Source: a virus. From it: a stretch of DNA of 52,908 nucleotides. The position numbers and the translations under genes were made by a program. This document shows positions 1 to 52,908 of this stretch, one piece after another. The notes under the pieces are model-generated. The model had not been told where the DNA came from, searched no databases, and was given only the letters and a program-made list of their open reading frames with translations. How positions within the stretch are numbered: the first letter of the stretch is position 1; each line of letters opens with the position of its first letter. Location of the stretch: the IMG/VR virus record IMGVR_UViG_3300013426_000006. The stretch is one strand, 5' to 3'.

Positions 1-77
1 ACGGAGCTTCCTCGGCAACAGGTAACTGTGGAGCTTCCTCGGCAACAGGTGACTACGGAGCTTCCTCGGCAACAGGT
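1..77. repeat. 77-nt terminal direct repeat, identical to 52832-52908 (circular-assembly overlap)
   Basis: Base-by-base comparison of both window ends. The overlap lies inside the 27-nt tandem array. Confidence 0.95.
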
Positions 78-692
78 AACTACGGAGCTTCCTCGGCAAC
101 AGGTTACAAAGGAGCTTCCTCGGCAACAGGTTACAAAGGAGCTTCCTCGGCAACAGGTAACTGTGGAGCTTCCTCGGCAACAGGTGACTACGGAGCTTCC
201 TCGGCAACAGGTTACAAAGGAGCTTCCTCGGCAACAGGTAACTACGGAGCTTCCTCGGCAACAGGTAACTGTGGAGCTTCCTCGGCAACAGGTGACTACG
301 GAGCTTCCTCGGCAACAGGTTACAAAGGAGCTTCCTCGGCAACAGGTAACTACGGAGCTTCCTCGGCAACAGGTAACTGTGGAGCTTCCTCGGCAACAGG
401 TGACTACGGAGCTTCCTCGGCAACAGGTAACTACGGAGCTTCCTCGGCAACAGGTTACAAAGGAGCTTCCTCGGCAACAGGTTACAAAGGAGCTTCCTCG
501 GCAACAGGTAACTGTGGAGCTTCCTCGGCAACAGGTTACAAAGGAGCTTCCTCGGCAACAGGTGACTACGGAGCTTCCTCGGCAACAGGTTACAAAGGAG
601 CTTCCTCGGCAACAGGTGACTACGGAGCTTCCTCGGCAACAGGTAACTGTGGAGCTTCCTCGGCAACAGGTTACAAAGGAGCTTCCTCGGCA
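3..692 (+). repeat. 27-nt tandem repeat array, 25 full units plus a degenerate last unit
   Basis: Each unit is ggagcttcctcggcaacaggt (invariant 21 nt) plus a 6-nt word (gactac, aactac, aactgt or tacaaa). Units start at 3+27n. Confidence 0.97.
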
Positions 693-920
693 GAAGATAA
701 AGACAGTATTGCTGTAGCGTGGGGCTATCACGGAAAAGCAAAAGGTGTCTTGGGTTCTTATCTTGTGTTAGCTGACTGGGAAGGCGACGAAAGCAATTAC
801 TGGAAGCAGGACAAATGGTCGCTTAAAGGTGCCAAGATGGTCCGTGTTGACGGAGGGAAGATTAAAGAAAACACATTTTATACTATGGTGAATGGTGAAA
901 TTGTGGAGGTGAGCGAGTAA
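3..920 (+). CDS. C-terminal part of a repeat protein that wraps the junction (52456..52908 joined to 78..920; about 431 aa). Contains GASSATG-xx nonapeptide repeats and a globular C-terminus.
   Basis: The frame continuing from 52456 reads GASSATG(NC/DY/NY/YK) x25, then GASSAEDKDSIAVAWGYHGKAKG...VNGEIVEVSE, with TAA at 918-920. The listed ORF 28..717 is the same DNA in the wrong frame. Confidence 0.8.
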   Translation, partial: GASSATGNCGASSATGDYGASSATGNYGASSATGYKGASSATGYKGASSATGNCGASSATGDYGASSATGYKGASSATGNYGASSATGNCGASSATGDYGASSATGYKGASSATGNYGASSATGNCGASSATGDYGASSATGNYGASSATGYKGASSATGYKGASSATGNCGASSATGYKGASSATGDYGASSATGYKGASSATGDYGASSATGNCGASSATGYKGASSAEDKDSIAVAWGYHGKAKGVLGSYLVLADWEGDESNYWKQDKWSLKGAKMVRVDGGKIKENTFYTMVNGEIVEVSE

Positions 921-1111
921 TGAAGCAACCCAAGAAACTCACAAGAACACAGAAGGAAATCGTCCATTCGCAAGGCTATAACGTAGATGATTGGATGTTA
1001 AGAAAAGCGACAGAATTTAAGTTGTATTTAATTCACAAAATATCAGGCAAGAGAGTTACTATTGATAATTTTGTACATAGAAGGAGGGAGGACAATAGTA
1101 ATGCCAAATAA
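920..1111 (+). CDS. small hypothetical phage protein (63 aa)
   Basis: ATG overlaps the upstream stop (TAATG). Basic small ORF. Confidence 0.55.
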   Translation: MKQPKKLTRTQKEIVHSQGYNVDDWMLRKATEFKLYLIHKISGKRVTIDNFVHRRREDNSNAK

Positions 1112-1520
1112 AGGACTAATAATAGGGATAGCATTAATAATATCAGGCTTTTCACAAGGGATAAATAATCGTTTTCAGATGGTATCAGATGAAGAATATG
1201 ATTTGCTTAAACGTGTGTGTATGAGTGAATGTGGTGGCGAATACGGAGAACCTTTAGAGGGGAAGGTTGCTGTGGTAAGAACTATATTTAACAGATGCAG
1301 AATCTATAAGAAGAGCATAGCAGAAATAGTATACGAGCCAAATCAATATAGCACAGCAAACAACGGTACTCCTGATGATTCTGTTGCATTGGCTGTTGAG
1401 CTTGCAATAATTCATGATTGCTACCCAAAAAACATGATTTATTTCAATGCTGGTGGATATGCAGATTATTATGAGCCATACACTCAAATAGGGGCTCATT
1501 ATTTTGGACTTACAAACTAA
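1101..1520 (+). CDS. membrane-anchored cell-wall hydrolase, SleB/CwlJ (Hydrolase_2)-like
   Basis: GGAGGGAGG lies 10 nt upstream of ATG 1101. N-terminal TM segment LIIGIALIISGF. Motifs ECGGE..EGKVAVVRTIFNR...IVYEPNQYS are typical of the family. Confidence 0.7.
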   Translation: MPNKGLIIGIALIISGFSQGINNRFQMVSDEEYDLLKRVCMSECGGEYGEPLEGKVAVVRTIFNRCRIYKKSIAEIVYEPNQYSTANNGTPDDSVALAVELAIIHDCYPKNMIYFNAGGYADYYEPYTQIGAHYFGLTN

Positions 1521-1545
1521 ATTAAAGGAAAGGAAGATATATAGC

Positions 1546-3477
1546 ATGATAAAAAAGATAAAGTTGTTAAAGATTGTGATGGAAAACTTTATGTGTTATG
1601 CACACACAGAATTTGATTTTTACAGCATAACTAAGATTATGGCTAAGAATGGTAAGGGCAAATCAACCATTGCTACAGCTTACCTCTGGTGCTTATTTAA
1701 CTGTGATTATGAATTAAAGGACAATCCAGTTGTTAGACGTGAGGTTGATGGAAAATCCGTTGATGATATGGACACAAGTGTTGAACTGCTGCTTGATGTT
1801 GGCGGAAAAGAAATATCTATGAAGAAAGTACAGGTTCGTACATATAACAAGGATAAGACAGGTTATAAGGACGATAATTTATATTACATTAATGATGTAA
1901 AAAAGAACCTTAAGGACTTTAATGCATACCTTGATGTTAAAATGAATGCTTTTAAGATGTGCAGTAATGTAAATGCATTTCTTAATCAGAAGCCAGCAGA
2001 AATGAGAGAATATCTATTTGGTCTTGTGGGTAATGTTACAGACCTTGACATAGCTTCACAGAAAGCTGAATTAGCGGAGTTAGTTCCTTTATTAGAGAAG
2101 TATACATTTGAGGAATTATCTGCTATGAATAAGGCTACAAAGACCAAGATTACAAAGGATTTACCTATCTTTGACGGACAGATTAAGGAAAAGGAAAGAG
2201 ATATACAGCTTAAACAGGCTATTGATGTATCTGACCTTGAATTACAGAAGAACAGTCTTAAAGAACAGATTGAGGACTGCATAGCAAAACAGACAGATAA
2301 TGACAAGCTGATGGCTGAATATGACAAGGCTAGTTCAGATATTCTCAATTTGAAGTTTGAACTTAGTGATATGTCACGAAAAGCTAATGAGGGCAATGTT
2401 AAGGCTAGGAGAGATATTGAGAACAAGATATCTGATAAGAGATTTTTTGTTAAGCAAACCGAACAGACTATTGCTGATACAGATAAGAGTATTGAATATC
2501 AACAGAATACCATTGAAAACATAAATAAGAATTTACAGGGCATAAGGGATAAATGGAAAGCGGAGAATGAACGCAAATTTGATGAAACAAGTCTTATTTG
2601 CCCTTATTGCAAGCAGGAATACCCAGAAGACAAGAAAGAGCAGTTAAGAGCCGATTTTGACAGCCACAAAGCAGAAGAATTAAAGACTATCACAAACAAT
2701 GGCAATCTTATCAAGGGTAAACTTGATGAAAACAAGAAGATTCTTGAGGATTTACAGAAAGAGTTGCCACAGCATAAAGAAAGCCTTGAAATGCTAAATA
2801 CAGCTATTGCAGACCTTGAAAAGCAGTTATCAGATTTGCCACAGGAAATTGATGTTACAAGTTCAGAGGAATACAGGACACTTGAAAAGCAGATTGCTGA
2901 TAAGGAAGAAGTTATGCACAAGGCTAACGATATTTCAGCGATTAAGGCAGAATTAAAGGCACAGGAAACAGATTTAAGGCAGCAGTTAGCCGATTGCGAA
3001 AGTCAGATTGCAAAATCTGATACGGCAGCAGACGAAGAAAGGCTTGAAGAGTTGAGAAAATCAAAGATTGACAGCGAGCAGAATAAGGCTAATGCTGAAA
3101 AAATTCTTGATTTACTTGATGAACTGGATAAGGCAAAGAATGAAGCCTTAACAGAAGCGGTAAATAGTCATTTCAACTTAGTTAAGTGGCAACTGTTTAC
3201 TTATACAAAGTCTGGCGGTTACAAGAGTTGCTGCATACCTACTGTGGACGGAAAGAGCATTTTAACAACTATGTCCAATAAGGGCAATAGAATTTTAGGC
3301 AGAGTTGATATTTGCCATTCTATTCAGAAGATTAGCGGCATATTAGTGCCTATAATCTTGGACGATAGCGAGAGCTTAGATGAAGAAAATCAGAAAAAAA
3401 TTGCTGAAATGGTGGATAGTCAGTTGATTATGCTGATTGTTAATGGTAGCAAAAAGTTAGAGATTGTGGAGGGATAA
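1546..3477 (+). CDS. Rad50/SbcC-like AAA ATPase with long coiled coil
   Basis: Walker A AKNGKGKST, central CPYC (zinc-hook-like), C-terminal Walker B-like IILDDSESLD. ATG 1546 lies after AAAGGAAAGGAAG. Confidence 0.75.
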   Translation: MIKKIKLLKIVMENFMCYAHTEFDFYSITKIMAKNGKGKSTIATAYLWCLFNCDYELKDNPVVRREVDGKSVDDMDTSVELLLDVGGKEISMKKVQVRTYNKDKTGYKDDNLYYINDVKKNLKDFNAYLDVKMNAFKMCSNVNAFLNQKPAEMREYLFGLVGNVTDLDIASQKAELAELVPLLEKYTFEELSAMNKATKTKITKDLPIFDGQIKEKERDIQLKQAIDVSDLELQKNSLKEQIEDCIAKQTDNDKLMAEYDKASSDILNLKFELSDMSRKANEGNVKARRDIENKISDKRFFVKQTEQTIADTDKSIEYQQNTIENINKNLQGIRDKWKAENERKFDETSLICPYCKQEYPEDKKEQLRADFDSHKAEELKTITNNGNLIKGKLDENKKILEDLQKELPQHKESLEMLNTAIADLEKQLSDLPQEIDVTSSEEYRTLEKQIADKEEVMHKANDISAIKAELKAQETDLRQQLADCESQIAKSDTAADEERLEELRKSKIDSEQNKANAEKILDLLDELDKAKNEALTEAVNSHFNLVKWQLFTYTKSGGYKSCCIPTVDGKSILTTMSNKGNRILGRVDICHSIQKISGILVPIILDDSESLDEENQKKIAEMVDSQLIMLIVNGSKKLEIVEG

Positions 3478-3479
3478 TT

Positions 3480-4316
3480 ATGGCAGAGAATACACAGGTT
3501 GCAATAACAAAACCTAAGAAAGAGTTGATGTTTTCAGAAAGCCTTCGAAATGAGCTTACAAGCGTGCAGGATGCATTACCAAAGGATTTTAACAAGGAAA
3601 GATTTGTGCAGAACGCACTTGCACTTCTGAACGATAACCCAAACATCGCCAAGTACGGACAGGCACAGATTATCGGTGGATTGATGAAGGGTGCATATTT
3701 GGGATTGGATTTCTACTCGAAAGAGTGCTATTTGGTTCCGTATAATAACCAGCTTAATTATCAGACAGATTATCGTGGAGCTAAAAAGCTGGCAAAGAAA
3801 TACGCAATTCGTCCGGTAAAAGATATTTACGCAAAGTTGGTACACGAAGGAGACCTTTTTGAAGAGAGTATCGAGGTCGGTAATCAGACATTCGTTTTTA
3901 AACCAAAGGCATTTAATGACGGAAAAATTATAGGTGCGTTTGCTGTTTGCTTATATACTGATGGTGGTATGCAGTATGAAACAATGAGCCTTGCAGATTT
4001 AGAGAATACACGTAAGGCAAGCAAGGCGAGCAATAGCCCAGCTTGGAAGAACTTCACAGGAGAAATGTACAAAAAGACAGTTCTTCACAGACTTTGCAAA
4101 CACATTGAATTAGATTTTGAGAACCCAACGCAACAGAATATGTTTTTATCCGGGATGGAGATTGAAACCGACTTACAGAAGTTAGCTGAAAACGATATTG
4201 AGCAGAATGCAAACAGTGTTGATTTTGACGAAAACGACATTATCGAGGGTACAGCCACAGAAGTAACTAAAGAACAGGCAGAAGATAATACGCTTCCACC
4301 ATTCATGGAGGAGTAA
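3480..4316 (+). CDS. recT: RecT-family single-strand annealing recombinase
   Basis: ECYLVPYNNQLNYQTDYRGAKKLA and surrounding sequence are typical RecT. Synteny with the ATPase, SSB and MBL nuclease genes. Confidence 0.85.
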   Translation: MAENTQVAITKPKKELMFSESLRNELTSVQDALPKDFNKERFVQNALALLNDNPNIAKYGQAQIIGGLMKGAYLGLDFYSKECYLVPYNNQLNYQTDYRGAKKLAKKYAIRPVKDIYAKLVHEGDLFEESIEVGNQTFVFKPKAFNDGKIIGAFAVCLYTDGGMQYETMSLADLENTRKASKASNSPAWKNFTGEMYKKTVLHRLCKHIELDFENPTQQNMFLSGMEIETDLQKLAENDIEQNANSVDFDENDIIEGTATEVTKEQAEDNTLPPFMEE

Positions 4317-4319
4317 ACT

Positions 4320-4709
4320 ATGAAATCAGCAAGTTTAGAACAGGTGATAACGGATATGAATAACGGTGTGTATGACTTAACTTGCAATGGAGAATGTACT
4401 CAATGCGGTAATTGTTGCAGTAACTTACTTCCTATGACAGAAGATGAGATTGCAACAATTCGCAAGTACATTAAGAACCATCATATCAAGGAACGCAGGC
4501 ATAATTATCCGACAGCTACACCATCAATAGATATGACTTGCCCGTTCTTTAATGATGATAAGCCAAAAGAAAAATGTGAGATTTATTCAGTCAGACCCAG
4601 AATATGCAGAGATTTTATATGTTGTCCGAGCAAAAGAAAGCCTATTAAAGATTTGGAATATAAGTTGAAATGCAGAATAGTTGATGTTAGAAAGGAGTTT
4701 TTCGGATGA
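4320..4709 (+). CDS. YkgJ/UPF0153-type cysteine-cluster (CxxCxxCC) protein
   Basis: CTQCGNCC plus CPFF...CEIYSVRPRICRDFIC. Confidence 0.65.
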   Translation: MKSASLEQVITDMNNGVYDLTCNGECTQCGNCCSNLLPMTEDEIATIRKYIKNHHIKERRHNYPTATPSIDMTCPFFNDDKPKEKCEIYSVRPRICRDFICCPSKRKPIKDLEYKLKCRIVDVRKEFFG

Positions 4710-5038
4710 GAGTAATTTCACAGGATGGAACAATGGATTTTCCATATGACAACAGTTTGGCTTTTGTGAGCGAAAGCAATATAAAAAACAATGCTTATGT
4801 AAAAATGCAGCTGTGCGGCAATCCAGATATTGAAATTGTTGCTGAATATTCTTCCAAAGAAAAAGCATTAAAAGCCATGGAAATGCTTAGAAAAGCATAT
4901 AACAATAATGAGTTTTACCATTGCACAGCCACGACAAATACATTTCAAGAAACCATGGGGCTTTTAAGCAATGAAAAATTCAAAGAAACAACGAGTGAGT
5001 ATTTTCACTTTCCGCAGAATGATGAAATCGAGGTGTGA
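4706..5038 (+). CDS. hypothetical protein
   Basis: ORF overlapping both neighbours by 4 nt (operon-style). Confidence 0.55.
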   Translation: MRVISQDGTMDFPYDNSLAFVSESNIKNNAYVKMQLCGNPDIEIVAEYSSKEKALKAMEMLRKAYNNNEFYHCTATTNTFQETMGLLSNEKFKETTSEYFHFPQNDEIEV

Positions 5039-5040
5039 GT

Positions 5041-5772
5041 ATGAGATTGAAATGTTTAGGTTCATCATCGGCAGGAAATTGTTATTTATTAACTTCCGAC
5101 AGTGGAGAAACACTTATCCTTGATTGTGGAATACCTATTAAGGAAATCAAAAGAGGATTGAATTGGAACATTAAAGATGTTGTGGGCGTGTTATGCACCC
5201 ATAAGCACCTTGACCACAGCAAGTCGGTAAAAGATTTTAGACAAATGGGAAAAGCGATATATGGCTTATATTCAAAAGCTGTTTCCATGAGAACTATGAA
5301 GATAGGCGGATTTAATGTAAAGCCTTTTGATTTAACAACGATAGACGGAAACTGGACACACACAGACGCAAACGGCGAACCTTGCCCGATATTCGGCTTT
5401 CTGATTACTCACAATGAAATGGGAAGAATGCTTTACGTAACCGACACAGAGCTGATTAAGTGGCGATTTAAGGATATTAACCACATTCTCTTGGGTGTGA
5501 ACTATGACAAGGACTTAATCGACAGCGAAGATTCTGCAAAGGTAAATCACGTATTCAGAGGGCATATGAGCATTGACACAGCTTGCGATTTTGTTAAGGC
5601 AAATTATTCAGACAGCTTGCAGAATGTCATAATGTGCCATTTATCGAGCGAAAATGCTGACAAGGATTTATTTATTGAGAAGATGAAAAAGGTTGCTTGT
5701 GGGGCAAATGTAGATGTTGCAGAAGCAGGAAAGTCTTGGTCGCTTATCAATCCGAATGAATGTCCTTTTTAG
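5041..5772 (+). CDS. MBL-fold metallo-hydrolase (putative nuclease partner of RecT)
   Basis: HKHLDHS (HxHxDH) motif. GAGGTG lies 6 nt upstream of ATG 5041. Confidence 0.8.
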   Translation: MRLKCLGSSSAGNCYLLTSDSGETLILDCGIPIKEIKRGLNWNIKDVVGVLCTHKHLDHSKSVKDFRQMGKAIYGLYSKAVSMRTMKIGGFNVKPFDLTTIDGNWTHTDANGEPCPIFGFLITHNEMGRMLYVTDTELIKWRFKDINHILLGVNYDKDLIDSEDSAKVNHVFRGHMSIDTACDFVKANYSDSLQNVIMCHLSSENADKDLFIEKMKKVACGANVDVAEAGKSWSLINPNECPF

Positions 5773-5781
5773 GAGGTAAAA

Positions 5782-6102
5782 ATGAGATTATTTAAAGTAC
5801 ATAAAGATATTGATATAGACAAACGAATAGGGAATATGAGAATTACAACAATCAAGTATTCAAAGCCTATTGAAAATTCTGATAAGCGGGAACACTACAC
5901 AGAAGTTAGTTGTTGGTATGACAATGATTGTGAGAATTGCCCTTGTGGTTGGGAGAGCAGAAGCTATGAGGGAGAATGCGATGATTGCGGGTGCTTATTT
6001 GATAAAAATGGAGATTTTAATGTTCCAGTTTGGAAATGTATGTTGCCTAAGTGGATAAAGAGATTATTTGCTAAACATAAAGAAAAAGAGTGTCCGTTTT
6101 AG
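5782..6102 (+). CDS. hypothetical Cys-rich protein
   Basis: AGGAGG upstream. CENCPCGW..CDDCGC. Confidence 0.55.
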   Translation: MRLFKVHKDIDIDKRIGNMRITTIKYSKPIENSDKREHYTEVSCWYDNDCENCPCGWESRSYEGECDDCGCLFDKNGDFNVPVWKCMLPKWIKRLFAKHKEKECPF

Positions 6103-6114
6103 AAAGGAGATTAT

Positions 6115-6345
6115 ATGAGATTTAGATTGATAACAACGTCGATTATTGATGCAGAACCTATTTTAATAGAATATCCGCAGTTAAAGGATAAGGTTGAAAT
6201 TGTGGATGGAAATGCTTACGTCTGCATTGATAAGGCAGAAGAACTTATGGAGTTTGTGAAGATTTCAAGTGAAATCGTTGTAGGGGAAAGTTTCATCGGA
6301 ACGAAAGAGCCGTTTATTGAAATGTATGATGGTTACAGAGAATAA
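6115..6345 (+). CDS. hypothetical protein
   Basis: AAGGAG upstream; operon context. Confidence 0.55.
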   Translation: MRFRLITTSIIDAEPILIEYPQLKDKVEIVDGNAYVCIDKAEELMEFVKISSEIVVGESFIGTKEPFIEMYDGYRE

Positions 6346-6359
6346 AAAGGAGTGACAGG

Positions 6360-6728
6360 ATGAAAGATATTGAGGAGATTAAGAAAACACTTTCCTACGT
6401 GAAGAAAATCGGCATCAACGCGTACAGCGCAGAAATCACGCTTGGGAAGTATAAGGGCAGCGTTGTTTTTTCTAACAATGAAAGAGGTTATGAACACGTA
6501 AGTTTCTGTCCGTACAACGGTAGATTGCCGGATTGGAATGCGATGTGCAAGCTGAAAGATATGTTTTTTGATGATGAAGAGGAAGCATACCAGATTATGC
6601 CGAAGAAGAGCGAATATGTAAACATAGTTGATAATTGCTTGCACTTATGGAGACCACACAACGGATTGGAACTTGGGCTTTTGGCAGCCATTAAGCAAGG
6701 GAAAGTAATAATTGATAATTGGAGGTAA
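6360..6728 (+). CDS. hypothetical protein
   Basis: AAGGAG upstream; operon context. Confidence 0.55.
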   Translation: MKDIEEIKKTLSYVKKIGINAYSAEITLGKYKGSVVFSNNERGYEHVSFCPYNGRLPDWNAMCKLKDMFFDDEEEAYQIMPKKSEYVNIVDNCLHLWRPHNGLELGLLAAIKQGKVIIDNWR

Positions 6729-6733
6729 TATCT

Positions 6734-7159
6734 ATGAACATGGTAATTTTATCCGGCAGACTTGTTAGAGACCCGGAAATTCGGTATGGAAGCGGTGCAG
6801 AACCGATGTGCATTGCTAAGTTTTCATTGGCGGTTGACAAGAATTATAAGAAGAACGCCGACGACAAGGCGAATTTCATCAACTGTACCGCATTCGGTAA
6901 GACAGGCGAAGTTGTCGAGAAGCATTGCACAAAGGGAACTAAGTTGATTGTTACAGGCGAATGGACGACAGGAAGCTACAAGAACAAGGATGGCAATACG
7001 GTATATACCAACGACTGCAATATCTCGAAGTTGGAGTTTGCGGAGAGCAAGGGCTCGTCGCGTGGTGGTTCACAGGATGCACCAGAACCGATGCCTTCTG
7101 ATGCGGGATTTATGGATATTCCGACAAGCGGAATCGGTAACGACTTGCCATTTAAGTAG
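6734..7159 (+). CDS. ssb: single-stranded DNA-binding protein
   Basis: MNMVILSGRLVRDPEIRYG OB-fold N-terminus. Gly/Ser-rich linker and acidic tail ending DLPFK. GGAGG lies 8 nt upstream. Confidence 0.9.
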   Translation: MNMVILSGRLVRDPEIRYGSGAEPMCIAKFSLAVDKNYKKNADDKANFINCTAFGKTGEVVEKHCTKGTKLIVTGEWTTGSYKNKDGNTVYTNDCNISKLEFAESKGSSRGGSQDAPEPMPSDAGFMDIPTSGIGNDLPFK

Positions 7160-7254
7160 GAGTTGATTGCATGATAACAATGATTTTTGAATTAAGAAAG
7201 GAATAACGAATCCTCGGTAAACCGAGGTTGTATCAAGATTAGAATGGTGAATTG

Positions 7255-8013
7255 ATGCGTGGTGTTATGACAAAAAGAAAACTAAAAGTATGTTGGGTAA
7301 GTGCTGGAATATCAAGTTTTATGGCTGGATATTTTGCAAAAGATGTAGACGAATGGATTTACATTGATATATCAGACCAGCATCCGGATAGTTTGAGATT
7401 TATTAAGGATTGTGAGAGAGCAATCGGGAAAGAGATACAGATATTGCAATCAAAGGAATATCGAAGTGTTGAAGAGTGTGTAAGGGCGTTCGGTGGTTTT
7501 AGGAATCCCGGAAATGGATTTGCACCTTGCACAAATTGGCTGAAAAAGAGAGTTCGTAAGGAGTGGGAAGAACAACACAGGGATTGTGAATTGACTTACG
7601 TTTGGGGATTTGACTTGAAAGAGAAGAATCGAGCCGAGAGGACAATCGAAGCTAACCCACAGGCAAAACATGAATTTCCACTTATTGACAAAGGACTTTC
7701 TAAAGAAGAGGTACATGGATTGTTTGAACGAACTTTTGATTTTGCCCGACCAAAAATGTATGAAATGGGTTATCCGAATAATAATTGCCTTGGCTGTGTG
7801 AAAGCGGGCATGGGTTATTGGAATAGGATTCGTAAGGATTTCCCGGAAGTATTTGATAACAGAGCAAAATTGGAGCGATTGGTCGGACATTCGATACTCA
7901 AGGACAGTAAAGGAAATCCGATATACCTTGACGAGTTAGACCCAAACAGAGGGAACATGAATACCGAAATATTCCCGGATTGCGGAATAATGTGTTATTT
8001 GAACATGAATTAG
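7255..8013 (+). CDS. PAPS-reductase/adenine-nucleotide alpha-hydrolase-like protein
   Basis: N-terminal WVSAGISS (PP-loop-like), APCTNWLKKR and LGCVKAG cysteine motifs. Start is ambiguous (7252 TTG, 7255 or 7267 ATG). Confidence 0.45.
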   Translation: MRGVMTKRKLKVCWVSAGISSFMAGYFAKDVDEWIYIDISDQHPDSLRFIKDCERAIGKEIQILQSKEYRSVEECVRAFGGFRNPGNGFAPCTNWLKKRVRKEWEEQHRDCELTYVWGFDLKEKNRAERTIEANPQAKHEFPLIDKGLSKEEVHGLFERTFDFARPKMYEMGYPNNNCLGCVKAGMGYWNRIRKDFPEVFDNRAKLERLVGHSILKDSKGNPIYLDELDPNRGNMNTEIFPDCGIMCYLNMN

Positions 8014-8054
8014 ATGTGAGTGGTGGGCGGTAGGGATAAAGGAGAGTGAAAAAT

Positions 8055-8213
8055 GTGGTAAATAATGATGAACATAATCAGTACAATCAAGGTGTGGACG
8101 ACATTGTGCAAGCAATCAAAGACCTTGTAAGTGAAAATCCAACAGATTGCTTTGCACAGATTGTATCTGATTTAGACCAGATAGCAAGCGACTTAAAGGA
8201 GTGTGAGACATAA
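8055..8213 (+). CDS. small hypothetical protein (52 aa; below the ORF-track cutoff)
   Basis: GGAGAG lies 8 nt upstream of GTG 8055. Acidic ORF ending TAA 8211-8213. Confidence 0.35.
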   Translation: MVNNDEHNQYNQGVDDIVQAIKDLVSENPTDCFAQIVSDLDQIASDLKECET

Positions 8214-8284
8214 GTGGCTACAAATTACAGAAGGTTAAAAGCTATCGAAAAAAGAACGTCTTTTAAGGAATCGAGGTGTAAATA

Positions 8285-8815
8285 ATGATATTACTTGAAG
8301 ATACAAGAAATCAAGTCGGAAAACACGACTTGAAAAACGAGTATTTCCAAAATAACGGAATAGAGGTTCGGAGAACGAAACTTTATTGCGGAGATTACAC
8401 ATTGCCGACAGACCAAAGTATATGTATAGACACGAAAAAGGACATACAGGAACTTATAGGGGACATATGCGGTAAATCTCACGAAAGGTTCAGGAATGAG
8501 CTTTTAAGGGCAAAAGAAAGCAACATCAAACTAATCATACTTACAGAAGATGATGGCGGATATTGCGACAGGAAGAAAACAATATACAACAAACCTGTAA
8601 AATGCGTAAATGATTTGTTCGGATGGAAAAACCCAAGATTGTTTATATGGCAAGGTGGAAAACAAAAATATCCAAAAGCGACAAAAGGGCAGACGTTAGC
8701 AAAGTGTCTTATTACACTTCAAGAGAAATATGGTTGCGAATTTAAGTTTACAACAAAGAAAAATAGCGGTTCTGAAATTATAAAGCTGCTTAATACTGAA
8801 AAATATGACGGTTGA
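8285..8815 (+). CDS. ERCC4/XPF-Mus81-like nuclease (possible junction resolvase)
   Basis: GDY...ICIDTKKDIQELIGDI resembles the GDY...ERK...D ERCC4 core. Confidence 0.5.
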   Translation: MILLEDTRNQVGKHDLKNEYFQNNGIEVRRTKLYCGDYTLPTDQSICIDTKKDIQELIGDICGKSHERFRNELLRAKESNIKLIILTEDDGGYCDRKKTIYNKPVKCVNDLFGWKNPRLFIWQGGKQKYPKATKGQTLAKCLITLQEKYGCEFKFTTKKNSGSEIIKLLNTEKYDG

Positions 8816-8881
8816 TGAAGAAATGCATAGGCTTGCAGAAACAGTATGAGAAGTTTATGCACTTGATAAATGAGGAAAATT

Positions 8882-9799
8882 ATGAGAATCGGACTGATTG
8901 ATGTTGATGGACACAACTTCCCCAATTTGCCTTTGATGAAACTTTCTGCTTATCATAAATCGCTTGGAGATAGTGTTGAATGGTACGAACCAATGTTTAG
9001 CGGTCATATGGATAGAGTTTATATGAGCAAAGTTTTTACATTTACTTCTGATTATGAGTATTGTATTGACGCAGACGAAATTATCAAAGGCGGGACAGGA
9101 TATTCTTATCCAGATGGCGGTAAACCATTAGCTGATGAGATAGAGCATATATACCCTGACTATTCTATCTATTATGAGAAATTACCGATGTCAAAAGACA
9201 CTGCTTATGGTTTTCTTACAAGAGGTTGCCCTAGAGGTTGCGATTTTTGCATAGTAGGGGAAAAGGAGGGGAGATGTTCTGTAAAAGTTGCCGATCTGTC
9301 GGAGTTTTGGAGAGGGCAGAAGAATATAGTTCTGCTAGATCCGAATATGTTTGCTTGCAAAGAGTGGAAAGATTTAAGCCAACAACTAATTGATAGCAAT
9401 GCTTGGGTTGATTTTTCGCAGGGCTGTGACATAAGAATTATGACCGATGAAAAAACGGAATATCTAAAGCAAATAAAAATAAAACAGATACATTTTGCTT
9501 GGGATAGGTACGAAGATAAAGATATTATCGTGCCTAAGTTTAAGAGGTTCGCCGAATTAACAGGGTGGAAATATTGGAAAATGACAGTTTATTGCTTGTG
9601 TAATTTTAACACAACTTTTGAACAGGATTTAGAAAGAATATATACACTTCGTGATCTTGGCTATTCGCCATATGTGATGCTTTATGAAAAAGAGAAGATT
9701 CCTCCCGGTCATAAACTAAGACAGTTACAGCGATATGCAAATAGCCGATGGATTTTTAGAAGCTGTGATAACTTTGAAGATTATAAGAAGAAACAATGA
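8882..9799 (+). CDS. radical SAM protein
   Basis: CPRGCDFC (CxxxCxxC) cluster. GAGG lies 6 nt upstream of ATG 8882. Confidence 0.7.
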   Translation: MRIGLIDVDGHNFPNLPLMKLSAYHKSLGDSVEWYEPMFSGHMDRVYMSKVFTFTSDYEYCIDADEIIKGGTGYSYPDGGKPLADEIEHIYPDYSIYYEKLPMSKDTAYGFLTRGCPRGCDFCIVGEKEGRCSVKVADLSEFWRGQKNIVLLDPNMFACKEWKDLSQQLIDSNAWVDFSQGCDIRIMTDEKTEYLKQIKIKQIHFAWDRYEDKDIIVPKFKRFAELTGWKYWKMTVYCLCNFNTTFEQDLERIYTLRDLGYSPYVMLYEKEKIPPGHKLRQLQRYANSRWIFRSCDNFEDYKKKQ

Positions 9800-9825
9800 G
9801 AAATTTATGGATTTATTGAAAGTGG

Positions 9826-10128
9826 GTGAAGATAATGTTAGTTCCGAAAGTTGATGCGAAAGAGTTTGAAAAATTTGGATTTAAGAAGTGCAAGGGTGAA
9901 TATGGCAAGAACGGTTGCTATTACCTTTGCGTTTCGAGAGGTATAAAGCTTCTTTTTGTAAGCGATGTGCATTTTGATGTTATGAATTGGAGAGACGATG
10001 ATCCGCGTATTCATAAAGATGCAAATTGCCGTTACAGAGATAACAGAACATACCTTGATATTATCTATGATCTTATCAAGGCGGATATGCTTATGAGTGA
10101 TTGCGTGAAAGTAGGTGATGCAGAATGA
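9826..10128 (+). CDS. hypothetical protein
   Basis: ORF in operon; start uncertain (GTG 9826 or ATG 9835). Confidence 0.5.
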   Translation: MKIMLVPKVDAKEFEKFGFKKCKGEYGKNGCYYLCVSRGIKLLFVSDVHFDVMNWRDDDPRIHKDANCRYRDNRTYLDIIYDLIKADMLMSDCVKVGDAE

Positions 10129-10340
10129 AAAGAAGTGAATGTATAGAAGTATTAGACCACTTAAAAGAAAAATTGCAAAAAAAAGAAATAATTGCTATAC
10201 AGGATAATGAAGACGATTATATATGTCCTGTATGCGGTCAGATTTTTAAATCTGAAGATATTATTAGATATTGCTACAAGTGGTGTTATAACTGTGGTCA
10301 GAGAGTGGAATTTATTCTTCCAAGAAAGAAACAGATTTAA
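10125..10340 (+). CDS. hypothetical zinc-ribbon protein
   Basis: CPVCGQ...CYNCGQ. Confidence 0.55.
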   Translation: MKRSECIEVLDHLKEKLQKKEIIAIQDNEDDYICPVCGQIFKSEDIIRYCYKWCYNCGQRVEFILPRKKQI

Positions 10341-10403
10341 CTAAAAATTAAAGAAAGGAACAGGACGCGCGCATAAAACCTAGGTTTCCTTTTGGTAGAT
10401 TTT

Positions 10404-10766
10404 ATGGATTTTGAAAATTATTCTTGTGATAATCAGATGTCTATATTTGATTTTACAAGAGAACCGATTAGAATAACAAAACCTATTCGGTTGATTGAAC
10501 TTTTTGCCGGATATGGTAGTCAAGCAATGGCATTAAAAAGAATAGGTGCTAAATTTGAGCATTACAGGGTTGTGGAGTTTGATAAATATGCTATTGCAAG
10601 CTATAACGCAGTACACGGAACAGATTTTCCTACAATGGATATAACAAAGGTTCACGCAGAAGATTTGAATATTTGCGACACGGAAACCTTTACTTACTTA
10701 CTTACTTACTTACTCTTTTCCGTGTACGGACCTGTCTGTTGCCGGAAAACAAGCCGGGATGTCTAA
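10404..10766 (+). CDS. C5-cytosine DNA methyltransferase, N-terminal fragment (motif I); frame lost at (TTAC)6
   Basis: ELFAGYGSQAMAL (FxGxG). The out-of-frame tail FSVYGPVCCRKTSRDV follows the repeat. Confidence 0.8.
   Translation: MDFENYSCDNQMSIFDFTREPIRITKPIRLIELFAGYGSQAMALKRIGAKFEHYRVVEFDKYAIASYNAVHGTDFPTMDITKVHAEDLNICDTETFTYLLTYLLFSVYGPVCCRKTSRDV
10690..10714 (+). repeat. (TTAC)6 tetranucleotide tract inside the methyltransferase coding sequence
   Basis: Six perfect units at 10690-10713 immediately 5' of the FPC catalytic motif. Confidence 0.97.
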
Positions 10767-11466
10767 GGGCAGCGGTACACGATCAGGTCTGTTGTGGGAA
10801 GTTGAAAGAATACTAACCGAAATCAAAGATAGTGGTGGAGAATTACCACAAATATTATTCATGGAAAATGTACCACAGGTACATGGCAAGAAAAATATTG
10901 ATGATTTCAAGAAGTGGTTGGAATTTCTTGAAAGTTTAGGTTATACGAATTATTGGGATGATTTAAACGCTAAGAATTACGGAGTTGCACAGAACAGAAA
11001 CAGATGCTTTATGTTTTCGTTCTTAGGAAACTATTCATATAGTTTTCCGCACCCGATGCCACTTGAAAAGAAGTTAAAGGACTATCTGGAAGACAGTGTT
11101 GATGAAAAGTATTATATCAACAACGAAAAGGCTGAAAAACTGATAAAACAGCTTATTGACAATGGCACATTACCGAATACAATCCCTAAGAGCAGAGCAG
11201 AGCAGAGCAGAGCAGAGCAGAGCAGACTTGCGTTGACGGAACAATCAACGAACCACAGCAAAGAGAGATTGCAAACTGCATCAAGGCAAGATATGACGCT
11301 GGAATCTCAAACTTGCGGTCGGGCGGAAACCTTGTTGTTAAAAGGAATGGTTGATAAAGATATTGAACCAACGGCGTCAGTGATTGATGTTTCGACAACG
11401 ATTATGTCAAGAGACTATAAGGGATTGAATAATTACGGAACGAATGGAGTAATTGAATGGAAGTAG
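10759..11466 (+). CDS. C5-cytosine DNA methyltransferase, central fragment (PC-proximal, ENV, QxRxR and TRD-like segments)
   Basis: This frame extends upstream to TYSFPCTDLSVAGKQAG. Also GTRSGLLWEVERIL, FMENVPQV, AQNRNRCFM, TIMSRDYKG. Confidence 0.8.
   Translation: MSKGSGTRSGLLWEVERILTEIKDSGGELPQILFMENVPQVHGKKNIDDFKKWLEFLESLGYTNYWDDLNAKNYGVAQNRNRCFMFSFLGNYSYSFPHPMPLEKKLKDYLEDSVDEKYYINNEKAEKLIKQLIDNGTLPNTIPKSRAEQSRAEQSRLALTEQSTNHSKERLQTASRQDMTLESQTCGRAETLLLKGMVDKDIEPTASVIDVSTTIMSRDYKGLNNYGTNGVIEWK
11191..11226 (+). repeat. (AGCAG)7 pentanucleotide tract inside the methyltransferase locus
   Basis: Seven perfect units at 11191-11225. Confidence 0.97.
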
Positions 11467-11516
11467 TAGGAAGTATATACACAGGAGTTTCAGAGGGTTT
11501 TCAGCGCGGAATTATC

Positions 11517-11525
11517 GGGGGGGGG
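11517..11525 (+). repeat. G9 homopolymer inside the methyltransferase locus
   Basis: Nine consecutive G between the VVGSIYTGVSEGFQRG segment and the ISRCVKAETHD segment, which lie in different frames. Confidence 0.95.
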
Positions 11526-11571
11526 TATCTCCCGATGCGTGAAGGCTGAAACACACGATTTAGGAGTAGTT

Positions 11572-12183
11572 ATGGCAGAAATACAAGAAAAACGATTAGG
11601 TAATATATATTCTTTCGATGGCGGTAATTTTGCCGGGAATGTTTACGACAAAGAATGCATATCTCCCACATTAAAAACTATGCAGGGCGGAAATTCTCAA
11701 CCTATGGTGGTTGCCATGCGTGGAAGAAATCCAAACAACCCATCGGATAGAACCAAGGGAAGTCCAACAGAACAACGGTTAGAAGTGAATACGCAAGGCA
11801 CAAGTAATTGTTTGACAAGTGTGCAGAAAGATAATATGGTGTTGGAGAAACCTTTGTTATTAGGCGGAGTTGGTAAAGAAAACAAGTTTGGAAAACAGTA
11901 TAGGCAAGGGAATAGGGTGTATAGTTCTGATGCTTGCGCTATGGCATTAAACGCTCAACCTGTTGGGAATTCTGGTGGAAACTCATATTTATATAATGTC
12001 GGATATCGTATCAGAAAACTAACGCCTAGAGAATGTGGACGGCTGATGGGCGTATCTGATGAAGATATTGACAAAATGGCAGCGGTCAACAGTAACACAC
12101 AGTTGTACAAGCAATTTGGCAATAGCATAGTAGTTGATGTTATGTGCGCCATGTTTAAGAATTTGAACATTGAGCAGGAGTGA
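11572..12183 (+). CDS. C5-cytosine DNA methyltransferase, C-terminal fragment (TRD-like modules, motifs IX-X)
   Basis: ECISPTLKTMQGG, RKLTPRECGRLMG, YKQFGNSIVV. AGGAG lies 5 nt upstream of ATG 11572. The open frame reaches back to GTG 11539. Confidence 0.8.
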   Translation: MAEIQEKRLGNIYSFDGGNFAGNVYDKECISPTLKTMQGGNSQPMVVAMRGRNPNNPSDRTKGSPTEQRLEVNTQGTSNCLTSVQKDNMVLEKPLLLGGVGKENKFGKQYRQGNRVYSSDACAMALNAQPVGNSGGNSYLYNVGYRIRKLTPRECGRLMGVSDEDIDKMAAVNSNTQLYKQFGNSIVVDVMCAMFKNLNIEQE

Positions 12184-12187
12184 TTAA

Positions 12188-12394
12188 ATGGTTAAACCAC
12201 TAGCGCCGTGCATGAATTGTTCTGATAGGCATATCGGTTGCCATGGTATATGTGACAAGTATAGGGCATATACAGAGGCGCATGAGGAACTTAAAGCGAG
12301 TATTCGACAACAGAAGTTTGTACATAATTCTATAAAAGATATGCATAAGGAACAATGGGCACGGTATTCGAGAAATCGTCACAAAGAAAATTAG
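12188..12394 (+). CDS. hypothetical Cys-rich protein
   Basis: CMNCSDRHIGCHGIC. Confidence 0.5.
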   Translation: MVKPLAPCMNCSDRHIGCHGICDKYRAYTEAHEELKASIRQQKFVHNSIKDMHKEQWARYSRNRHKEN

Positions 12395-12402
12395 GAGTGT
12401 GA

Positions 12403-12807
12403 TTGAAAATGAGCAAAAGCAAAGAAGAGCAGGCAAGACGTGAGGGAATGTCTTATGCGCTTAGATACGCAAGAGAACATGGCTTAGATGCCTTAGAAGA
12501 GGATTTGAAGAAGCGTGGAGCGTATAACATACCTGTGCGGATTGATGATAAGGCATTGCAGGAGTTTACAGATAACGCCAAGAATATGATGCTTGACACG
12601 ATTCTGATTCTGGCATCGGTAACACTGCATGATGAATTTGGGTTCGGTAGAGAACGGCTAAATCGTTTTAAGAAGCGGTTTAATTTTAAGGCGGAGTGTA
12701 TCGGTGAAAACTATACCGATTGGAACGATCAGATATCAATATTAAAGGAAGAGTGCGGATTGGAGTATTCCATCCGCATGAACGAAAAGGATGCGAGGTT
12801 GAAATAA
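12403..12807 (+). CDS. hypothetical protein
   Basis: AGGAG at 12393. Start is TTG 12403 or ATG 12409. Confidence 0.55.
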   Translation: MKMSKSKEEQARREGMSYALRYAREHGLDALEEDLKKRGAYNIPVRIDDKALQEFTDNAKNMMLDTILILASVTLHDEFGFGRERLNRFKKRFNFKAECIGENYTDWNDQISILKEECGLEYSIRMNEKDARLK

Positions 12808-13040
12808 TGAATCACAGGAAGTGGAAAAAGGAATATAAAAAGCGGTACAGAATACGACCGATTATTTTCCTTGACAAGAAGCGGAAAGAAAAGGCTATGG
12901 CTATGATACGTGATTATATGTCACAGACTACTATCCGTATAACCGAGAATCAGTATTATTTGGAACTTGGGTGTTATTACAACGAGACTTCGATGGATAA
13001 CAGGAGAACAATGCTTAAAGTATGGGAAGGCGGTGTATAG
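12807..13040 (+). CDS. hypothetical protein (77 aa)
   Basis: ATG overlaps the upstream TAA (TAATG). The longer listed ORF 12720.. overlaps the previous gene. Confidence 0.5.
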   Translation: MNHRKWKKEYKKRYRIRPIIFLDKKRKEKAMAMIRDYMSQTTIRITENQYYLELGCYYNETSMDNRRTMLKVWEGGV

Positions 13041-13041
13041 A

Positions 13042-13239
13042 ATGGCAATGGCGACTTACGAAGAAGTGTGCAAGATGGGGTACTATAGTGCGATTGACGA
13101 TGTCATGAACATGCTTAACGATATAAAATTTGGCGGCGGTACAAAAGAAACACTTGCTTGCGCAAATGCGACACTTAACTACATCAAGGAGAAAGTAGAG
13201 AAACTAAGAAGTGGAGGCGTGGTAGATAATGACGATTGA
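13042..13239 (+). CDS. hypothetical protein (65 aa)
   Basis: ATG 13042 lies directly after the upstream stop. Confidence 0.5.
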   Translation: MAMATYEEVCKMGYYSAIDDVMNMLNDIKFGGGTKETLACANATLNYIKEKVEKLRSGGVVDNDD

Positions 13240-13525
13240 TGAAGCAATAGAAAATCTAAAACACGACTATTTGATATGCGAATATATAGATTATATAGCA
13301 CTACAGATTGCAGGATGGCTGGAAGAGTTGAAAGCATACAGAGAACAGCATCAGGCATTATGTGATGCATACGATGTAAACACAGTTGAAGATATTTACG
13401 ATAAAGCGATTGACGATTTTATCAAAGCGGTAGACAAACATTGTGGATATTATTCAGGAGAATGCAAAAATCTTACGCGTGATGATATTCTCGAAATTGC
13501 AAAGGAGTTGAAGGATAATGGTTAA
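13229..13525 (+). CDS. hypothetical protein
   Basis: Overlapping operon ORF. Confidence 0.5.
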   Translation: MTIDEAIENLKHDYLICEYIDYIALQIAGWLEELKAYREQHQALCDAYDVNTVEDIYDKAIDDFIKAVDKHCGYYSGECKNLTRDDILEIAKELKDNG

Positions 13526-13814
13526 GAAAATTAGGGTTTATATCAGCGGTCCGATCACAGGAACTGCGGATTACATGGAACGATTTGAAGAAGCTGAGAA
13601 ACGCTTAAATGGAGAATTCAGCGTTATCAATCCGGCAAAATTAAATTCAAATATGCCGGACGACACGACGCACGAAGAGTATATGAAGATGTCTATATGC
13701 ATGTTATCTATGTGCGATGCAATTTTCATGCTGAATGGATGGGAAGATAGCGTAGGGGCGTGCGAAGAAAACATTTATGCGTTGAAAAACGGCATGCGGA
13801 TTTTTAGGGAGTGA
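13518..13814 (+). CDS. DUF4406 / nucleoside 2-deoxyribosyltransferase-like protein
   Basis: VYISGPITG...CDAIFMLNGWEDSVGACEE pattern. Confidence 0.55.
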   Translation: MVKKIRVYISGPITGTADYMERFEEAEKRLNGEFSVINPAKLNSNMPDDTTHEEYMKMSICMLSMCDAIFMLNGWEDSVGACEENIYALKNGMRIFRE

Positions 13815-13821
13815 TTTATTT

Positions 13822-14625
13822 ATGGGAAACTTTGTAAAAATAGATCGGAAAATTCTTGAATGGGAATGGTGGGATAATTTCAACACATTTAGATTGTTTT
13901 TTTACATGCTTGTGTCTGCATATTGGAAAGACGGATATTACAAAGGAGAACTGATTGAGCGTGGTTCTTTTCCATCTTCCATATCAAAATTAGCATCAGA
14001 AACAGGCTTGACAGACAACGAAATTCGCAACGCGCTAAAGCACCTTAAAAGCACAGGCGAAATCACAAGCAAATCACATAGTAAATATAGCGTATTTACT
14101 ATAAAAAACTACAATTTGTATCAATCAGATAACAAACAAAAATGCGATGAAATCACAAGCACCGATGCAATCAAAATGCAATCAGATAACAAGCAGATAA
14201 CAAACCTTCCTATTATAAAAGAAGTAAAGAATATAAGAAGTAAAGAATATAAGAATAATATAGGGGCGAAAACGACCTATTACGAAGATCCTGATCTTAA
14301 TTCTGCGTTTGTTGAATTTTTGGATATGCGCAAGAAGATTAAAAAGCCGATTGCTACGAAACAGGCACTTACGCGGATGAAAAACAAGATTGAAAGATTG
14401 TCCGGCGGAGATACAAAGCTGGCAATTAAGATTTTGAATCAGTCGGTAGATCATTGCTGGTCGGATGTATATGAGCTTAAAAGTGATTATAGCAGCAAGC
14501 ATATACAGGATGCCGAAAAGGCTAAATCTGTAACCGATATGCAGTTGGAATCGCTTGCAGAGCGGCAGAGACAGAATGTAAAAATTATGAGTGACAAGGA
14601 AATAAATAAAATGTTTGGAGAGTGA
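13822..14625 (+). CDS. phage replisome organizer / DnaD-like replication initiation protein
   Basis: N-terminal FVKIDRKILEWEWW...RLFFYMLV winged-helix type. Followed by a DnaC-like loader downstream. Confidence 0.7.
   Translation: MGNFVKIDRKILEWEWWDNFNTFRLFFYMLVSAYWKDGYYKGELIERGSFPSSISKLASETGLTDNEIRNALKHLKSTGEITSKSHSKYSVFTIKNYNLYQSDNKQKCDEITSTDAIKMQSDNKQITNLPIIKEVKNIRSKEYKNNIGAKTTYYEDPDLNSAFVEFLDMRKKIKKPIATKQALTRMKNKIERLSGGDTKLAIKILNQSVDHCWSDVYELKSDYSSKHIQDAEKAKSVTDMQLESLAERQRQNVKIMSDKEINKMFGE
14059..14254 (+). repeat. cluster of direct repeats inside the replisome organizer gene (candidate origin)
   Basis: GAAATCACAAGC x2 (14059, 14149). CAGATAACAA x3 (14126, 14183, 14194). 16-nt tandem AGTAAAGAATATAAGA x2 (14223-14254). 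Confidence 0.6.
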
Positions 14626-14629
14626 TGAT

Positions 14630-15016
14630 ATGGAGAGATTGACGAAGAATAATAACGGAGACTACTATTATCCAGAATGCTTTGAAAAGTGCAGTGGAAA
14701 TGGAACATCTGAAAAGTGTAATGAATGCAGTTTTAATTATTTGATATGTAAAAAGCTTGGAGAGTATGAGGATTTAGAGGAGCAGGGCAGACTTATCAAG
14801 ATACCACTTGAAGCGTATTGTATTGTGGATTTTGAAGTACGAAAAGGGTTTGTGTTAGAAGCAGCATATCACATAAGCAGAAAACCTTTACTTGTAATTC
14901 GATATGATGATAGTTCGCTTAAAAGTCATAGTGGTTATTTAGGCATTTCAGTATTCCTCGCAAAATCCGAAGCAGAAGCAAAACTGAAAGAATTGAGAGG
15001 TGGAAAAAATGAGTGA
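14630..15016 (+). CDS. hypothetical protein
   Basis: GGAGAG lies 7 nt upstream of ATG 14630. Confidence 0.55.
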   Translation: MERLTKNNNGDYYYPECFEKCSGNGTSEKCNECSFNYLICKKLGEYEDLEEQGRLIKIPLEAYCIVDFEVRKGFVLEAAYHISRKPLLVIRYDDSSLKSHSGYLGISVFLAKSEAEAKLKELRGGKNE

Positions 15017-15377
15017 TAAACAGGGAAATCTTACAGATGAAGAAATAGAAGATTTACAAGGCATAGTAACTGATACATTGGCAAGCATATGTACTATGGC
15101 TGACAAGCACAATATCGATAGAGACAGTATGCTTAAATGCTTCACTGAAATGCTCACAGCTTTTACAGAAGTGGCAAGCATACAGAATTATGAAACAAAT
15201 GAGCATACTAATGCCGACAGGATAAGGAATATGTCGGATGAAGAGTTAGCAGATAGTTTAACAGCAACAGCAAAGTGTGACGAGTGTTTTGTTATAAAGG
15301 AACATGAACCTTATTGCCTTTCAGCTTCGGCTTGTAGGCAAAAACATCTTGAATGGCTTCAATCAGAAGCAGAATAG
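15009..15377 (+). CDS. hypothetical protein
   Basis: GAGAGGTGG upstream of ATG 15009. Confidence 0.55.
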   Translation: MSDKQGNLTDEEIEDLQGIVTDTLASICTMADKHNIDRDSMLKCFTEMLTAFTEVASIQNYETNEHTNADRIRNMSDEELADSLTATAKCDECFVIKEHEPYCLSASACRQKHLEWLQSEAE

Positions 15378-15385
15378 GAGGGAAT

Positions 15386-15793
15386 ATGGAAGATAGATAT
15401 TTATTCAAGGCAAAAAGAGTTGATAACGGAGAATGGGTTATAGGATTTCTCCATTGCAAAGATGATAAATGGTATATAAGTAACAAAGCAGGCTCACCGT
15501 TTGCATTTGAAGTAAAACCGGACACTATATGCCAATGTACAGGCTTGAAAGACAGGAATGGCAATCTGATTTGGGAGAATGATATTATGAAATTTGACAT
15601 ATATTATTATGAAAAATTGGAGAACAGTACAATATCGCAAATTAAATGGTGTAATGATTTATGTGCATTAAGTCTTGTAGTGAATGATAAAGGAACTAGA
15701 GGCACATTAGGTCATTTAATGGATTCAAACAAAGAAGTTGATGTTATCGGCAACATATTTGACAATCCAGAGTTATTAGAAAGTGAGGAATAA
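15386..15793 (+). CDS. YopX-family protein
   Basis: LFKAKRVDNGEWVIGF...CQCTGLKDRNGNLIWENDI...VIGNIFDNPELLE. Confidence 0.65.
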   Translation: MEDRYLFKAKRVDNGEWVIGFLHCKDDKWYISNKAGSPFAFEVKPDTICQCTGLKDRNGNLIWENDIMKFDIYYYEKLENSTISQIKWCNDLCALSLVVNDKGTRGTLGHLMDSNKEVDVIGNIFDNPELLESEE

Positions 15794-15794
15794 T

Positions 15795-16088
15795 ATGACA
15801 GAGAGTGAAGCGATTAAGGAACTTCAAGAAAACATTGACTTGCCATTTGGAAGTAATATATCCAAAGAAGCGGCAAAGCTGGCAATACAGGCACTTGAAA
15901 AACAGATACCGAAGAATCCAAGAAAAACAGATTCGTACAGAGGGGTATTAAAAAGAGTATATGCTTATGTATGCCCTACTTGTGGGAATGTATGTTTAGA
16001 AAAATACATGAATGAACGGCAGAATACAATGTTTTGTTGGAATTGCGGTCAAAAAATAGATTGGAGTGATGAATATGAGATTGATTGA
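15795..16088 (+). CDS. hypothetical zinc-ribbon protein
   Basis: CPTCGN...CWNCGQ. Confidence 0.5.
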   Translation: MTESEAIKELQENIDLPFGSNISKEAAKLAIQALEKQIPKNPRKTDSYRGVLKRVYAYVCPTCGNVCLEKYMNERQNTMFCWNCGQKIDWSDEYEID

Positions 16089-16329
16089 TGCAGATGCATT
16101 GTGTTATGAAGATGTAGAATGTATAGATGGTAATACATATATGGTTGTACATGCACCAGAAATAGATAATGCTCCAACAGCTTATGATATTGATGGTGTT
16201 GTAGAACAGCTAAAGAGATGTTATGGAATAGTAAGAAGCACTAGCGTTGATTATGCTGAAGGTTTAAAAGACGCATATGAAAGAGCTATTGGTATTGTAA
16301 AGGCAGGTGGAGTATATGAGATTAGTTGA
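16075..16329 (+). CDS. hypothetical protein
   Basis: GGAG lies 8 nt upstream of ATG 16075. Confidence 0.5.
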   Translation: MRLIDADALCYEDVECIDGNTYMVVHAPEIDNAPTAYDIDGVVEQLKRCYGIVRSTSVDYAEGLKDAYERAIGIVKAGGVYEIS

Positions 16330-16498
16330 CATTTAAGAAGTTGAAAAGGCCATTAGAGAATATTTCAAGGAGCAGATTGGCAAGAGAATGACTGATGAGT
16401 GGTCGATATGTGAATATAATGCAGATTTGCAGGATATAATGGCGCATAAAATACCTACTGTATTTGACATTATATAAATTATAAAGGGGGTAAAGCGA

Positions 16499-17239
16499 AT
16501 GGAAATGGTTGATAAATTAAAAAGGATACGTGAGAACGCAAGCCGAAATTTTAAGCCAGACTATAAATGTCCTATATGTAAAGATGCGCATTTAATAATG
16601 GTTAAGGACGAAACCGGACATAAAGTTGCAAGAGAATGCGAGTGTATGGCTAATACCACTTATAAAAGACTTTTAAGGGCAAGTGGAATTGATGAGAAAG
16701 ATGTAAATGTAAAATTTACTGATTTTAAAACTTTTGAAGAAATTGAGCTTAAATTTGCTAAATCAACATCTGCTAAGTATTGTCAATCTTTCAGAATGCA
16801 AAGATATCAAAAAAACAACAGTTTGCTGCTTACAGGACTTCCAGGAAGAGGTAAGACAATGTTAGGATTTTGCGTGTCTAATAGTTTAATAAAAGATGGC
16901 ATTCCGGTTATGTACACAAGCTACAGAGATGTAATTACAAGATTGAAGCAAAATATTACTGATGGGGAGGAGTATTCAGAAGAAATTAAACGAATGAAAA
17001 CTGTTGATGTGTTGTTTGTTGATGATTTATTTAAGGGCAAAATTACAGAGAGCGACATAAATATTATGTATGAGCTTATAAATCACAGATATTTGAAACG
17101 TTTGCCGATGGTTGTTTCTACAGAAAAATATCCGAAAGATTTACTTGCAATTGATGAAGCACTCGGAAGCAGAATTATTGAAATGTCAAAGGGGTATGTG
17201 GTTGAGTTCAAGGAAAGTGGGAATTACAGGTTAAGGTAA
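16499..17239 (+). CDS. DnaC/IstB-like AAA+ helicase loader
   Basis: Walker A GLPGRGKTML, Walker B VDVLFVDDL, N-terminal CPICKD...CEC zinc motif. Confidence 0.8.
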   Translation: MEMVDKLKRIRENASRNFKPDYKCPICKDAHLIMVKDETGHKVARECECMANTTYKRLLRASGIDEKDVNVKFTDFKTFEEIELKFAKSTSAKYCQSFRMQRYQKNNSLLLTGLPGRGKTMLGFCVSNSLIKDGIPVMYTSYRDVITRLKQNITDGEEYSEEIKRMKTVDVLFVDDLFKGKITESDINIMYELINHRYLKRLPMVVSTEKYPKDLLAIDEALGSRIIEMSKGYVVEFKESGNYRLR

Positions 17240-17306
17240 TTATACAAGAAAGGAGGCAGATAGATTTGTCCGGACAATAAATCGCGATTTGCTATCCTTT
17301 TTGGTT

Positions 17307-17903
17307 ATGAAAAAAGAAACATATGACTACAGGAAAGGTCATGGGTTATGCGTAAGGTGTCAAACCCCAACAAACGGAACTGTACTTTGTGAAGATTGCA
17401 AAAGAAAAGATAAAGAGAGAAAAAAGAAGAATAGAGAATATGCATTAAAATCCCATATATGCCCTCGGTGTGGAAAAAATAAAGTTGTTGTTGGAGTTTC
17501 ATGTATGGATTGCCTTGAGAGACAGGCAGAATATAGAGAACGAAACAAAGAAGAAATAAACCGAAAACAAAATATTACATATAAATCCAAGTATGCAGAA
17601 TTAAAAAAGAATGGTATATGTACAAAGTGTAGAAAAAGAAAAGCCAGAACCAATAAAACAATGTGTGATATATGTTTAGCTTCAAAGAGGGAATATAGAA
17701 ACAATCATTATAAAGATGATTTAGACAGAAACGAAAGACCGGCTTACGGATTTTGCTATTTCTGTGGTGAAAGACTTGATGGAACTTGGCAAATATGTAG
17801 CAAATGCAGAGAACGATGTATAAACAATCTTCCCAAAGAACATCACAAGATATCTTACTGGGATAAAGATAATAAAATTGCTTTTATAAAAAAGGCAAAA
17901 TAA
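17307..17903 (+). CDS. hypothetical protein with four CxxC-CxxC zinc-ribbon modules
   Basis: Repeated CxxC pairs separated by basic helices. Weak RBS. Confidence 0.5.
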   Translation: MKKETYDYRKGHGLCVRCQTPTNGTVLCEDCKRKDKERKKKNREYALKSHICPRCGKNKVVVGVSCMDCLERQAEYRERNKEEINRKQNITYKSKYAELKKNGICTKCRKRKARTNKTMCDICLASKREYRNNHYKDDLDRNERPAYGFCYFCGERLDGTWQICSKCRERCINNLPKEHHKISYWDKDNKIAFIKKAK

Positions 17904-17918
17904 AAAGGAGAATGGCTT

Positions 17919-18326
17919 ATGAAGTTTTCGCAACTTACTAAGCCAAAACTTGATAAAATCATAAAATATGCCAATTTTACATCTGATGAGGAGCAGATAC
18001 TTGTTTTATTATCTAAAGATAAAAATTCAGAACAGATATGTCAACAACTATTGATATCTAAAGCTACATTGTCAAGAAGAATTAAAAACATAAAATATAA
18101 AATAAAGGAGATAAGTGGAGAAATGATTAGTGATAAAATACCAATTTGGGAAAAAGTAACTTTAACCATAGAGGAAGCTGCTGAATATAGCAACATTGGC
18201 ATTAATCGCATATGCAAGATGGCTAACGAGCCGGGATGCCCATTTGTTTTATACGTTGGTAAAGGCAAAAAGCTTATTAAACGCAAAGAGTTTGAAAAAT
18301 TTATTGATAAAACAAGTGGAATATAA
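17919..18326 (+). CDS. DNA-binding protein with sigma-70 region-4-like HTH plus excisionase-type HTH (putative Xis/RDF)
   Basis: EQICQQLLISKATLSRRIKNI and LTIEEAAEYSNIGINRI. Lies directly upstream of the integrase. Confidence 0.5.
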   Translation: MKFSQLTKPKLDKIIKYANFTSDEEQILVLLSKDKNSEQICQQLLISKATLSRRIKNIKYKIKEISGEMISDKIPIWEKVTLTIEEAAEYSNIGINRICKMANEPGCPFVLYVGKGKKLIKRKEFEKFIDKTSGI

Positions 18327-18341
18327 ACTTATTGAAAACAA

Positions 18342-18386
18342 AGCCATTGTATAGTAAAATAACAAATGTGCAATGGCTCTTTTTTT
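18342..18386 (+). terminator. hairpin plus T-run between the xis-like gene and int
   Basis: AGCCATTG...CAATGGCT followed by CTTTTTTT. Confidence 0.5.
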
Positions 18387-18406
18387 GAAAGGAGCATAAA
18401 ATAAAA

Positions 18407-19606
18407 ATGGGAAAGGATTTAAAAGGCAAAGAATTAGGCAATGGAATTTCTCAAAGAAAAAATGGAAAATATTGTGCGAGATACATTGATAGATTTGGCA
18501 AAAGAGTAAGCATTTATGATAGCAAACTAACAGACATTCGTAAAAAGCTGGCTCTTGCTGTTGCCGAAAATGAAACATTTACAAGCATAAAGGATAACAT
18601 AAAACTTGATGAATGGTTTGTAAAATGGGTAGAAGTGTATAAAAAGAAAAGTGTGCGTCCTAGTACACTCAGGACGTACACATATATTTACAATAAAAAT
18701 ATATCACCTTTTCTTGGAAATTTCAACATTAATTCAATAACAAAAAGCGAAGTGCAAAATTTGATTTCTAAAGCTGATGACTTTGGATATGGTTATGAGC
18801 GGCAACAAAAGATTAAAAATATCTTATCAGATATGTTTTCAAGGGCTATGGATGATGAGCTTATGCTTAAAAATCCTGCAAGGAATGTAAAAATATACGC
18901 AAAAAAGAATCTAACTGCTAAATCACTTTCAAAAGACGAACAGGAAACCTTTTTTGAGTGTTCTGCAGGAACCTTTTACGACAATCTTTTTAATGTTGCT
19001 GTAAATACCGGATTAAGGCCAGGTGAATTATTTGCACTTACGGAAAATGATGTAAACTTTGAAGATAATTACATTGAAGTCAATAAGACACTTGTGTATC
19101 AAAAATATCTTGATGATGATTGCAAAACGTTTCATATAGGGCCACCTAAAACAGAACAAAGCAACAGAAAAGTGCCGATGAACTCGCAATGCAAAAAATA
19201 CATTCAAAAGCAAATTATGCAAAAGAAAGTTGTTGAATCAAAAAATCCTAATAGAAAAAGTCAATTTCTTTTTACAACTAAATTCAATACTCCACTTAAT
19301 TCTGTATTGTATAGTGCAGCAATCAAATCTGTTGTTGAAATTATTAACCAGACTAGAGATGCCAGCGATAGGATGGAAGTGTTTAACGGGCATACTTTTA
19401 GACACACTTTCGCAACAAGGTGTTTTGAATCAGGAGTGGAGCCTAAAGTAGTTCAATCATATTTAGGTCATGCAACATTAAGTATGACTATGGATTTATA
19501 TACTCATGTTATGCCTACAAAGTTAAATAATGACATTGAGCGTATTGTTTCCAAGTGTGATAACATTGTTGAATTTAGAAAAAAGCGTGGTGTAAGCGTG
19601 GTGTAA
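18407..19606 (+). CDS. int: tyrosine site-specific integrase
   Basis: RPGELFALT, HTFRHTFATRCFESGV, LGHATLSMTMDLYTHV (R..HxxR..Y). Confidence 0.92.
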   Translation: MGKDLKGKELGNGISQRKNGKYCARYIDRFGKRVSIYDSKLTDIRKKLALAVAENETFTSIKDNIKLDEWFVKWVEVYKKKSVRPSTLRTYTYIYNKNISPFLGNFNINSITKSEVQNLISKADDFGYGYERQQKIKNILSDMFSRAMDDELMLKNPARNVKIYAKKNLTAKSLSKDEQETFFECSAGTFYDNLFNVAVNTGLRPGELFALTENDVNFEDNYIEVNKTLVYQKYLDDDCKTFHIGPPKTEQSNRKVPMNSQCKKYIQKQIMQKKVVESKNPNRKSQFLFTTKFNTPLNSVLYSAAIKSVVEIINQTRDASDRMEVFNGHTFRHTFATRCFESGVEPKVVQSYLGHATLSMTMDLYTHVMPTKLNNDIERIVSKCDNIVEFRKKRGVSVV

Positions 19607-19857
19607 AAATGTTAGAAATACGCCATTTAGGTATGAAAAATGTACGATAATACGTTATTTTTGAAGGTAATCTGTATGATTTTTAATATACGCAGAAGAT
19701 TAACCAGATTACTTTTTATAACTTAACAAAAATATAGAAAATGCACGCATATGCGTATGTTTCTAGTAATTTTAAAATTATAAAATTCTATAAAATTTCA
19801 TGTATTTTAATACCGAAATGGTGTAGAAATGGTGTACACAAATAGAAATGTGGCGTA
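19584..19857. repeat. putative attP region with TGGTGTA-containing arm-type repeats
   Basis: AGCGTGGTGTA x2 tandem (19584-19605). GAAATGGTGTA x2 tandem (19815-19836). GAAATGTGGCGTA (19846). 12-nt palindrome ACGCATATGCGT (19745-19756). AT-rich and non-coding. Confidence 0.5.
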
Positions 19858-19965
19858 TAGCAAAAAATTTAATATGAGCCATTGCATGACAAAAATATGA
19901 GAAGAAATTGATAATATTCTTCTCTTTTTTTATGTTAAAATTTAAATGCAAGGAGGATGAGGCTT

Positions 19966-20124
19966 ATGTTTTCTGATGAAATTTTAACAAAAATTTTTTC
20001 AAGAAAAGAAATTCAAAAATTTGATTTGCAGACGCAATCAGAAATTGTCCATACGATAGAAGATGTTTTAGAGGAGGTCAATCAAAATGCAGATAAATCC
20101 GTATCAGATACCACAGGTGAATAA
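19966..20124 (+). CDS. small hypothetical protein (52 aa; below the ORF-track cutoff)
   Basis: AGGAGG lies 9 nt upstream of ATG 19966. Confidence 0.45.
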   Translation: MFSDEILTKIFSRKEIQKFDLQTQSEIVHTIEDVLEEVNQNADKSVSDTTGE

Positions 20125-20566
20125 TTATATGCCACAGTATCAATCATATCAACAGGCATATAACCCTATGCAGAACATTCAGAGGTTCCAGCAACCACAG
20201 CAAGAACAGATGCAACAGGGTATCTTTGGTAAAGTTGTGCAATCTCAAGATTCCATAGTAGCAAATGATGTACCTATGAATGGAAGTGTTGCATTTTTCC
20301 CTAAGAGCGACTTATCGGAGATTTATGCAAAACAATGGAGTGCAGACGGAACAATCTCTACAATGGTTTTTAAGCCACTTCAAAATGATAACCCTAACAA
20401 GTCATCACAAGACACAGAAAAATTGAAAATAGGGCTATCAGACGAAGCTACAGAGATATTTAACAAGCACTTCGATACCTTGTTTTCAAAAATAGAAGAA
20501 CTTGAAAAGAAAATCGACGAAAAATCTTTGACTAAGACTGCAAGAACAAAAGTTAGTCAAGAATAG
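20087..20566 (+). CDS. hypothetical protein with Q/N/Y/P-rich N-terminus
   Basis: GAGGAGG upstream. First 45 aa are dominated by Q, N, Y and P. Confidence 0.6.
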   Translation: MQINPYQIPQVNNYMPQYQSYQQAYNPMQNIQRFQQPQQEQMQQGIFGKVVQSQDSIVANDVPMNGSVAFFPKSDLSEIYAKQWSADGTISTMVFKPLQNDNPNKSSQDTEKLKIGLSDEATEIFNKHFDTLFSKIEELEKKIDEKSLTKTARTKVSQE

Positions 20567-20609
20567 TCTAAGAATAGTCTAAGAATAGTCTAAGAATAGT
20601 CTAAGAATA
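20554..20609 (+). repeat. 11-nt tandem repeat AAGAATAGTCT, about 4.6 copies
   Basis: Perfect units at 20559, 20570, 20581 and 20592, with partial units at both ends. The tract spans the upstream stop codon and the intergenic region. Confidence 0.95.
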
Positions 20610-20623
20610 AGGATGGTGGTTTT

Positions 20624-20842
20624 ATGAATTTTTTTCAATCATTTAGAAGTCCACAACAGTTTTTGCAGAGCATGATAGGAAATAGTCAAGTCATGCAAAA
20701 CCCGATGGCTAAAAATGCTATCGGAATGGCACAAAGCGGAGATATGAAAGGTATAGAGCAGATGGCGCGTAATTTGTGCCAAGAAAAAGGAATAAACCCG
20801 GATGAAATGATAAATCAGATAAAAAGCAGAATGGGTATGTAA
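20624..20842 (+). CDS. hypothetical protein (72 aa, Q/M-rich)
   Basis: AAGGATGGTGG upstream. Confidence 0.55.
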   Translation: MNFFQSFRSPQQFLQSMIGNSQVMQNPMAKNAIGMAQSGDMKGIEQMARNLCQEKGINPDEMINQIKSRMGM

Positions 20843-20912
20843 CAGCATATTAGAGGTTTGTGCACAATACCTGGGTGACCTCTTTATGAATAAATTTTTG
20901 GAGGTATCTAAT

Positions 20913-21740
20913 ATGTTTAGTTCAAACTGTAACACAGCGTCGGTTCCGCTTGTAGCGAATATCGACGGAAATGGAAACAACGGATGGGGTGCTGATGGTG
21001 GCTGGCTCTGGATTATCGTTGTATTTGCATTACTCTTCGGATGGGGCAATGGTGGATTTGGAGGTTTAGGAGGCAACAATGGTGGCGGCTATGTTGCAAC
21101 AGCGGCTACACAGGCAGACATTCAGCGTGGATTTGATAATTCCGCAATTATCAGCAAACTTGATGGAATCACAAACGGATTGTGTGATGGATTCTATGCT
21201 GTAAACAACAGTATGCTCACGGGATTTAACGGAATCAACACAAATATCATGCAAACCGGCTATGGCATCCAGCAGGCTATTAACGTTGATACAATTGCAA
21301 ATATGCAGAACACAAACGCATTGCAGTCACAGCTTGCAAACTGCTGCTGTGAAACTCGTGAAGCTATACAAGGAGTTAATTACAACTTAGCAACTAATAC
21401 TTGTGCTTTACAGAACACAATGAATAATAATACAAGAGATATTATTGACAGTCAAAATGCCGGCTTTAGAAGCATCTTAGACTACTTATGTCAAGACAAG
21501 ATTGCTACTCTTACGGCAGAGAACAACGATCTTAGACGTGCTGCTTCACAGGATAGACAGAATGCACTTCTGACTACGGCAATGACAGCACAGACAAGCC
21601 AGATTCTTGATGCTGTAAGACCGACACCAGTTCCAGCTTATCCAGCCGCTTCCCCTTGCGGACTTGGTAACTGGTCTCCAAGCGTGTTAGCAAACGGATA
21701 TAACACCTGTTGCGGTTGTAACACAGGATGCGGATGCTAA
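20913..21740 (+). CDS. hypothetical G/N/C-rich membrane-associated protein
   Basis: GGAGG lies 8 nt upstream of ATG 20913. Segment GNGNNGWGADGGWLWIIVVFALLFGWGNGGFGGLGGNNGGG. CCCE in the middle; C-terminus CCGCNTGCGC. Confidence 0.6.
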   Translation: MFSSNCNTASVPLVANIDGNGNNGWGADGGWLWIIVVFALLFGWGNGGFGGLGGNNGGGYVATAATQADIQRGFDNSAIISKLDGITNGLCDGFYAVNNSMLTGFNGINTNIMQTGYGIQQAINVDTIANMQNTNALQSQLANCCCETREAIQGVNYNLATNTCALQNTMNNNTRDIIDSQNAGFRSILDYLCQDKIATLTAENNDLRRAASQDRQNALLTTAMTAQTSQILDAVRPTPVPAYPAASPCGLGNWSPSVLANGYNTCCGCNTGCGC

Positions 21741-21834
21741 TTACAACAGAATAATTGAGTATCTTAATTGGGTTTAACTCGATTTTAACCGATTAAACAT
21801 GATTATGTCTGCTATGCAGTATTACTTATAACAC

Positions 21835-21867
21835 AAGGGCAGACTATAATGTTTGCCCTTATTTTTT
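21835..21867 (+). terminator. rho-independent terminator
   Basis: AAGGGCA...TGCCCTT followed by ATTTTTT. Confidence 0.65.
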
Positions 21868-21886
21868 GAAAGAGAGGTAAATAAAA

Positions 21887-22309
21887 ATGGCAGAATTTAC
21901 AGGAATTGCATTACAAACTGTTGCGGCCGGAGAAGATGTTGCATTAACAGAAACACCGGTATGTGGAAGTAAATGCATTGTTCATAGACAGGGAAGCGGA
22001 ATTGTCAAGTTGAGAGGAATTACAAATCAGTGCAGAGCTAGATTCCTTGCATCATATTCCGGCAACATTCAGATTCCAACAGGTGGAACAGTAGAAGCTA
22101 TTTCACTTGCGCTTGCAGTTGACGGAGAACCTTTGCAGTCAACAAGAATGGTTGTAACACCGGCGGCGGCTGAAAATCTGTTTAACGTATCAGCCCAGGT
22201 CTATATTGATGTACCTTGCGGATGCTGTAGCACAGTAGCGGTACAGAATACATCTACACAAGCTATTGAAGTCCAGAACAGCAATTTAATTGTTGTTCGT
22301 GAAGCGTAG
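21887..22309 (+). CDS. small beta-rich protein, possibly BclA-C/C1q-like fold
   Basis: Alternating hydrophobic beta pattern, CGCC, ending NSNLIVVREA. The fold assignment rests on pattern resemblance only. Confidence 0.35.
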   Translation: MAEFTGIALQTVAAGEDVALTETPVCGSKCIVHRQGSGIVKLRGITNQCRARFLASYSGNIQIPTGGTVEAISLALAVDGEPLQSTRMVVTPAAAENLFNVSAQVYIDVPCGCCSTVAVQNTSTQAIEVQNSNLIVVREA

Positions 22310-22321
22310 GAGGTGGTTCGT

Positions 22322-22969
22322 ATGCATGAGTTCGCAAAGAAAATTATGGAGTGCGTAAAGGCAAATGCTGAAGCTATCGGAATTGATAACTTTAGCGGGC
22401 AAAATCTTGACGATTTAAAAGACTGGACGGAGATTGCAAAGAACATTGTCTGCTACGATAAGGACTACAAAATTGTGGAAGCAATGAAGAAGTCGGAAGA
22501 TGAAGAAGAAATAATGCGAAAGATAGAGAAGTATGAAGATTATCCAGAGCGAAGATATTACGATCACTACAGATATGCAGATGGAAGATTCGCACCAAAG
22601 GGACACGGGGAATATCAGCGCGGATATATGGAGCCTGTTTATCGCATGACGCCAGAAATGTATCGTGACATGGATCGAGAAACCAGAGGTCGTATGCACT
22701 ATACCGAGACAGGCATCCACGATGGCGGGACCGGTATGCACGATGTAAGAATGAGCGAAAGCAATTATGATCGTGCAAAGCGTAATTACACGGAGACAAA
22801 GGAAATGCACCGCGCAAATACGCCGCAGGACAAAGAAGCGAAGATGCGTGACCTTGAAAAGTACATGAAGGAGCTTTCAGCAGACATTACCGATTTAATG
22901 TCCGGTATGTCACAGGAAGAAATGAACATGGCAAAATCAAAACTCACGACACTTGTAAGCAAGATGTAA
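22322..22969 (+). CDS. hypothetical charged Y/R/M/E-rich protein
   Basis: AGGAGG lies 8 nt upstream of ATG 22322. Confidence 0.55.
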   Translation: MHEFAKKIMECVKANAEAIGIDNFSGQNLDDLKDWTEIAKNIVCYDKDYKIVEAMKKSEDEEEIMRKIEKYEDYPERRYYDHYRYADGRFAPKGHGEYQRGYMEPVYRMTPEMYRDMDRETRGRMHYTETGIHDGGTGMHDVRMSESNYDRAKRNYTETKEMHRANTPQDKEAKMRDLEKYMKELSADITDLMSGMSQEEMNMAKSKLTTLVSKM

Positions 22970-23021
22970 TTTATATGGGCTATGGGTGTAATGCTCATAG
23001 CCTTATTTGAGGTATATAAAC

Positions 23022-23348
23022 ATGGTATTTACAATAAATGGAGAAAATTGGATATTGCAATTTGTACGTTCGAACAGTGAAGAATTGCGGCGGTCGGATG
23101 GCGTATATACATTAGGCGTTACCGACGACAATACTAAGACGGTTAGCATCGCAAGAGGTATGTCTGATTATATGACAAACAAGGTTCTATGCCATGAATT
23201 GGTGCATTGCTATTCGTTCTCTTACGACTGCCATATTGATATGCAGACAGAGGAAATAATAGCAGATTTTATGTCGCTATATGGCAGGGACATTATATAC
23301 CTTGCTGATGATATTTTACACAATGTATTGGAGAGAAGATATGGATAA
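23022..23348 (+). CDS. small HExxH metallopeptidase-like protein
   Basis: VLCHELVHCYSF. Confidence 0.45.
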   Translation: MVFTINGENWILQFVRSNSEELRRSDGVYTLGVTDDNTKTVSIARGMSDYMTNKVLCHELVHCYSFSYDCHIDMQTEEIIADFMSLYGRDIIYLADDILHNVLERRYG

Positions 23349-23496
23349 GATAGATGAAATTCTTGAATATGTGCGCCGGACAAACCCGGAAATGACACGT
23401 GATAAGTTGATAGAAGAATTAGGGAAGTGTGAGTATTCTGCAAGAGCTTTAATTTTTGGTTTTCAGAATGTTGTGGATGGTTCTACGAGGATTTGA
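23341..23496 (+). CDS. small hypothetical protein (51 aa)
   Basis: GGAGAG lies 6 nt upstream of ATG 23341. Overlaps the upstream stop. Confidence 0.4.
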   Translation: MDKIDEILEYVRRTNPEMTRDKLIEELGKCEYSARALIFGFQNVVDGSTRI

Positions 23497-23632
23497 TATC
23501 CCCCTATGTTACTTGAAATTACAGTGATTAAAGAAAAATAATTTTCAGAATTTTTTCAAAAAATTTTCGATTTTCTAAATTTTGCCCTGGCAGGATTTGA
23601 ACCCCCCCTATGTTTCCTAAATATTCCCACGA
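23488..23632. repeat. two copies of AGGATTTGA-N3-CCCCC-TATGTT, 104 nt apart; the second is preceded by TGCCCTGGC
   Basis: Copies at 23488-23510 and 23592-23614. The reverse complement of 23583-23608 reads GGTTCAAATCCTGCCAGGGCA, which looks like the T-loop-to-acceptor 3' end of a tRNA. Confidence 0.7.
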
Positions 23633-23699
23633 CCATCAAAAATTTTTTTCGCAGATTTCACACAGAAATTTCGCGATTTCACAATTTCAACGCCTGTTT

Positions 23700-23910
23700 T
23701 TCTGATCTTCCCCGGTCGGCTGATCTTGGGTGATCCATTCCGGGACCTGTGCGGCGTGTGCTGATCCTTTGCGCTGATCTATTGCGGATCGTCGGCATAT
23801 TGCACAAATGCCGGATAGATCGTTGCGCCTGTTTGGTCGTCCTGATCTTCCGCCATGCTCCGGTGATTAAATACCGGGCGCACTTGTCCGAGTGCCTTTC
23901 TGCTGATCTT
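23700..23910. other. GC-rich non-coding island with 9 GATC sites (6 as CTGATC[T/C])
   Basis: GATC at 23704, 23722, 23732, 23763, 23776, 23787, 23818, 23844 and 23905. No RBS-preceded ORF. Confidence 0.85.
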
Positions 23911-24297
23911 GGCCGGGCGTGGTTGCAGAATTTCAAAGCGTGCAAATTAAACACTGCCGCAAGCTAATTTCTGCGCGTGTGAACGCGTAGAACGCCAACA
24001 GAGCCACGCGCAAACCATACAAGGTATATAAATGCACCTGTAGATATAATTAAGGCTATAATATGCCTAGATTGTCAAATTGTCAAGGTACGCAAAAAGG
24101 GCAGTATATGCCCTATAAGAATTTCCGGCACTTGTCAATTACAGAAGTAATAGCTCCGGCTTTGCTGATTTTCAAAATATCTCTATTTTTTCATCGCGGA
24201 GAATCCGCAACCATTCCAGTAGATCGGCGCGACTATTCGCATAGTTTGCGCACTTTTCGCCGTCGTATATAATCATGTATATCATACTATCACCCCT

Positions 24298-24510
24298 TTA
24301 TTTAATATAAACCTCTTCAAGTTCTTCCAGATCGTCAACATGTACTATATAGCGTTTGATCTCTTTGTTTGTTGCTATATAGTTTTCCTTTGCCTGTGTT
24401 GGGTTCCGGAAAAGTGCTTCAACTTCGACCTTGCTTTTGCCGTCGTCCTGTGTCTTTCTGTCGATCATGTACACGATCGCCCATTTTGTGAATTTTGTAT
24501 AATCTTTCAT
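24298..24510 (-). CDS. hypothetical protein (70 aa)
   Basis: Minus-strand ORF with a divergent TTGACT-17-TATAGT promoter on the minus strand at 24550-24590. Confidence 0.5.
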   Translation of the reverse strand: MKDYTKFTKWAIVYMIDRKTQDDGKSKVEVEALFRNPTQAKENYIATNKEIKRYIVHVDDLEELEEVYIK

Positions 24511-24561
24511 ATTGTTGTCCTCGCTTTCGTTTTGCGTTGTTTCTTAACTTGCCTTTACTAT

Positions 24562-24579
24562 ATCGCTTTCAAAAGTGAT
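24562..24579. promoter_or_regulatory. operator-like palindrome ATCGCTTTCAAAAGTGAT
   Basis: Sits between the -35 and -10 of the minus-strand promoter. Related to the palindrome at 24933-24950. Confidence 0.45.
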
Positions 24580-24682
24580 AGTCAAGTGTTTTTGTAACTT
24601 TTTTTAGTTATTTTTCTTGACTTTTGCGGCAGCATATTATAATATAGTAACCAAATAAATAACTACGGAAGGAGGGTACAAG

Positions 24683-24919
24683 ATGATTAAGTATAAGATT
24701 GATGTAGGCGATGCTCTGGAACGTGTCGGATTTACAACGTACAGAGCCAAGACCACGGGACTGCTTAGCCAAGACACGTTAAGACGTATCAAGGAAGATG
24801 ATACTAACATTAGCATTAAGTCGCTTAACAGTCTTTGCCTGATACTCGACCTGCAGCCAAAAGACATCTTAATATACGAAGACACAGAGCAGGACAGGAA
24901 GCAAAGAGAAAAAATTTAA
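24683..24919 (+). CDS. XRE/Cro-type helix-turn-helix regulator
   Basis: GLLSQDTLRRIKEDDTNISIKSLNSLCLILDLQPKDIL. TTGACT-17-TAATAT promoter at 24617-24645. GGAGGG RBS. Confidence 0.6.
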   Translation: MIKYKIDVGDALERVGFTTYRAKTTGLLSQDTLRRIKEDDTNISIKSLNSLCLILDLQPKDILIYEDTEQDRKQREKI

Positions 24920-24932
24920 TTTTTTTAAAATT

Positions 24933-24966
24933 ATCACTTGACAAAGTGATATTAATGTGGTAACAT
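24933..24966 (+). promoter_or_regulatory. promoter (TTGACA-17-TAACAT) overlapped by palindrome ATCACTTGACAAAGTGAT
   Basis: -35 at 24938-24943, -10 at 24961-24966, inverted repeat at 24933-24950. Confidence 0.5.
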
Positions 24967-25015
24967 GTAATTACATTAAAGGAAAGGAACGCCGAATGGC
25001 GTAAGGTAAAATGAT

Positions 25016-25306
25016 ATGATAACAAGGACTGATGCAATTAATGTATTAATGAAGGACAGATGCACAATGAATGAGGCTAAACGCTTCTTGGACATGGGTA
25101 CAATCGTGTACGAAGCAGACGAGCTGGAGGAGCATATCGAGGACTACTGCTCCGAATGGTACGTGTGTGGCTATGGCTACGATGAAGAGGATGTTGTCGA
25201 AATGACAGAGAAAACCAAAGCGATGGTTAATGGCGGCGAGCTGCTACCGGACTGGAGCAAGGTTGAGTATGACGGCAAGACCTATTACATTGAGTATTGT
25301 AATTGA
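25016..25306 (+). CDS. hypothetical acidic protein
   Basis: ORF downstream of the promoter at 24938. Confidence 0.5.
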   Translation: MITRTDAINVLMKDRCTMNEAKRFLDMGTIVYEADELEEHIEDYCSEWYVCGYGYDEEDVVEMTEKTKAMVNGGELLPDWSKVEYDGKTYYIEYCN

Positions 25307-25335
25307 TTGACTTTTTTTAAAAAATCTTGTATAAT
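25307..25335 (+). promoter_or_regulatory. consensus-like sigma-A promoter TTGACT-17-TATAAT
   Basis: -35 at 25307-25312, -10 at 25330-25335. Confidence 0.65.
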
Positions 25336-25430
25336 GTAAAAAATAGCTTGTATTTAGTTGGTATATGCAGCGCGTCCGGAGCATGTACCAACCAAGCCAG
25401 GGCAAGAGGGCGCGTAGTATTTGAACGTTC

Positions 25431-25460
25431 GCCGGTTAGATCAGTCTAGCCGGCTTTTTT
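25431..25460 (+). terminator. rho-independent terminator ending a ~115-nt leader/small RNA
   Basis: GCCGGTTAGA-TCAG-TCTAGCCGGC followed by TTTTTT. Confidence 0.75.
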
Positions 25461-25503
25461 ATTTGCCAAAAGATCAGGACACAGCCAGAAGGGAGGGCGC
25501 AGC

Positions 25504-26142
25504 ATGACAAAGATTAAGGAACAGGAAAGCGAGTACACGCAGTTTATAACATGTGTAGAGGATATGTCAGCGGTCGCTTCTGATATAGTTTCTAAATATT
25601 GCGATATAAATTCTATAGATGAATCAGACATATATCCGAGTATTTGGAATGACATTATCACAGAGTTGTATATTAAATTATTCAGACCGTGCAATAGATT
25701 ATTAAAAACAGATAGTAATTTATATAATCAATATGATATAGATAAAGTGGTATATATATATAATAATATATATAAGAGATTATGTAATAAACACTGTCAA
25801 GAAATATCGCAAAAAGGGTTTATAGATATGTCTGGGATAGATAAGCAAACGCTGTATAACTGGAAGGCGCCAAGCTCCTCGAGTTTCGACTTGCACGAAA
25901 AAATCATGGAAGATAATGAGGAAAGTCTTTTTTCGCTCATGAAGGACAGACGCAACAACCCAATGAAGATACTTCCGAAGCTGAACAAGGTACACGGTTG
26001 GAGCATGCCGGGCGCACGAGACAGAACCGACACAAAGCAAGCCTTGACAGCTGCCGATCTTCCACAGTTAGGCACAGGAACACAAGATATAGCACGGATA
26101 GAAACAAAACCACTAGATATAGTGAATTGCGGTGTAAAATAA
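25504..26142 (+). CDS. putative terminase small subunit (HTH-containing)
   Basis: GFIDMSGIDKQTLYNWK HTH-like segment, and later NNPMKILPKLNKVHGW resembling TerS C-terminal motifs. GGGAGGG RBS. Confidence 0.4.
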   Translation: MTKIKEQESEYTQFITCVEDMSAVASDIVSKYCDINSIDESDIYPSIWNDIITELYIKLFRPCNRLLKTDSNLYNQYDIDKVVYIYNNIYKRLCNKHCQEISQKGFIDMSGIDKQTLYNWKAPSSSSFDLHEKIMEDNEESLFSLMKDRRNNPMKILPKLNKVHGWSMPGARDRTDTKQALTAADLPQLGTGTQDIARIETKPLDIVNCGVK

Positions 26143-26568
26143 AAGCGTGCGTTTTATTTACAACGCAAGTTTGTTGGATTTTTTGTGAATTTTGCACATA
26201 AAAAAATGGTCCGGTTTAACTCTGGCGTGCTGCTTATAGGGGTATGGGGGTTAGACATGGTGCGCAAAATACTCCTACTAAGTTCCTCAAACATTTTTCA
26301 AAATAAAAAGTCCTATTATATATAATATAAATATATAAACCAATTACACATATAATAAATAAATTATATAAACGTAATGCATATATAAATATTATATAAA
26401 GGCTTTATAGATGACTGATAAATAGGTTTTTGATAAATAGAATTCGGATTTCTAAAAATTTTTCAAAAACAAAAAGGACGTGATTGAAGATTGAATAAAA
26501 GGCAAAATGGCACCTAGGGAAGTATATTGAATTGTCGGGAAAAAATAAAAAAGCCGCAAATCAGCGAC

Positions 26569-26715
26569 TTAATTATTTTCAATCCATTCTTGCAAGATTT
26601 TAACAATGAGATTAGACAATGACCTGCTTTCCTCTTTAGCTCGTCTTTCAAGTTTTTGCCGAAGCTCAGCAGGCAATCTAACAGCAAAAGGACTATATTT
26701 TACGTTGTTCGGCAT
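26569..26715 (-). CDS. ribbon-helix-helix (CopG/Arc-like) protein, 48 aa (below the ORF-track cutoff)
   Basis: MPNNVKYSPFAVRLPAELRQKLERRAKEESRSLSNLIVKILQEWIENN. AGGAGG lies 8 nt upstream. Hairpin plus T-run downstream on the minus strand. Confidence 0.7.
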   Translation of the reverse strand: MPNNVKYSPFAVRLPAELRQKLERRAKEESRSLSNLIVKILQEWIENN

Positions 26716-26857
26716 AATATGCACCTCCTACAAATGATGATAGCATATTAAAAGCAAAAAATCAAATACATTGTATTAAAATGTATTGAAACGTATTGAA
26801 AACAAATACTTTATATGTTATAATACTCATGTCAATTAAAAATAGGGGGGTAAGCAT

Positions 26858-27421
26858 ATGAAGATTGCATATGTTAGAGTTTCAACGGTGGAGCAGAACG
26901 AAGAAAGGCAGATAGAAGGTCTTTCTAAGTTTGGAATTGATAAATGGTACATTGAAAAGGTGTCGGGAAAGAATACAGATAGACCAGAATTGCAAAAAAT
27001 GCTTAGTGAAGTACAGGCTGGGGATATTGTTTATGTTCACGATTTTAGCCGTTTGGCACGTTCAACTAGGGACTTACTGAATATCGTTGAGAAGCTTAAT
27101 TTTAACAATATTCACGTTGTTAGCAACAAGGAAAATATTGACACTTCAACACCATCTGGAAAACTAATGCTTACTATGATTGGTGCAATATATGAATTTG
27201 AACGTACAAATATGCTTGAGAGACAAGCAGAAGGAATTGCAATCGCAAAGCGTGAAAATAAATACAAAAATTGTGGCCGCAAAAAGATGAAACTTACAGA
27301 TGTGCAACTTGCAAGCATAGAAAAATATTATTCAGGTGCAATAAATAAGTCACAGCTTGCAGATGAAATCCATGTATCACGACCAACACTTAATAAAATT
27401 TTACAAGAGCACGTTGCATAA
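26858..27421 (+). CDS. small serine recombinase (resolvase/invertase family)
   Basis: MKIAYVRVSTVEQNEERQ catalytic N-terminus. C-terminal HTH SQLADEIHVSRPTLNKIL. Confidence 0.9.
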   Translation: MKIAYVRVSTVEQNEERQIEGLSKFGIDKWYIEKVSGKNTDRPELQKMLSEVQAGDIVYVHDFSRLARSTRDLLNIVEKLNFNNIHVVSNKENIDTSTPSGKLMLTMIGAIYEFERTNMLERQAEGIAIAKRENKYKNCGRKKMKLTDVQLASIEKYYSGAINKSQLADEIHVSRPTLNKILQEHVA

Positions 27422-27427
27422 ACGTTA

Positions 27428-27499
27428 TGGGCTATCGCCAAGCGGTAAGGCACAGGGTTTTGACTCCTGCATTCGTTGGTTCAAATCCAACTAGCCCAG
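27428..27499 (+). tRNA. tRNA-Gln (anticodon TTG)
   Basis: Manual cloverleaf: acceptor TGGGCTA/TAGCCCA, D arm GCC..GGC, anticodon loop TTTTGAC, T arm GTTGG-TTCAAAT-CCAAC. Confidence 0.85.
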
Positions 27500-27674
27500 T
27501 TTGGACACGTTTTTATTCATTTTAGTGTCCTTCCTTTCTCAACCCACTAGCGGAAAGCTGATTAAAGAGCCGTCACAAGGCTCGGTGGGTTTTACCGGTT
27601 TAATTATCGGTAGTTGACTATACCCTTGTTTTAACAAGGGCTTTTCACTCCCTTATGCGTATTAAATTACGCAA

Positions 27675-27741
27675 GTGAAACATAGATTAATGGCAAATCA
27701 AACAGTAAGTTTAATCCCGGTTCGATTCCGGGTGTTTCACC
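27675..27741 (+). ncRNA. truncated tRNA-like element (perfect acceptor and T arm, shortened anticodon arm)
   Basis: GTGAAAC/GTTTCAC acceptor and CCCGG-TTCGATT-CCGGG T arm. Only 16 nt where a 17-nt anticodon arm plus variable loop should be. Confidence 0.4.
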
Positions 27742-27835
27742 TCACCTACACCCCCTATAAATGAATTGTTATCAATTTTAGTGGAATCCAGCCATGCGCA
27801 TTTTCGGATGTGCATACCGTCACAGGCGGTATTTC

Positions 27836-27922
27836 GCAGATATGGTGTAATGGTATCACAGTAGATTGCTAATCTATCCAACGAATAAAATCGTTGTCAA
27901 GGTTCGACCCCTTGTATCTGCG
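27836..27922 (+). tRNA. tRNA-Ser (anticodon GCT), class II
   Basis: Acceptor GCAGATA/TATCTGC, anticodon loop TTGCTAA, long variable arm AACGA..TCGTT, T arm CAAGG-TTCGACC-CCTTG. Confidence 0.85.
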
Positions 27923-28169
27923 TTGCTTGAGATACTTCTTAGGCGTTGATGCGTGACGGAATAGGTAAACGGAATTGTCATAGAGAATTGGGTGCAATTG
28001 ACAACTTAGCTACCCAGATTGCGCACTCCTGTGTGGTGCAAATCCACACCGCGTCAAGAGGCGGGTCATTCCCGAATAAGCAGGCGTTGCGGTAGTCCCT
28101 GCTGAATCAATAAAAATGCCGATGCATGAGAACGCCGCATAGCGGAATGTCTGCATCGGAAACCGCACA

Positions 28170-28259
28170 CGGAGAAGCGGCAACGATTGGCGGTGTTGCG
28201 GCAGACTGTAAATCTGTTCCCACGTGGTAAACATTATAGGTTCAATTCCTATCTTCTCC
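28170..28259 (+). tRNA. tRNA-Tyr (anticodon GTA), long-variable-arm type
   Basis: Acceptor GGAGAAG/CTTCTCC, anticodon loop CTGTAAA, T arm ATAGG-TTCAATT-CCTAT. The D and variable arms are less canonical. Confidence 0.65.
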
Positions 28260-28382
28260 ACTTAACAGCAAACTAGCTTGACGAAGCGAAAAGCGGAACT
28301 GTGACCGCCTGTTTGCTGATTTGTTGTTCACAGGTTCTAAGCACAAGTGGAGTGCTGTTATCTTTCACAGGAGGTAATTTAC

Positions 28383-29330
28383 ATGAACGAAGAAGAATTA
28401 AAGGCTAAGGTTGACTATGAGTTTTCTCACAGATTCAATCACACTTTGCATGCCTATATTGACATTTCAGAGGATTTGATTGCTGGAACATTATTATCTC
28501 AAATAATGTTTTGGTTTTCTGAAACAAAGGATAAAAAACGAAAAATACGGATTTATAAAGATGGAAATTATTGGCTCGCTAAAGGCAGAGAGGAATGGGT
28601 CGATGAAATAAGAATTTCCAAAAAGCAATACGATAATGCGGTTAAGAAACTAAAGGAAAAGGAATTTGTAGAGACAAAACTGTTCAAATTTAATGGAGTT
28701 CCAACAACTCACATCAGACCGATATATGAAAATATAAATTCTGCAATAGCAAAATGGAAAGATGATATTTCAAAAGAGATATGTTGCAGTTTTTCGGATT
28801 TACCCAAAGGGGAAAATGGAATTTACCCAAACGGCGAAAAGGATATTCCCCATTCGGCAAATTCTTTAACAGAGAATACTTACATAGACAATAATACAGA
28901 TAATAATTATGCTTTTTCTTTACAAGAAAAAGGAACATTATGCTTTTCTTCCGAAAAGGCGGTCGGGAAAAGCGATGTTAAATATCCGATTGATGATGTT
29001 CCGTATCTGGTCGGTCAATACACAGAGCCATACACGCTAGGAAGCCGAATAATCGACCTTAGGAACATTATCCTGTATTTTATCGACAGGTACAATGAAA
29101 ATTCAACTACGAAGCATGTAGACGTATCAGACAAGGCAATTAAGAACATAGTCGATGCATATTTTCATCCGACAGGCAAGGTTGTTGACTGTGAAGCGGA
29201 AGATTATATGTGGATGATAGATGATTACTTTGCAACCGATTACAAGATGAATGGCTGGCGAGTGTCTAAGAGCCTGCAGCATTTCTTTTCTGGGAAGATC
29301 AGGGAAAACATTTACATGAAACGGATATAG
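28383..29330 (+). CDS. hypothetical protein with N-terminal winged-helix-like DNA-binding domain
   Basis: AGGAGG lies 8 nt upstream of ATG 28383. LLSQIMFWF...YWLAKGREEWVDEIRISKKQYDNAVKKLKEKEFVE. Confidence 0.55.
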   Translation: MNEEELKAKVDYEFSHRFNHTLHAYIDISEDLIAGTLLSQIMFWFSETKDKKRKIRIYKDGNYWLAKGREEWVDEIRISKKQYDNAVKKLKEKEFVETKLFKFNGVPTTHIRPIYENINSAIAKWKDDISKEICCSFSDLPKGENGIYPNGEKDIPHSANSLTENTYIDNNTDNNYAFSLQEKGTLCFSSEKAVGKSDVKYPIDDVPYLVGQYTEPYTLGSRIIDLRNIILYFIDRYNENSTTKHVDVSDKAIKNIVDAYFHPTGKVVDCEAEDYMWMIDDYFATDYKMNGWRVSKSLQHFFSGKIRENIYMKRI

Positions 29331-29341
29331 GGGGTGCCATT

Positions 29342-29917
29342 ATGAGAAGTGAAATTATAAAATCTATTGACGATATAGCACAACACATCGTTGAATCACA
29401 GGATAAACAGGCTGCATTAGAGTTCACAAAGGTAATTGGAAAATTACTGAAAGAAAATGGCGTAAGCGTATACGGAACGGAGTATGAAGATGATGCCCTT
29501 AGACAGATTAGGCATGGGTATAAGATTGAGATGCTTGATTTTTTCCAACACGACAAAGAGGTTAACAATGAACTGTTTGACAAAGTTTCATTCCGAAATG
29601 CGATAATAGATGAATTGCGGTTGAGAATCGAGAATTTGAGACTTGATTTGGATAAGGCAAGAGAAACAAATGGTGTAGTTCTTCCGGCTGAACCTCTGGA
29701 CGTGGTAAAAATACTTGTGACAGAAACAATGCATTATACAAACAAATTTACAGGTCTGGAAACCGAGTGTAGAAAATATGGAATTAAAGACTTGGAGCAA
29801 ATAGCAGAACATTTGAGAATTTACTGCGAGTGGAATAAGGAAGATGAAAACGGGAATGTGATTCTGAGCGATGATAAGACAGAAGTGTTGACAGAGGGAA
29901 TCAAGATAAACTGTTAG
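29342..29917 (+). CDS. hypothetical protein
   Basis: GGGGG upstream; operon context. Confidence 0.55.
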   Translation: MRSEIIKSIDDIAQHIVESQDKQAALEFTKVIGKLLKENGVSVYGTEYEDDALRQIRHGYKIEMLDFFQHDKEVNNELFDKVSFRNAIIDELRLRIENLRLDLDKARETNGVVLPAEPLDVVKILVTETMHYTNKFTGLETECRKYGIKDLEQIAEHLRIYCEWNKEDENGNVILSDDKTEVLTEGIKINC

Positions 29918-29927
29918 GAGTGATATT

Positions 29928-30134
29928 ATGAAGATAACAGAAATGAATAACTGCATTGAGAAAATGCGAGAGTGCTATCCGTTTGAGGATGAAAAAACAG
30001 AAATATGGTTAGACAATCGGAATGAAATGGTTACTACAACAGAAGTTTGCCTTAGAACAATAGATAGAAACGGTACAGAAATCAAAATGGCAAGACCGAT
30101 TGACAGTTTAGAGCGAGACATAATCGCTTTTTAA
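29928..30134 (+). CDS. hypothetical protein
   Basis: AGGAG upstream. Confidence 0.5.
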   Translation: MKITEMNNCIEKMRECYPFEDEKTEIWLDNRNEMVTTTEVCLRTIDRNGTEIKMARPIDSLERDIIAF

Positions 30135-30238
30135 CAAAAATTACCGGCTAACAACAGGAGTTAGTCGCTACCCTAGAAAAATTATAGGCAGAGATATCTA
30201 TGGCATCTCTGCTTGAATGAGTGGAGGTGCTTTTTTCT

Positions 30239-33043
30239 ATGGCATCTAAAGAGTTAATCAACACAGTAAATCAATATGACAATTTTATAAAGACACACCC
30301 GGTCGATGAATCCGTAATATCTGCTTATGTAGAAGCGTGCAAGGTCGCTATAAACGGCGAAAAGGATATTGAGTACGGGTTGCAACTTACGAAGCGGTCT
30401 AAGGGCATTATAGAGCGTTTCTGCATGGAGCAGACAGGCGGTACGATATGGGATTTAGATTATTACCATTTCAAACATGAGACAACACCATATGATCTGT
30501 TAGACCAATATCTAAATATCTATAAGCTGGAATCTCATTACAAGTTTGAGAGCTTTATGATTTTTATGGAGAAGAACCGACCACCTTGGGAAAGATTCTA
30601 TCTTCCGAGACAAAATCCTTTGAAACAAGTGGCAGATTTAATACAGGACTTATACGATGATAAACTTGACGAGGGCATGGTTTTTATGCCTGGTCGCGTG
30701 GGGAAAGCTCAACCAGTGGATTCTTTAGTGTTGACAGAAAATGGATTCAAAAAAATGGGAGAAATAAAGATTGGAGACACCGTTATTTCTGGTAGCGGGG
30801 AAAAGTGCAATATTACCGGAATTTTTCCACAGGGCGTAAAAGATGTTTATAGAATTACATTTACAGATGGAACAAGTGCTGAATGCTGCAAAGAGCATTT
30901 ATGGAAGGTACAAACAAATGAAGATAGAAGAATAAGACCAGAAAGAGGAAAAACAGAACAATCATATAGGATAGTAGAATTAAAAAACATGATTGGAGAT
31001 TTGAAATTATCAACAGGAGAAAACAAATATTCTGTTGACTATGCAAATCCGGTTCAATTCGATAAAAAAGAATTGAAAGTGCCACCATATGTTTTAGGAG
31101 CGCTTATAGGAGACGGATCTTTAACTGGCGGAAATTGTGCTATATGCAATCCAGAAATAGACATTATTAAAAAAATTAAAAAATATTGTAATGGATATGC
31201 AAAAATTAGCACCTACAAAAGCGAAAATAGATGCCCTAGATTTTCTCTCGTTGGAAATAATATAAGAAAAGATTTGAGATATTATGATTTGCTTGAAAAA
31301 AAATCTTATGAAAAAAGTATACCATATGATTATTTGCATTCTTGCGTAGAGGATAGAATAGAACTTTTAAGAGGTCTGTGTGACACAGACGGAAGTGTCA
31401 AAAAAAATTCTGCATTCATAGATTATAGCACATCATCTAAACAACTTTCGGAGGATGTAGTATATCTTGTTCAATCTCTTGGAGGAAGAGCGACAGTTAA
31501 AAAAAGTGAATCCCACTACATAAAAGATGGGAAAAAGATAAATTGCAAAGACAGATACAGAATAACAATATCTTTTGGGAATGGAATAGTGCCAGTTTCA
31601 TCTAAAAAATGCTTAGATAGGTACAAAGATAATAAAAAAGTAACAAAAAAATTTATTGAAAAAATTGAATATTCAAGAAAAACAGAGTGCCGATGCATAA
31701 TGATAGACGATCCGACACACTTGTATATAACAAATGATTTTATTGTTACGCATAATACGCAGATTGTAAAAATGGGTAATTTATGGTTCGGTTCAAACAG
31801 ACCAGAGAGATCAAATTTGTACTCTGCATATTCTGATAAGATCACGGGCGGATATTATGACGGAATAAAAGAAATGGTCACAGACCCGACGTATACATAT
31901 CACGAAATTTACCCGGATAATAAAATTGACGGTCTGACAGACGGAAAAGATTTAACTATCGACATAAACAGAAAAAAAACATACCCAACATTTACAATGA
32001 GATCAATTTATGGAACGCTGAACGGTGCGTGTGATTGTGACGGACTTGGAGTTTACGATGATTTATTTAGCGGTATTGATGAAGCGTTAAGTGAAGATCG
32101 GCAAAATACGGTATGGAACAAATTTGACAACAACTACATGCCTAGAATAAAGCCGGGGAAAGCGAAACTTCTTGGAATCGGTACAAGATGGGCACCAAAA
32201 GACGTGCAAGGGCGCAGGCTTGAATTACTTAACAATGATCCTGAATACGCAGAGATACGGCACCGAGAAATTGTTATTCCAGCTCTTGATGAGAACGGAG
32301 AAAGTAATTTCGACTATCCGTATAAGTTGGGATTTACAACGAAAGATTATAAAAGACGTATGTCGTCATTCGAGAACAACGATGATATGGCATCGTGGCT
32401 TGCACAGTATCAGCAAGAACCTATTGAACGTAAAGGACAAATGTTTAATATTGATGCAATGAATTTTTTCAATCCTGCTGAAATCGAAGGAGTACGCCCA
32501 GACAGAATATTTGCGGCAAACGACCCGGCATATGGTGGTGGCGACTTTGTTTCAATGCCTATATGCTATGAAATCAACGGAGAATACTATATAACTGATG
32601 CTGTCTACAACGACGGAGATAAGGACATTACAATTCCAGAGGTAACAAGCAGAATAGAATCACACTTAGATAAGTTTCCAAACAAAACTGCAGAGGTACA
32701 CTTCGAGGAAACGAAATCGACGTCCGGTTACAGACTTGCGTGCGAAAAAATATGGGAAGATGACGGATACCCGGTAAATGCAACGCACGATCCGGCAGAT
32801 AACCAAACCGCAAAGATGGACAGAATCAAAAACCATGCTCCGGATATTCGTAAACTGCATTTCGTAGCAATGAAGTATCAGACAAAAGAATACCGAAAAT
32901 ATTTTCAGAACATTCTTTCATGCACGTTTGAAGGAAAAATGAAACATGATGATGGCGTAGATTCTACGGCGCAGCTATGCGACATGATTTACGGAGATAG
33001 AAAAGCAAGAAAAAAGACTATGATTATTTCAAGTCCAATATAA
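30239..33043 (+). CDS. terL: terminase large subunit, interrupted by an in-frame intein
   Basis: The P-loop PGRVGK|T is reconstituted after removing 30707-31756. Also GVYDDLFSG, NDPAYGGGDFV and HDDGVDS nuclease-type motifs. The portal gene lies downstream. Confidence 0.9.
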   Translation: MASKELINTVNQYDNFIKTHPVDESVISAYVEACKVAINGEKDIEYGLQLTKRSKGIIERFCMEQTGGTIWDLDYYHFKHETTPYDLLDQYLNIYKLESHYKFESFMIFMEKNRPPWERFYLPRQNPLKQVADLIQDLYDDKLDEGMVFMPGRVGKAQPVDSLVLTENGFKKMGEIKIGDTVISGSGEKCNITGIFPQGVKDVYRITFTDGTSAECCKEHLWKVQTNEDRRIRPERGKTEQSYRIVELKNMIGDLKLSTGENKYSVDYANPVQFDKKELKVPPYVLGALIGDGSLTGGNCAICNPEIDIIKKIKKYCNGYAKISTYKSENRCPRFSLVGNNIRKDLRYYDLLEKKSYEKSIPYDYLHSCVEDRIELLRGLCDTDGSVKKNSAFIDYSTSSKQLSEDVVYLVQSLGGRATVKKSESHYIKDGKKINCKDRYRITISFGNGIVPVSSKKCLDRYKDNKKVTKKFIEKIEYSRKTECRCIMIDDPTHLYITNDFIVTHNTQIVKMGNLWFGSNRPERSNLYSAYSDKITGGYYDGIKEMVTDPTYTYHEIYPDNKIDGLTDGKDLTIDINRKKTYPTFTMRSIYGTLNGACDCDGLGVYDDLFSGIDEALSEDRQNTVWNKFDNNYMPRIKPGKAKLLGIGTRWAPKDVQGRRLELLNNDPEYAEIRHREIVIPALDENGESNFDYPYKLGFTTKDYKRRMSSFENNDDMASWLAQYQQEPIERKGQMFNIDAMNFFNPAEIEGVRPDRIFAANDPAYGGGDFVSMPICYEINGEYYITDAVYNDGDKDITIPEVTSRIESHLDKFPNKTAEVHFEETKSTSGYRLACEKIWEDDGYPVNATHDPADNQTAKMDRIKNHAPDIRKLHFVAMKYQTKEYRKYFQNILSCTFEGKMKHDDGVDSTAQLCDMIYGDRKARKKTMIISSPI
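30707..31756 (+). mobile_element. 350-aa intein with LAGLIDADG homing-endonuclease domain, inserted in the TerL Walker A
   Basis: Starts AQPVDSLVLTENG and ends FIVTHN, followed by Thr. LGALIGDGSL and LLRGLCDTDGSV are the two LAGLIDADG motifs. Confidence 0.85.
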
Positions 33044-33057
33044 AGGAGTGGTGTTTT

Positions 33058-33483
33058 ATGACAACAGCAAAATATTTATCACAGATTAAAGAATTTAACA
33101 TTAAGATTGACAGGAAGATCGCAGAAATATATCGACTTAGAGAAATTTCAACATCAGCCAATAATGCTGCTAACACAGAAAAAGTACAGACTTCAATTAA
33201 ATATGATAAATTAGGGGATTCAATAGTAAAAATTGTAGATGCAGAAAAAGAGATTGATCGATTAATTGACATTTATATTTCTAAAAAGCGAGAGATTATA
33301 AATCAAATAGATCAAATAGAAGATATTGAGCAATACGAAATATTACATTTATATTTTGTGGAAGGATATACAATTAAGGAATGTGCAAAATTCAAGGATT
33401 GTAGTATTAGAAAAGTAAATGCAATTAAGGCAAATGCAATGAAAACATTTGAAAAAATGTTCGGAAGATTATATTATGCGTAA
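33058..33483 (+). CDS. sigma-70 region-4-like / DUF1492-like phage transcription regulator
   Basis: C-terminal ILHLYFVEGYTIKECAKFKDCSIRKVNAIKANAMKTF. Confidence 0.5.
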   Translation: MTTAKYLSQIKEFNIKIDRKIAEIYRLREISTSANNAANTEKVQTSIKYDKLGDSIVKIVDAEKEIDRLIDIYISKKREIINQIDQIEDIEQYEILHLYFVEGYTIKECAKFKDCSIRKVNAIKANAMKTFEKMFGRLYYA

Positions 33484-33607
33484 AATTGCGTACATTTGCA
33501 CTATTTTGCACACATGTGCATATTGTTTCATTATTAAACGTATAGTATAGTTAGAATGAAAATGTTGTCTAAAGACATTTCGATTTCTTCATATTAAAAT
33601 CCTTGGA

Positions 33608-33640
33608 AAAGCATCGTTGAGATATCACGGTGCTTTTTTA
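33608..33640 (+). terminator. hairpin plus T-run between the regulator and portal genes
   Basis: AGCATCGT...ACGGTGCT followed by TTTTT. Confidence 0.55.
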
Positions 33641-33683
33641 ATGCGATTTTACGCACAAACAATAATTATTTAGGTGGTTATCT

Positions 33684-35261
33684 ATGCAGACAATAGGCAG
33701 AATCAATATTACAACGGATGTTCCTTATATTGACGAAACGAATGTTGTAAGTGTTTTACGTAAGGCATATATCCAACATACGATAAATGCTAACAGAATT
33801 GAATATTTGCTTCGGTACGACGCTGGAGAGCAGCCACTTACAAGAAAAAAGACTGTAAGAACAGACATTGATTGCCAATGCGTAGATAACGTGGCAAACG
33901 AGATTACGGAGTTTTGGAACTCTTATATGTTCGGCACAACGATAAATTATGTTCAGACAGCTAACAATGACGACGAAGAAATCTCAGAAGCTGTCAAAGA
34001 ATTAAACAGACAGTTGGCACTTGCCGGAATCAGCAGCAAAACAACAGAAATTGGAAGATATGTGACTATCGGAGCTGTTGATTGCGTCTACATAGACATC
34101 AATTCACAGTACAAGCCGGGCAAGAGCTTTGTTTCGTATAATGTCCTTGACCCTGCAACGTCATTCATTGTGAAGTCCGGCTATTATCCCGATAAACGCC
34201 CGATGATGGGCGTTACATATCGACATGATATGGAAACCGGCAATAATTACTTTACCTGTATTACAGACGATAAGAGATACGAAATTATAAATCTCCAAAA
34301 AATTACAAATGGAGATATAAAGCAGGGTGAAGTATGGAAACACGCCGAACGAAGCGGAGAAAAGAATCCATACGGAATTATTAATATAGTAGAGTGGTAT
34401 CGGTCACATGACAGAATGGGTGTGTGGGAAAGACAAATATCCGAAATGGATAATTTGAATCTGCTAATATCGGACTTTACAAACGACGTAGACCAGAACA
34501 CGCAGGCTATATGGCATGGAAACGACATTGAATTTCCAAACGAAAAAATCATACTTGAAGATGGCACAGAAAAAGAAGTAACCAAAAAGCCGCAATCCGG
34601 CGAATGGGTACTTACATATACATCAAAAGATGGTTCTAAGCCATCTATCAATCCTCTTGCGGTTGATTATGATTATCCGGGAATGCTTAACAACATTCTA
34701 TATCGTAGACAGTTGATATTGCAGAAGTGCAATGTTCCACAGCGAAATGATAACAGCGGTGGTAGTACAGGTGTCGCAATGTCTGATGCTACAGGCTGGT
34801 CGCAAGCAGAAACGGCGGCATCTAAGCAACAGATGATTATTGATTCTATTAAAATGCAGGAAGCAGAAGTTATCCTTGCAGTTATAGATAAATCGCCTGA
34901 CATTCCGCAGGATAGCCCATTAAGAAAGCTCACACTTGCAGATATCGAACCAAGTATTAAGCGACAAAAGACATATGAGATGTCGACGAAGGTTAATTCG
35001 ATTGCGACATTGCTTAGTCACGGATTTAGCCTTGAGGATTCTTTGAATGGCGTACCGTTCTTCGACGACAACAACGAAGTGTGTACAAGAAGTGGTGATA
35101 TGGTTCGCAGATATCAGGAATCTATCGTGAACACATCTACCGGTACTCAATCAGAGGGCGGAGAAGGGGAGAAATCCCCAAATTCTGGCAGAACCATGCA
35201 AGACTTATCAGACCAGATAAGCAACAGCCCAATGATAGATAAGGCAAGGACTGATAAATAA
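33684..35261 (+). CDS. portal protein
   Basis: 525 aa, located between TerL and the head morphogenesis gene. AGGTGG RBS. Confidence 0.8.
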   Translation: MQTIGRINITTDVPYIDETNVVSVLRKAYIQHTINANRIEYLLRYDAGEQPLTRKKTVRTDIDCQCVDNVANEITEFWNSYMFGTTINYVQTANNDDEEISEAVKELNRQLALAGISSKTTEIGRYVTIGAVDCVYIDINSQYKPGKSFVSYNVLDPATSFIVKSGYYPDKRPMMGVTYRHDMETGNNYFTCITDDKRYEIINLQKITNGDIKQGEVWKHAERSGEKNPYGIINIVEWYRSHDRMGVWERQISEMDNLNLLISDFTNDVDQNTQAIWHGNDIEFPNEKIILEDGTEKEVTKKPQSGEWVLTYTSKDGSKPSINPLAVDYDYPGMLNNILYRRQLILQKCNVPQRNDNSGGSTGVAMSDATGWSQAETAASKQQMIIDSIKMQEAEVILAVIDKSPDIPQDSPLRKLTLADIEPSIKRQKTYEMSTKVNSIATLLSHGFSLEDSLNGVPFFDDNNEVCTRSGDMVRRYQESIVNTSTGTQSEGGEGEKSPNSGRTMQDLSDQISNSPMIDKARTDK

Positions 35262-35887
35262 TGGATTTTGAAGAATTAAACATAATATCAAAAAAACAGA
35301 GGTTGTCCATTGATTATGAAACATATTTTGGAGAGATGGATTTAACTCAAAAACAAAAGGAGCAACGTATCTCATTGGCAAAAAGGTTGGAAGATGATAT
35401 GTTGTTTTTCTTTGCTTTGATTTCTATTCTAAGACAATTTGAATACGAAGATATGCAATTTGCCATTGAAAGCCTTGAAAACAGATATCGAGCCACTTTA
35501 GGCACATATATGGACATAGATGATTATTTGTCGGACTATATCAAAGAATTTGCCAATTACACTATGGATGTGACACAAAGACATTTAAACGATGAATGGT
35601 ATTTGTCGCAGGACAGGGCAATGCTCATAGCAGAGAACGAAGCAAATACAGATTGTAATTATTCTGAATACCAACAGGCTATTGCAAACGGAGCAAAGCA
35701 GAAAACATGGTTAACTATGCGAGACAAGCGCGTAAGACACACTCACATGAAGGTTGACGGGAAAACGATACCTATTCAATCGGTATTCTTAGTTGGAGAT
35801 TCGGAATTTTTGTTTCCAAAAGACCAGACATTTTCACCAAGCGCAAATGAAGTAGCCGGATGCAGATGTTCAATTAAATATTTATGA
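35261..35887 (+). CDS. head morphogenesis protein (SPP1 gp7 / Mu F-like)
   Basis: TWLTMRDKRVRHTHMKVDGKTIP motif. Confidence 0.7.
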   Translation: MDFEELNIISKKQRLSIDYETYFGEMDLTQKQKEQRISLAKRLEDDMLFFFALISILRQFEYEDMQFAIESLENRYRATLGTYMDIDDYLSDYIKEFANYTMDVTQRHLNDEWYLSQDRAMLIAENEANTDCNYSEYQQAIANGAKQKTWLTMRDKRVRHTHMKVDGKTIPIQSVFLVGDSEFLFPKDQTFSPSANEVAGCRCSIKYL

Positions 35888-35892
35888 TTTTT

Positions 35893-35921
35893 AGCCATTA
35901 GGTTTTACCTAGTGGCTTTTT
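35893..35921 (+). terminator. rho-independent terminator
   Basis: AGCCATTAGG-TTTTA-CCTAGTGGCT followed by TTTT. Confidence 0.65.
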
Positions 35922-36002
35922 ATATGCCCTAGAGAAAGGGCAATACAAATTTCGCAGAAAGTTAGAGAAAACTTAAATCGCAGAAAGAAGAGGTAAAAGA
36001 TT

Positions 36003-36575
36003 ATGGCAGATGTAAACGCAACAACACAGGCACAAGAGTTACAGACAGAACCAACAGAACCAACAACACAACCGACAATTGAAGAACTTATGGCACAGCT
36101 TGCAAGTGAGAGAGCCGAGAAGGAAAAGTATAAAAATGCTTCCGACAAGGCAAGTTCCGAAGCGGCAAACTACAAGAAACAGTTGCGTTCTAAACAAACA
36201 GCAGAGGAGGCAGAAGCAGAAGCAAAGGCAGAAGCTGAACGACTTCAAAAAGAAAAGTACGAGGAAATGAGCAAAGAACTTGACCACATTAAAGCGGTTT
36301 CGGCATATAAAAACATTTCTACGGAAGATGCTGTTGAAAATTTAATTGATGCTGTTGCGGACGGGGACCATTCTGCCATTGCAGCAATCATCCAGAAAGA
36401 AATAAAAACAGCGGTAACAGCCAAAGAAGCTGAATGGATGAAATCAAGGCCACCTATTAATGCAGGTGGAGGAGAGAACGCAATTTCCAAGGAACAGTTC
36501 GACAAGATGAAGTACCAGGAAAGAGTTGAGTTTAAGATTAAAAATCCGGAGCTTTATAAGAAGTATACGGAGTAA
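36003..36575 (+). CDS. scaffolding protein
   Basis: Charged, coiled-coil, A/E/K-rich, 190 aa, directly upstream of the capsid gene. Confidence 0.7.
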   Translation: MADVNATTQAQELQTEPTEPTTQPTIEELMAQLASERAEKEKYKNASDKASSEAANYKKQLRSKQTAEEAEAEAKAEAERLQKEKYEEMSKELDHIKAVSAYKNISTEDAVENLIDAVADGDHSAIAAIIQKEIKTAVTAKEAEWMKSRPPINAGGGENAISKEQFDKMKYQERVEFKIKNPELYKKYTE

Positions 36576-36594
36576 TTTATGGAGGTAAAAAATT

Positions 36595-37611
36595 ATGCCA
36601 CAAACAAAGTTAGCGAATTTAGTAGACCCAGAAGTAATGGCTGATATGGTATCAGCTAAGCTCCCAAAGAAAATTAAGTTTTCACCTATTGCAAGAATTG
36701 ATACAACGTTAGTAGGTAGACCCGGAAGCACAATCGTTGTTCCAAAGTACGCATACATCGGCGACGCAGAAGATGTTGCAGAAGGCGCTGCAATGGGTAC
36801 AACTGTACTTACAGCATCTACAACAGAAGCAAAGGTAAAGAAAGCTGGAAAAGCTGTAGAATTAACAGATGAATCTGTTTTATCTGGATATGGCGACCCT
36901 ATGGGTACAACTGTAAATCAAATTGCAATGTCAATTGCAGCAAAGGTCGATAATGATTGTTATGATGCTCTTTGCGATGCACCGATCCAGTACGATGGAA
37001 CTGCTGCAAATATCAGCTATTCTGCTGTTGTATCGGCTAACAGCAAATTTGATGATGAATCAGATGCAGCACTAACAAAAATTTTGTTTATTAACCCAGC
37101 GCAGGAAGCCACATTGTTAAATGATGCAGACTTTAAATCAAATGACAAGTACCCACTTAATGTAATTATGAGAGGAACAATTGGCTCTATTGCAGGTGCA
37201 CAAGTTGTTAAATCAAAAAAGGTTAAACTTGTTAAATATGAAAAGGATGAGGCAGGAACAATTACAATTGTTGCAGATACAGTAACAGAAGATGATACAA
37301 AAAAGCATCTTTCAACAATTCTTCCAAATTTTGTAGGAAAGCTTGCTGTAGGAGATAAGGTTAAAGCTGTAACAACAAATTATTATGCCTGTCCGCTTGT
37401 AATTGTGTCAGCAGAAGATCCTAACGAAGATTCCAGTGCTGATGGTGTTTCGGAAGAGGAAAGCGCACTTACAATTTACATGAAAAGAAATGTAGAGATT
37501 GAATCAGACCGAGATATTCTTGCTAAAACAACTGTTATTTCTGGTGATGAGCATTATACAGCAGTATTAAGCAATGATTCAAAAGTTGTTCTTGGAAAAT
37601 TTAAGGCGTAG
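36595..37611 (+). CDS. major capsid protein
   Basis: 338 aa after the scaffold gene. GGAGG RBS. N-terminus LANLVDPEVMADMVSAKL is typical of the capsid family. Confidence 0.8.
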   Translation: MPQTKLANLVDPEVMADMVSAKLPKKIKFSPIARIDTTLVGRPGSTIVVPKYAYIGDAEDVAEGAAMGTTVLTASTTEAKVKKAGKAVELTDESVLSGYGDPMGTTVNQIAMSIAAKVDNDCYDALCDAPIQYDGTAANISYSAVVSANSKFDDESDAALTKILFINPAQEATLLNDADFKSNDKYPLNVIMRGTIGSIAGAQVVKSKKVKLVKYEKDEAGTITIVADTVTEDDTKKHLSTILPNFVGKLAVGDKVKAVTTNYYACPLVIVSAEDPNEDSSADGVSEEESALTIYMKRNVEIESDRDILAKTTVISGDEHYTAVLSNDSKVVLGKFKA

Positions 37612-37628
37612 TAAAGGGGTGGTTGTAT

Positions 37629-37895
37629 ATGCTGTTAAGGCGACACAAAATTAACGCAGCTACGCATTGTAACGTAGAAGCTGAAAAAGAAATTCAAAAA
37701 GCAACATACGGCAATGAACTTAAATACGAAAAAGAACCGGATAAATTTTCGTGTTCTTCTTATACAAAAACAAGCATTAACCGTATGACTACCGAAGAAT
37801 TGCGTTGGCTGGCTTTAGAACAAGGAATTGAAAATGCTGGAGAAATCAGCGGCTCAGAGTTAAAAAAGATTCTTATTGAAAAATTTGAATTATAG
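37629..37895 (+). CDS. Rho-N/SAP-like domain protein
   Basis: MTTEELRWLALEQGIENAGEISGSELKKILIEKF. Confidence 0.45.
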   Translation: MLLRRHKINAATHCNVEAEKEIQKATYGNELKYEKEPDKFSCSSYTKTSINRMTTEELRWLALEQGIENAGEISGSELKKILIEKFEL

Positions 37896-37906
37896 GAGAT
37901 TTAAAC

Positions 37907-38275
37907 ATGGATGAAAAAACAATATTAGAACAAGTAAAAATTCGATTACTGCATTATTCTGTGGATGAAGAGACTTCTGATATTGTTTTCAATCATGTTC
38001 AAGAAAATCCGCTTTTGCAACAGCTTATTAAGCAAGCCATATCTGCTATCAAAACAGAGAGGCATTATGAGAATAATCCAGATATATATACCGAAGAAAA
38101 AGTCGAAGATGACTTGAAACGATATGAGAACAATGTTGTTGATTACGTTGTCTACTATCGTTCACAAGCAGGAGAAAGCTTCATGAAGAGTTATTCAGAA
38201 AATGGTGTATCAAGGTCGTGGATTGATTCTGGCAAGCTGTTTGCAGGAGTGACAGCAATTTCTAAGATTGTATAA
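37907..38275 (+). CDS. head-tail connector (gp6-like) protein
   Basis: Size and position after the capsid gene. Confidence 0.45.
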   Translation: MDEKTILEQVKIRLLHYSVDEETSDIVFNHVQENPLLQQLIKQAISAIKTERHYENNPDIYTEEKVEDDLKRYENNVVDYVVYYRSQAGESFMKSYSENGVSRSWIDSGKLFAGVTAISKIV

Positions 38276-38381
38276 AGAAGATTGTGCGTTATCGTGTTTG
38301 CGGTGCAGATGCGGTAGCAGGCGGTGTGCATCAAGGGTGGTGGGCGGCACACCAACTAATAAGAAAGGCGGTATATGATTG

Positions 38382-38702
38382 ATGACTATTGAGATATCAA
38401 CAGCAATCATTATAAGCGTGTTATCACTTGGTTTTTCCGTCTTTATGGGATTGAAGAACAACAAAAGAACAGATACTAAAGATGTTGAAGAACGCGTAAA
38501 AGAAAACACGCGAATCAACATGAAGCTTGATGCAATTTCCAATAACACTACGGAAATCAAGAATGAAGTATCTGAAATGCGAAAAGAAATCAATTCGCAC
38601 GATAATCGAATTATTAAAGTTGAGGAAAGTGCAAAACAGGCACACCACAGACTTGATACGATTGAAGAGAGATTAAATGGAAGGCTAAATGGGAAGGAGT
38701 AA
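38382..38702 (+). CDS. XhlA-like membrane/coiled-coil lysis-associated protein
   Basis: N-terminal TM AIIISVLSLGFSVFMGL followed by a coiled coil ...HRLDTIEERLNG. Confidence 0.5.
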   Translation: MTIEISTAIIISVLSLGFSVFMGLKNNKRTDTKDVEERVKENTRINMKLDAISNNTTEIKNEVSEMRKEINSHDNRIIKVEESAKQAHHRLDTIEERLNGRLNGKE

Positions 38703-38707
38703 TTGAT

Positions 38708-39019
38708 ATGCAGGAATTATTAAGCAACGCAACAATTTTACTTGCGGTAGTTGGCGGTTTGGCATTTATCGTGTCAGTAATTACACAGGTGATTAAGGGC
38801 ATATTCAAGAATGTTCCGACAGACTTAGTAGTATTTGTGCTGTCAATCACTCTTACAATAACGGCATTTATTGCGTATATGCAGTACATCAAGGCAAAAA
38901 TACTATGGTACATGATTGTAGCGTCCGTAATTGCCGGATTTATTGTGGCATTTGTCGCTATGTTTGGATGGGAAAAACTATCAGAACTATGGAAGCGTTT
39001 CGGTAAGGATGTGAAGTAA
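38708..39019 (+). CDS. holin-like protein (3 TM)
   Basis: 103 aa with three hydrophobic helices and a charged C-terminus WKRFGKDVK. Confidence 0.55.
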   Translation: MQELLSNATILLAVVGGLAFIVSVITQVIKGIFKNVPTDLVVFVLSITLTITAFIAYMQYIKAKILWYMIVASVIAGFIVAFVAMFGWEKLSELWKRFGKDVK

Positions 39020-39501
39020 TGTCTTTAGAAATCAACAAGCAAAAAATGATGTATTCACTTAGCCTTGGATTGCACCCACAGTATAGACGAGATGATGACG
39101 GAAATATCATCTATACCGGATATACAGACGATGATGGCGTATTTATTCCTTATTTGGATGAAGATGGCAATAAGATACCAGAAGTAACAGGAGAACCGAT
39201 TGAAACATACACGGAACCTGTTATTTTTTATTCGTCTATTAGCAACAAACTAAGCGAAGCAACCGCTAAGGAGTTTGGTATTGATGATTCAACCAACTAT
39301 GCACAGTTAGTCACAGACAAAAACACATTTCCACTTGTGGAAGGTGCGCTGATTTGGAAGCGGTCGGAAGTTGGATATAAGGATAACGACAAGACAATCA
39401 TTGATTCAACGTCGGCAGATTACATCGTCAAGGGCGTAGCAGACGAAGGATTAACAGTTGACCTTTATCTGTTGCGTAAAAATGTGAAGAATGCAGAGTA
39501 G
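39019..39501 (+). CDS. hypothetical head-tail joining protein
   Basis: Position only. Confidence 0.3.
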   Translation: MSLEINKQKMMYSLSLGLHPQYRRDDDGNIIYTGYTDDDGVFIPYLDEDGNKIPEVTGEPIETYTEPVIFYSSISNKLSEATAKEFGIDDSTNYAQLVTDKNTFPLVEGALIWKRSEVGYKDNDKTIIDSTSADYIVKGVADEGLTVDLYLLRKNVKNAE

Positions 39502-39509
39502 GTGATGGC

Positions 39510-40049
39510 ATGGTGAGAAAAAAGACAATCAGTATGAACTGCCTGTCTCAATCGAGCATCCAAAACGCGATAAAACAGCTTAGAGACTATCAGAATAGTT
39601 TGACATATAAATGTCAAATGGTCGCTCAAAGGTTGGCTGAAAAGGGCGTAGAGATTGCAAGAGTGCAGATATTAGACCTTGATGCAGTATTCACTTCTGA
39701 ACTTCTTTCAAGCATTCATTCAGAATATGAAGGAAGCACAAAGGGCGGCGGTGTATGGGCGGTTGTGGCTGGTACAGACCATGCGATGTTCGTTGAGTTT
39801 GGCACCGGAATTGTCGGAAAGCAATCGCCATATCCGGGAAAATTGCCGGACGGAGTGACGTGGAACTACGCAAGTGGAAAAACCATACGTCAGTTAGCGG
39901 ATGGTAGATATGGGTGGTTTTATCCGGGTGATGATGGAAATTGGTATTTTACAGAGGGTATGCCAAGCAGACCATATATGTATTACACATCACTTCAACT
40001 CATGAAATTGGTTGGAAAAACTGTAAAAGAGGTATTTAAGAATGGTTGA
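39510..40049 (+). CDS. HK97 gp10-family tail/head-tail component
   Basis: HAMFVEFGTG motif. Confidence 0.55.
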   Translation: MVRKKTISMNCLSQSSIQNAIKQLRDYQNSLTYKCQMVAQRLAEKGVEIARVQILDLDAVFTSELLSSIHSEYEGSTKGGGVWAVVAGTDHAMFVEFGTGIVGKQSPYPGKLPDGVTWNYASGKTIRQLADGRYGWFYPGDDGNWYFTEGMPSRPYMYYTSLQLMKLVGKTVKEVFKNG

Positions 40050-40479
40050 CAATACATGGGCGTATGAGAACGAAACAAAGGTTTTGGGTATTCTCAACTC
40101 GTATGCCATTCCGAATTTAAGAAAAAAATTTCCAGACATGAAATGGCAGGAAGGTGTCACAATAACAAACATTGAAAGCAGATTGTCAAAACCGACATTT
40201 CCGACCATATATGTTCACGAATTGCCCGGAACAGAGCAAGGTCGGACATTGGACGGACAGAATATTAATGGTGTTTTAACCACGTTTGAAGTACAGACTT
40301 TTACAAACACTTCACAATACGATGCAAAAATCATGCTTACGATAGTAGCAGACGTATTTAAGACTACGAGATTTGAGGTAACATCAATGCCCGAATTTAA
40401 GTCAGACGGAACAGTATATAGAAGCGTTGCGAGATTCAGAAGAATACTCGGAGCAAATGATAGATTGATGGATAAATAA
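40042..40479 (+). CDS. putative tail terminator/completion protein
   Basis: Position only. Confidence 0.3.
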   Translation: MVDNTWAYENETKVLGILNSYAIPNLRKKFPDMKWQEGVTITNIESRLSKPTFPTIYVHELPGTEQGRTLDGQNINGVLTTFEVQTFTNTSQYDAKIMLTIVADVFKTTRFEVTSMPEFKSDGTVYRSVARFRRILGANDRLMDK

Positions 40480-40535
40480 TTTAAGAACCTGTTTCGGGTT
40501 CTTTTTTATGTATATTTTTAAGGAGGTAAAAAAAG

Positions 40536-41024
40536 ATGGGAGCAACAGGTAACGTAGCCGGTGTAAGTACACTCGGCGTTAGATTTTGTTACGCACCGGA
40601 AACTGTAGCAGGCACAAAACCAACAACAGGATGGAAAGAATTAAGCCGTATCAACACTATTGCAGGAATTTCGGACGAGCCACAGGCTATTGATGCGTCT
40701 GCATTGAGCGACAAAAAGACAAGAAACATCCCAGGACGAGACACGGTTTCCGACACAATGGCCGTAACAGTAAATAAGACTGATGACACAATCGCGGAAT
40801 GGAAAGAATGCATTCAGATTTATCAGGCTTTAACAGGCGGTAAACGTATGTGGTTCCAAGAGATCACACCGGGATTGACAAACGCAGAGTTTTATGTTGC
40901 GGCACCGCCAAGCGGACTTCCTAAGACTGCAAAAGAGCAGAATGGACTTCTTACAATGGAGATTCCTCTTGTTGTTGATGAAATGATGGACGATGCAGCC
41001 GTCATTGAACCGGAGGGGGAATAG
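40536..41024 (+). CDS. major tail protein
   Basis: 162 aa. Strong RBS AAGGAGG. Directly upstream of the chaperone pair and the tape measure gene. Confidence 0.6.
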   Translation: MGATGNVAGVSTLGVRFCYAPETVAGTKPTTGWKELSRINTIAGISDEPQAIDASALSDKKTRNIPGRDTVSDTMAVTVNKTDDTIAEWKECIQIYQALTGGKRMWFQEITPGLTNAEFYVAAPPSGLPKTAKEQNGLLTMEIPLVVDEMMDDAAVIEPEGE

Positions 41025-41198
41025 TTAGTCACTCATTGGATTCACATACCGCAGTAGTGAGTGACGAAGAATCGAATGCGGTAAACAGCTATTCATCAAC
41101 ATACGATGAATAATGAAACATTGAACAGAAAGGGCGGGCTTCGGTCTGCCCCTTTCCTATGTCTTTCACATAGGAGGAAAGGTAAAAGGTATTAAAAT

Positions 41199-41690
41199 AT
41201 GAAAACAATTACAGTTGATGGAAAAGAATATAAGTTAGAGTTTGGTTTCGATGCAGTAGAAGTAGGAGACCTTATTCAGAAAATGTTTGAAGTAAAGTCC
41301 GGAATGTATATTATTCGTTCTGCACAGGCAGGCAATAGTCTTGCAGTAGCTACACTTGATGGTACAAGTCAGTTACTTGCAACAATTCCTAAGATTTGCG
41401 TTCTTGCTATTTATGCAGGATGCTTAGAGCATAACCCAATTTCAATGGATGAAGCTAAAACACTATTTAAGAAATATATGAAGCAGAAAAAAAAGTCTTG
41501 CACAGATGTATACAATGAAATAATTTATCCTTGCATGGAAGATGATGGTTTTTTCTTGATGAGCGGAATCAACAAGATGATAGATTCCATGAATCAAGCG
41601 ACAGAGGAAGCAGAAAAGATAATACAGGGAGAGGGGGGAAAAGTGATTCTACAAGACCACAAGAAAAGTTCAAAACCATCCACGAAGTAA
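41199..41690 (+). CDS. tail assembly chaperone (gpG-like)
   Basis: Lies upstream of the TMP and contains the slippery site near its 3' end. Confidence 0.7.
   Translation: MKTITVDGKEYKLEFGFDAVEVGDLIQKMFEVKSGMYIIRSAQAGNSLAVATLDGTSQLLATIPKICVLAIYAGCLEHNPISMDEAKTLFKKYMKQKKKSCTDVYNEIIYPCMEDDGFFLMSGINKMIDSMNQATEEAEKIIQGEGGKVILQDHKKSSKPSTK
41636..41642 (+). promoter_or_regulatory. programmed -1 ribosomal frameshift heptamer G GGA AAA
   Basis: X XXY YYZ in the zero frame of 41199... The -1 frame is open from before 41582 through to 42064. Confidence 0.7.
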
Positions 41691-41722
41691 TTTGGAAAGG
41701 CTTTTTTCCATCTGCATATTCT

Positions 41723-42064
41723 ATGGGAATTTCACTTGAAGAATTTAAGCACATGAATCCGAGGAAGTTGGAATATGTAAAAGATGGATATGTCAAGAGA
41801 ATACAACAAATTGACGCTCTTAATTGGCTTAATGGTAGATATACCATGCAAGCCGTTGCTGTTGCAATCGAAGCAAATTTCGCTAAAAATCCTAAAGGAG
41901 AATACATCGAACGACCATTTCTTAACCGAATTGAGACAGAAGAAGAAAGAATTGAGAGACAGCGTAAAGAGTTTGCATTGGAAATGGCAACGATGCGAGC
42001 AAATTTCAATATAAGAAAGCAAAGAGCGCGATTAAAGAATAATACAGACGACGGTACAACATAG
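41723..42064 (+). CDS. gpT-like extension ORF, expressed as a G-T fusion via -1 frameshift (41199..41642/41642..42064)
   Basis: Lies in the -1 frame relative to 41199... No convincing RBS of its own. Confidence 0.6.
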   Translation: MGISLEEFKHMNPRKLEYVKDGYVKRIQQIDALNWLNGRYTMQAVAVAIEANFAKNPKGEYIERPFLNRIETEEERIERQRKEFALEMATMRANFNIRKQRARLKNNTDDGTT

Positions 42065-42108
42065 TTTGTGCCGTCTTTTTTACTATGTGACAGAAAGTTG
42101 GTGGAATC

Positions 42109-45100
42109 GTGGCTACAGATATTGACAGCTTACAAATTAAAATCGGAGCAGAAGCGCAAAAAGCGAATAATGAAATTGATAAGCTCATAAATAAATTGGG
42201 CGTTCTGTCTAAATCCTTGGGTGGAGTAGATACTAAAGGACTTCAAAAGCTGGCTAGTGGTGTAAATATCCTTAGTGGCGCAATGCAGAGTTTTCAAGGT
42301 GTGAAACTGTCCGATTTTACAAGAATTGCTAAGGGAATACAGAAGTTTGAAGCGGTAAATGGTTCAAAGTTATCGCAGTTATCAAGCACGTTGACACCGC
42401 TTGCAAGTGGAATTGCTACGCTTAGTGGCTTGAATTTCGACAACAAAGGTCTTGTAAACTTCATAAATTCGATTACGAGACTGTCAAATTCAAATGTAAG
42501 TGGTCTTAATTCCGTAAATTTTGCACAGTTGGGTGCGAATATAAATCAACTCACATCTGCATTAAACAGCTCTAAGACTGTCGCAAGCAACACTATTCAA
42601 GTGGTAAATGCGGTGTCGAGATTAGCAAGTGCCGGAGCAAATGCACAGGCGACAAGCACAGCATTACCACTTTTAGGCGCAAACCTTAAAAGACTTATAA
42701 ATTCGTTGTCAAAGGCCGGTGTTGTATCAGAGAATACAATACAGTTTGCATCGGCATTAGGCGTTTTAGCATCTGCCGGAAACAGAACTGCACAGACAGC
42801 GGCAAATCTTGATGTACTTGCAGAAGCATTAAAGCGGTTTATGCAAACAATGTCGACCGCGCCGACAGTAAATGCGAATATTATTCAAATGACGCAGGCA
42901 CTTGGACAGCTTGCATCTAATAGTAATCGTGTCGGTGGTGTGACACGAGGACTTACGTCGTCGATAAATAATTGGGGAAATTCAGCAAGAAAAGCAGCTA
43001 AGCACTCATTTAGCCTTGCATCTGCGATAGGTAAAATTTATGCAAAATTTTGGGTATTGTTTAGAGCATTAGGTGTATTCCGTAAAGCAATAAATATAAG
43101 TGGAGCTTTGACAGAGGTTCAGAACGTCGTATCACATAGCTTTGGACCATCTATGGATAAGGTTGAGCAACAGGCCAAAAATGCGATTTATACGCTTGGA
43201 ATGTCCGAATTGTCGTTTAAGCAATATGCATCAACATATCAATCTATGGGGCTTGCTATGGGCATCACAGCAAAGCAAGTCGGAGATGCAAACAACTTCC
43301 TTGCAACGTCAACGAATGGATATGTTCAAGCATCCGACGACATGGCAGATATGTCTTTAAATCTGACTAAGTTAACCGGAGATATTGCATCATTCTATGA
43401 TAAGTCACAGGCTGATGTTGCTCAAGATTTGCAAGCTGTATATACCGGCATGGTCGTTCCATTACGTAAATATGGTCTTGACCTTACACAGGCAACGTTG
43501 AAGCAATGGGCAATGAACAATGGTTTAGATGCAAATATTGAAAGCATGTCGCAAGCCGAAAAAACAATGCTTAGGTACCAGTATGTTATGGCTCAGACAA
43601 CTATGGCACAGGGAGACTTTGCAAGAACCGCAGATACATGGAATAACCAAGTGCGATTACTTAGTGAAAACTTCAAGAGGCTTGGTGCTATATGGGGCAA
43701 TGCCGGCATCAACATGTTAAAGCCTTTACTTCAAGCATTTAACAAGGGGCTGGATGCGGTTATCAATTTTTCGGAGAATATTGTAAATGCTTTAGGTGCG
43801 ATTTTTGGCTGGAAATTGGAAATCCAACGTGGCACACTTGCGGATGATTTTGAAAATGCGGCAACAGGTGCTGATGACCTTGCATCTGGTACAGGAAAAG
43901 CGGCTGATAATGCAAAGAAATTAAAACAGCAGTTACAAGGATTTGATGAACTTAATGTTTTAAATACACCTAACGATAATTCTGGCGGTAGCGGTAGCTC
44001 TGGTGGTAGCGGTAATGAGTACACTGGTGGTTCAGTCGGTGGAATGAAGTTTAATGTCACAGAGACAGACGGACTTTATAAATCAAGCATTAAAAACCTT
44101 GAAGAACTTGGAGAATATATTAATTCCACACTTACAAAAACACTTAAAAACATTGATTGGGATAAAGTATATCAAGGTGGAAAAGATTTTGGAAAAGGAT
44201 TAGCAGATTTTCTTAATGGAACCATCAGCCCGGAACTGTTTGGAACATTAGGGAAAACCATAGCCGGAAGTTTAAATACTGTACTGTATTCAGCATTAAG
44301 TTTTGGTAAAAATTTTGATTTTAAAGATTTTGGATTATCTATAGCAACAGGCATTAATAATTTCTTTAATACATATGATTTCAAGGCCCTTGGCAAAACG
44401 TATAATTTATGGGTAAAAGGGTTATTAGATGGATTAATAACAGCTATAGGAAATATAGATGGAACAAGATTAGGCGAATCAATAGGTGAGTTTTTATCAG
44501 AACTTGATATACCGGATATAGCAAGTAAATTATTAACCCTTGCAGGAAAAATAATATCAGGTCTGGGTGAAGCTTTGTTGGCCTCATTTGAAACTGCACC
44601 ATTAGAAACTGCCATAGTTGGGCTTTTAGGTGGATTAAAATTATTTGGAGCCGGCGAAGCTTTAGGTGGTGCAATATCAAATGGTCTCGGAAGTGGAATA
44701 AGTATAAGCGTCCCTAAAATAATTGCTACTGTAGCCTTGTTAAGCATAATTGCTGACAAAGCTGAAACAAGGACTACAGATGACCCTTCAACAAATTTCA
44801 AAAACGCAGGGGCAACTGTAGGGGCTGCGTATGTTGGTGGGAAAATACTGGGGTTAAGCAATCAAGCCGCATTAACAGCTGGATTAGCTGCAGAAACAGC
44901 AAAACTTTCAGGCGATATTGGCCTAAATCTTGGTGAAATTTTTGCAATGAAATCTGGAGATTGGGAACTAGCTGATATTTATGCTGATTTTAAATGGTCG
45001 GATTTATTTGATTATAGCCTAAAGGAATACGGAGAAGCAATTTCAGATTATGGCAAAGAATTTTTAGAATGGGCTGGATTTAAAGACAAAAGCCTTAGTG

Positions 45101-46518
45101 AAGAAATACTGCCAGAGGAATTGCTGACAGGTACAGCAGCACTTACAAAACAATCTAAAAAAACAGTATCAACTGTCCAAAAAGTAAGAAATACATTAAA
45201 CCTTTTAGGGGTAGATACGCAAAAACTAGGAGCAATAACAACAAAAAATGCTATAAAAATAAGGTTGTTTGGAAATGCTTTTGAAACTATTTCAGATAGC
45301 ATACCAGAATATAGCCAAGTAATTAAAGACGGAATAAGCAATTCGTTTGGGAATTTAAAAAACACTGCTTCCAACGCCATTTCTTACATTAGCAAAAAAC
45401 TTAACATGGATTACCCAAATGCGTTAAATGCGTCTAAGATAGCGACAGAAAATGTTTTAAATAGTGTCAGTGGTGCATTTAATACTTTAGGTAACAGCAT
45501 ATCTGCATCTTTAGATAAAAATAATGATACTATAGAAAGTTCATTTAGCAGAAACAGTAAGGAAGTAATAAGTGGTACATCAACACTGATGCAAAGTATT
45601 TCGAGTAGTCTTAATTTATTAAATGCCGCAGTTGGCAATAATATTGCTAATGTAGGCAATACAATTAATAGAAGTTTTAAATCTACAATTAATAACGTTG
45701 GAGAAAGCTTAAGCCAGCTTAACACAAGCACTTATAACCAATTATCAAGGACAAATGATATTACAAATAATCAAATGAAAATTTTGTATTCAGTAGGCAC
45801 ATCTTGGTCTACAGACTTTAGAAAAAGTGTTGACTATCAGATGTCGTATATTCCTGATTCTGTCGGAACTTATTTAAAAGACTCCGAAGGGAAAATTACA
45901 TCAGTAAGTTGGGTGGGTGCTGGTAAAGATTTGGTAGCAGGGCTTAGAGATGGAGTGGAAAAAAAGTGGTCAAGCACTGAAAAAACAGGACTTGTAGGGA
46001 AAATAGTTTCTCTTGCAAGTGGATTAACAGCAGCATTAAAAAAGGCTTTTGGGATTCATTCACCTTCAAAATTGTGGAATGAAGAAATAGGACAATTCTT
46101 GCCACCCGGTATTGGGGTAGGTATGGAAAAGGCTATGCCTAAATTATTAAGTGATGCAAGCGTAATGGCAACAGATTTGACATCTGCATTTAACACATCT
46201 TTGCAGTTTACAGACCCACTTCAAGACCTGTCAAATATGTCCTCAGATATTGCAGCATCAATCAATACAGACGTTGCAACAAATACATCGACAGTTATTG
46301 ATACAGGTCGTATGTCAACAGATATAGCAAGTGGAATAGTAACAGGAATGTCTGCATCTCAAGCAGAGCAAAATAAATTGTTAAGAGAGCAAAATGACTT
46401 ATTAAGACAGTTGCTACAGAAAGATGTAGGGATAACATCTGATGACATATACAACAGTGTTGTAGTAAAAAACAGAGATGTATTTATGAGAACAGGGCTT
46501 ACACCTTTAACGATTTAA
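42109..46518 (+). CDS. tape measure protein
   Basis: 1469 aa, helical/repetitive, G/S-rich linker, canonical position. Confidence 0.9.
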   Translation: MATDIDSLQIKIGAEAQKANNEIDKLINKLGVLSKSLGGVDTKGLQKLASGVNILSGAMQSFQGVKLSDFTRIAKGIQKFEAVNGSKLSQLSSTLTPLASGIATLSGLNFDNKGLVNFINSITRLSNSNVSGLNSVNFAQLGANINQLTSALNSSKTVASNTIQVVNAVSRLASAGANAQATSTALPLLGANLKRLINSLSKAGVVSENTIQFASALGVLASAGNRTAQTAANLDVLAEALKRFMQTMSTAPTVNANIIQMTQALGQLASNSNRVGGVTRGLTSSINNWGNSARKAAKHSFSLASAIGKIYAKFWVLFRALGVFRKAINISGALTEVQNVVSHSFGPSMDKVEQQAKNAIYTLGMSELSFKQYASTYQSMGLAMGITAKQVGDANNFLATSTNGYVQASDDMADMSLNLTKLTGDIASFYDKSQADVAQDLQAVYTGMVVPLRKYGLDLTQATLKQWAMNNGLDANIESMSQAEKTMLRYQYVMAQTTMAQGDFARTADTWNNQVRLLSENFKRLGAIWGNAGINMLKPLLQAFNKGLDAVINFSENIVNALGAIFGWKLEIQRGTLADDFENAATGADDLASGTGKAADNAKKLKQQLQGFDELNVLNTPNDNSGGSGSSGGSGNEYTGGSVGGMKFNVTETDGLYKSSIKNLEELGEYINSTLTKTLKNIDWDKVYQGGKDFGKGLADFLNGTISPELFGTLGKTIAGSLNTVLYSALSFGKNFDFKDFGLSIATGINNFFNTYDFKALGKTYNLWVKGLLDGLITAIGNIDGTRLGESIGEFLSELDIPDIASKLLTLAGKIISGLGEALLASFETAPLETAIVGLLGGLKLFGAGEALGGAISNGLGSGISISVPKIIATVALLSIIADKAETRTTDDPSTNFKNAGATVGAAYVGGKILGLSNQAALTAGLAAETAKLSGDIGLNLGEIFAMKSGDWELADIYADFKWSDLFDYSLKEYGEAISDYGKEFLEWAGFKDKSLSEEILPEELLTGTAALTKQSKKTVSTVQKVRNTLNLLGVDTQKLGAITTKNAIKIRLFGNAFETISDSIPEYSQVIKDGISNSFGNLKNTASNAISYISKKLNMDYPNALNASKIATENVLNSVSGAFNTLGNSISASLDKNNDTIESSFSRNSKEVISGTSTLMQSISSSLNLLNAAVGNNIANVGNTINRSFKSTINNVGESLSQLNTSTYNQLSRTNDITNNQMKILYSVGTSWSTDFRKSVDYQMSYIPDSVGTYLKDSEGKITSVSWVGAGKDLVAGLRDGVEKKWSSTEKTGLVGKIVSLASGLTAALKKAFGIHSPSKLWNEEIGQFLPPGIGVGMEKAMPKLLSDASVMATDLTSAFNTSLQFTDPLQDLSNMSSDIAASINTDVATNTSTVIDTGRMSTDIASGIVTGMSASQAEQNKLLREQNDLLRQLLQKDVGITSDDIYNSVVVKNRDVFMRTGLTPLTI

Positions 46519-46583
46519 AATATAAATTAGCACTTACTTTCCAAAAAGGTAAGTGCTTTTTTATTAAAAGGAGATATAGAAAC

Positions 46584-46988
46584 ATGGGATATGAGGGATA
46601 TTTAGTAAAAGTCGGAAATTACATAATACCAAAAAGCTTTATATCGGCAGAAACATATAATGTTACAAGAAATGGGCAGGATTTAGACAGCACAAGGGAT
46701 GAAAACGGAGAATTGCACAGAGATGCACTAGACCATTTTGTAATTAAGGTTGAATTTGAAACAGTGCCACTTCTTACTGATGTTCAAATGGAAAGTGTTT
46801 TAAGCCAAATTAGAAGCCAGTATACAAATGTGACGGAACAGAAATTAAATGCAAAAGTATACGTTCCTATGCTTGGAACGTATGTAGAACAGGAAATGTA
46901 CTTACCGGACATAAAATTCGGAATATATTACGCAGACGAGCAAAAAATACAATATTTAAAAACACGATTTGCACTGATTGGATATTAA
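46584..46988 (+). CDS. tail component (possible distal tail protein)
   Basis: Position after the TMP. AAGGAG RBS. Confidence 0.35.
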   Translation: MGYEGYLVKVGNYIIPKSFISAETYNVTRNGQDLDSTRDENGELHRDALDHFVIKVEFETVPLLTDVQMESVLSQIRSQYTNVTEQKLNAKVYVPMLGTYVEQEMYLPDIKFGIYYADEQKIQYLKTRFALIGY

Positions 46989-47001
46989 GGAGGAAAAAGT
47001 A

Positions 47002-49098
47002 ATGATAAATCATTCATATCTTGAATACTTTAACCAAAGCTCTATTAAGAAAAATATAGATATAATTTACGATACAAATAATCATATTTTTAATAAAGAT
47101 ATTGTAAGTGGAACAATGGCAATAGAAGAAAATGCTTTTACAAGCCAAGAATTAAGGTTTGGCTCATTAGTAGCAAGCAAGATATCATTTAATGTATACA
47201 ACACAATAGAAAATCTAATGGATAAGTGGTTAGATGTTAAAATAAGTGTAAACAATGATACTTCTAATTTGCTTAATATAGGGAGATACAAAGTTGTAAC
47301 AGATAAAATATCGTCAAATAAAAAATATAGGCAGATTGAAGCTTACGATAGTCTTAGTGATATTATAAACATGGATGTTGCAAATTGGTACAATGGATTA
47401 ACATTTCCTATTACACTTAAGGATTTTAGAGATAGTTTTTTTGAATATGCAGGTGTTATTCAGGTATCAACAGATTTGGTTAATGATAGTATAACGATAG
47501 AAAAAACTATTAGCACTAATATTTTATCCGGGCAACAGGTGCTTAAAGATATATGTGAAATTAACGGAGCAATAGGACATATAGACAGAAATGGTAATTT
47601 TGCGTATATAAGACTAATTGCAAATCCGACAAGCAGAATAGTAATAAATAAAATAAAAACAGGTGGAAGTTATGAAAATTATAGCACATCACCAATAACG
47701 AAAGTCCAGATTAAGCAAGAGGCCAACGATGTAGGTGCTGTTGTAGGGGAAAACGGAAATACATATATTGTGCAGGATAATTTCCTTATGTATGGGAAAA
47801 CTGCCGAGGAATTAAATACGATAGCAACAAATCTTTTAAGTGTGATTGAAGGCATTTCATATACTCCATATTCTGTTTTTGCAATTTACGGAAACCCATG
47901 TTATGAAATAGGCGACCCAATAACTATTGTGAGTGCTAATACAACCATTAACTCATACATTTTTAACAGAACATTAACTGGAATACAATCAATGTCGGAC
48001 ACTTACAAAGCCGATGGAACACCATATTATACAGAGAATGTAAATGGCATAAATAAACAAATTACACAGTTAAAAAAGCAGACCAATGTACTTGAAAGAA
48101 CTGTTGAGCAGACAAAATCAACAATAACTTCAATACAGGATATGGCCACAACGGCAGATGAAAATGCTCAAAATGCTTTAAATACAGCTAACGGACTTGA
48201 AGAACGTGTAGAAAAAAACGAAAGCAGCATTACTCAGCAAGCAACAGAAATTGAAAGCAAAGTAAGCAAAACAGAGTATACAGGGGAGGAAATAGCTTCG
48301 CTAATTAATCAAACTGCTGAAAACATTAAGATTTTAGCTCAACACATTAAACTTGAAGGCTTAACTACGATTAATGACAACGTTAAATTTAACGAAGATG
48401 GAACTGTAGAAATCAATGGTGGAGCAATTAACATTGAAACTCAAAGTGAAAAAGAAAGCAAAATTAGGCTTAATTATTCTGATGGTGATATATACAGGTA
48501 TATATATTTAACAGCAGGAGACCTTATGACAAGTGGCAATCAAAATGGGAAAATCATTTCAACAGACTATCGCTATGACGGTATATCAATGGTAAGTGGA
48601 ACTCCTTCAGACGGATATGAAGCAGATATTTATGCACATGGTGTACGTTTCCTCAAAACAGAAAAGTTAGAAAACGGTACTGTTAAGACAACTCACATAT
48701 GCAAAATTGATGAAAGCAATGGAATCATTGCGAAACAAATTCAAACAACAGCAGGGGCTGACCTAGACACACTGAATACATCATTAAATAACAAAGCAGA
48801 TAAAAACTGGAAAGTAGCTGGCACAGGTACAAATGTTGACATATCTAACGTTTATAATAAAGCTTATGAGTATTGGGTAGTTTTTGTAGATAGTAACAAT
48901 CTAAGTTTACAATGGATAATACCATATCAAGAACTAGGAAAAACTTTCAGTGAAGGATATTATTATTCACCATCTTACTATGGAACAAATGCGATAAATA
49001 CAAGCAAAACAAGCATATCTGTAAGCAGTGCATGGACAAGAACTAACAATAATGGAACGATTTCAACAACAGGAACTATAGCAGTATATTACAGGTAA
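47002..49098 (+). CDS. tail tip / tail-associated protein with coiled coil and C-terminal receptor-binding-like domain
   Basis: AAGGAGG lies 8 nt upstream of ATG 47002. 698 aa. Central heptad region at about 48060-48330. Confidence 0.6.
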   Translation: MINHSYLEYFNQSSIKKNIDIIYDTNNHIFNKDIVSGTMAIEENAFTSQELRFGSLVASKISFNVYNTIENLMDKWLDVKISVNNDTSNLLNIGRYKVVTDKISSNKKYRQIEAYDSLSDIINMDVANWYNGLTFPITLKDFRDSFFEYAGVIQVSTDLVNDSITIEKTISTNILSGQQVLKDICEINGAIGHIDRNGNFAYIRLIANPTSRIVINKIKTGGSYENYSTSPITKVQIKQEANDVGAVVGENGNTYIVQDNFLMYGKTAEELNTIATNLLSVIEGISYTPYSVFAIYGNPCYEIGDPITIVSANTTINSYIFNRTLTGIQSMSDTYKADGTPYYTENVNGINKQITQLKKQTNVLERTVEQTKSTITSIQDMATTADENAQNALNTANGLEERVEKNESSITQQATEIESKVSKTEYTGEEIASLINQTAENIKILAQHIKLEGLTTINDNVKFNEDGTVEINGGAINIETQSEKESKIRLNYSDGDIYRYIYLTAGDLMTSGNQNGKIISTDYRYDGISMVSGTPSDGYEADIYAHGVRFLKTEKLENGTVKTTHICKIDESNGIIAKQIQTTAGADLDTLNTSLNNKADKNWKVAGTGTNVDISNVYNKAYEYWVVFVDSNNLSLQWIIPYQELGKTFSEGYYYSPSYYGTNAINTSKTSISVSSAWTRTNNNGTISTTGTIAVYYR

Positions 49099-49128
49099 AT
49101 TAATATTTTAAATAAAGGAGAGAAAATT

Positions 49129-50049
49129 ATGCAAAAAAAAGGTATTGATGTAAGCTCATGGCAAAAAGCCATAGATTGGGAAAAAGTCAAAGCAGATGGT
49201 ATTGAATTTGCCATACTAAGATGTGGATTTGGAGTTGATACTACAAATCAAGATGATGATACTTTTAAAAGAAATGCTGATGAATGTACAAGATTAGGTA
49301 TTCCTTTTGGGGTATATCTGTATAGCTACGCTACCAGCATTAATAAAGCAATAAGTGAAGCAAATCACGTTTTAAGGCTGATAGAGGGCTACAAGCTTTC
49401 TTATCCCGTATTCTATGATTTAGAAGACGAAAAAACAACAGGAAATTGCACAAATAAAGAAATTGCAGAAATAGCCGAAGCTTTTTGCAACACTATTGAA
49501 AAGGCCGGTTATAAGGCTGGCATATATGCAAATGTAAGCTGGTTTAATCACAAGCTAACTGATTCTAGGTTTGACAAGTGGGATAAGTGGGTAGCTCAAT
49601 ATTATAAGCAATGCCAATATACCAAGCCTTATTCTATGTGGCAATATACATCAAGTGGAAAAGTTGACGGAATAATTGGCAATGTCGATATGAATTACTG
49701 CTATGCTAATTATTCTACTGCTAATAGCAAAGAAGAAAGCACCTTCGTAAAGAAAACCAATGAGCAACTAGCTCAAGAAGTTTTAAATGGTAAGTGGGGC
49801 AATGGAGCAGACAGAAAGAAAAACCTTACCGAAGCAGGATATAACTATGATGAGGTTCAAAAGATAGTTAATCAAATCTGCAATAGCCAAAAAGCAAAAC
49901 AAGACTTAGTATATGTAGTAAAAAAAGGAGACACGTTATCAGGTATTGCCTCTAAATACAATACAACATACCAAGCATTAGCAAAATATAACAATATTAG
50001 CAATCCAAATTTAATTTATGCAGGGCAAAATATAAAAATACCACAGTAA
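49129..50049 (+). CDS. endolysin: GH25 muramidase + CW_7-like repeat + LysM
   Basis: [29 protein letters not shown] (GH25). [27 protein letters not shown] (CW_7-like). [16 protein letters not shown]...[12 protein letters not shown] (LysM). Confidence 0.9.
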
Positions 50050-50060
50050 TATTTATTTAA

Positions 50061-50096
50061 GAGGAATAGTCCGTACTGGCTATTCCTCTTTTTTTT
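50061..50096 (+). terminator. rho-independent terminator after the lysis gene
   Basis: GAGGAATAG...CTATTCCTC followed by T8. Confidence 0.8.
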
Positions 50097-50332
50097 ATTT
50101 CCGATATTATAATATTCACTATTAATTATTTTGTCGATACTTGTTTCATTTTTTCATCTTCTAATATATTTACTCCCTTAAATTTCATGTATATAATGTA
50201 AATATCCTAAATATAAGGGTCAAGTTTTGGCAAAGTGAGGGAATGGTATATGGCATAGTGTCATTTCCTCACATTACCTAAAAATAATGGCTAAATCAGA
50301 AAAACTAAAGTCAAATAAAAATAAATTCATCC

Positions 50333-50737
50333 TTATTTATACAAATTGGGGAGAAATATGGCCACAATATAAAACAAAAATACAAAAACTGCAAACCAAG
50401 AACAAGCATGTATGTAATTATCGTCCTCTTTTGATTGTCCTACTGCGATATCAATTATTGCAAGAATAAAGCCCATGAAAGAAATTAATGGAAAAGCTAT
50501 AAAACCTACAAGTGCAATTAATCCTGCTACAACACTCAAGGGGCTGTCTTTACGTTTCTTTTTAGGTTGTTGCTGCGCAGGCTGCACCATATTATAATAT
50601 TGTTGCTGATATTGTAATTGTTGAGGATATTGTAATTGACATCCACACTTATTACAAAATGTAGAACCATAAGGAATACACTGGTTACAGTTAGGACATA
50701 TAACGTATTGATTCTGGTTTTGATACTGATTATCCAT
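50333..50737 (-). CDS. zinc-ribbon plus Q-rich linker plus multi-TM membrane protein (possible lysogeny-expressed moron)
   Basis: CPNCNQ...CNKCG, QQLQYQQQYY, then two or three TM helices. Minus strand, near the repressor. Confidence 0.6.
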   Translation of the reverse strand: MDNQYQNQNQYVICPNCNQCIPYGSTFCNKCGCQLQYPQQLQYQQQYYNMVQPAQQQPKKKRKDSPLSVVAGLIALVGFIAFPLISFMGFILAIIDIAVGQSKEDDNYIHACSWFAVFVFLFYIVAIFLPNLYK

Positions 50738-50887
50738 AAAATCCCTCCATATATTGATTTTTTAGAGTATAGCACAAATTTTACTGATTGTCGATAATAT
50801 GGCGATTATATTATAAGTTTGACGACAAAAACAGTCTGTTTTGTAAATAAAAGCGGTGATATAATTACTAAGAAAGGAGGCACTTCT

Positions 50888-51004
50888 ATGGGGAGTAGTT
50901 ACAAAGACAAGGTTGTTGAAGAAATATCGAAATGTGAAAACGAAGTTTTTCTGAAATTTTTATATTCAATGATTCAATCATTCAAAAAGAAATGGGGCAT
51001 CTAG
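50888..51004 (+). CDS. small hypothetical protein (38 aa)
   Basis: AGGAGG lies 7 nt upstream of ATG 50888. Confidence 0.35.
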   Translation: MGSSYKDKVVEEISKCENEVFLKFLYSMIQSFKKKWGI

Positions 51005-51354
51005 TGCCCCTCTTTCTCGTAAAGATAATCTATATTGTCGTAAATTGTTTGCTTATGCTCTTTAGATAGAGATATAAGTTTTTTTATGCTTTCCAACATA
51101 TTCACATCAGAATAAATGTCAACGACGATATCTGTATCTGCATTATTAAGATTATCTTCCCATCCCATGATGTAAGCAGGAGAAACATGAGTGATTTTTG
51201 CAATCTCCTCAATCTTATCGCTCGGGATATTCGTTACAATTCCATTTTCATATTTGAATAATGTCTGTTTGCTTACTCCGATCTTTATTGCGAGATCGGT
51301 TTGCGCTATGCCGTTTTTCTCCCTTGCCATTTTAATTCTTTCTCCTATTGTCAT
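51001..51354 (-). CDS. CI-like XRE-family repressor
   Basis: MTIGERIKMAREKNGIAQTDLAIKIGVSKQTLFKYENG. AGGAGG lies 8 nt upstream on the minus strand. Confidence 0.8.
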   Translation of the reverse strand: MTIGERIKMAREKNGIAQTDLAIKIGVSKQTLFKYENGIVTNIPSDKIEEIAKITHVSPAYIMGWEDNLNNADTDIVVDIYSDVNMLESIKKLISLSKEHKQTIYDNIDYLYEKEGH

Positions 51355-51426
51355 TTGTACATCCTCCTTCCTTTGTTTGTAATTCAATTATAACACAAAA
51401 AAGTTACAAGTCAAGAAAAAAATAAC

Positions 51427-51454
51427 TTGACAAGTTACAAAAATGTTGTATAAT
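51427..51454 (+). promoter_or_regulatory. early rightward promoter TTGACA-16-TATAAT embedded in AGTTAC operator repeats
   Basis: AGTTAC or its complement GTAAC recurs at about 51403, 51424, 51434, 51460, 51471 and 51705-51718. Confidence 0.55.
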
Positions 51455-51504
51455 GATAGTAACCTAAGAAGTTACCACAAAGGTTAGGAAGGAGGCAATA
51501 AGAC

Positions 51505-51705
51505 ATGGTAAATGCAAAAAAACTTAGAGGAATTATAGCAGAAAACGGAAAAACACAGGCGGATGTTGCTAATATGATCGGGATAACTCCAAAGACATTT
51601 TACAACAGAATGCAGAAGGGTGTTTTTGGAAGCAACGAAATCCAGATCATGATTGACAGACTGAATATTGCAAATCCGATGGATATTTTTTTTGCTAAAG
51701 AGTAA
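51505..51705 (+). CDS. Cro-like HTH protein
   Basis: GKTQADVANMIGITPKTFYNRMQ. Divergent from the repressor. Confidence 0.6.
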   Translation: MVNAKKLRGIIAENGKTQADVANMIGITPKTFYNRMQKGVFGSNEIQIMIDRLNIANPMDIFFAKE

Positions 51706-51731
51706 CTTAAAAAGTTACAGGAAGGGAGAGC

Positions 51732-52472
51732 ATGAACGAAATACTGAAAGTGGATTTAGACACGCAGACAGTATCAGCAAGAGAACTTCACAATCACTTA
51801 AATATTGGTACGAAGTTTACAACATGGTTTGAACGCATGAAAGAATATGGGTTTTCAGAAGGAATTGAGTTTTTCCCAAAAATGGGAGAAACCTCTGAAA
51901 CAGGAGGACGACCATCAGTTGACTACGATATTTCGGTTGATATGGCGAAGCAAATTTGCATGATACAGAGAACGCCAGAGGGCAAACAGGTTCGACAGTA
52001 TTTGATTGACTTGGAAAAAGCATGGAATACTCCAGAACAGGTAATGGCTAGGGCATTGAAGATTGCAAACCGAACAATCGACAGTCTGAAAGCCGAAAAT
52101 GTGATGCTCGTTGAACGAAACAAAGAGATGAAGCCGAAAGCGATATTTGCAGATGCGGTAGCGACAAGCCGGACATCTATTCTTATCGGAGATTTAGCAA
52201 AGTTAATTTGCCAAAATGGTTATCAGATCGGACAGAAAAGGTTGTTTGAATGGTTTCGGAACAATGGATATCTGTGCAAGAGTGGCGTATCACGTAACAT
52301 GCCGATGCAGAGATATGTCGAACAGGGATTGTTTGAAGTGAAAGAAAGAAACGTACAGAATCCAGATGGAAGCGTGAGAATTACATTTACGCCTAAAATT
52401 ACAGGAAAAGGGCAGCTGTACTTTGTCAACAAATTTTTAGGAAGGGAGAATGAGAATGTCAGAAGTGATTAA
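51732..52472 (+). CDS. antirepressor (AntA-like N-terminus + KilAC C-terminus)
   Basis: ELHNHLNIGTKFTTWFERMKEYGFSEGIEF, and AIFADAVATSRTSILIGDLAKLICQNGYQIGQKRLFEWFRNNGYL. Confidence 0.8.
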   Translation: MNEILKVDLDTQTVSARELHNHLNIGTKFTTWFERMKEYGFSEGIEFFPKMGETSETGGRPSVDYDISVDMAKQICMIQRTPEGKQVRQYLIDLEKAWNTPEQVMARALKIANRTIDSLKAENVMLVERNKEMKPKAIFADAVATSRTSILIGDLAKLICQNGYQIGQKRLFEWFRNNGYLCKSGVSRNMPMQRYVEQGLFEVKERNVQNPDGSVRITFTPKITGKGQLYFVNKFLGRENENVRSD

Positions 52473-52908
52473 AGGTTACAAGGGATTTAACAAGGATATG
52501 ACGTGCCGCGGATTTCAGTATGAAGAAGGCGAGGAATACGAAACAGAAGAAGCAGAAATATGTGAGAAAGGCTTCCATGCTTGCGAATATCCTCTTGACT
52601 GTTTTAGTTATTACAATCCTACAGAAAGCGTATATCACGAAGTAGAGCAAAGTGGAGAGATAAGCAAGAATGAAGATGAGGACACGAAGCTTGCGTCTAC
52701 TAAGATTAAGATTGGAGCGAAATTGAGCATTGCCGGGATTGTACAGGCGGCTATTGAATACACATCAAGCAGAGTGAAAAAGGAATCGGACAATGATTCA
52801 AGAAAAGGAGCTTCCTCGGCAACAGGTGACTACGGAGCTTCCTCGGCAACAGGTAACTGTGGAGCTTCCTCGGCAACAGGTGACTACGGAGCTTCCTCGG
52901 CAACAGGT
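52456..52908 (+). CDS. N-terminal part of the junction-wrapping repeat protein (DUF7666-like N-domain)
   Basis: GGGAG lies 7 nt upstream of ATG 52456. MSEVIKGYKGFNKDMTCRGFQYEEGEEYE..CEKGFHACEYPLDCFSYY. The frame is open to the window end and continues at position 78. Confidence 0.8.
   Translation, partial: MSEVIKGYKGFNKDMTCRGFQYEEGEEYETEEAEICEKGFHACEYPLDCFSYYNPTESVYHEVEQSGEISKNEDEDTKLASTKIKIGAKLSIAGIVQAAIEYTSSRVKKESDNDSRKGASSATGDYGASSATGNCGASSATGDYGASSATG
52807..52908 (+). repeat. first 3.8 units of the 27-nt tandem array
   Basis: GASSATGDY, GASSATGNC, GASSATGDY, GASSATG... Confidence 0.95.

What the first reader, a model, noticed from the sequence alone, without database searches (positions are those of the whole stretch)
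10404..12183. Multi-TRD C5-cytosine methyltransferase locus fragmented by five frame changes, three of them at simple-sequence tracts
All canonical C5-methyltransferase motifs are present and in the right order, but they are spread over alternating reading frames.

Motifs seen, in order:
- Motif I ELFAGYGS, in the ORF starting at 10404.
- PC motif TYSFPCTDLSVAGK, ENV (LFMENVPQV) and QNRNR, in the frame of ORF 10759.
- A chain of mutually similar target-recognition-domain (TRD)-like modules:
  - ANCIKARYDAGISN...NLVV at 11226-11351, readable only in a different frame from the ORF that covers it.
  - TTIMSRDYKGLNNYGTNGVIE at 11392-11457.
  - VVGSIYTGVSEGFQRG / ISRCVKAETHDLGVV at 11463-11571.
  - ECISPTLKTMQGG.
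  - TSNCLTSVQKDNMVLE.
- RKLTPRECGRLMG and GNSIVV (motif X).

Tandem TRDs are the signature of the multispecific Bacillus-phage methylases (SPR, phi3T, rho11s, H2).

Frame junctions:
- (TTAC)6 at 10690.
- (AGCAG)7 at 11191.
- An A4 run at 11340-11343 (A3 would fuse the frames).
- TAG-TAG at 11464-11469 (one extra nt would fuse; an RBS plus ATG at 11457 also restarts translation).
- G9 at 11517.

Every other long gene in the window is intact (1469-aa TMP, 935-aa TerL), so this is locus-specific and not general indel noise. Either this is a phase-variable, segmentally expressed methylase, or it is a methylase being inactivated by slippage.
Basis: partly seen in the sequence, partly recalled or inferred. 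Interest (0 to 1): 0.8.

Follow-up and report, generated by a model that had tools for sequence, protein, structure and literature searches.

The report
Repeat-switched split phage cytosine methylase
A gut (Lachnospiraceae) temperate phage carries a two-part DNA cytosine methylase with three slippery repeat tracts; tract length sets whether the enzyme is made and which DNA-recognition modules are in frame, so it is probably a switchable methylase and not a decaying gene.

Summary
They are the window's only tetra- or pentanucleotide repeats and its only G/C run of 8 or more.

Only three of the five "frame changes" are slippage sites. The A4 and TAG-TAG junctions are conserved architecture, with fixed frame offsets in 67/68 and 32/32 distinct relatives.

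The locus is a split enzyme:
- ORF1 carries motifs I-VIII.
- ORF2 carries recognition modules (TRDs) plus motifs IX-X and has its own ribosome-binding site.

What each tract does:
- (TTAC)n: 5 units are in frame. The window's 6 separate motif I from the catalytic Cys, so the enzyme is predicted OFF.
- (AGAGC)n selects one of three frames: TRD-A, TRD-B, or an immediate stop. TRD-A's DNA is dual-coding.
- G(n) gates TRD-C.

Other assemblies of the same strain show 0 mismatches over 5-9 kb and differ only at these tracts. Relatives carry (AGAGC)3-13, (GACA)3-18, or other repeat motifs at the same site.

Best reading: a multi-tract, phase-variable, split multispecific phage methylase. Actual switching rates, subunit assembly and methylation changes are untested. 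I found no description of this arrangement in six full-text literature searches.

The parts
10404..10766 (+). ORF1 5' segment as read in the window (frame 0). Contains motif I (ELFAGYGS, 10497-10520). After the 6-unit tract it runs out of frame into LLFSVYGPVCCRKTSRDV*.
   Evidence: PF00145 profile positions 2-61, E = 1.6e-8. With 5 units it joins the frame-1 segment, as in intact homologues that read F-TYLLTY-SFPC.
10690..10713 (+). (TTAC)6 tract: the predicted master ON/OFF switch. Five units put motif I in frame with the catalytic PC motif. Six units (this window) do not.
   Evidence: Same-strain genomes with 0 mismatches carry 5 units (L133/L139, L145, L146) or 6 (L279, L280). In IMG/VR, 24 contigs carry +1 or +2 units.
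10684..11466 (+). ORF1 frame-1 segment: PC motif (10708-10749), ENV (10855-10881), QNRNR (10990-11004), the repeat-encoded linker, the out-of-frame reading of TRD-A DNA, TRD-B, then stop TAG at 11464-11466. No ATG/GTG/TTG lies upstream of the PC motif in this frame. The first start is ATG 10759.
   Evidence: PF00145 profile positions 64-252, E = 5.2e-36.
11189..11226 (+). (AGAGC)7.6 tract, equivalent to (GAGCA)7: a three-way frame selector placed after motif VIII. n = 0 mod 3 reads TRD-A. n = 1 mod 3 reads TRD-B (the window). n = 2 mod 3 hits a stop.
   Evidence: n ranges from 3 to 13 in relatives and all three outcomes occur. Same-strain genomes carry 6, 7 and at least 11 units.
11234..11236 (+). 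TGA stop reached in the third frame ('..SRADLR*'). This is state C: ORF1 ends right after the repeat with no recognition module.
   Evidence: The same ADLR*/DLR* ending is conserved in relatives with n = 5, 8 or 11.
11226..11354 (+). TRD-A in frame 0 (TCVDGTINEPQQREIANCIKARYDAGISNLRSGGNLVVKRNG, stop TGA 11352-11354). The same DNA read in frame 1 gives the linker LALTEQS..QTCGRAETLLLKG that leads to TRD-B. This is a dual-coding segment.
   Evidence: TRD-A is in frame in P0033 and P0016. The linker is in frame in P0025, P0018 and P0001. Frame 1 is open in 46 of 48 distinct segments, against 2.5% expected under synonymous resampling. The third frame has 3.8 stops on average.
11344..11466 (+). TRD-B in frame 1 (GMVDKDIEPTASVIDVSTTIMSRDYKGLNNYGTNGVIEWK*). 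This is the C-terminal module of ORF1 in state B.
   Evidence: The conserved ending GVIEWK* appears in about 24 relatives.
11446..11459 (+). Shine-Dalgarno GGAG (11446-11449) plus ATG (11457-11459) of ORF2. It overlaps the end of ORF1-B by 10 nt.
   Evidence: GGAGTRATTGAATGGAAGTA is conserved in 41 loci. The frame offset is fixed in 32 of 32 distinct sequences.
11457..11549 (+). Head of ORF2 / TRD-C as read with G9 (MEVVGSIYTGVSEGFQRGIIGGG, then out of frame, stop TGA 11547-11549). With G8 or G11 it would continue through ISRCVKAETHDLGVV into the rest of ORF2.
11517..11525 (+). G9 tract: ON/OFF gate for TRD-C (long form of ORF2). OFF in this window.
   Evidence: In relatives G5 and G8 are in frame, while G6, G7, G9 and G10 are out of frame. 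Lineages without the tract are always in frame. Same-strain genomes carry G9 or G10.
11572..12183 (+). Short form of ORF2 (203 aa; SD GGAG at 11563-11566). Contains TRD-D (..CISPTLKTMQGG..), TRD-E (..TSNCLTSVQKDNMVLE), a further variable stretch, motif IX (12013-12051) and motif X (12118-12135). Stop TGA at 12181-12183.
   Evidence: PF00145 profile positions 233-322, E = 1.1e-10. Gene callers call this 203-aa gene in every same-strain contig.

Best explanation
The locus encodes a phage-borne, orphan, multi-TRD C5-cytosine methyltransferase built from two polypeptides. Three hypermutable simple-sequence tracts set its composition.

Shown directly:
- ORF1 (alpha) carries motifs I-VIII. ORF2 (beta) carries further recognition modules plus motifs IX-X. 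ORF2 starts at its own SD/ATG, overlapping the end of ORF1. A second internal SD/ATG sits at 11572.
- (TTAC)n lies inside the codons for TYLLTY, just before the catalytic Pro-Cys. Five units are in frame. Four or six units separate motif I from the catalytic Cys.
- (AGAGC)n lies just after motif VIII and has no stop in any frame. Its length modulo 3 sends ribosomes into one of three frames. Frame A reads TRD-A and then stops. Frame B reads the same DNA as a linker, then TRD-B, and stops at the ORF2 start. Frame C stops at once.
- G(n), 20 codons into ORF2, decides whether TRD-C is joined to the rest of beta.
- All three tracts differ between otherwise identical genomes.

Inferred:
- Alpha and beta assemble into one enzyme, as in M.AquI.
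- Each TRD adds an independent target sequence, as in the Bacillus-phage multispecific methylases.
- Slippage during replication therefore yields phage (or lysogen) subpopulations with different 5mC patterns, or none.
- This would be bet-hedging against hosts with different restriction systems and methylation-dependent nucleases.

The window itself is in the state TTAC6 (enzyme OFF) / AGAGC7 (frame B) / G9 (TRD-C OFF).
For: 1. The family and motif order are confirmed.

2. Same-strain comparisons show differences only at the tracts:
- ERZ808272 NODE_62 has 0 mismatches over window 6625-15894. It differs only by (TTAC)5 versus 6 and (AGAGC) at least 11 versus 7.
- ERZ27300215 has 0 mismatches over 5.4 kb, with TTAC6 but AGAGC6.
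- L134 has 0 mismatches, with G10 versus G9.

3. Across 80 IMG/VR relatives, every deviation in motif I-to-PC spacing is a multiple of 4 nt, and all but one (L062) lie in perfect tracts. Lineages with interrupted tracts show almost none. Exact scans find 24 contigs with extra units.

4. At the post-motif-VIII site:
- (AGAGC)n runs from 3 to 13 and (GACA)n from 3 to 18.
- All three frame outcomes follow n modulo 3, with roughly 32 A, 24 B and 11 C.
- More distant relatives carry (AACAG)11, (GAGCAGA)6, (AG)9 or G8-G12 at the same site. This suggests repeated independent origin of mutability there.

5. Dual coding: frame B is open through TRD-A DNA in 46 of 48 distinct segments, against 2.5% expected.

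6. TRD-A and TRD-B are each read in frame within single-chain homologues: P0016 for TRD-A; P0001 and P0018 for TRD-B.

7. The non-repeat junctions are fixed architecture.

8. Precedent for split C5 enzymes: M.AquI and M.EcoHK31I, and M.SssI fragments cut in the proximal variable region complement each other (PMC3404938).
Against: - No reads were available, so heterogeneity within one population and reversibility are not shown.
- Contigs that end inside (AGAGC)n do so at exactly k-mer length (55 or 30 nt). Those counts are lower bounds, and the breaks do not prove heterogeneity.
- All ten or so same-strain genomes carry G9 or G10, both out of frame. In this lineage TRD-C may be permanently off, or the long G runs may be partly miscalled.
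- No experiment shows that alpha and beta associate.
- No experiment shows that the TRD-less alpha (state C) works with beta.
- No experiment shows that TRD-A, TRD-B or TRD-C recognise distinct sites.
- The 48 dual-coding segments are related sequences, not independent trials.
Confidence: 0.65

Rival explanations
1. Plain ON/OFF phase variation without any change of specificity. Only one frame after the pentanucleotide tract gives a working enzyme. The other two frames, and the TTAC and G shifts, are simply null states, as in classical phase-variable mod genes.
For: Tract polymorphism and frame shifts are shown, but no methylation data exist. In SSR-bearing single-chain relatives such as P0018, only frame B reaches motifs IX-X.
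Against: - TRD-A is kept intact, and frame B is kept open across it, whichever state a genome is in.
- TRD-A is a working-length module in single-chain P0016.
- State A is the commonest state among relatives (about 32 of 67). That would be odd for a null allele.
- ORF2 has its own conserved start, so motifs IX-X do not depend on the ORF1 frame.
Confidence: 0.18
2. A methylase gene decaying by slippage: a pseudogene in progress, where the tracts are mutational accidents and the fragments are junk.
For: The window allele cannot make an enzyme with both motif I and the catalytic Cys. All same-strain genomes are out of frame at the G tract.
Against: - Most relatives are in frame at TTAC: 65 of 75 scored.
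- Zero-mismatch siblings carry the in-frame TTAC5.
- The tracts are perfect, long, stop-free in all frames and recur with different motifs at the same site.
- Both overlapping frames are preserved.
- No stop codons or non-repeat indels have accumulated in any module of the window.
Confidence: 0.04
3. Sequencing or assembly artefact: tract lengths were miscalled by assemblers, and the true gene is intact.
For: Repeats of k-mer length or longer collapse in de Bruijn assemblies, and several contigs end inside (AGAGC)n at exactly k. Long G runs are error-prone, and L134 has only 3.7x coverage.
Against: - The TTAC tract (21-25 nt) and the AGAGC tract at 6-7 units (30-38 nt) are shorter than the final assembly k-mers named in the contig records.
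- The TTAC6 allele was assembled independently by SPAdes (ERZ808258) and MEGAHIT (ERZ27300215).
- Every length change is an exact multiple of the repeat unit, across hundreds of contigs.
Confidence: 0.03
4. The repeats serve mainly as recombination joints for swapping TRD cassettes between phages, and frame switching is a by-product. This does not exclude the main explanation.
For: TRD content is strongly mosaic among relatives. The repeat sits exactly at the core/variable boundary, and module boundaries share GGAGTARTT..ATGG. In P0010 the repeat-encoded linker is fused directly to a later module.
Against: Different lineages use unrelated repeat motifs at the same site, which would hinder homologous exchange between them. 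This idea does not explain the TTAC tract inside the conserved catalytic region, or the dual-coding constraint.
Confidence: 0.1

Closest known systems
Multispecific C5-methyltransferases of Bacillus phages (M.SPRI, M.Phi3TI, M.Rho11sI, M.H2I; Guenthert & Reiners 1987, Wilke et al. 1988 and Lange et al. 1991, as listed in the references of PMC8936443)
   Same: Phage-encoded orphan C5 enzyme. One catalytic core (motifs I-VIII, IX-X) with several short recognition modules in series between motifs VIII and IX. Modules are shuffled among relatives.
   Different: Here the enzyme is split into two ORFs. The modules sit in different reading frames, and their use depends on repeat-tract length. Sequence identity to any deposited phage methylase is at most 48.6% (Dulem virus 39). 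I did not compare it directly with SPR or phi3T.
Two-subunit C5-methyltransferases M.AquI and M.EcoHK31I (PMC3404938)
   Same: In M.AquI, a large subunit holds motifs I-VIII plus the proximal variable region, and a small subunit holds the distal variable region plus motifs IX-X, encoded by adjacent ORFs. Here the ORF1/ORF2 overlap is conserved in 32 of 32 relatives.
   Different: M.AquI has one specificity and no repeat tracts. Here both subunits carry exchangeable modules, and the C-terminus of the large subunit has three alternatives.
SSR-driven phase-variable methyltransferases (Type III mod 'phasevarions'; Type I hsdM/hsdS with repeats; Type IIG cj0031; PMC7383803, PMC4889913, PMC13076061)
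   Same: Perfect intragenic tetra-/pentanucleotide or poly-G tracts. Unit number varies between near-identical genomes and shifts the reading frame.
   Different: - Known cases are chromosomal genes, mostly N6-adenine enzymes, with one tract giving ON/OFF. Specificity changes come from hsdS recombination (PMC13076061).
- Here the gene is in a phage and encodes a C5 enzyme.
- It has three tracts.
- One tract chooses between two recognition modules encoded in overlapping frames.
Hypermutable poly-G tracts in Campylobacter phage genomes (Sorensen et al. 2021, cited in PMC12823448)
   Same: A phage genome uses slippage-prone tracts to create phenotypically mixed progeny.
   Different: Those tracts act on receptor-binding proteins and are homopolymers only. 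Here the target is the phage's own DNA-modification enzyme, and tetra- and pentanucleotide repeats are used.

Membership tests
C5-cytosine DNA methyltransferase (Pfam PF00145) | Conserved motifs I (FxGxG), IV (PC), VI (ENV), VIII (QxRxR), IX and X, in that order. | tested here: met
   PF00145 E = 1.6e-59 on the frame-repaired protein, and the three fragments hit consecutive profile segments. Best solved relatives are M.MpeI and M.HhaI.
C5-cytosine DNA methyltransferase (Pfam PF00145) | Motif I and the catalytic Cys lie in one translatable product, i.e. an active allele. | tested here: not met
   In the window, (TTAC)6 puts motif I (frame 0) and PC (frame 1) in different frames, with no start codon upstream of PC in frame 1. 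Same-strain TTAC5 alleles do meet this feature.
Multispecific phage C5-methyltransferases (SPR/phi3T type) | Several recognition modules in tandem between motifs VIII and IX. | tested here: met
   Five to six modules. Each is independently present or absent in homologues. Five share the core [AS]-x-[CT]-[ILV]-x-[AST], read directly from the sequence. Overall similarity between modules is weak.
Multispecific phage C5-methyltransferases (SPR/phi3T type) | Each module confers a separate target sequence. | not testable with these tools
   Needs methylation mapping of module-deletion or locked variants.
Multispecific phage C5-methyltransferases (SPR/phi3T type) | Single polypeptide. | tested here: not met
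   ORF1 ends before motif IX in all three frames. ORF2 has its own conserved start. Fused single-chain relatives do exist (P0001, P0016, P0018).
Two-subunit C5-methyltransferase (M.AquI type) | Adjacent ORFs: one with motifs I-VIII, the other with motifs IX-X, split inside the variable region. | tested here: met
Two-subunit C5-methyltransferase (M.AquI type) | Both products are required and assemble into the active enzyme. | not testable with these tools
   Precedent only (PMC3404938).
SSR-mediated phase-variable gene (contingency locus) | Perfect intragenic repeat tract, improbable by chance. | tested here: met
SSR-mediated phase-variable gene (contingency locus) | Tract length differs between otherwise identical or near-identical genomes, in whole units, and changes the reading frame. 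| tested here: met
SSR-mediated phase-variable gene (contingency locus) | High-frequency, reversible switching within a clonal population, with a change of phenotype. | not testable with these tools
   Needs read-level tract counts and methylome data.

The most novel reading that the evidence does not exclude
Temperate phages of gut Firmicutes, with relatives found in spirochaete assemblies, carry a combinatorial epigenetic switch.
- It is a split multispecific C5-methylase.
- One repeat tract is a master ON/OFF switch.
- A second tract uses an overlapping-frame (dual-coding) segment to choose between two recognition modules or none.
- Further poly-G tracts gate additional modules.
- One phage genotype would therefore produce progeny with many different 5mC patterns.

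Unrelated repeat motifs (4-, 5-, 7-, 2- and 1-nt units) sit at the same post-motif-VIII site in different lineages. That would mean mutability at this site evolved repeatedly.
Probability: 0.5. Interest if true: 0.88.

Novelty: new variant of a known kind. Interest (0 to 1): 0.8.

Why it matters
Phase-variable methylases are known as chromosomal ON/OFF regulators in pathogens. A 2026 review (PMC13076061) describes only two routes: ON/OFF switching, or recombination in Type I hsdS genes.

This locus would add three things:
- A phage-encoded case, which suggests phages hedge their own anti-restriction methylation. Too little methylation invites classical restriction. The wrong methylation invites methylation-dependent nucleases.
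- A mechanism that changes specificity by frame choice across a dual-coding segment, with no recombination.
- Several independent switches in one enzyme.

It is widespread: 479 IMG/VR relatives of the core domain, many carrying tracts. It also explains why gene callers split these methylases into 120-350-aa "fragments".

It is directly testable. On long reads, tract length and 5mC pattern lie on the same molecule.

Tried and rejected
- Megablast of the locus against deposited phage genomes: no match. tblastn gave only distant relatives, best 48.6% identity.
- A strain-specific flank pattern around the TTAC tract, searched in JGI metagenome contigs: 0 hits.
- MAFFT alignment of the six putative modules: no conserved columns. 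I dropped the claim that they are mutually similar over their length.
- I first took contigs ending inside (AGAGC)n as a sign of heterogeneity within a sample. I rejected this because the terminal repeat lengths equal the assembler k-mer (55 or 30 nt), so the breaks are explained by tract length alone.
- Programmed ribosomal frameshifting at A4 or at the ORF1/ORF2 overlap: no slippery heptamer at either site, and both have ordinary stop/start signals.
- Transcriptional slippage is plausible only for G9 and cannot explain the DNA-level differences.
- Six full-text literature searches and targeted reads found no description of a repeat-switched multi-TRD or phage C5-methylase. That absence covers only the library searched.
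- I did not run structure prediction. It could not decide any of the open points.
Full report
**1. Observation**

The region 10404-12183 contains every canonical C5-cytosine methyltransferase motif in the right order, spread over two forward frames.
- PF00145 matches the three large fragments on consecutive parts of the profile: positions 2-61, 64-252 and 233-322.
- A frame-repaired 594-aa protein scores E = 1.6e-59.
- The nearest solved structures are M.MpeI and M.HhaI.
- The tetranucleotide repeat, the pentanucleotide repeat and the G/C run of 8 or more are the only ones of their kind in the 52.9-kb window. Markov shuffles expect 0, 0 and 0.045.

**2. Context**

The window is a temperate phage genome.
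- It has an integrase (18407-19606), an anti-repressor, RecT, an SbcC-like protein, an ERCC4 nuclease and a DnaD-like loader, plus three tRNAs.
- The same 27-nt repeat array sits at both ends, so the assembly is probably circular and cut within the array.
- The methylase lies in the replication/recombination module with no nuclease partner, so it is an orphan.
- A 99.5%-identical stretch lies in a contig binned to a Lachnospiraceae MAG. More distant relatives sit in Roseburia, Eubacterium, Lachnoclostridium, Christensenellaceae and Treponema assemblies.

**3. Two of the five junctions are architecture, not damage**

I fetched 80 IMG/VR relatives of the catalytic core; 479 exist.
- In essentially all of them, ORF1 (motifs I-VIII) stops before motif IX whichever frame is read.
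- A second ORF begins MEV(I/V/L)GS(I/V)YT at an ATG that overlaps the ORF1 stop. It is preceded by GGAG within the conserved string GGAGTRATTGAATGGAAGTA.
- The offset from the TRD-B core to this ATG is +2 in 32 of 32 distinct sequences.
- The offset from the TRD-A core to the TRD-B core is +1 in 67 of 68.

So the TAG-TAG site is a conserved stop/start overlap, and the A4 site is the conserved end of the TRD-A frame. Neither is a frameshift mutation. A further internal start (GGAG at 11563-11566, ATG at 11572) heads the 203-aa product that gene callers find in every same-strain contig.

Split C5 enzymes have precedent. M.AquI has motifs I-VIII on one subunit and motifs IX-X on the other. M.SssI fragments cut in the proximal variable region complement each other without overlap (PMC3404938).

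**4. The TTAC tract**

Intact homologues read F-TYLLTY-SFPC. With the codons used here, that sequence is (TTAC)5.

The window's sixth unit shifts motif I out of frame with the catalytic Pro-Cys. No start codon lies upstream of PC in that frame. This allele should therefore make no active enzyme.

Among the relatives:
- The motif I-to-PC spacing is 210 nt in 65 loci.
- All deviations (202, 206, 214 nt) are multiples of 4 nt, and all but one (L062) lie in perfect tracts.
- Lineages with interrupted tracts show almost none.

Exact scans of IMG/VR found 21 contigs with one extra unit and 3 with two extra units.

**5. The pentanucleotide tract is a three-way selector**

It sits right after DNGTLP, at the core/variable boundary. 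Relatives carry (AGAGC)3-13 or, at the same place, (GACA)3-18. Neither unit can form a stop codon in any frame.

| Outcome | (AGAGC)n | (GACA)n | What is read |
|---|---|---|---|
| Frame A | n = 0 mod 3 | n = 2 mod 3 | TCVDGT..ANCIKARYDAGISNLRS.GN.VV (TRD-A), then a stop within a few codons |
| Frame B | n = 1 mod 3 | n = 1 mod 3 | LALTEQS..EKLQTASRQD..QTCGRTETLLLKG, then TRD-B (..ARDYKGLNNYGTNGVIEWK*) |
| Frame C | n = 2 mod 3 | n = 0 mod 3 | Stop at ..ADLR* |

All three outcomes are common among relatives: about 32 A, 24 B and 11 C. The window, with 7 units, is in frame B.

The DNA that encodes TRD-A is also the frame-B linker:
- Frame B is open through it in 46 of 48 distinct segments.
- Synonymous resampling of TRD-A with the window's codon usage leaves frame B open only 2.5% of the time.
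- The third frame averages 3.8 stops.

Both readings occur in frame inside single-chain homologues: TRD-A in P0016, and the linker plus TRD-B in P0001 and P0018. Both frames are therefore maintained whichever one a genome is currently using.

**6. The G tract**

The tract lies twenty codons into ORF2.
- Lengths G5 and G8 are in frame.
- Lengths G6, G7, G9 and G10 are out of frame.
- Lineages with GGTGTATATCCGATTGCAAG in its place are always in frame.

In the window, G9 truncates the long form after 30 codons. G8 would add TRD-C (..GISRCVKAETHDLGVV) to the rest of ORF2. Some relatives carry a second and a third G tract further into the ORF2 modules.

**7. Same-strain comparison (the key test)**

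Exact-protein look-ups of the flanking small genes and of the window's own fragments recovered other assemblies of this phage.

| Assembly | Compared span | Mismatches | TTAC | AGAGC | G |
|---|---|---|---|---|---|
| Window | - | - | 6 | 7 | 9 |
| ERZ808258 NODE_72 | 5.7 kb | 0 | 6 | 7 | 9 |
| ERZ27300215 (MEGAHIT) | 5.4 kb | 0 | 6 | 6 | 9 |
| ERZ808272 NODE_62 (52.5 kb) | window 6625-15894 | 0 | 5 | at least 11 | 9 |
| ERZ808263 contigs | 4.6-4.7 kb each | 0 | 5 | at least 11 | 10 |
| SRR1747039 | window 6625-11218 | 0 | 5 | not resolved (contig ends in the tract) | - |

All three tracts change while no base substitution has occurred in 5-9 kb. That is the expected signature of hypermutable contingency tracts.

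One caveat: contigs that end inside (AGAGC)n do so at exactly k-mer length. Those counts are lower bounds, and the breaks by themselves do not prove mixed populations.

**8. Breadth**

More distant relatives carry unrelated repeats at the same post-motif-VIII position:
- (AACAG)11 in L097.
- (GAGCAGA)6, plus (TTAC)5 at the upstream site, in L106.
- (AG)9 in L098.
- G8-G12 in Christensenellaceae-type loci.
- G10, G12 and G11 in the isolate genome Anaerocaecibacter muris CLA-AA-M11 (L116).

This points to repeated origin of mutability at this boundary.

**9. Mechanism proposed**

Shown: the split architecture, the frame logic of each tract, the dual-coding segment, and tract polymorphism among identical genomes.

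Inferred:
- The two products assemble into one enzyme.
- Each module adds its own target sequence, as in the Bacillus-phage multispecific enzymes (references listed in PMC8936443).
- Slippage yields subpopulations with different 5mC patterns or none. A plausible benefit is hedging between hosts with classical restriction systems and hosts with methylation-dependent nucleases. In lysogens it could act as a variable epigenetic regulator.

**10. Rivals**

- Plain ON/OFF switching without specificity change remains possible (about 0.18). It fits poorly with the maintained dual coding and with state A being the commonest.
- Decay (about 0.04) is contradicted by intact modules, in-frame siblings and the preserved overlapping frames.
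- Artefact (about 0.03) is contradicted by independent assemblers recovering the same alleles, and by changes that are always whole units.
- A role of the repeats as recombination joints (about 0.1) is compatible with the main explanation, but explains neither the TTAC tract nor the dual coding.

**11. Novelty**

SSR phase variation of methylases is well known. For specificity changes, the 2026 review I read names only hsdS recombination (PMC13076061). Hypermutable poly-G tracts in phages are known for receptor-binding proteins (Sorensen 2021, cited in PMC12823448).

Six full-text searches found no description of any of the following:
- a phage-encoded phase-variable methylase;
- a phase-variable multispecific C5 enzyme;
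- a repeat that selects between recognition modules in overlapping frames.

I rate it a new variant of a known kind, with high interest. The functional half of the story is still inference.

Noticed in passing
window 1-692 and 52807-52908: The same 27-nt tandem repeat (25.6 + 3.8 copies, about 90% identical) sits at both ends of the window. The genome is therefore probably circular or circularly permuted and was cut inside the array. Read in the frame of the ORF entering from about 52480, it encodes about 30 copies of a 9-aa unit, GASSATG(D/N)(Y/C). The mechanical ORF 28-717 reads the array in another frame (ELPRQQVTx).
   Followed up: partly
window 20554-20609: A perfect 11-nt direct repeat, (TAGTCTAAGAA)x5.2, lies between ORF 20087-20566 and the next gene, about 1 kb downstream of the integrase. 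It could be iterons or operator sites.
   Followed up: no
window 22970-26860: A stretch with few long ORFs. It holds an AT-rich 33-nt repeat (26317-26396), (TA)6 at 25751, and other short tandem repeats. Three tRNA genes (Gln, Ser, Tyr) follow at 27428-28261.
   Followed up: no
window 7252-9799: Just upstream of the methylase lie a PAPS-reductase-like protein (7252-8013), an ERCC4-type nuclease (8285-8815) and a radical-SAM protein (8870-9799). Together they may form a further DNA-modification or repair cluster.
   Followed up: no
L116 (Anaerocaecibacter muris CLA-AA-M11, NZ_CALPCE010000006.1), about +214, +387 and +620 nt after the QNR motif: A cultured isolate carries a related methylase with three long G tracts (G10, G12, G11) in its variable region. 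L114, L117, L118 and L127 are similar. This is a possible laboratory system for testing the switch.
   Followed up: partly
L001, L002, L004, L005, L011, L080 (ORF2 region, about 600-660 nt after the QNR motif): Many IMG/VR relatives have a second frame break inside the module ..RIYDVGG/GGCSPTLSTMQGG, apparently at another G run. L011 has a third break. The window's own TRD-D lacks this tract.
   Followed up: partly
L138 (ERZ26858477 NODE_87), frame B of the TRD-A segment: A 98.6%-identical relative has a point stop in the frame-B linker (..QDMT*ESQTC..). It is one of only two exceptions to the dual-coding rule. In that genome state B would be dead.
   Followed up: no

Follow-up and report, generated by a model that had tools for sequence, protein, structure and literature searches.

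A phage C5 cytosine methyltransferase gene with three frame-setting repeats: a candidate contingency locus

Introduction

In the Type III mod genes of Haemophilus and Neisseria, a tetranucleotide tract inside the open reading frame (ORF) sets the reading frame, and the length of this tract is polymorphic between close relatives. The gene described here comes from 52,908 nucleotides of viral DNA (IMG/VR record IMGVR_UViG_3300013426_000006), and we refer to this whole stretch as the window. It shares the arrangement of the mod genes: the ORF of a DNA methyltransferase contains a tetranucleotide repeat, polymorphic in length, whose number of copies sets the frame. However, the enzyme class and the carrier are different, since the mod products are N6-adenine methyltransferases of Type III systems encoded on the bacterial chromosome, whereas the window enzyme is an orphan-looking C5 methylase of a phage. 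Moreover, the window gene has three repeats of differing unit length, one of which would choose between cassettes, beyond mere ON/OFF control. A first-pass annotation of this DNA had likened the tract to the Haemophilus and Neisseria phasevarions; the likeness stands for the mechanism (slipped-strand) but not for the enzyme, a phage C5 methylase and not a Type III mod protein.

Repeats can also alter specificity. In Neisseria gonorrhoeae NgoAV, with the poly-G tract of its hsdS gene, and in other SSR-bearing Type I hsdS and hsdM genes, repeat length alters the recognition domain that is translated and hence the specificity. The window gene would resemble NgoAV in that repeat length changes which recognition domain gets translated. 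It is different in that NgoAV is a bacterial Type I, adenine-specific system with a separate S subunit, whereas here two cassettes in overlapping frames follow a single tract, with three predicted states.

As in the window, the methylases of SPR, phi3T, rho11s and SPbeta are phage-borne and have, between motifs VIII and IX, a long variable region made of several cassettes of ~40 aa. To our knowledge, these enzymes have no repeats. They are single polypeptides, whereas the window enzyme is encoded by two ORFs, has more cassettes (six) and appears to be gated by repeats and overlapping frames. [quoted passage not shown] The window gene is also split in the variable region, with overlapping stop and start; M.AquI is, however, cyanobacterial, monospecific and without repeats.

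Finally, hypermutable repeats in phage genes have been used or proposed as bet-hedging devices. Poly-G tracts in the receptor-binding proteins of the Campylobacter phages Fletchervirus have been described (PMC12633550; Sorensen 2021), homopolymer contingency loci of T2 and T4 were put forward in a 2025 preprint (PMC12633550), and a poly-G tract in the methylase gene of Bordetella phage BPP-1 is mentioned, unstudied, in the same preprint (PMC12633550). These are single homopolymer tracts, mostly in host-range genes, whereas the window gene has tetra- and pentanucleotide tracts, several per gene, and a putative selection of cassettes. In the literature searched, whose coverage is incomplete, we found no phage C5 methylase with several repeats, nor a repeat that selects overlapping-frame cassettes.

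Results

The gene encodes a multi-cassette C5 methyltransferase in two ORFs

The window encodes an integrase, RecT, a large terminase and a portal protein, all on the + strand, and the methylase gene sits in a temperate phage, whose host is probably a gut member of the Lachnospiraceae. The relatives were found mostly in MAGs of Lachnospiraceae, Roseburia, Hungatella and Eubacterium, and the family is widespread in human-gut phages, with at least 389 IMG/VR contigs. The GenBank phage collection contains one close relative only, Dulem virus 39, which encodes an intact, single-chain enzyme of 527 aa and has none of the repeats. Pfam scans of the neighbouring genes returned nothing useful.

The gene calls of the ENA record split the methylase into pieces of 120, 235 and 203 aa. 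Repaired alpha matched PF00145 with E = 2e-48 over profile positions 2-252, and beta matched it with E = 1.5e-10 over profile positions 235-322; the best solved relatives were M.MpeI and M.HhaI. Motif I (FxGxG, AdoMet binding) was present as LFAGYG at 10500-10517, motif VI as MENVP at 10861-10875, motif VIII as QNRNR at 10990-11004, motif IX as RIRKLTPRE at 12007-12033 and motif X as QFGNS at 12112-12126. Alpha carries motifs I-VIII and one cassette, and beta carries further cassettes and motifs IX-X. This split into two ORFs, in which stop and start overlap, occurs in every complete relative but one. A rare fused allele, L068 (599 aa), has a variable region of ~270 aa, compared with ~35 aa for the aligned gap between the matched segments of M.MpeI.

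The frame-1 remainder of alpha (10759-11466, + strand) contains the ENV and QNRNR motifs, the pentanucleotide tract, a 38-codon linker (‘Y’) and the target-recognising domain TRD2 (about 11359-11463; ...STTIMSRDYKGLNNYGTNGVIEWK*). The linker crosses the first cassette in an alternative frame. This cassette, TRD1 (frame 0, 11229-11354, + strand; CVDGTINEPQQREIANCIKARYDAGISNLRSGGNLVVKRNG*), overlaps the frame-Y linker and is unread in the current state of the window; a homologue of this cassette is found in frame in the intact enzyme of Dulem virus 39. The alpha stop at 11464-11466 overlaps the region of the beta ATG at 11457 (junction sequence GAATGGAAGTAG). A GGAG at 11446-11449 lies 7 nt before this ATG, and an SD-like motif was present upstream of the beta ATG in 54 of 56 loci. 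Frameshifting at the alpha/beta junction was considered and rejected: the junction has no slippery site, and the conserved SD and the ATG overlapping the stop were read as two ORFs.

The beta start and TRD3 occupy 11446-11549 (+ strand; MEVVGSIYTGVSEGFQRGIIGGG...), and the cassettes that follow have cores at ISPTLKT (11659 onwards), SNCLTSV (11803 onwards) and ACAMALNA (11932 onwards). The window thus has multiple tandem target-recognising domains. These six cassettes, each about 35-50 aa long, are located between motifs VIII and IX and share a (S/C)x(T/C)(L/I/V) core and then a hydrophobic end. Beta shares 33% identity with M.SPRI, the multispecific enzyme of Bacillus phage SPR. Two of the cassettes can be aligned with segments of the SPR variable region (‘GNVYNSSGLSPTITTNKGEG’ with ‘NTVYDENALCPNITTVEGGG’ and ‘SHTLSASDWRGLNRNQKQNAVVEV’ with ‘AATLRARDYKGLDNYGSNGVIEV’), the part of that enzyme in which its recognition domains are situated. 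Judged by its sequence, the gene, which is carried by a phage, encodes a C5 cytosine methyltransferase that has several target-recognition cassettes and is normally made as two polypeptides. By analogy, alpha and beta would assemble into the active enzyme, and each cassette may confer a separate methylation specificity.

A TTAC tract separates motif I from the catalytic cysteine

The proposed master ON/OFF site is the (TTAC)6 tract at 10690-10713 (+ strand), six perfect units followed by one extra T. It lies directly 5′ of the Ser-Phe-Pro-Cys codons of the methyltransferase gene (10714-10725, + strand, frame 1), whose FPC (10717-10725) represents motif IV with the catalytic Cys. No match to the tract within 2 mismatches was found in 100 dinucleotide-preserving shuffles. 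The N-terminal ORF of the methylase (frame 0, 10404-10766, + strand) starts at the ATG at 10404, contains motif I and reads through the tract as ...DTETFTYLLTYLLFSVYGPVCCRKTSRDV / ...TYLLTYLLFSVYGPVCCRKTSRDV. Because of the sixth unit, it ends with 18 out-of-frame residues and a TAA stop at 10764-10766. The frame after the tract reads ...TYSFPCTDLSVAGKQAG, with the SFPC codons in it, and in the window this frame 1 has no start codon upstream of these codons.

The sixth unit thus leaves motif I and the catalytic Cys on separate frames. No ORF in the window has both, whereas five-unit alleles such as that of the MAG contig L215 encode motif I and the motif IV Pro-Cys in one polypeptide. Recomputing the frame arithmetic, we found that 5 or 8 units are in frame and that 3, 4, 6 and 7 are out of frame, so that one unit fewer, or two more, joins the two frames. 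The first-pass annotation had proposed most of this: six perfect units upstream of FPC, an upstream frame ending at 10764-10766 with a shift onto the FPC frame, restoration by five or eight units, and assembly in the OFF state. The tract was confirmed in the sequence in every detail, the re-derived frames were correct, the arithmetic agreed (and the tract region of the best 80 relatives is five units long and in frame), and the OFF assignment is borne out by the lack of a shared ORF in the window.

TTAC copy number varies among relatives

L215, a contig from a Lachnospiraceae MAG, corresponds to 9787-11226 of the window, and the two show a single mismatch over 1442 nt. Its tract is (TTAC)5 and thus in frame, and the contig breaks off within a run of at least 11 AGAGC copies. 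In all of the best 80 IMG/VR relatives found by tblastn, the tract region spans five units, 2-5 of them perfect, and stays in frame. Note that these relatives were picked with an in-frame query, which biases the set to in-frame alleles, and the absence of 6-unit alleles among them is therefore uninformative. The bias was countered by direct DNA-pattern scans of IMG/VR and by a search with the truncated protein. In the scans, units were measured as the distance from motif I to the Ser codon: 206 nt for 4 units, 210 nt for 5, 214 nt for 6 and 218 nt for 7. Among the matches listed, 8 loci had 4 units, 81 had 5, 8 had 6 and 2 had 7; these are rough frequencies, as the first scan was chosen for at least 6 units and the counts of the second are lower bounds.

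The truncated 120-aa product was searched against ~5.8 billion proteins. Among the best 120 protein clusters, 37 had the 6-unit tail (..TYLLTYLL[FIV]S.YG..CRKTSRNV*), 55 the 4-unit tail (..FTYLLTLFRV..CCGKLREY*), 6 a 7-unit tail and 5 a 3-unit tail. More than 100 distinct clusters are thus N-terminal fragments with tails that fit 3, 4, 6 or 7 units. Since many of them sit on contigs of 50-60 kb, the truncated tails are not due to contig ends. On the strength of these alleles, we consider that slippage at the TTAC tract is recurrent in nature. The slipped-strand ON/OFF reading of the first-pass annotation gains support from this length polymorphism (L215, IMG/VR, truncated clusters), and the survey of related contigs for copy-number differences that it had suggested was positive, with 5 units in L215 against 6 in the window and 4-7 units in the relatives.

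Could the sixth unit be an assembly or sequencing artefact? The window is a consensus sequence, and some platforms miscount short repeats. However, the exact 120-aa product occurs on 4 public contigs, and one of these, a SPAdes-style contig at 16.7x coverage (NODE_72_length_52508_cov_16.655196), is 100% identical to window positions 7404-13766, which makes an assembly artefact very unlikely. In addition, a read is much longer than the 24 nt of the tract, truncation of this type was seen in the 37 other protein clusters and other lengths in more than 60 of the best 120, and the flanking genes have no comparable indels (the + strand has 62 stop-free stretches of at least 100 codons, 45.5 kb when summed over frames that can overlap). 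Taken over both causes, an artefact is thus a most improbable explanation.

Of the 81 five-unit loci among the matches listed, 30 were pure and 51 had one imperfect unit; the interruptions in in-frame alleles are synonymous changes, and the encoded peptide, TYLLTY, is conserved. As an evolved switch, TTAC is the weakest of the repeats of the gene. Five or six tetranucleotide units are also short for a fast switch. Selection for purity of the tract was considered, as a series of pure codons has a probability of ~4e-4 with this peptide and this codon usage, but shared ancestry explains its frequency equally well and no such selection is claimed.

A pentanucleotide tract is a candidate selector between overlapping-frame cassettes

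The second repeat, (AGAGC)7.6, lies at 11189-11226 (+ strand), and its frames and its relatives point to a three-state selector. When the AGAGC copy number modulo 3 is 0, the frame leads into TRD1 (frame X); when it is 1, into the linker and TRD2 (frame Y); and when it is 2, into a stop (‘..ADLR*’). With n = 7, the window is in state Y, in which TRD2 is read. The state X product is ..QTCVDGTINKPQQREVANCIKARYDxGISNLRSDGNLVV..*, while in state Y the same DNA is used in another frame as a 38-residue linker, followed by the second cassette (..TLRARDYKG..GVIEWK*). State Z (null) stops at once (..DLR*). At this alpha site, just after the conserved core ‘..DNGTLP..’, the relatives have one of two repeats, (AGAGC)n, which ranges from 3 to 13 copies, or (GACA)n, which ranges from 4 to 23, and the value of n modulo 3 sets the state.

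In 65 complete loci, and with kinship ignored in the counts, state Y was found 31 times, state X 25 times and the null state Z 9 times. Both overlapping frames are intact regardless of the current state (X in 62 of 63 loci, Y in 63 of 63). Note that in 14 of the 81 loci examined the contig ends inside the alpha-site repeat, which is only suggestive of high-frequency reversible switching.

Poly-G tracts lie in front of cassette cores in beta

The third repeat of the window is a G9 tract at 11517-11525 (+ strand), inside TRD3 and just before ISRCVKA; alleles with the same flanks range from G5 to G9. Frame states of poly-G were assigned by codon-anchored flanks, by which G9 is out of frame and the in-frame length is G8, not G7 or G10; two upstream frames are open at the G9 of the window. 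The frameshift ends TRD3 early, at the TGA at 11547-11549. Poly-G was found at three homologous places, each just before a cassette core (EKVLRGG|ICPTLR, GIIGGG|ISRCVKA and RIYDVGG|CSPTLS), with lengths of 6-9 G in cassettes with identical flanks, and the G9 of the window is at the second of these places. In MAG relatives that are more divergent, runs of G7-8 occur at Gly-Gly positions elsewhere in the cassettes.

After the G9-induced stop, a shorter beta is plausible. An AGGAG at 11562-11566, 5 nt before the ATG at 11572 (23 nt after the stop), opens the beta′ ORF of 203 aa (11562-12183, + strand), which holds the last three cassettes and motifs IX and X. We consider this product plausible because of the AGGAG and ATG, because the gene caller calls the 203-aa ORF, and because an SD-like motif was found upstream of the internal ATG in 43 of 43 loci.

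At the third place (site B), 12 of the runs of at least 6 G were in frame and 28 were out of frame, and interrupted runs were in frame in 8 of 8 cases. Here the sequence suggests that an OFF state may silence the whole of beta rather than one cassette. Cassette-specific switching at site B was considered and is not claimed, as no convincing SD precedes the first ATG further downstream (..STMQGG..).

Repeats are confined to the methylase gene and change length faster than the sequence around them

The frame of the gene is set at three points, each time by a repeat. A scan of all 52.9 kb for repeats found that the sole tetranucleotide repeat and the sole pentanucleotide repeat of at least 4 copies, and the sole G/C run of at least 8, are all in the 1.8-kb methylase gene; shuffled windows had a mean of 0.07 repeats of these classes, against 3 in the window. 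The first-pass annotation had not listed the AGAGC and G9 tracts.

Among the relatives, 56 complete loci had 51 G/C runs of at least 7 in the 95 kb of methylase genes and 0 in the 363 kb of flanking DNA; for tetra- or pentanucleotide repeats of at least 4 copies, the counts were 80 within the genes and 1 in the same flanks. In pairs of near-identical genes (0-1 mismatches outside the tracts), the tract length differed in 12 of 14. Tract lengths change far faster than the surrounding sequence. The gene has three features of an SSR-driven, phase-variable contingency locus: a frame-setting SSR in an ORF, length differences between near-identical genomes and over-representation of repeats against the background.

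Alternatively, the tracts could be mutational hotspots with no adaptive switch behind them, incidental repeats in an often dispensable methylase that suffers recurrent loss of function en route to decay. Several observations fit this idea. In most of the alleles sampled, at least one tract is out of frame; site B, with 12 ON against 28 OFF, is near the 1/3 expected without selection, and about two thirds of long poly-G alleles out of frame is what neutral length drift in an often-dispensable gene would give. TTAC purity is not conserved, with 51 of 81 in-frame alleles among the matches listed interrupted, some cassettes look locked OFF by a degenerated tract (L008, L010 and L011), and SSR-free relatives exist (Dulem virus 39 and several MAG copies). 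Against it, the repeats are confined to the methylase gene (51 vs 0 and 80 vs 1 relative to the 363 kb of flanks), and two different repeat motifs, with up to 23 copies, occupy one and the same site. Moreover, the GGG-rich Gly runs run counter to the codon bias (in the rest of the window, 12% of the Gly codons are GGG), both overlapping frames are open in nearly all loci whatever their state, the null state is under-represented (9 of 65), and in an overall view, not tallied per locus, the breaks fall at the tracts or at the alpha/beta junction in most loci. We consider decay unlikely as the explanation of the locus, and favour a contingency locus.

The frameshifts could also be bypassed by transcriptional slippage or ribosomal frameshifting, in which case the tracts would tune the amount of enzyme, in a graded and not a binary manner. 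G9 runs are plausible sites of polymerase slippage, and suppression of the frameshift in SSR ‘OFF’ frames has been reported for a mod gene of Mycoplasma bovis (bioRxiv 10.64898/2026.04.01.715767). However, the TTAC tract has neither a slippery heptamer nor a stimulatory structure, RNA polymerase slippage on a tetranucleotide repeat is not established, and length differences at the DNA level between near-identical genomes are the signature of switching at the DNA level. As the main explanation, bypass is improbable, even more so than decay; note that it is compatible with a contingency locus and does not exclude it.

Discussion

Our results suggest, with a probability of roughly 0.78, that the gene is a contingency locus in which TTAC turns the enzyme on and off, AGAGC or GACA chooses the cassette and poly-G governs the inclusion of cassettes. 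It appears that a population of the phage turns the methylation of its own DNA on and off, and probably also changes between target specificities; this switching would be reversible and frequent within the population.

In the mechanism that we propose, TTAC would be the master ON/OFF site. From its position between motif I and the catalytic Pro-Cys it would split the one from the other, so that any out-of-frame length, that is, any length other than 5 or 8 units, would abolish all activity, and the six units of the window would leave the enzyme OFF. Beyond the catalytic core, (AGAGC)n or (GACA)n would place the ribosome in one of three frames, leading to TRD1, to the linker and TRD2, or to a stop. 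In beta, the poly-G runs would include or exclude cassettes at its N-terminal end, and the G9 of the window would exclude TRD3. The overall state of the window would thus be OFF (TTAC6); alpha would be in the state that reads cassette 2, and beta would have dropped cassette 3.

What would a phage gain from this? Methylation shields phage DNA from Type II restriction, and exposes it to methyl-dependent restriction. The benefit could therefore be bet-hedging, protection from host restriction enzymes being set against exposure to methyl-dependent restriction, and a population that constantly generates all states would survive in either kind of host.

These parts may form a hierarchical, repeat-coded selector of methylation patterns: TTAC would gate the core, the second tract would pick one of two overlapping-frame cassettes or neither, the poly-G tracts would add or drop cassettes, and internal SD-ATG sites would permit a shorter beta. 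We put this fuller scheme forward tentatively, at somewhat less than even odds. If it is true, many methylation patterns would arise again and again within one phage lineage, as a hedge between evading the Type II restriction of the host and avoiding its methyl-dependent (Type IV) restriction and, in lysogens, the methylation of the host could vary too.

Phase variation of methylases driven by repeats is a bacterial paradigm, and phage loci have been proposed only recently, for single homopolymers (PMC12633550). What is unusual here is that tetranucleotide, pentanucleotide and poly-G tracts occur together in one phage C5 methylase gene, and that a single tract would act as a three-way selector between overlapping-frame recognition cassettes. 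Gene callers routinely cut such genes into 2-5 fragments, from which their dismissal as pseudogenes would follow. If the specificities of the cassettes differ, the gene would be a compact device for the combinatorial variation of an epigenetic mark, and would offer a testable case of phage bet-hedging against opposing restriction systems.

Contig ends and altered methylase alleles

Our analysis of the 81 methylase loci examined revealed that in 14 of them the contig breaks off within the repeat, be it (GACA)n or (AGAGC)n. The contigs L007, L015, L018, L056 and L076, among others, stop at approximately locus position 4835, and L215, the Lachnospiraceae MAG contig near-identical to the window, likewise ends within such a tract. 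These ends fit either of two explanations: the tract varies in length within the sample, or it is longer than the assembler k-mer.

Altered alleles were also observed. In P0099, a 126-aa protein matching the truncated methylase product, the TTAC-encoded peptide is fused directly to a cassette-1-like sequence (...TFTYLLT followed by INNPQQREVANCIPARYDNGISKRKKAGNLVAENMY), suggesting, from the sequence, a deletion or recombination between the TTAC tract and the variable region. Moreover, the third poly-G site of the related loci L008, L010 and L011 (about locus 5150-5240) has degenerated, reading RIYDEGANIE... instead of RIYDVGG/CSPTLS (the slash marks the site), and is out of frame. Judged by its sequence, the cassette at this site looks locked OFF in these three loci and not switchable.

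Genome form, other repeats and neighbouring genes

The same 27-bp tandem repeat unit is present at both ends of the window, at 1-692 (25.6 copies) and 52807-52908 (3.8 copies). It codes for a (GASSATGxx)n nonapeptide repeat with which a 305-aa ORF (3-920) begins. The point at which the contig was opened probably falls within the 27-bp repeat, and a circular or terminally redundant genome is therefore probable. Note that the ENA contig of identical sequence has 400 nt fewer (52,508 vs 52,908 nt), and thus the copy number of the repeat is uncertain.

An 11-bp tandem repeat, TAGTCTAAGAA (20554-20609; 5.2 copies, 97% matches), is located between the integrase gene (18389-19606) and the ORF that follows it (20823-), and could be an array of binding sites or be situated close to attP. 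Approximately 2 kb upstream of the DnaD-like replication initiator gene (28341-29330), a (TA)13-like run (25751-25774) and 2.4 copies of an AT-rich 33-bp repeat (26317-26396) may represent an origin or regulatory region. The large terminase ORF (30221-33043) is unusually long (940 aa), and its residues 143-430 additionally match P-loop families that carry the annotations DnaC-like loader, primase and helicase.

Located 0.6-3 kb upstream of the methylase, a PAPS-reductase-like ORF (7243-8013; phrog_424) and a radical-SAM ORF (8870-9799; phrog_9298), neither with a Pfam match, might be additional DNA-modification genes.

C5 methylases annotated as split in other phages

Finally, in two other Firmicutes phages, Streptococcus phage Javan129 (L234) and phage MM1 (L233), the annotation likewise divides the C5 methylase between two genes or into alpha and beta subunits. 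C5 methylases made of two polypeptides may be common among phages.

Follow-up and report, generated by a model that had tools for sequence, protein, structure and literature searches.

The 52,908-nucleotide stretch of DNA analysed here (IMG/VR record IMGVR_UViG_3300013426_000006, hereafter the window; all features described below lie on its plus strand) is the complete genome of a gut phage whose host is probably a member of the Lachnospiraceae. Judged from its coding sequence, the region 10404-12183 is a C5-cytosine DNA methyltransferase of the multispecific type, i.e., one with several recognition modules (TRDs), interrupted by three hypermutable repeat tracts. We consider that the locus as a whole is best explained as a split phage C5 methylase whose recognition modules would be switched by repeats, a reading to which we assign a probability of roughly two in three. 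One phage gene could thus probably produce several methylation specificities at random. The proposed specificity switch itself, at an (AGCAG)n tract placed ahead of two alternative modules in different reading frames, is well supported by the pattern of conservation among related phages.

The identity of the enzyme can be read from its domains. The frame-repaired protein matches Pfam PF00145 (E 1.4e-58), and the C5 motifs I, IV, VI, VIII, IX and X are all found, in order (ELFAGYGS, SFPCTD, MENVPQV, QNRNR, RKLTPRECGRLMG and GNSIVV), distributed over frames 0 and 1. The start codon of the gene is ATG 10404 and not 10759; translation of its 5' segment (10404..10689, frame 0) gives motif I, ELFAGYGS, and a 120-aa gene call in the ENA entry of an identical contig (L086) matches this segment in position. 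The catalytic N-domain follows in frame 1 (10714..11190), with motif IV SFPCTD, motif VI ENV and motif VIII QNRNR and then a helix ending KLIKQLIDNGTLPNTIPK. Its matches in the PDB are M.MpeI (E 1.8e-33) and M.HhaI residues 11-227, and it is under strong purifying selection (synonymous/non-synonymous ratio 3-13), as is the C-domain. Between motifs VIII and IX lies a variable region of ca. 330 residues made up of six tandem modules, which share a T/C-[LIV]-x-[AST] core (ANCIKAR, TTIMSRD, SRCVKAE, SPTLKTM, NCLTSVQ and AMALNAQ) and are swapped as whole units between related phages. These modules are not all encoded in one frame as a single polypeptide: TRD1 and the beginning of TRD3 lie in frame 0, TRD2 in frame 1. 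We also considered recoding of TAG, given that a TAG TAG at 11464-11469 is all that interrupts frame 1 between 10673 and 12183, and ruled it out. Standard-code ORFs already span 85% of the genome, recoding gains little, and TAG terminates 11 of the 39 long plus-strand frames, i.e., it is a normal stop in this genome; the TAG at 11464 has another explanation, in that conserved V/I/L-G codons of beta, the downstream ORF, produce it incidentally.

The frame-selector tract sits between the catalytic N-domain (motifs I-VIII) and TRD1. A preliminary description of this DNA had reported seven perfect AGCAG units at 11191-11225 with three alternative continuations; the units are borne out by direct reading and by TRF (11189-11226, period 5, 7.6 copies, 100% matches), and direct translation returned the three frame outcomes with every coordinate correct. 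No comparable tract arises in dinucleotide-preserving shuffles of the sequence. The repeat lies within coding sequence, encodes stop-free SRAEQ repeats in all frames, and its length shifts the frame of whatever follows. Frame 1, the frame of the 10759 ORF and the one reached at n = 7, reads SRAEQSRAEQSR, then LALTEQSTNHSKERLQTASRQDMTLESQTCGRAETLLLKG, then MVDKDIEPTASVIDVSTTIMSRDYKGLNNYGTNGVIEWK, and stops at TAG 11464-11466. Within it, LALTEQSTNHSKERLQTASRQDMTLESQTCGRAETLLLKG is the frame-1 reading of the TRD1 DNA (11227..11345), a stop-free linker used whenever n is a multiple of 3 plus 1, and MVDKDIEPTASVIDVSTTIMSRDYKGLNNYGTNGVIEWK is TRD2 (11346..11466), behind which a second TAG stands at 11467-11469. 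Frame 0 (n = 6 or 9) reads TCVDGTINEPQQREIANCIKARYDAGISNLRSGGNLVVKRNG, i.e., TRD1 (11226..11354), which is joined to the N-domain at n = 3, 6, 9 and 12 and closed by TGA 11352-11354. Frame 2 (n = 5, 8 and 11) is closed by TGA 11234-11236, three codons past the tract, and represents a null state; alpha ORFs ending at this site are seen in relatives, 282 aa long in L082 (n = 11) and 272 aa in L087/L090 (n = 5).

The AGCAG tract is hypermutable. It had been reasoned beforehand that a switching tract should differ in length among relatives, and such variation proved abundant, with n = 6, 7 and 11 at 0 mismatches. The contig with n = 11 (L082) aligns to the window over 8.6 kb (7588-16183) with 0 mismatches and two gaps, which are (TTAC)5 for 6 and (AGCAG)11 for 7. 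Two others, also with 0 mismatches to the window, carry AGCAG n = 6 (L091) and G10 in place of G9 (L083). Otherwise identical genomes are therefore polymorphic at each kind of tract (AGCAG 7/11/6, TTAC 6/5, G 9/10). Contigs ca. 98% identical to the window have AGCAG n = 2, 3, 5 and 6, and a near-identical trio (L010, L050 and L052) has 7, 9 and 6 repeat units. The identical contigs were found by identical-protein look-ups; an exact 26-mer scan with window-specific flank gave no match in viral or metagenome collections. Among ca. 200 related viral loci, nearly all have the homologous site, as (AGCAG)2-13, (GACA)2-18 or degenerate forms, and the same loci also carry (TTAC)4-6 plus one or two poly-G tracts. 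Five contigs, from five assemblies, start or finish at the AGCAG tract, which is suggestive of high-frequency switching inside a clonal population.

The two other kinds of tract also stand at frame changes. The (TTAC)6 tract (10690..10713) lies just upstream of motif IV and is out of frame in the window; n = 5 links frame 0 to frame 1, giving DTETFTYLLTYSFPC, and the homologue in Dulem virus 39 has a spacing equal to the n = 5 join (DTDMYCYIMTYSFPC). The G9 tract (11517..11525) falls within TRD3, of which the N-terminal part (11457..11516, frame 0; MEVVGSIYTGVSEGFQRGII) shows codon periodicity in its own frame and the C-terminal part (11526..11571; ISRCVKAETHDLGVV) lies in frame 1. Tract lengths of 8, 5 and 2 join the two parts in frame and G9 does not. 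Relatives with interrupted G tracts of length 8 are in frame, and in the window's own lineage every contig covering the tract has G9 or G10, both out of frame. Given that G9 is out of frame and (TTAC)6 off, the assembled state probably makes no active enzyme.

Comparison with relatives bears on whether the AGCAG tract would choose between two working modules or simply turn one of them on and off. The frame-0 peptide, which the preliminary description took to be TRD-like, does align with a variable-region module (residues 321-357) of the intact 527-aa methylase of Dulem virus 39 (51% identity, E 9e-11). Codon-position entropy is 0.37/0.35/0.64 for TRD1 and 0.38/0.32/0.85 for TRD2, each in its own frame; if f is the frame in which entropy and the synonymous/non-synonymous ratio are highest for TRD1, the corresponding frame for TRD2 is f+1. 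Under ordinary on/off phase variation only the TRD1 frame would be functional, the linker plus TRD2 and the immediate stop would both be off states, and TRD2 would be a leftover module. Reviews describe SSR on/off switching as the norm for phase-variable methyltransferases, which speaks for this explanation, yet TRD2 is under clear purifying selection in its own frame. The window-type TRD2 is +1 to TRD1 in every locus where it is found, and three other TRD2 types (L021, L031 and L076/L026) occupy the same +1 frame, so that four different types all share this offset, which counts against a leftover module.

The DNA of TRD1 provides further evidence against a simple on/off device. In its +1 frame all 44 of 44 unique relatives lack a stop, where synonymous resampling would leave 2.5% open, and its +2 frame is open in 0/44. 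Codons over TRD1 that would make a +1 stop number 2 at 305 at-risk sites vs 121 expected, a depletion of ca. 60-fold limited to this frame of TRD1, whereas in the control segments (N-domain, TRD2 and C-terminal) stop-making codons occur at roughly 0.75-1.3 times expectation. The +1 reading is open for at least 60 codons in 115 of 120 unique loci. Some lineages do have a stop in the +1 path, as on/off switching would allow: in the closest sub-lineage (L087 and L092) an Ala-to-Val change in TRD1 makes a +1 TAG that shuts the TRD2 path, and stops are present there in L039 and L033 too. The frame states, counted over 127 unique loci in an unranked DNA-pattern scan, are near uniform (55:42:30), again in keeping with on/off switching; they weakly favour the TRD2 state over the null state (chi-square ca. 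7.4). Counts of 57:19:4 in the first 80 loci had seemed to indicate strong selection against the null state, an argument that we dropped because the ranking of those 80 loci came from tblastn with an in-frame TRD1 in the query and the unranked scan gave the even distribution above.

One relative encodes a full-length enzyme through the TRD2 path. In L016 a single ORF of 597 aa containing motifs I-X takes in both the out-of-frame linker and TRD2. Partial degeneration of the repeat, together with an interrupted poly-G, gives this locus the look of a locked allele. A protein search with the linker-plus-TRD2 peptide returned mostly 77-aa ORFs and short fragments, with full-length proteins absent. 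The size of 77 aa is what is expected when gene callers start at a TTG within the linker, and this search shows only the wide spread of the open frame. Taken together, in-frame conservation, the +1 offset, stop avoidance and L016 favour the earlier suggestion that the tract would select a module rather than only switch the gene ON or OFF, and we regard ordinary on/off phase variation as unlikely.

Neither alternative alpha product, be it the TRD1 or the TRD2 form, includes motifs IX-X, which are found in a separately initiated downstream ORF. The beta ORF start (11446..11459) consists of GGAG at 11446-11449, a 7-nt spacer and ATG 11457, and overlaps the TRD2 stop. It is kept in relatives (ATG in 66/67, GGAGT 7 nt upstream in 63/67), and the frame of beta relative to TRD1 varies between architectures, as expected of an independent start. 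A second start opens the beta' ORF of 203 aa (11562..12183), with AGGAG at 11562-11566, 5 nt and ATG 11572. This ORF contains TRD4 (CISPTLKTMQGG), TRD5 (SNCLTSVQKDN), a last HhaI-like TRD, motif IX (RKLTPRECGRLMG) and motif X (GNSIVV). AGGAG followed by 4-9 nt and ATG is present at all 68 of the 68 relative sites examined, beta' is called as a 203-aa gene in 13 contigs, and it aligns to M.HhaI 236-317 (E 5.6e-10). Stops occur in all three frames between TRD1 and TRD3, making a single ORF impossible in this architecture; the alpha ORF ends at 11354 or 11466 and the beta ORF starts at 11457 or 11572, so that motifs I-VIII and IX-X fall on separate ORFs with the split in the variable region. Because motifs IX-X are initiated separately, an active enzyme would have to be a two-polypeptide alpha/beta methyltransferase, the two chains being predicted to assemble. 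We know of no working enzyme with a TRD at the alpha C-terminus and motif IX on the other chain.

A gene in so many pieces may also be a decaying or dispensable one, i.e., a pseudogene gathering frameshifts at slippery tracts, with multiple frames functionless. The assembled gene is indeed interrupted five times, a complete single ORF is present in only 2 of ca. 200 SSR-bearing loci, and the null state is common. Decay would nevertheless leave unexplained the purifying selection on all segments across more than 100 diverged phages, the invariant frame offsets and a +1 frame that is selectively held open, and the frame changes, rather than being scattered at random, recur at the same SSRs or fall on conserved SD-ATG junctions. 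Of the explanations weighed here, we give this one the least credence.

The frames could instead be joined at the level of RNA or the ribosome, through a +1 frameshift at AAA-AGG (ca. 11340) or transcriptional slippage on G9, which implies fused TRD1-TRD2-TRD3 proteins regardless of DNA tract length. The window sequence GTT AAA AGG A could let Lys-tRNA slip +1 beside the rare AGG codon, a mechanism of the kind operating at Ty1-type sites, and long G runs are liable to polymerase slippage. To our knowledge, pentanucleotide tracts do not act as RNA polymerase slippage sites. Frameshift suppression at a mod-gene SSR, described in a 2026 preprint (10.64898/2026.04.01.715767), counts in favour of such joining. 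However, AAA-AGG varies among relatives: AAA-GGG stands in its place in L069, and in the L002 and L064 types the junction sequences are unrelated although the +1 offset is the same. The TRD2/TRD3 junction has no slippery heptamer, with a conserved SD-ATG there instead. Programmed frameshifting was rejected, as the different junction types share no slippery site at either TRD1/TRD2 or TRD2/TRD3, and we consider joining at the RNA or ribosome level very improbable.

We postulate that the repeat-switched split methylase works as follows. Slipped-strand gain or loss of 5-nt units would rotate the reading frame and thereby set one of three states. An n divisible by 3 would fuse the N-domain to TRD1 (ANCIKARYD...), with the stop at 11352. 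When n is a multiple of 3 plus 1 (7 as assembled), the TRD1 DNA would be read as a stop-free linker of ca. 40 residues followed by TRD2 (TTIMSRDYKG...), a path whose terminating TAG overlaps both the ribosome-binding site and the start codon (ATG) of the following ORF. When it is a multiple of 3 plus 2, the stop after three codons would leave an alpha polypeptide without a TRD. Motifs IX-X and the further TRDs would have a translation start of their own, which is ATG 11457 or, with the G tract out of frame, ATG 11572. The (TTAC)n tract at motif IV would act as the master on/off switch (n = 5 on, the window's n = 6 off), and the G tract would toggle TRD3 in or out. TRD1 and TRD2 would be expected to confer different target sequences. 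The purpose may be a phage population with mixed methylation specificities, a form of bet-hedging between hosts whose restriction attacks unmethylated DNA and those whose restriction attacks methylated DNA. More tentatively, and at somewhat less than even odds, the locus might be a combinatorial generator of methylation specificities built from coding-sequence architecture alone and serving such host hedging. Up to four independent tracts would then act together, i.e., the master switch at motif IV, a three-state selector (TRD1, TRD2 or none) on dual-coding DNA and, in later TRDs, poly-G switches. Restarts at SD-ATG sites on module boundaries would let a frameshift drop or swap one recognition module and split the enzyme without killing it.

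Parts of this arrangement have counterparts in known systems. The multispecific C5 methyltransferases of Bacillus phages studied in the Trautner laboratory (M.SPRI, M.Phi3TI, M.Rho11sI and M.H2I) are each one chain, whose TRDs all share a single frame, and contain no repeat tracts. The window's enzyme resembles them in being phage-encoded, with one catalytic core (motifs I-X) and a VIII-IX region enlarged to tandem TRDs of ca. 40-50 residues, each predicted here to have its own target, and differs in that its TRDs lie in different frames, repeat tracts stand between modules and the enzyme is split. With Type III mod phasevarions, Type I hsdM/hsdS systems with SSRs and the Type IIG cj0031 it shares in-gene SSR slippage that shifts the frame of a methyltransferase, and, as in bacterial SSR methyltransferases, several independent tracts in one system. 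Some SSR systems alter specificity by truncation of HsdS (NgoAV). The present locus is unlike the bacterial SSR methyltransferases in being phage-encoded and of the 5mC type, and in that the alternative frame would encode a second recognition module on dual-coding DNA; according to reviews and surveys, known SSR phase-variable methyltransferases are bacterial N6-adenine enzymes switched on and off (PMC11868660).

The split has precedents as well. Natural two-polypeptide C5 methylases are M.AquI and M.EcoHK31I, the small subunit of the latter being encoded in another frame, and fragments split in the variable region complement each other in M.BspRI, M.BsuRI, M.HhaI and M.SssI (PMC3404938). [quoted passage not shown] Switching of C-terminal sequence by SSRs is described in Helicobacter canadensis (PMC2823697). 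A repeat near the 3' part of the gene, C-termini in alternative frames and more than two states are features that the window's locus has in common with H. canadensis and with Haemophilus lic; in contrast, the tails of those genes are not known as separately conserved functional domains, nor as held open by codon choice across a domain in another frame. The Haemophilus lic genes are three-frame SSR switches. A full-text literature search for phage-encoded SSR-variable or frame-switched C5 methylases found no description of either and no published precedent.

In bacteria, phase-variable methyltransferases are known to serve as epigenetic regulators and as components of defence. The phage family examined here comprises ca. 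400 IMG/VR contigs, most of which belong to genome bins assigned to Lachnospiraceae, and the same mutational logic in such a large family of gut phages would place contingency loci on the viral side of the arms race. Given that gene callers split loci of this methylase family into 3-6 small fragments, annotation pipelines miss them. A repeat choosing between two conserved modules in overlapping frames would be a compact route to diversify the specificity of an enzyme. If the combinatorial reading is true, a dozen or more methylation phenotypes could come from one phage gene, and the population would hedge between hosts with methylation-sensitive and methylation-dependent restriction. The locus would then have no predecessor, either as a phage-encoded phase-variable methylase system or as an SSR switch between alternative recognition domains via overlapping frames.

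A single predicted C5-cytosine DNA methyltransferase gene spans 10404-12183, and the frame-repaired protein matches PF00145 with an E-value of 1.4e-58; its N-domain matches M.MpeI and M.HhaI, while its last recognition module (TRD) together with motifs IX-X matches M.HhaI residues 236-317. As assembled, the gene falls into six frame segments. The first (10404-10689, frame 0, motif I) is followed by (TTAC)6 (10690-10713) and then by the second (10714-11190, frame 1, motifs IV-VIII), which (AGCAG)7 (11191-11225) separates from the third (11226-11354, frame 0, TRD1 and then a stop). The fourth (11346-11466, frame 1) carries TRD2 and again a stop, the fifth (11457-11516, frame 0) has a new ATG and the N-terminal half of TRD3, and beyond a G9 tract (11517-11525) the sixth (11526-12183, frame 1) encodes the rest of TRD3, TRD4-6, and motifs IX and X. 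With six TRD-like modules in its variable region (~330 residues), the enzyme groups with multispecific methylases of phages. The (TTAC)6 tract directly precedes motif IV, the catalytic PC motif; most relatives and one otherwise identical contig have five units, in frame, so that with six the whole enzyme would be off as assembled. The G9 tract is located inside TRD3, 20 codons past a conserved SD-ATG, and other contigs of this phage have either nine or ten Gs there. Relatives' in-frame TRD3 G tracts have lengths of 8, 5 or 2, many being interrupted, and a second poly-G occurs in the next TRD (YDVGGCSPTL) of many relatives.

The preliminary description had proposed that length changes in the AGCAG tract act as a specificity switch and not only as an on/off switch, and the tract and three frame outcomes on which it built proved exact on direct translation. 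Seven perfect units occupy 11191-11225 (the TRF call is wider, i.e., 11189-11226, 7.6 copies, 100% matches), and shuffled window sequence contained no comparable tract. With seven units, the assembled state, frame 1 runs from SRAEQ repeats through a 40-codon stretch into ...TTIMSRDYKG...IEWK and ends at TAG 11464 (TAG is a genuine stop in this genome, which follows the standard code). Frame 0 (six or nine units) reads TCVDGTINEPQQREIANCIKARYDAGISNLRSGGNLVVKRNG, ending at TGA 11352, and frame 2 (five or eight units) is ended by TGA 11234.

Both frames downstream of the tract are predicted to encode conserved modules. The frame-0 peptide is 51% identical (E 9e-11) to residues 321-357, a TRD, in the Dulem virus 39 methylase, an intact, repeat-free protein of 527 aa. 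Among unique relatives, TRD1 read in frame f has codon-position entropies of 0.37/0.35/0.64, TRD2 read in frame f+1 has 0.38/0.32/0.85, and the start of TRD3, read in the frame proper to it, has 0.39/0.33/0.78; for each of them, a change of frame makes the synonymous/non-synonymous ratio collapse. The TRD2-to-TRD1 offset is +1 at all loci where the window-type TRD2 was found, and other second modules (REYKE, GFIDKGTGQHQSN and IANCILSHISKDG types) occupy the same +1 frame in relatives.

The out-of-frame reading of TRD1, through which TRD2 would be reached, is protected from stops. All 44 unique DNA variants keep the +1 frame over TRD1 free of stops, against 2.5% expected per sequence when synonymous codons are resampled with the family's own codon usage, while the +2 frame is open in none of the 44. 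Only 2 of 305 TRD1 codons with a synonymous option that would create a +1 stop use it, versus 121 expected; the same statistic stays at ~0.75-1.3 times expectation in control segments, i.e., the N-domain (556 observed, 646 expected), TRD2 (92 and 124), and the C-terminal segments. These counts are inflated by the relatedness of the sequences, but the contrast between TRD1 and the controls is drawn within the same sequences and does not rest on their independence. A larger, unranked sample comprised 120 unique loci, and at 115 of them a +1 path of at least 60 codons is open; a stop closes it in some lineages, among them the nearest relatives of the window, L087 and L092. Only two repeat-bearing loci retain an intact single ORF. 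In L016, one ORF encodes 597 aa from motif I to motif X via the linker and TRD2; its repeat at 3781-3821 has a degenerate 3' end, (GACA)8 GGCAGGCAG, and its poly-G is interrupted (YDGEGCSPTL region). This allele seems to be locked with TRD2 in frame, point mutations having apparently fixed its switches. L078 shows the converse, a single ORF via TRD1, following a deletion.

We consider the AGCAG tract to be hypermutable, as judged from other assemblies of the same phage retrieved by identical-protein look-ups. Over 7588-16183, contig L082 (ERZ808272) shows 0 mismatches and differs by two gaps, (TTAC)5 for 6 and (AGCAG)11 for 7; L091 (ERZ27300215) has six AGCAG units and L083 has G10 in place of G9, both with 0 mismatches, and L086 has the same sequence as the window. 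Contigs of ~98% identity carry 2, 3, 5, 5, and 6 units and one interrupted six-unit tract, with G9 or G10, and five contigs start or finish at the AGCAG tract. Relatives of the methylase are encoded in 397 IMG/VR stretches; among the 80 of these kept and 119 loci from an unranked pattern scan, nearly all have a repeat at the homologous site, which is (AGCAG)2-13, (GACA)2-18 or a degenerate form with an 8-mer unit; repeat-bearing relatives also have (TTAC)4-6 and either one poly-G tract or two. Three near-identical loci (L010, L050, and L052) have 7, 9, and 6 units, respectively. Tract states in the unranked sample (55:42:30 for TRD1:TRD2:null) are near uniform and add little; a ratio of 57:19:4 from ranked loci was discarded as an artefact of ranking.

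The simplest reading of the sequence is a functional two-polypeptide enzyme. In the window architecture, stops in all three frames between TRD1 and TRD3 prevent motifs I-VIII and IX-X from being joined in one ORF. The TRD2 stop TAG overlaps GGAG, followed by a 7-nt spacer and ATG 11457; the ATG is found at the equivalent site in 66 of 67 relatives and GGAGT in 63 of 67. Relative to TRD1, the ORF that begins there is in different frames in different architectures, which fits a start of its own. Another AGGAG-ATG pair, that at 11572, is kept at all 68 relative sites examined, and its 203-aa product is called as a gene in 13 contigs. Purifying selection is strong on both halves (synonymous/non-synonymous ratios of 3-13 and 6.3). 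Precedents are the natural two-polypeptide enzymes M.AquI and M.EcoHK31I and the fragment complementation of several C5 methylases cut in the variable region (PMC3404938).

Long ORFs lie on one strand, all but one, and the contig wraps, so that the window is a complete phage genome, circular or terminally redundant; most of its relatives in genome bins belong to Lachnospiraceae or Roseburia. A 27-nt tandem array (1-692 and 52807-52908, ~29 copies in all), encoding the nonapeptide ELPRQQVT[TKV], runs off the window end and resumes at its start, which makes the window a complete, wrapped genome; L086, otherwise identical, falls short of it by 400 bp, and array copy number may thus vary or be collapsed in assembly. 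At 20554-20609, in a short gap between an ORF end (20566) and an ATG (~20624), an 11-nt unit, TAGTCTAAGAA, occurs five times; its period equals one helical turn, and the array may be regulatory or consist of binding sites. Among the genes that precede the methylase (7252-8013, 8285-8815, and 8870-9799), one encodes an ERCC4-type nuclease (PF02732) and two are ORFs without a Pfam match (250-310 aa), one of which has a CxxxCxxC-like motif, GCPRGCDFC, that hints at a radical-SAM enzyme. In related phages, a PAPS-reductase-like gene that has a PP-loop (SAGKDS/SGGKDS) and precedes the methylase is interrupted by (GACA)n (L029 1342-1369, L030 1330-1369, L039 1118-1149). L029 has 7 units, whereas L030, which is near-identical, has 10, and the C-terminal half of the gene is in another frame; this phage family may thus have another DNA-modification gene under SSR control.

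We postulate that slipped-strand changes in (AGCAG)n would pick the tail of the catalytic polypeptide, i.e., TRD1, linker plus TRD2, or none, with (TTAC)n as a master on/off switch (in frame at five units) and the G tract putting TRD3 in or out (in frame at lengths of 8, 5 or 2). As assembled, the window has TTAC off, the G tract out of frame, and AGCAG set to TRD2. The enzyme would work like the multispecific phage C5 methylases, but these are single polypeptides in a single frame and it is neither. Its predicted subunit arrangement resembles that of M.AquI. Bacterial mod and hsd genes switch similarly by SSR phase variation, whereas this system is phage-encoded, of the 5mC type, and would pick between modules on dual-coding DNA. 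Full-text literature searches yielded no description of such a phage methylase system; a 2025 review of phase variation (PMC11868660) leaves phage genomes unmentioned, its five uses of "bacteriophage" concerning bacterial phase variation responding to phage. A plausible purpose is the stochastic diversification of phage methylation, which would help against hosts with differing methylation-sensitive or methylation-dependent restriction systems.
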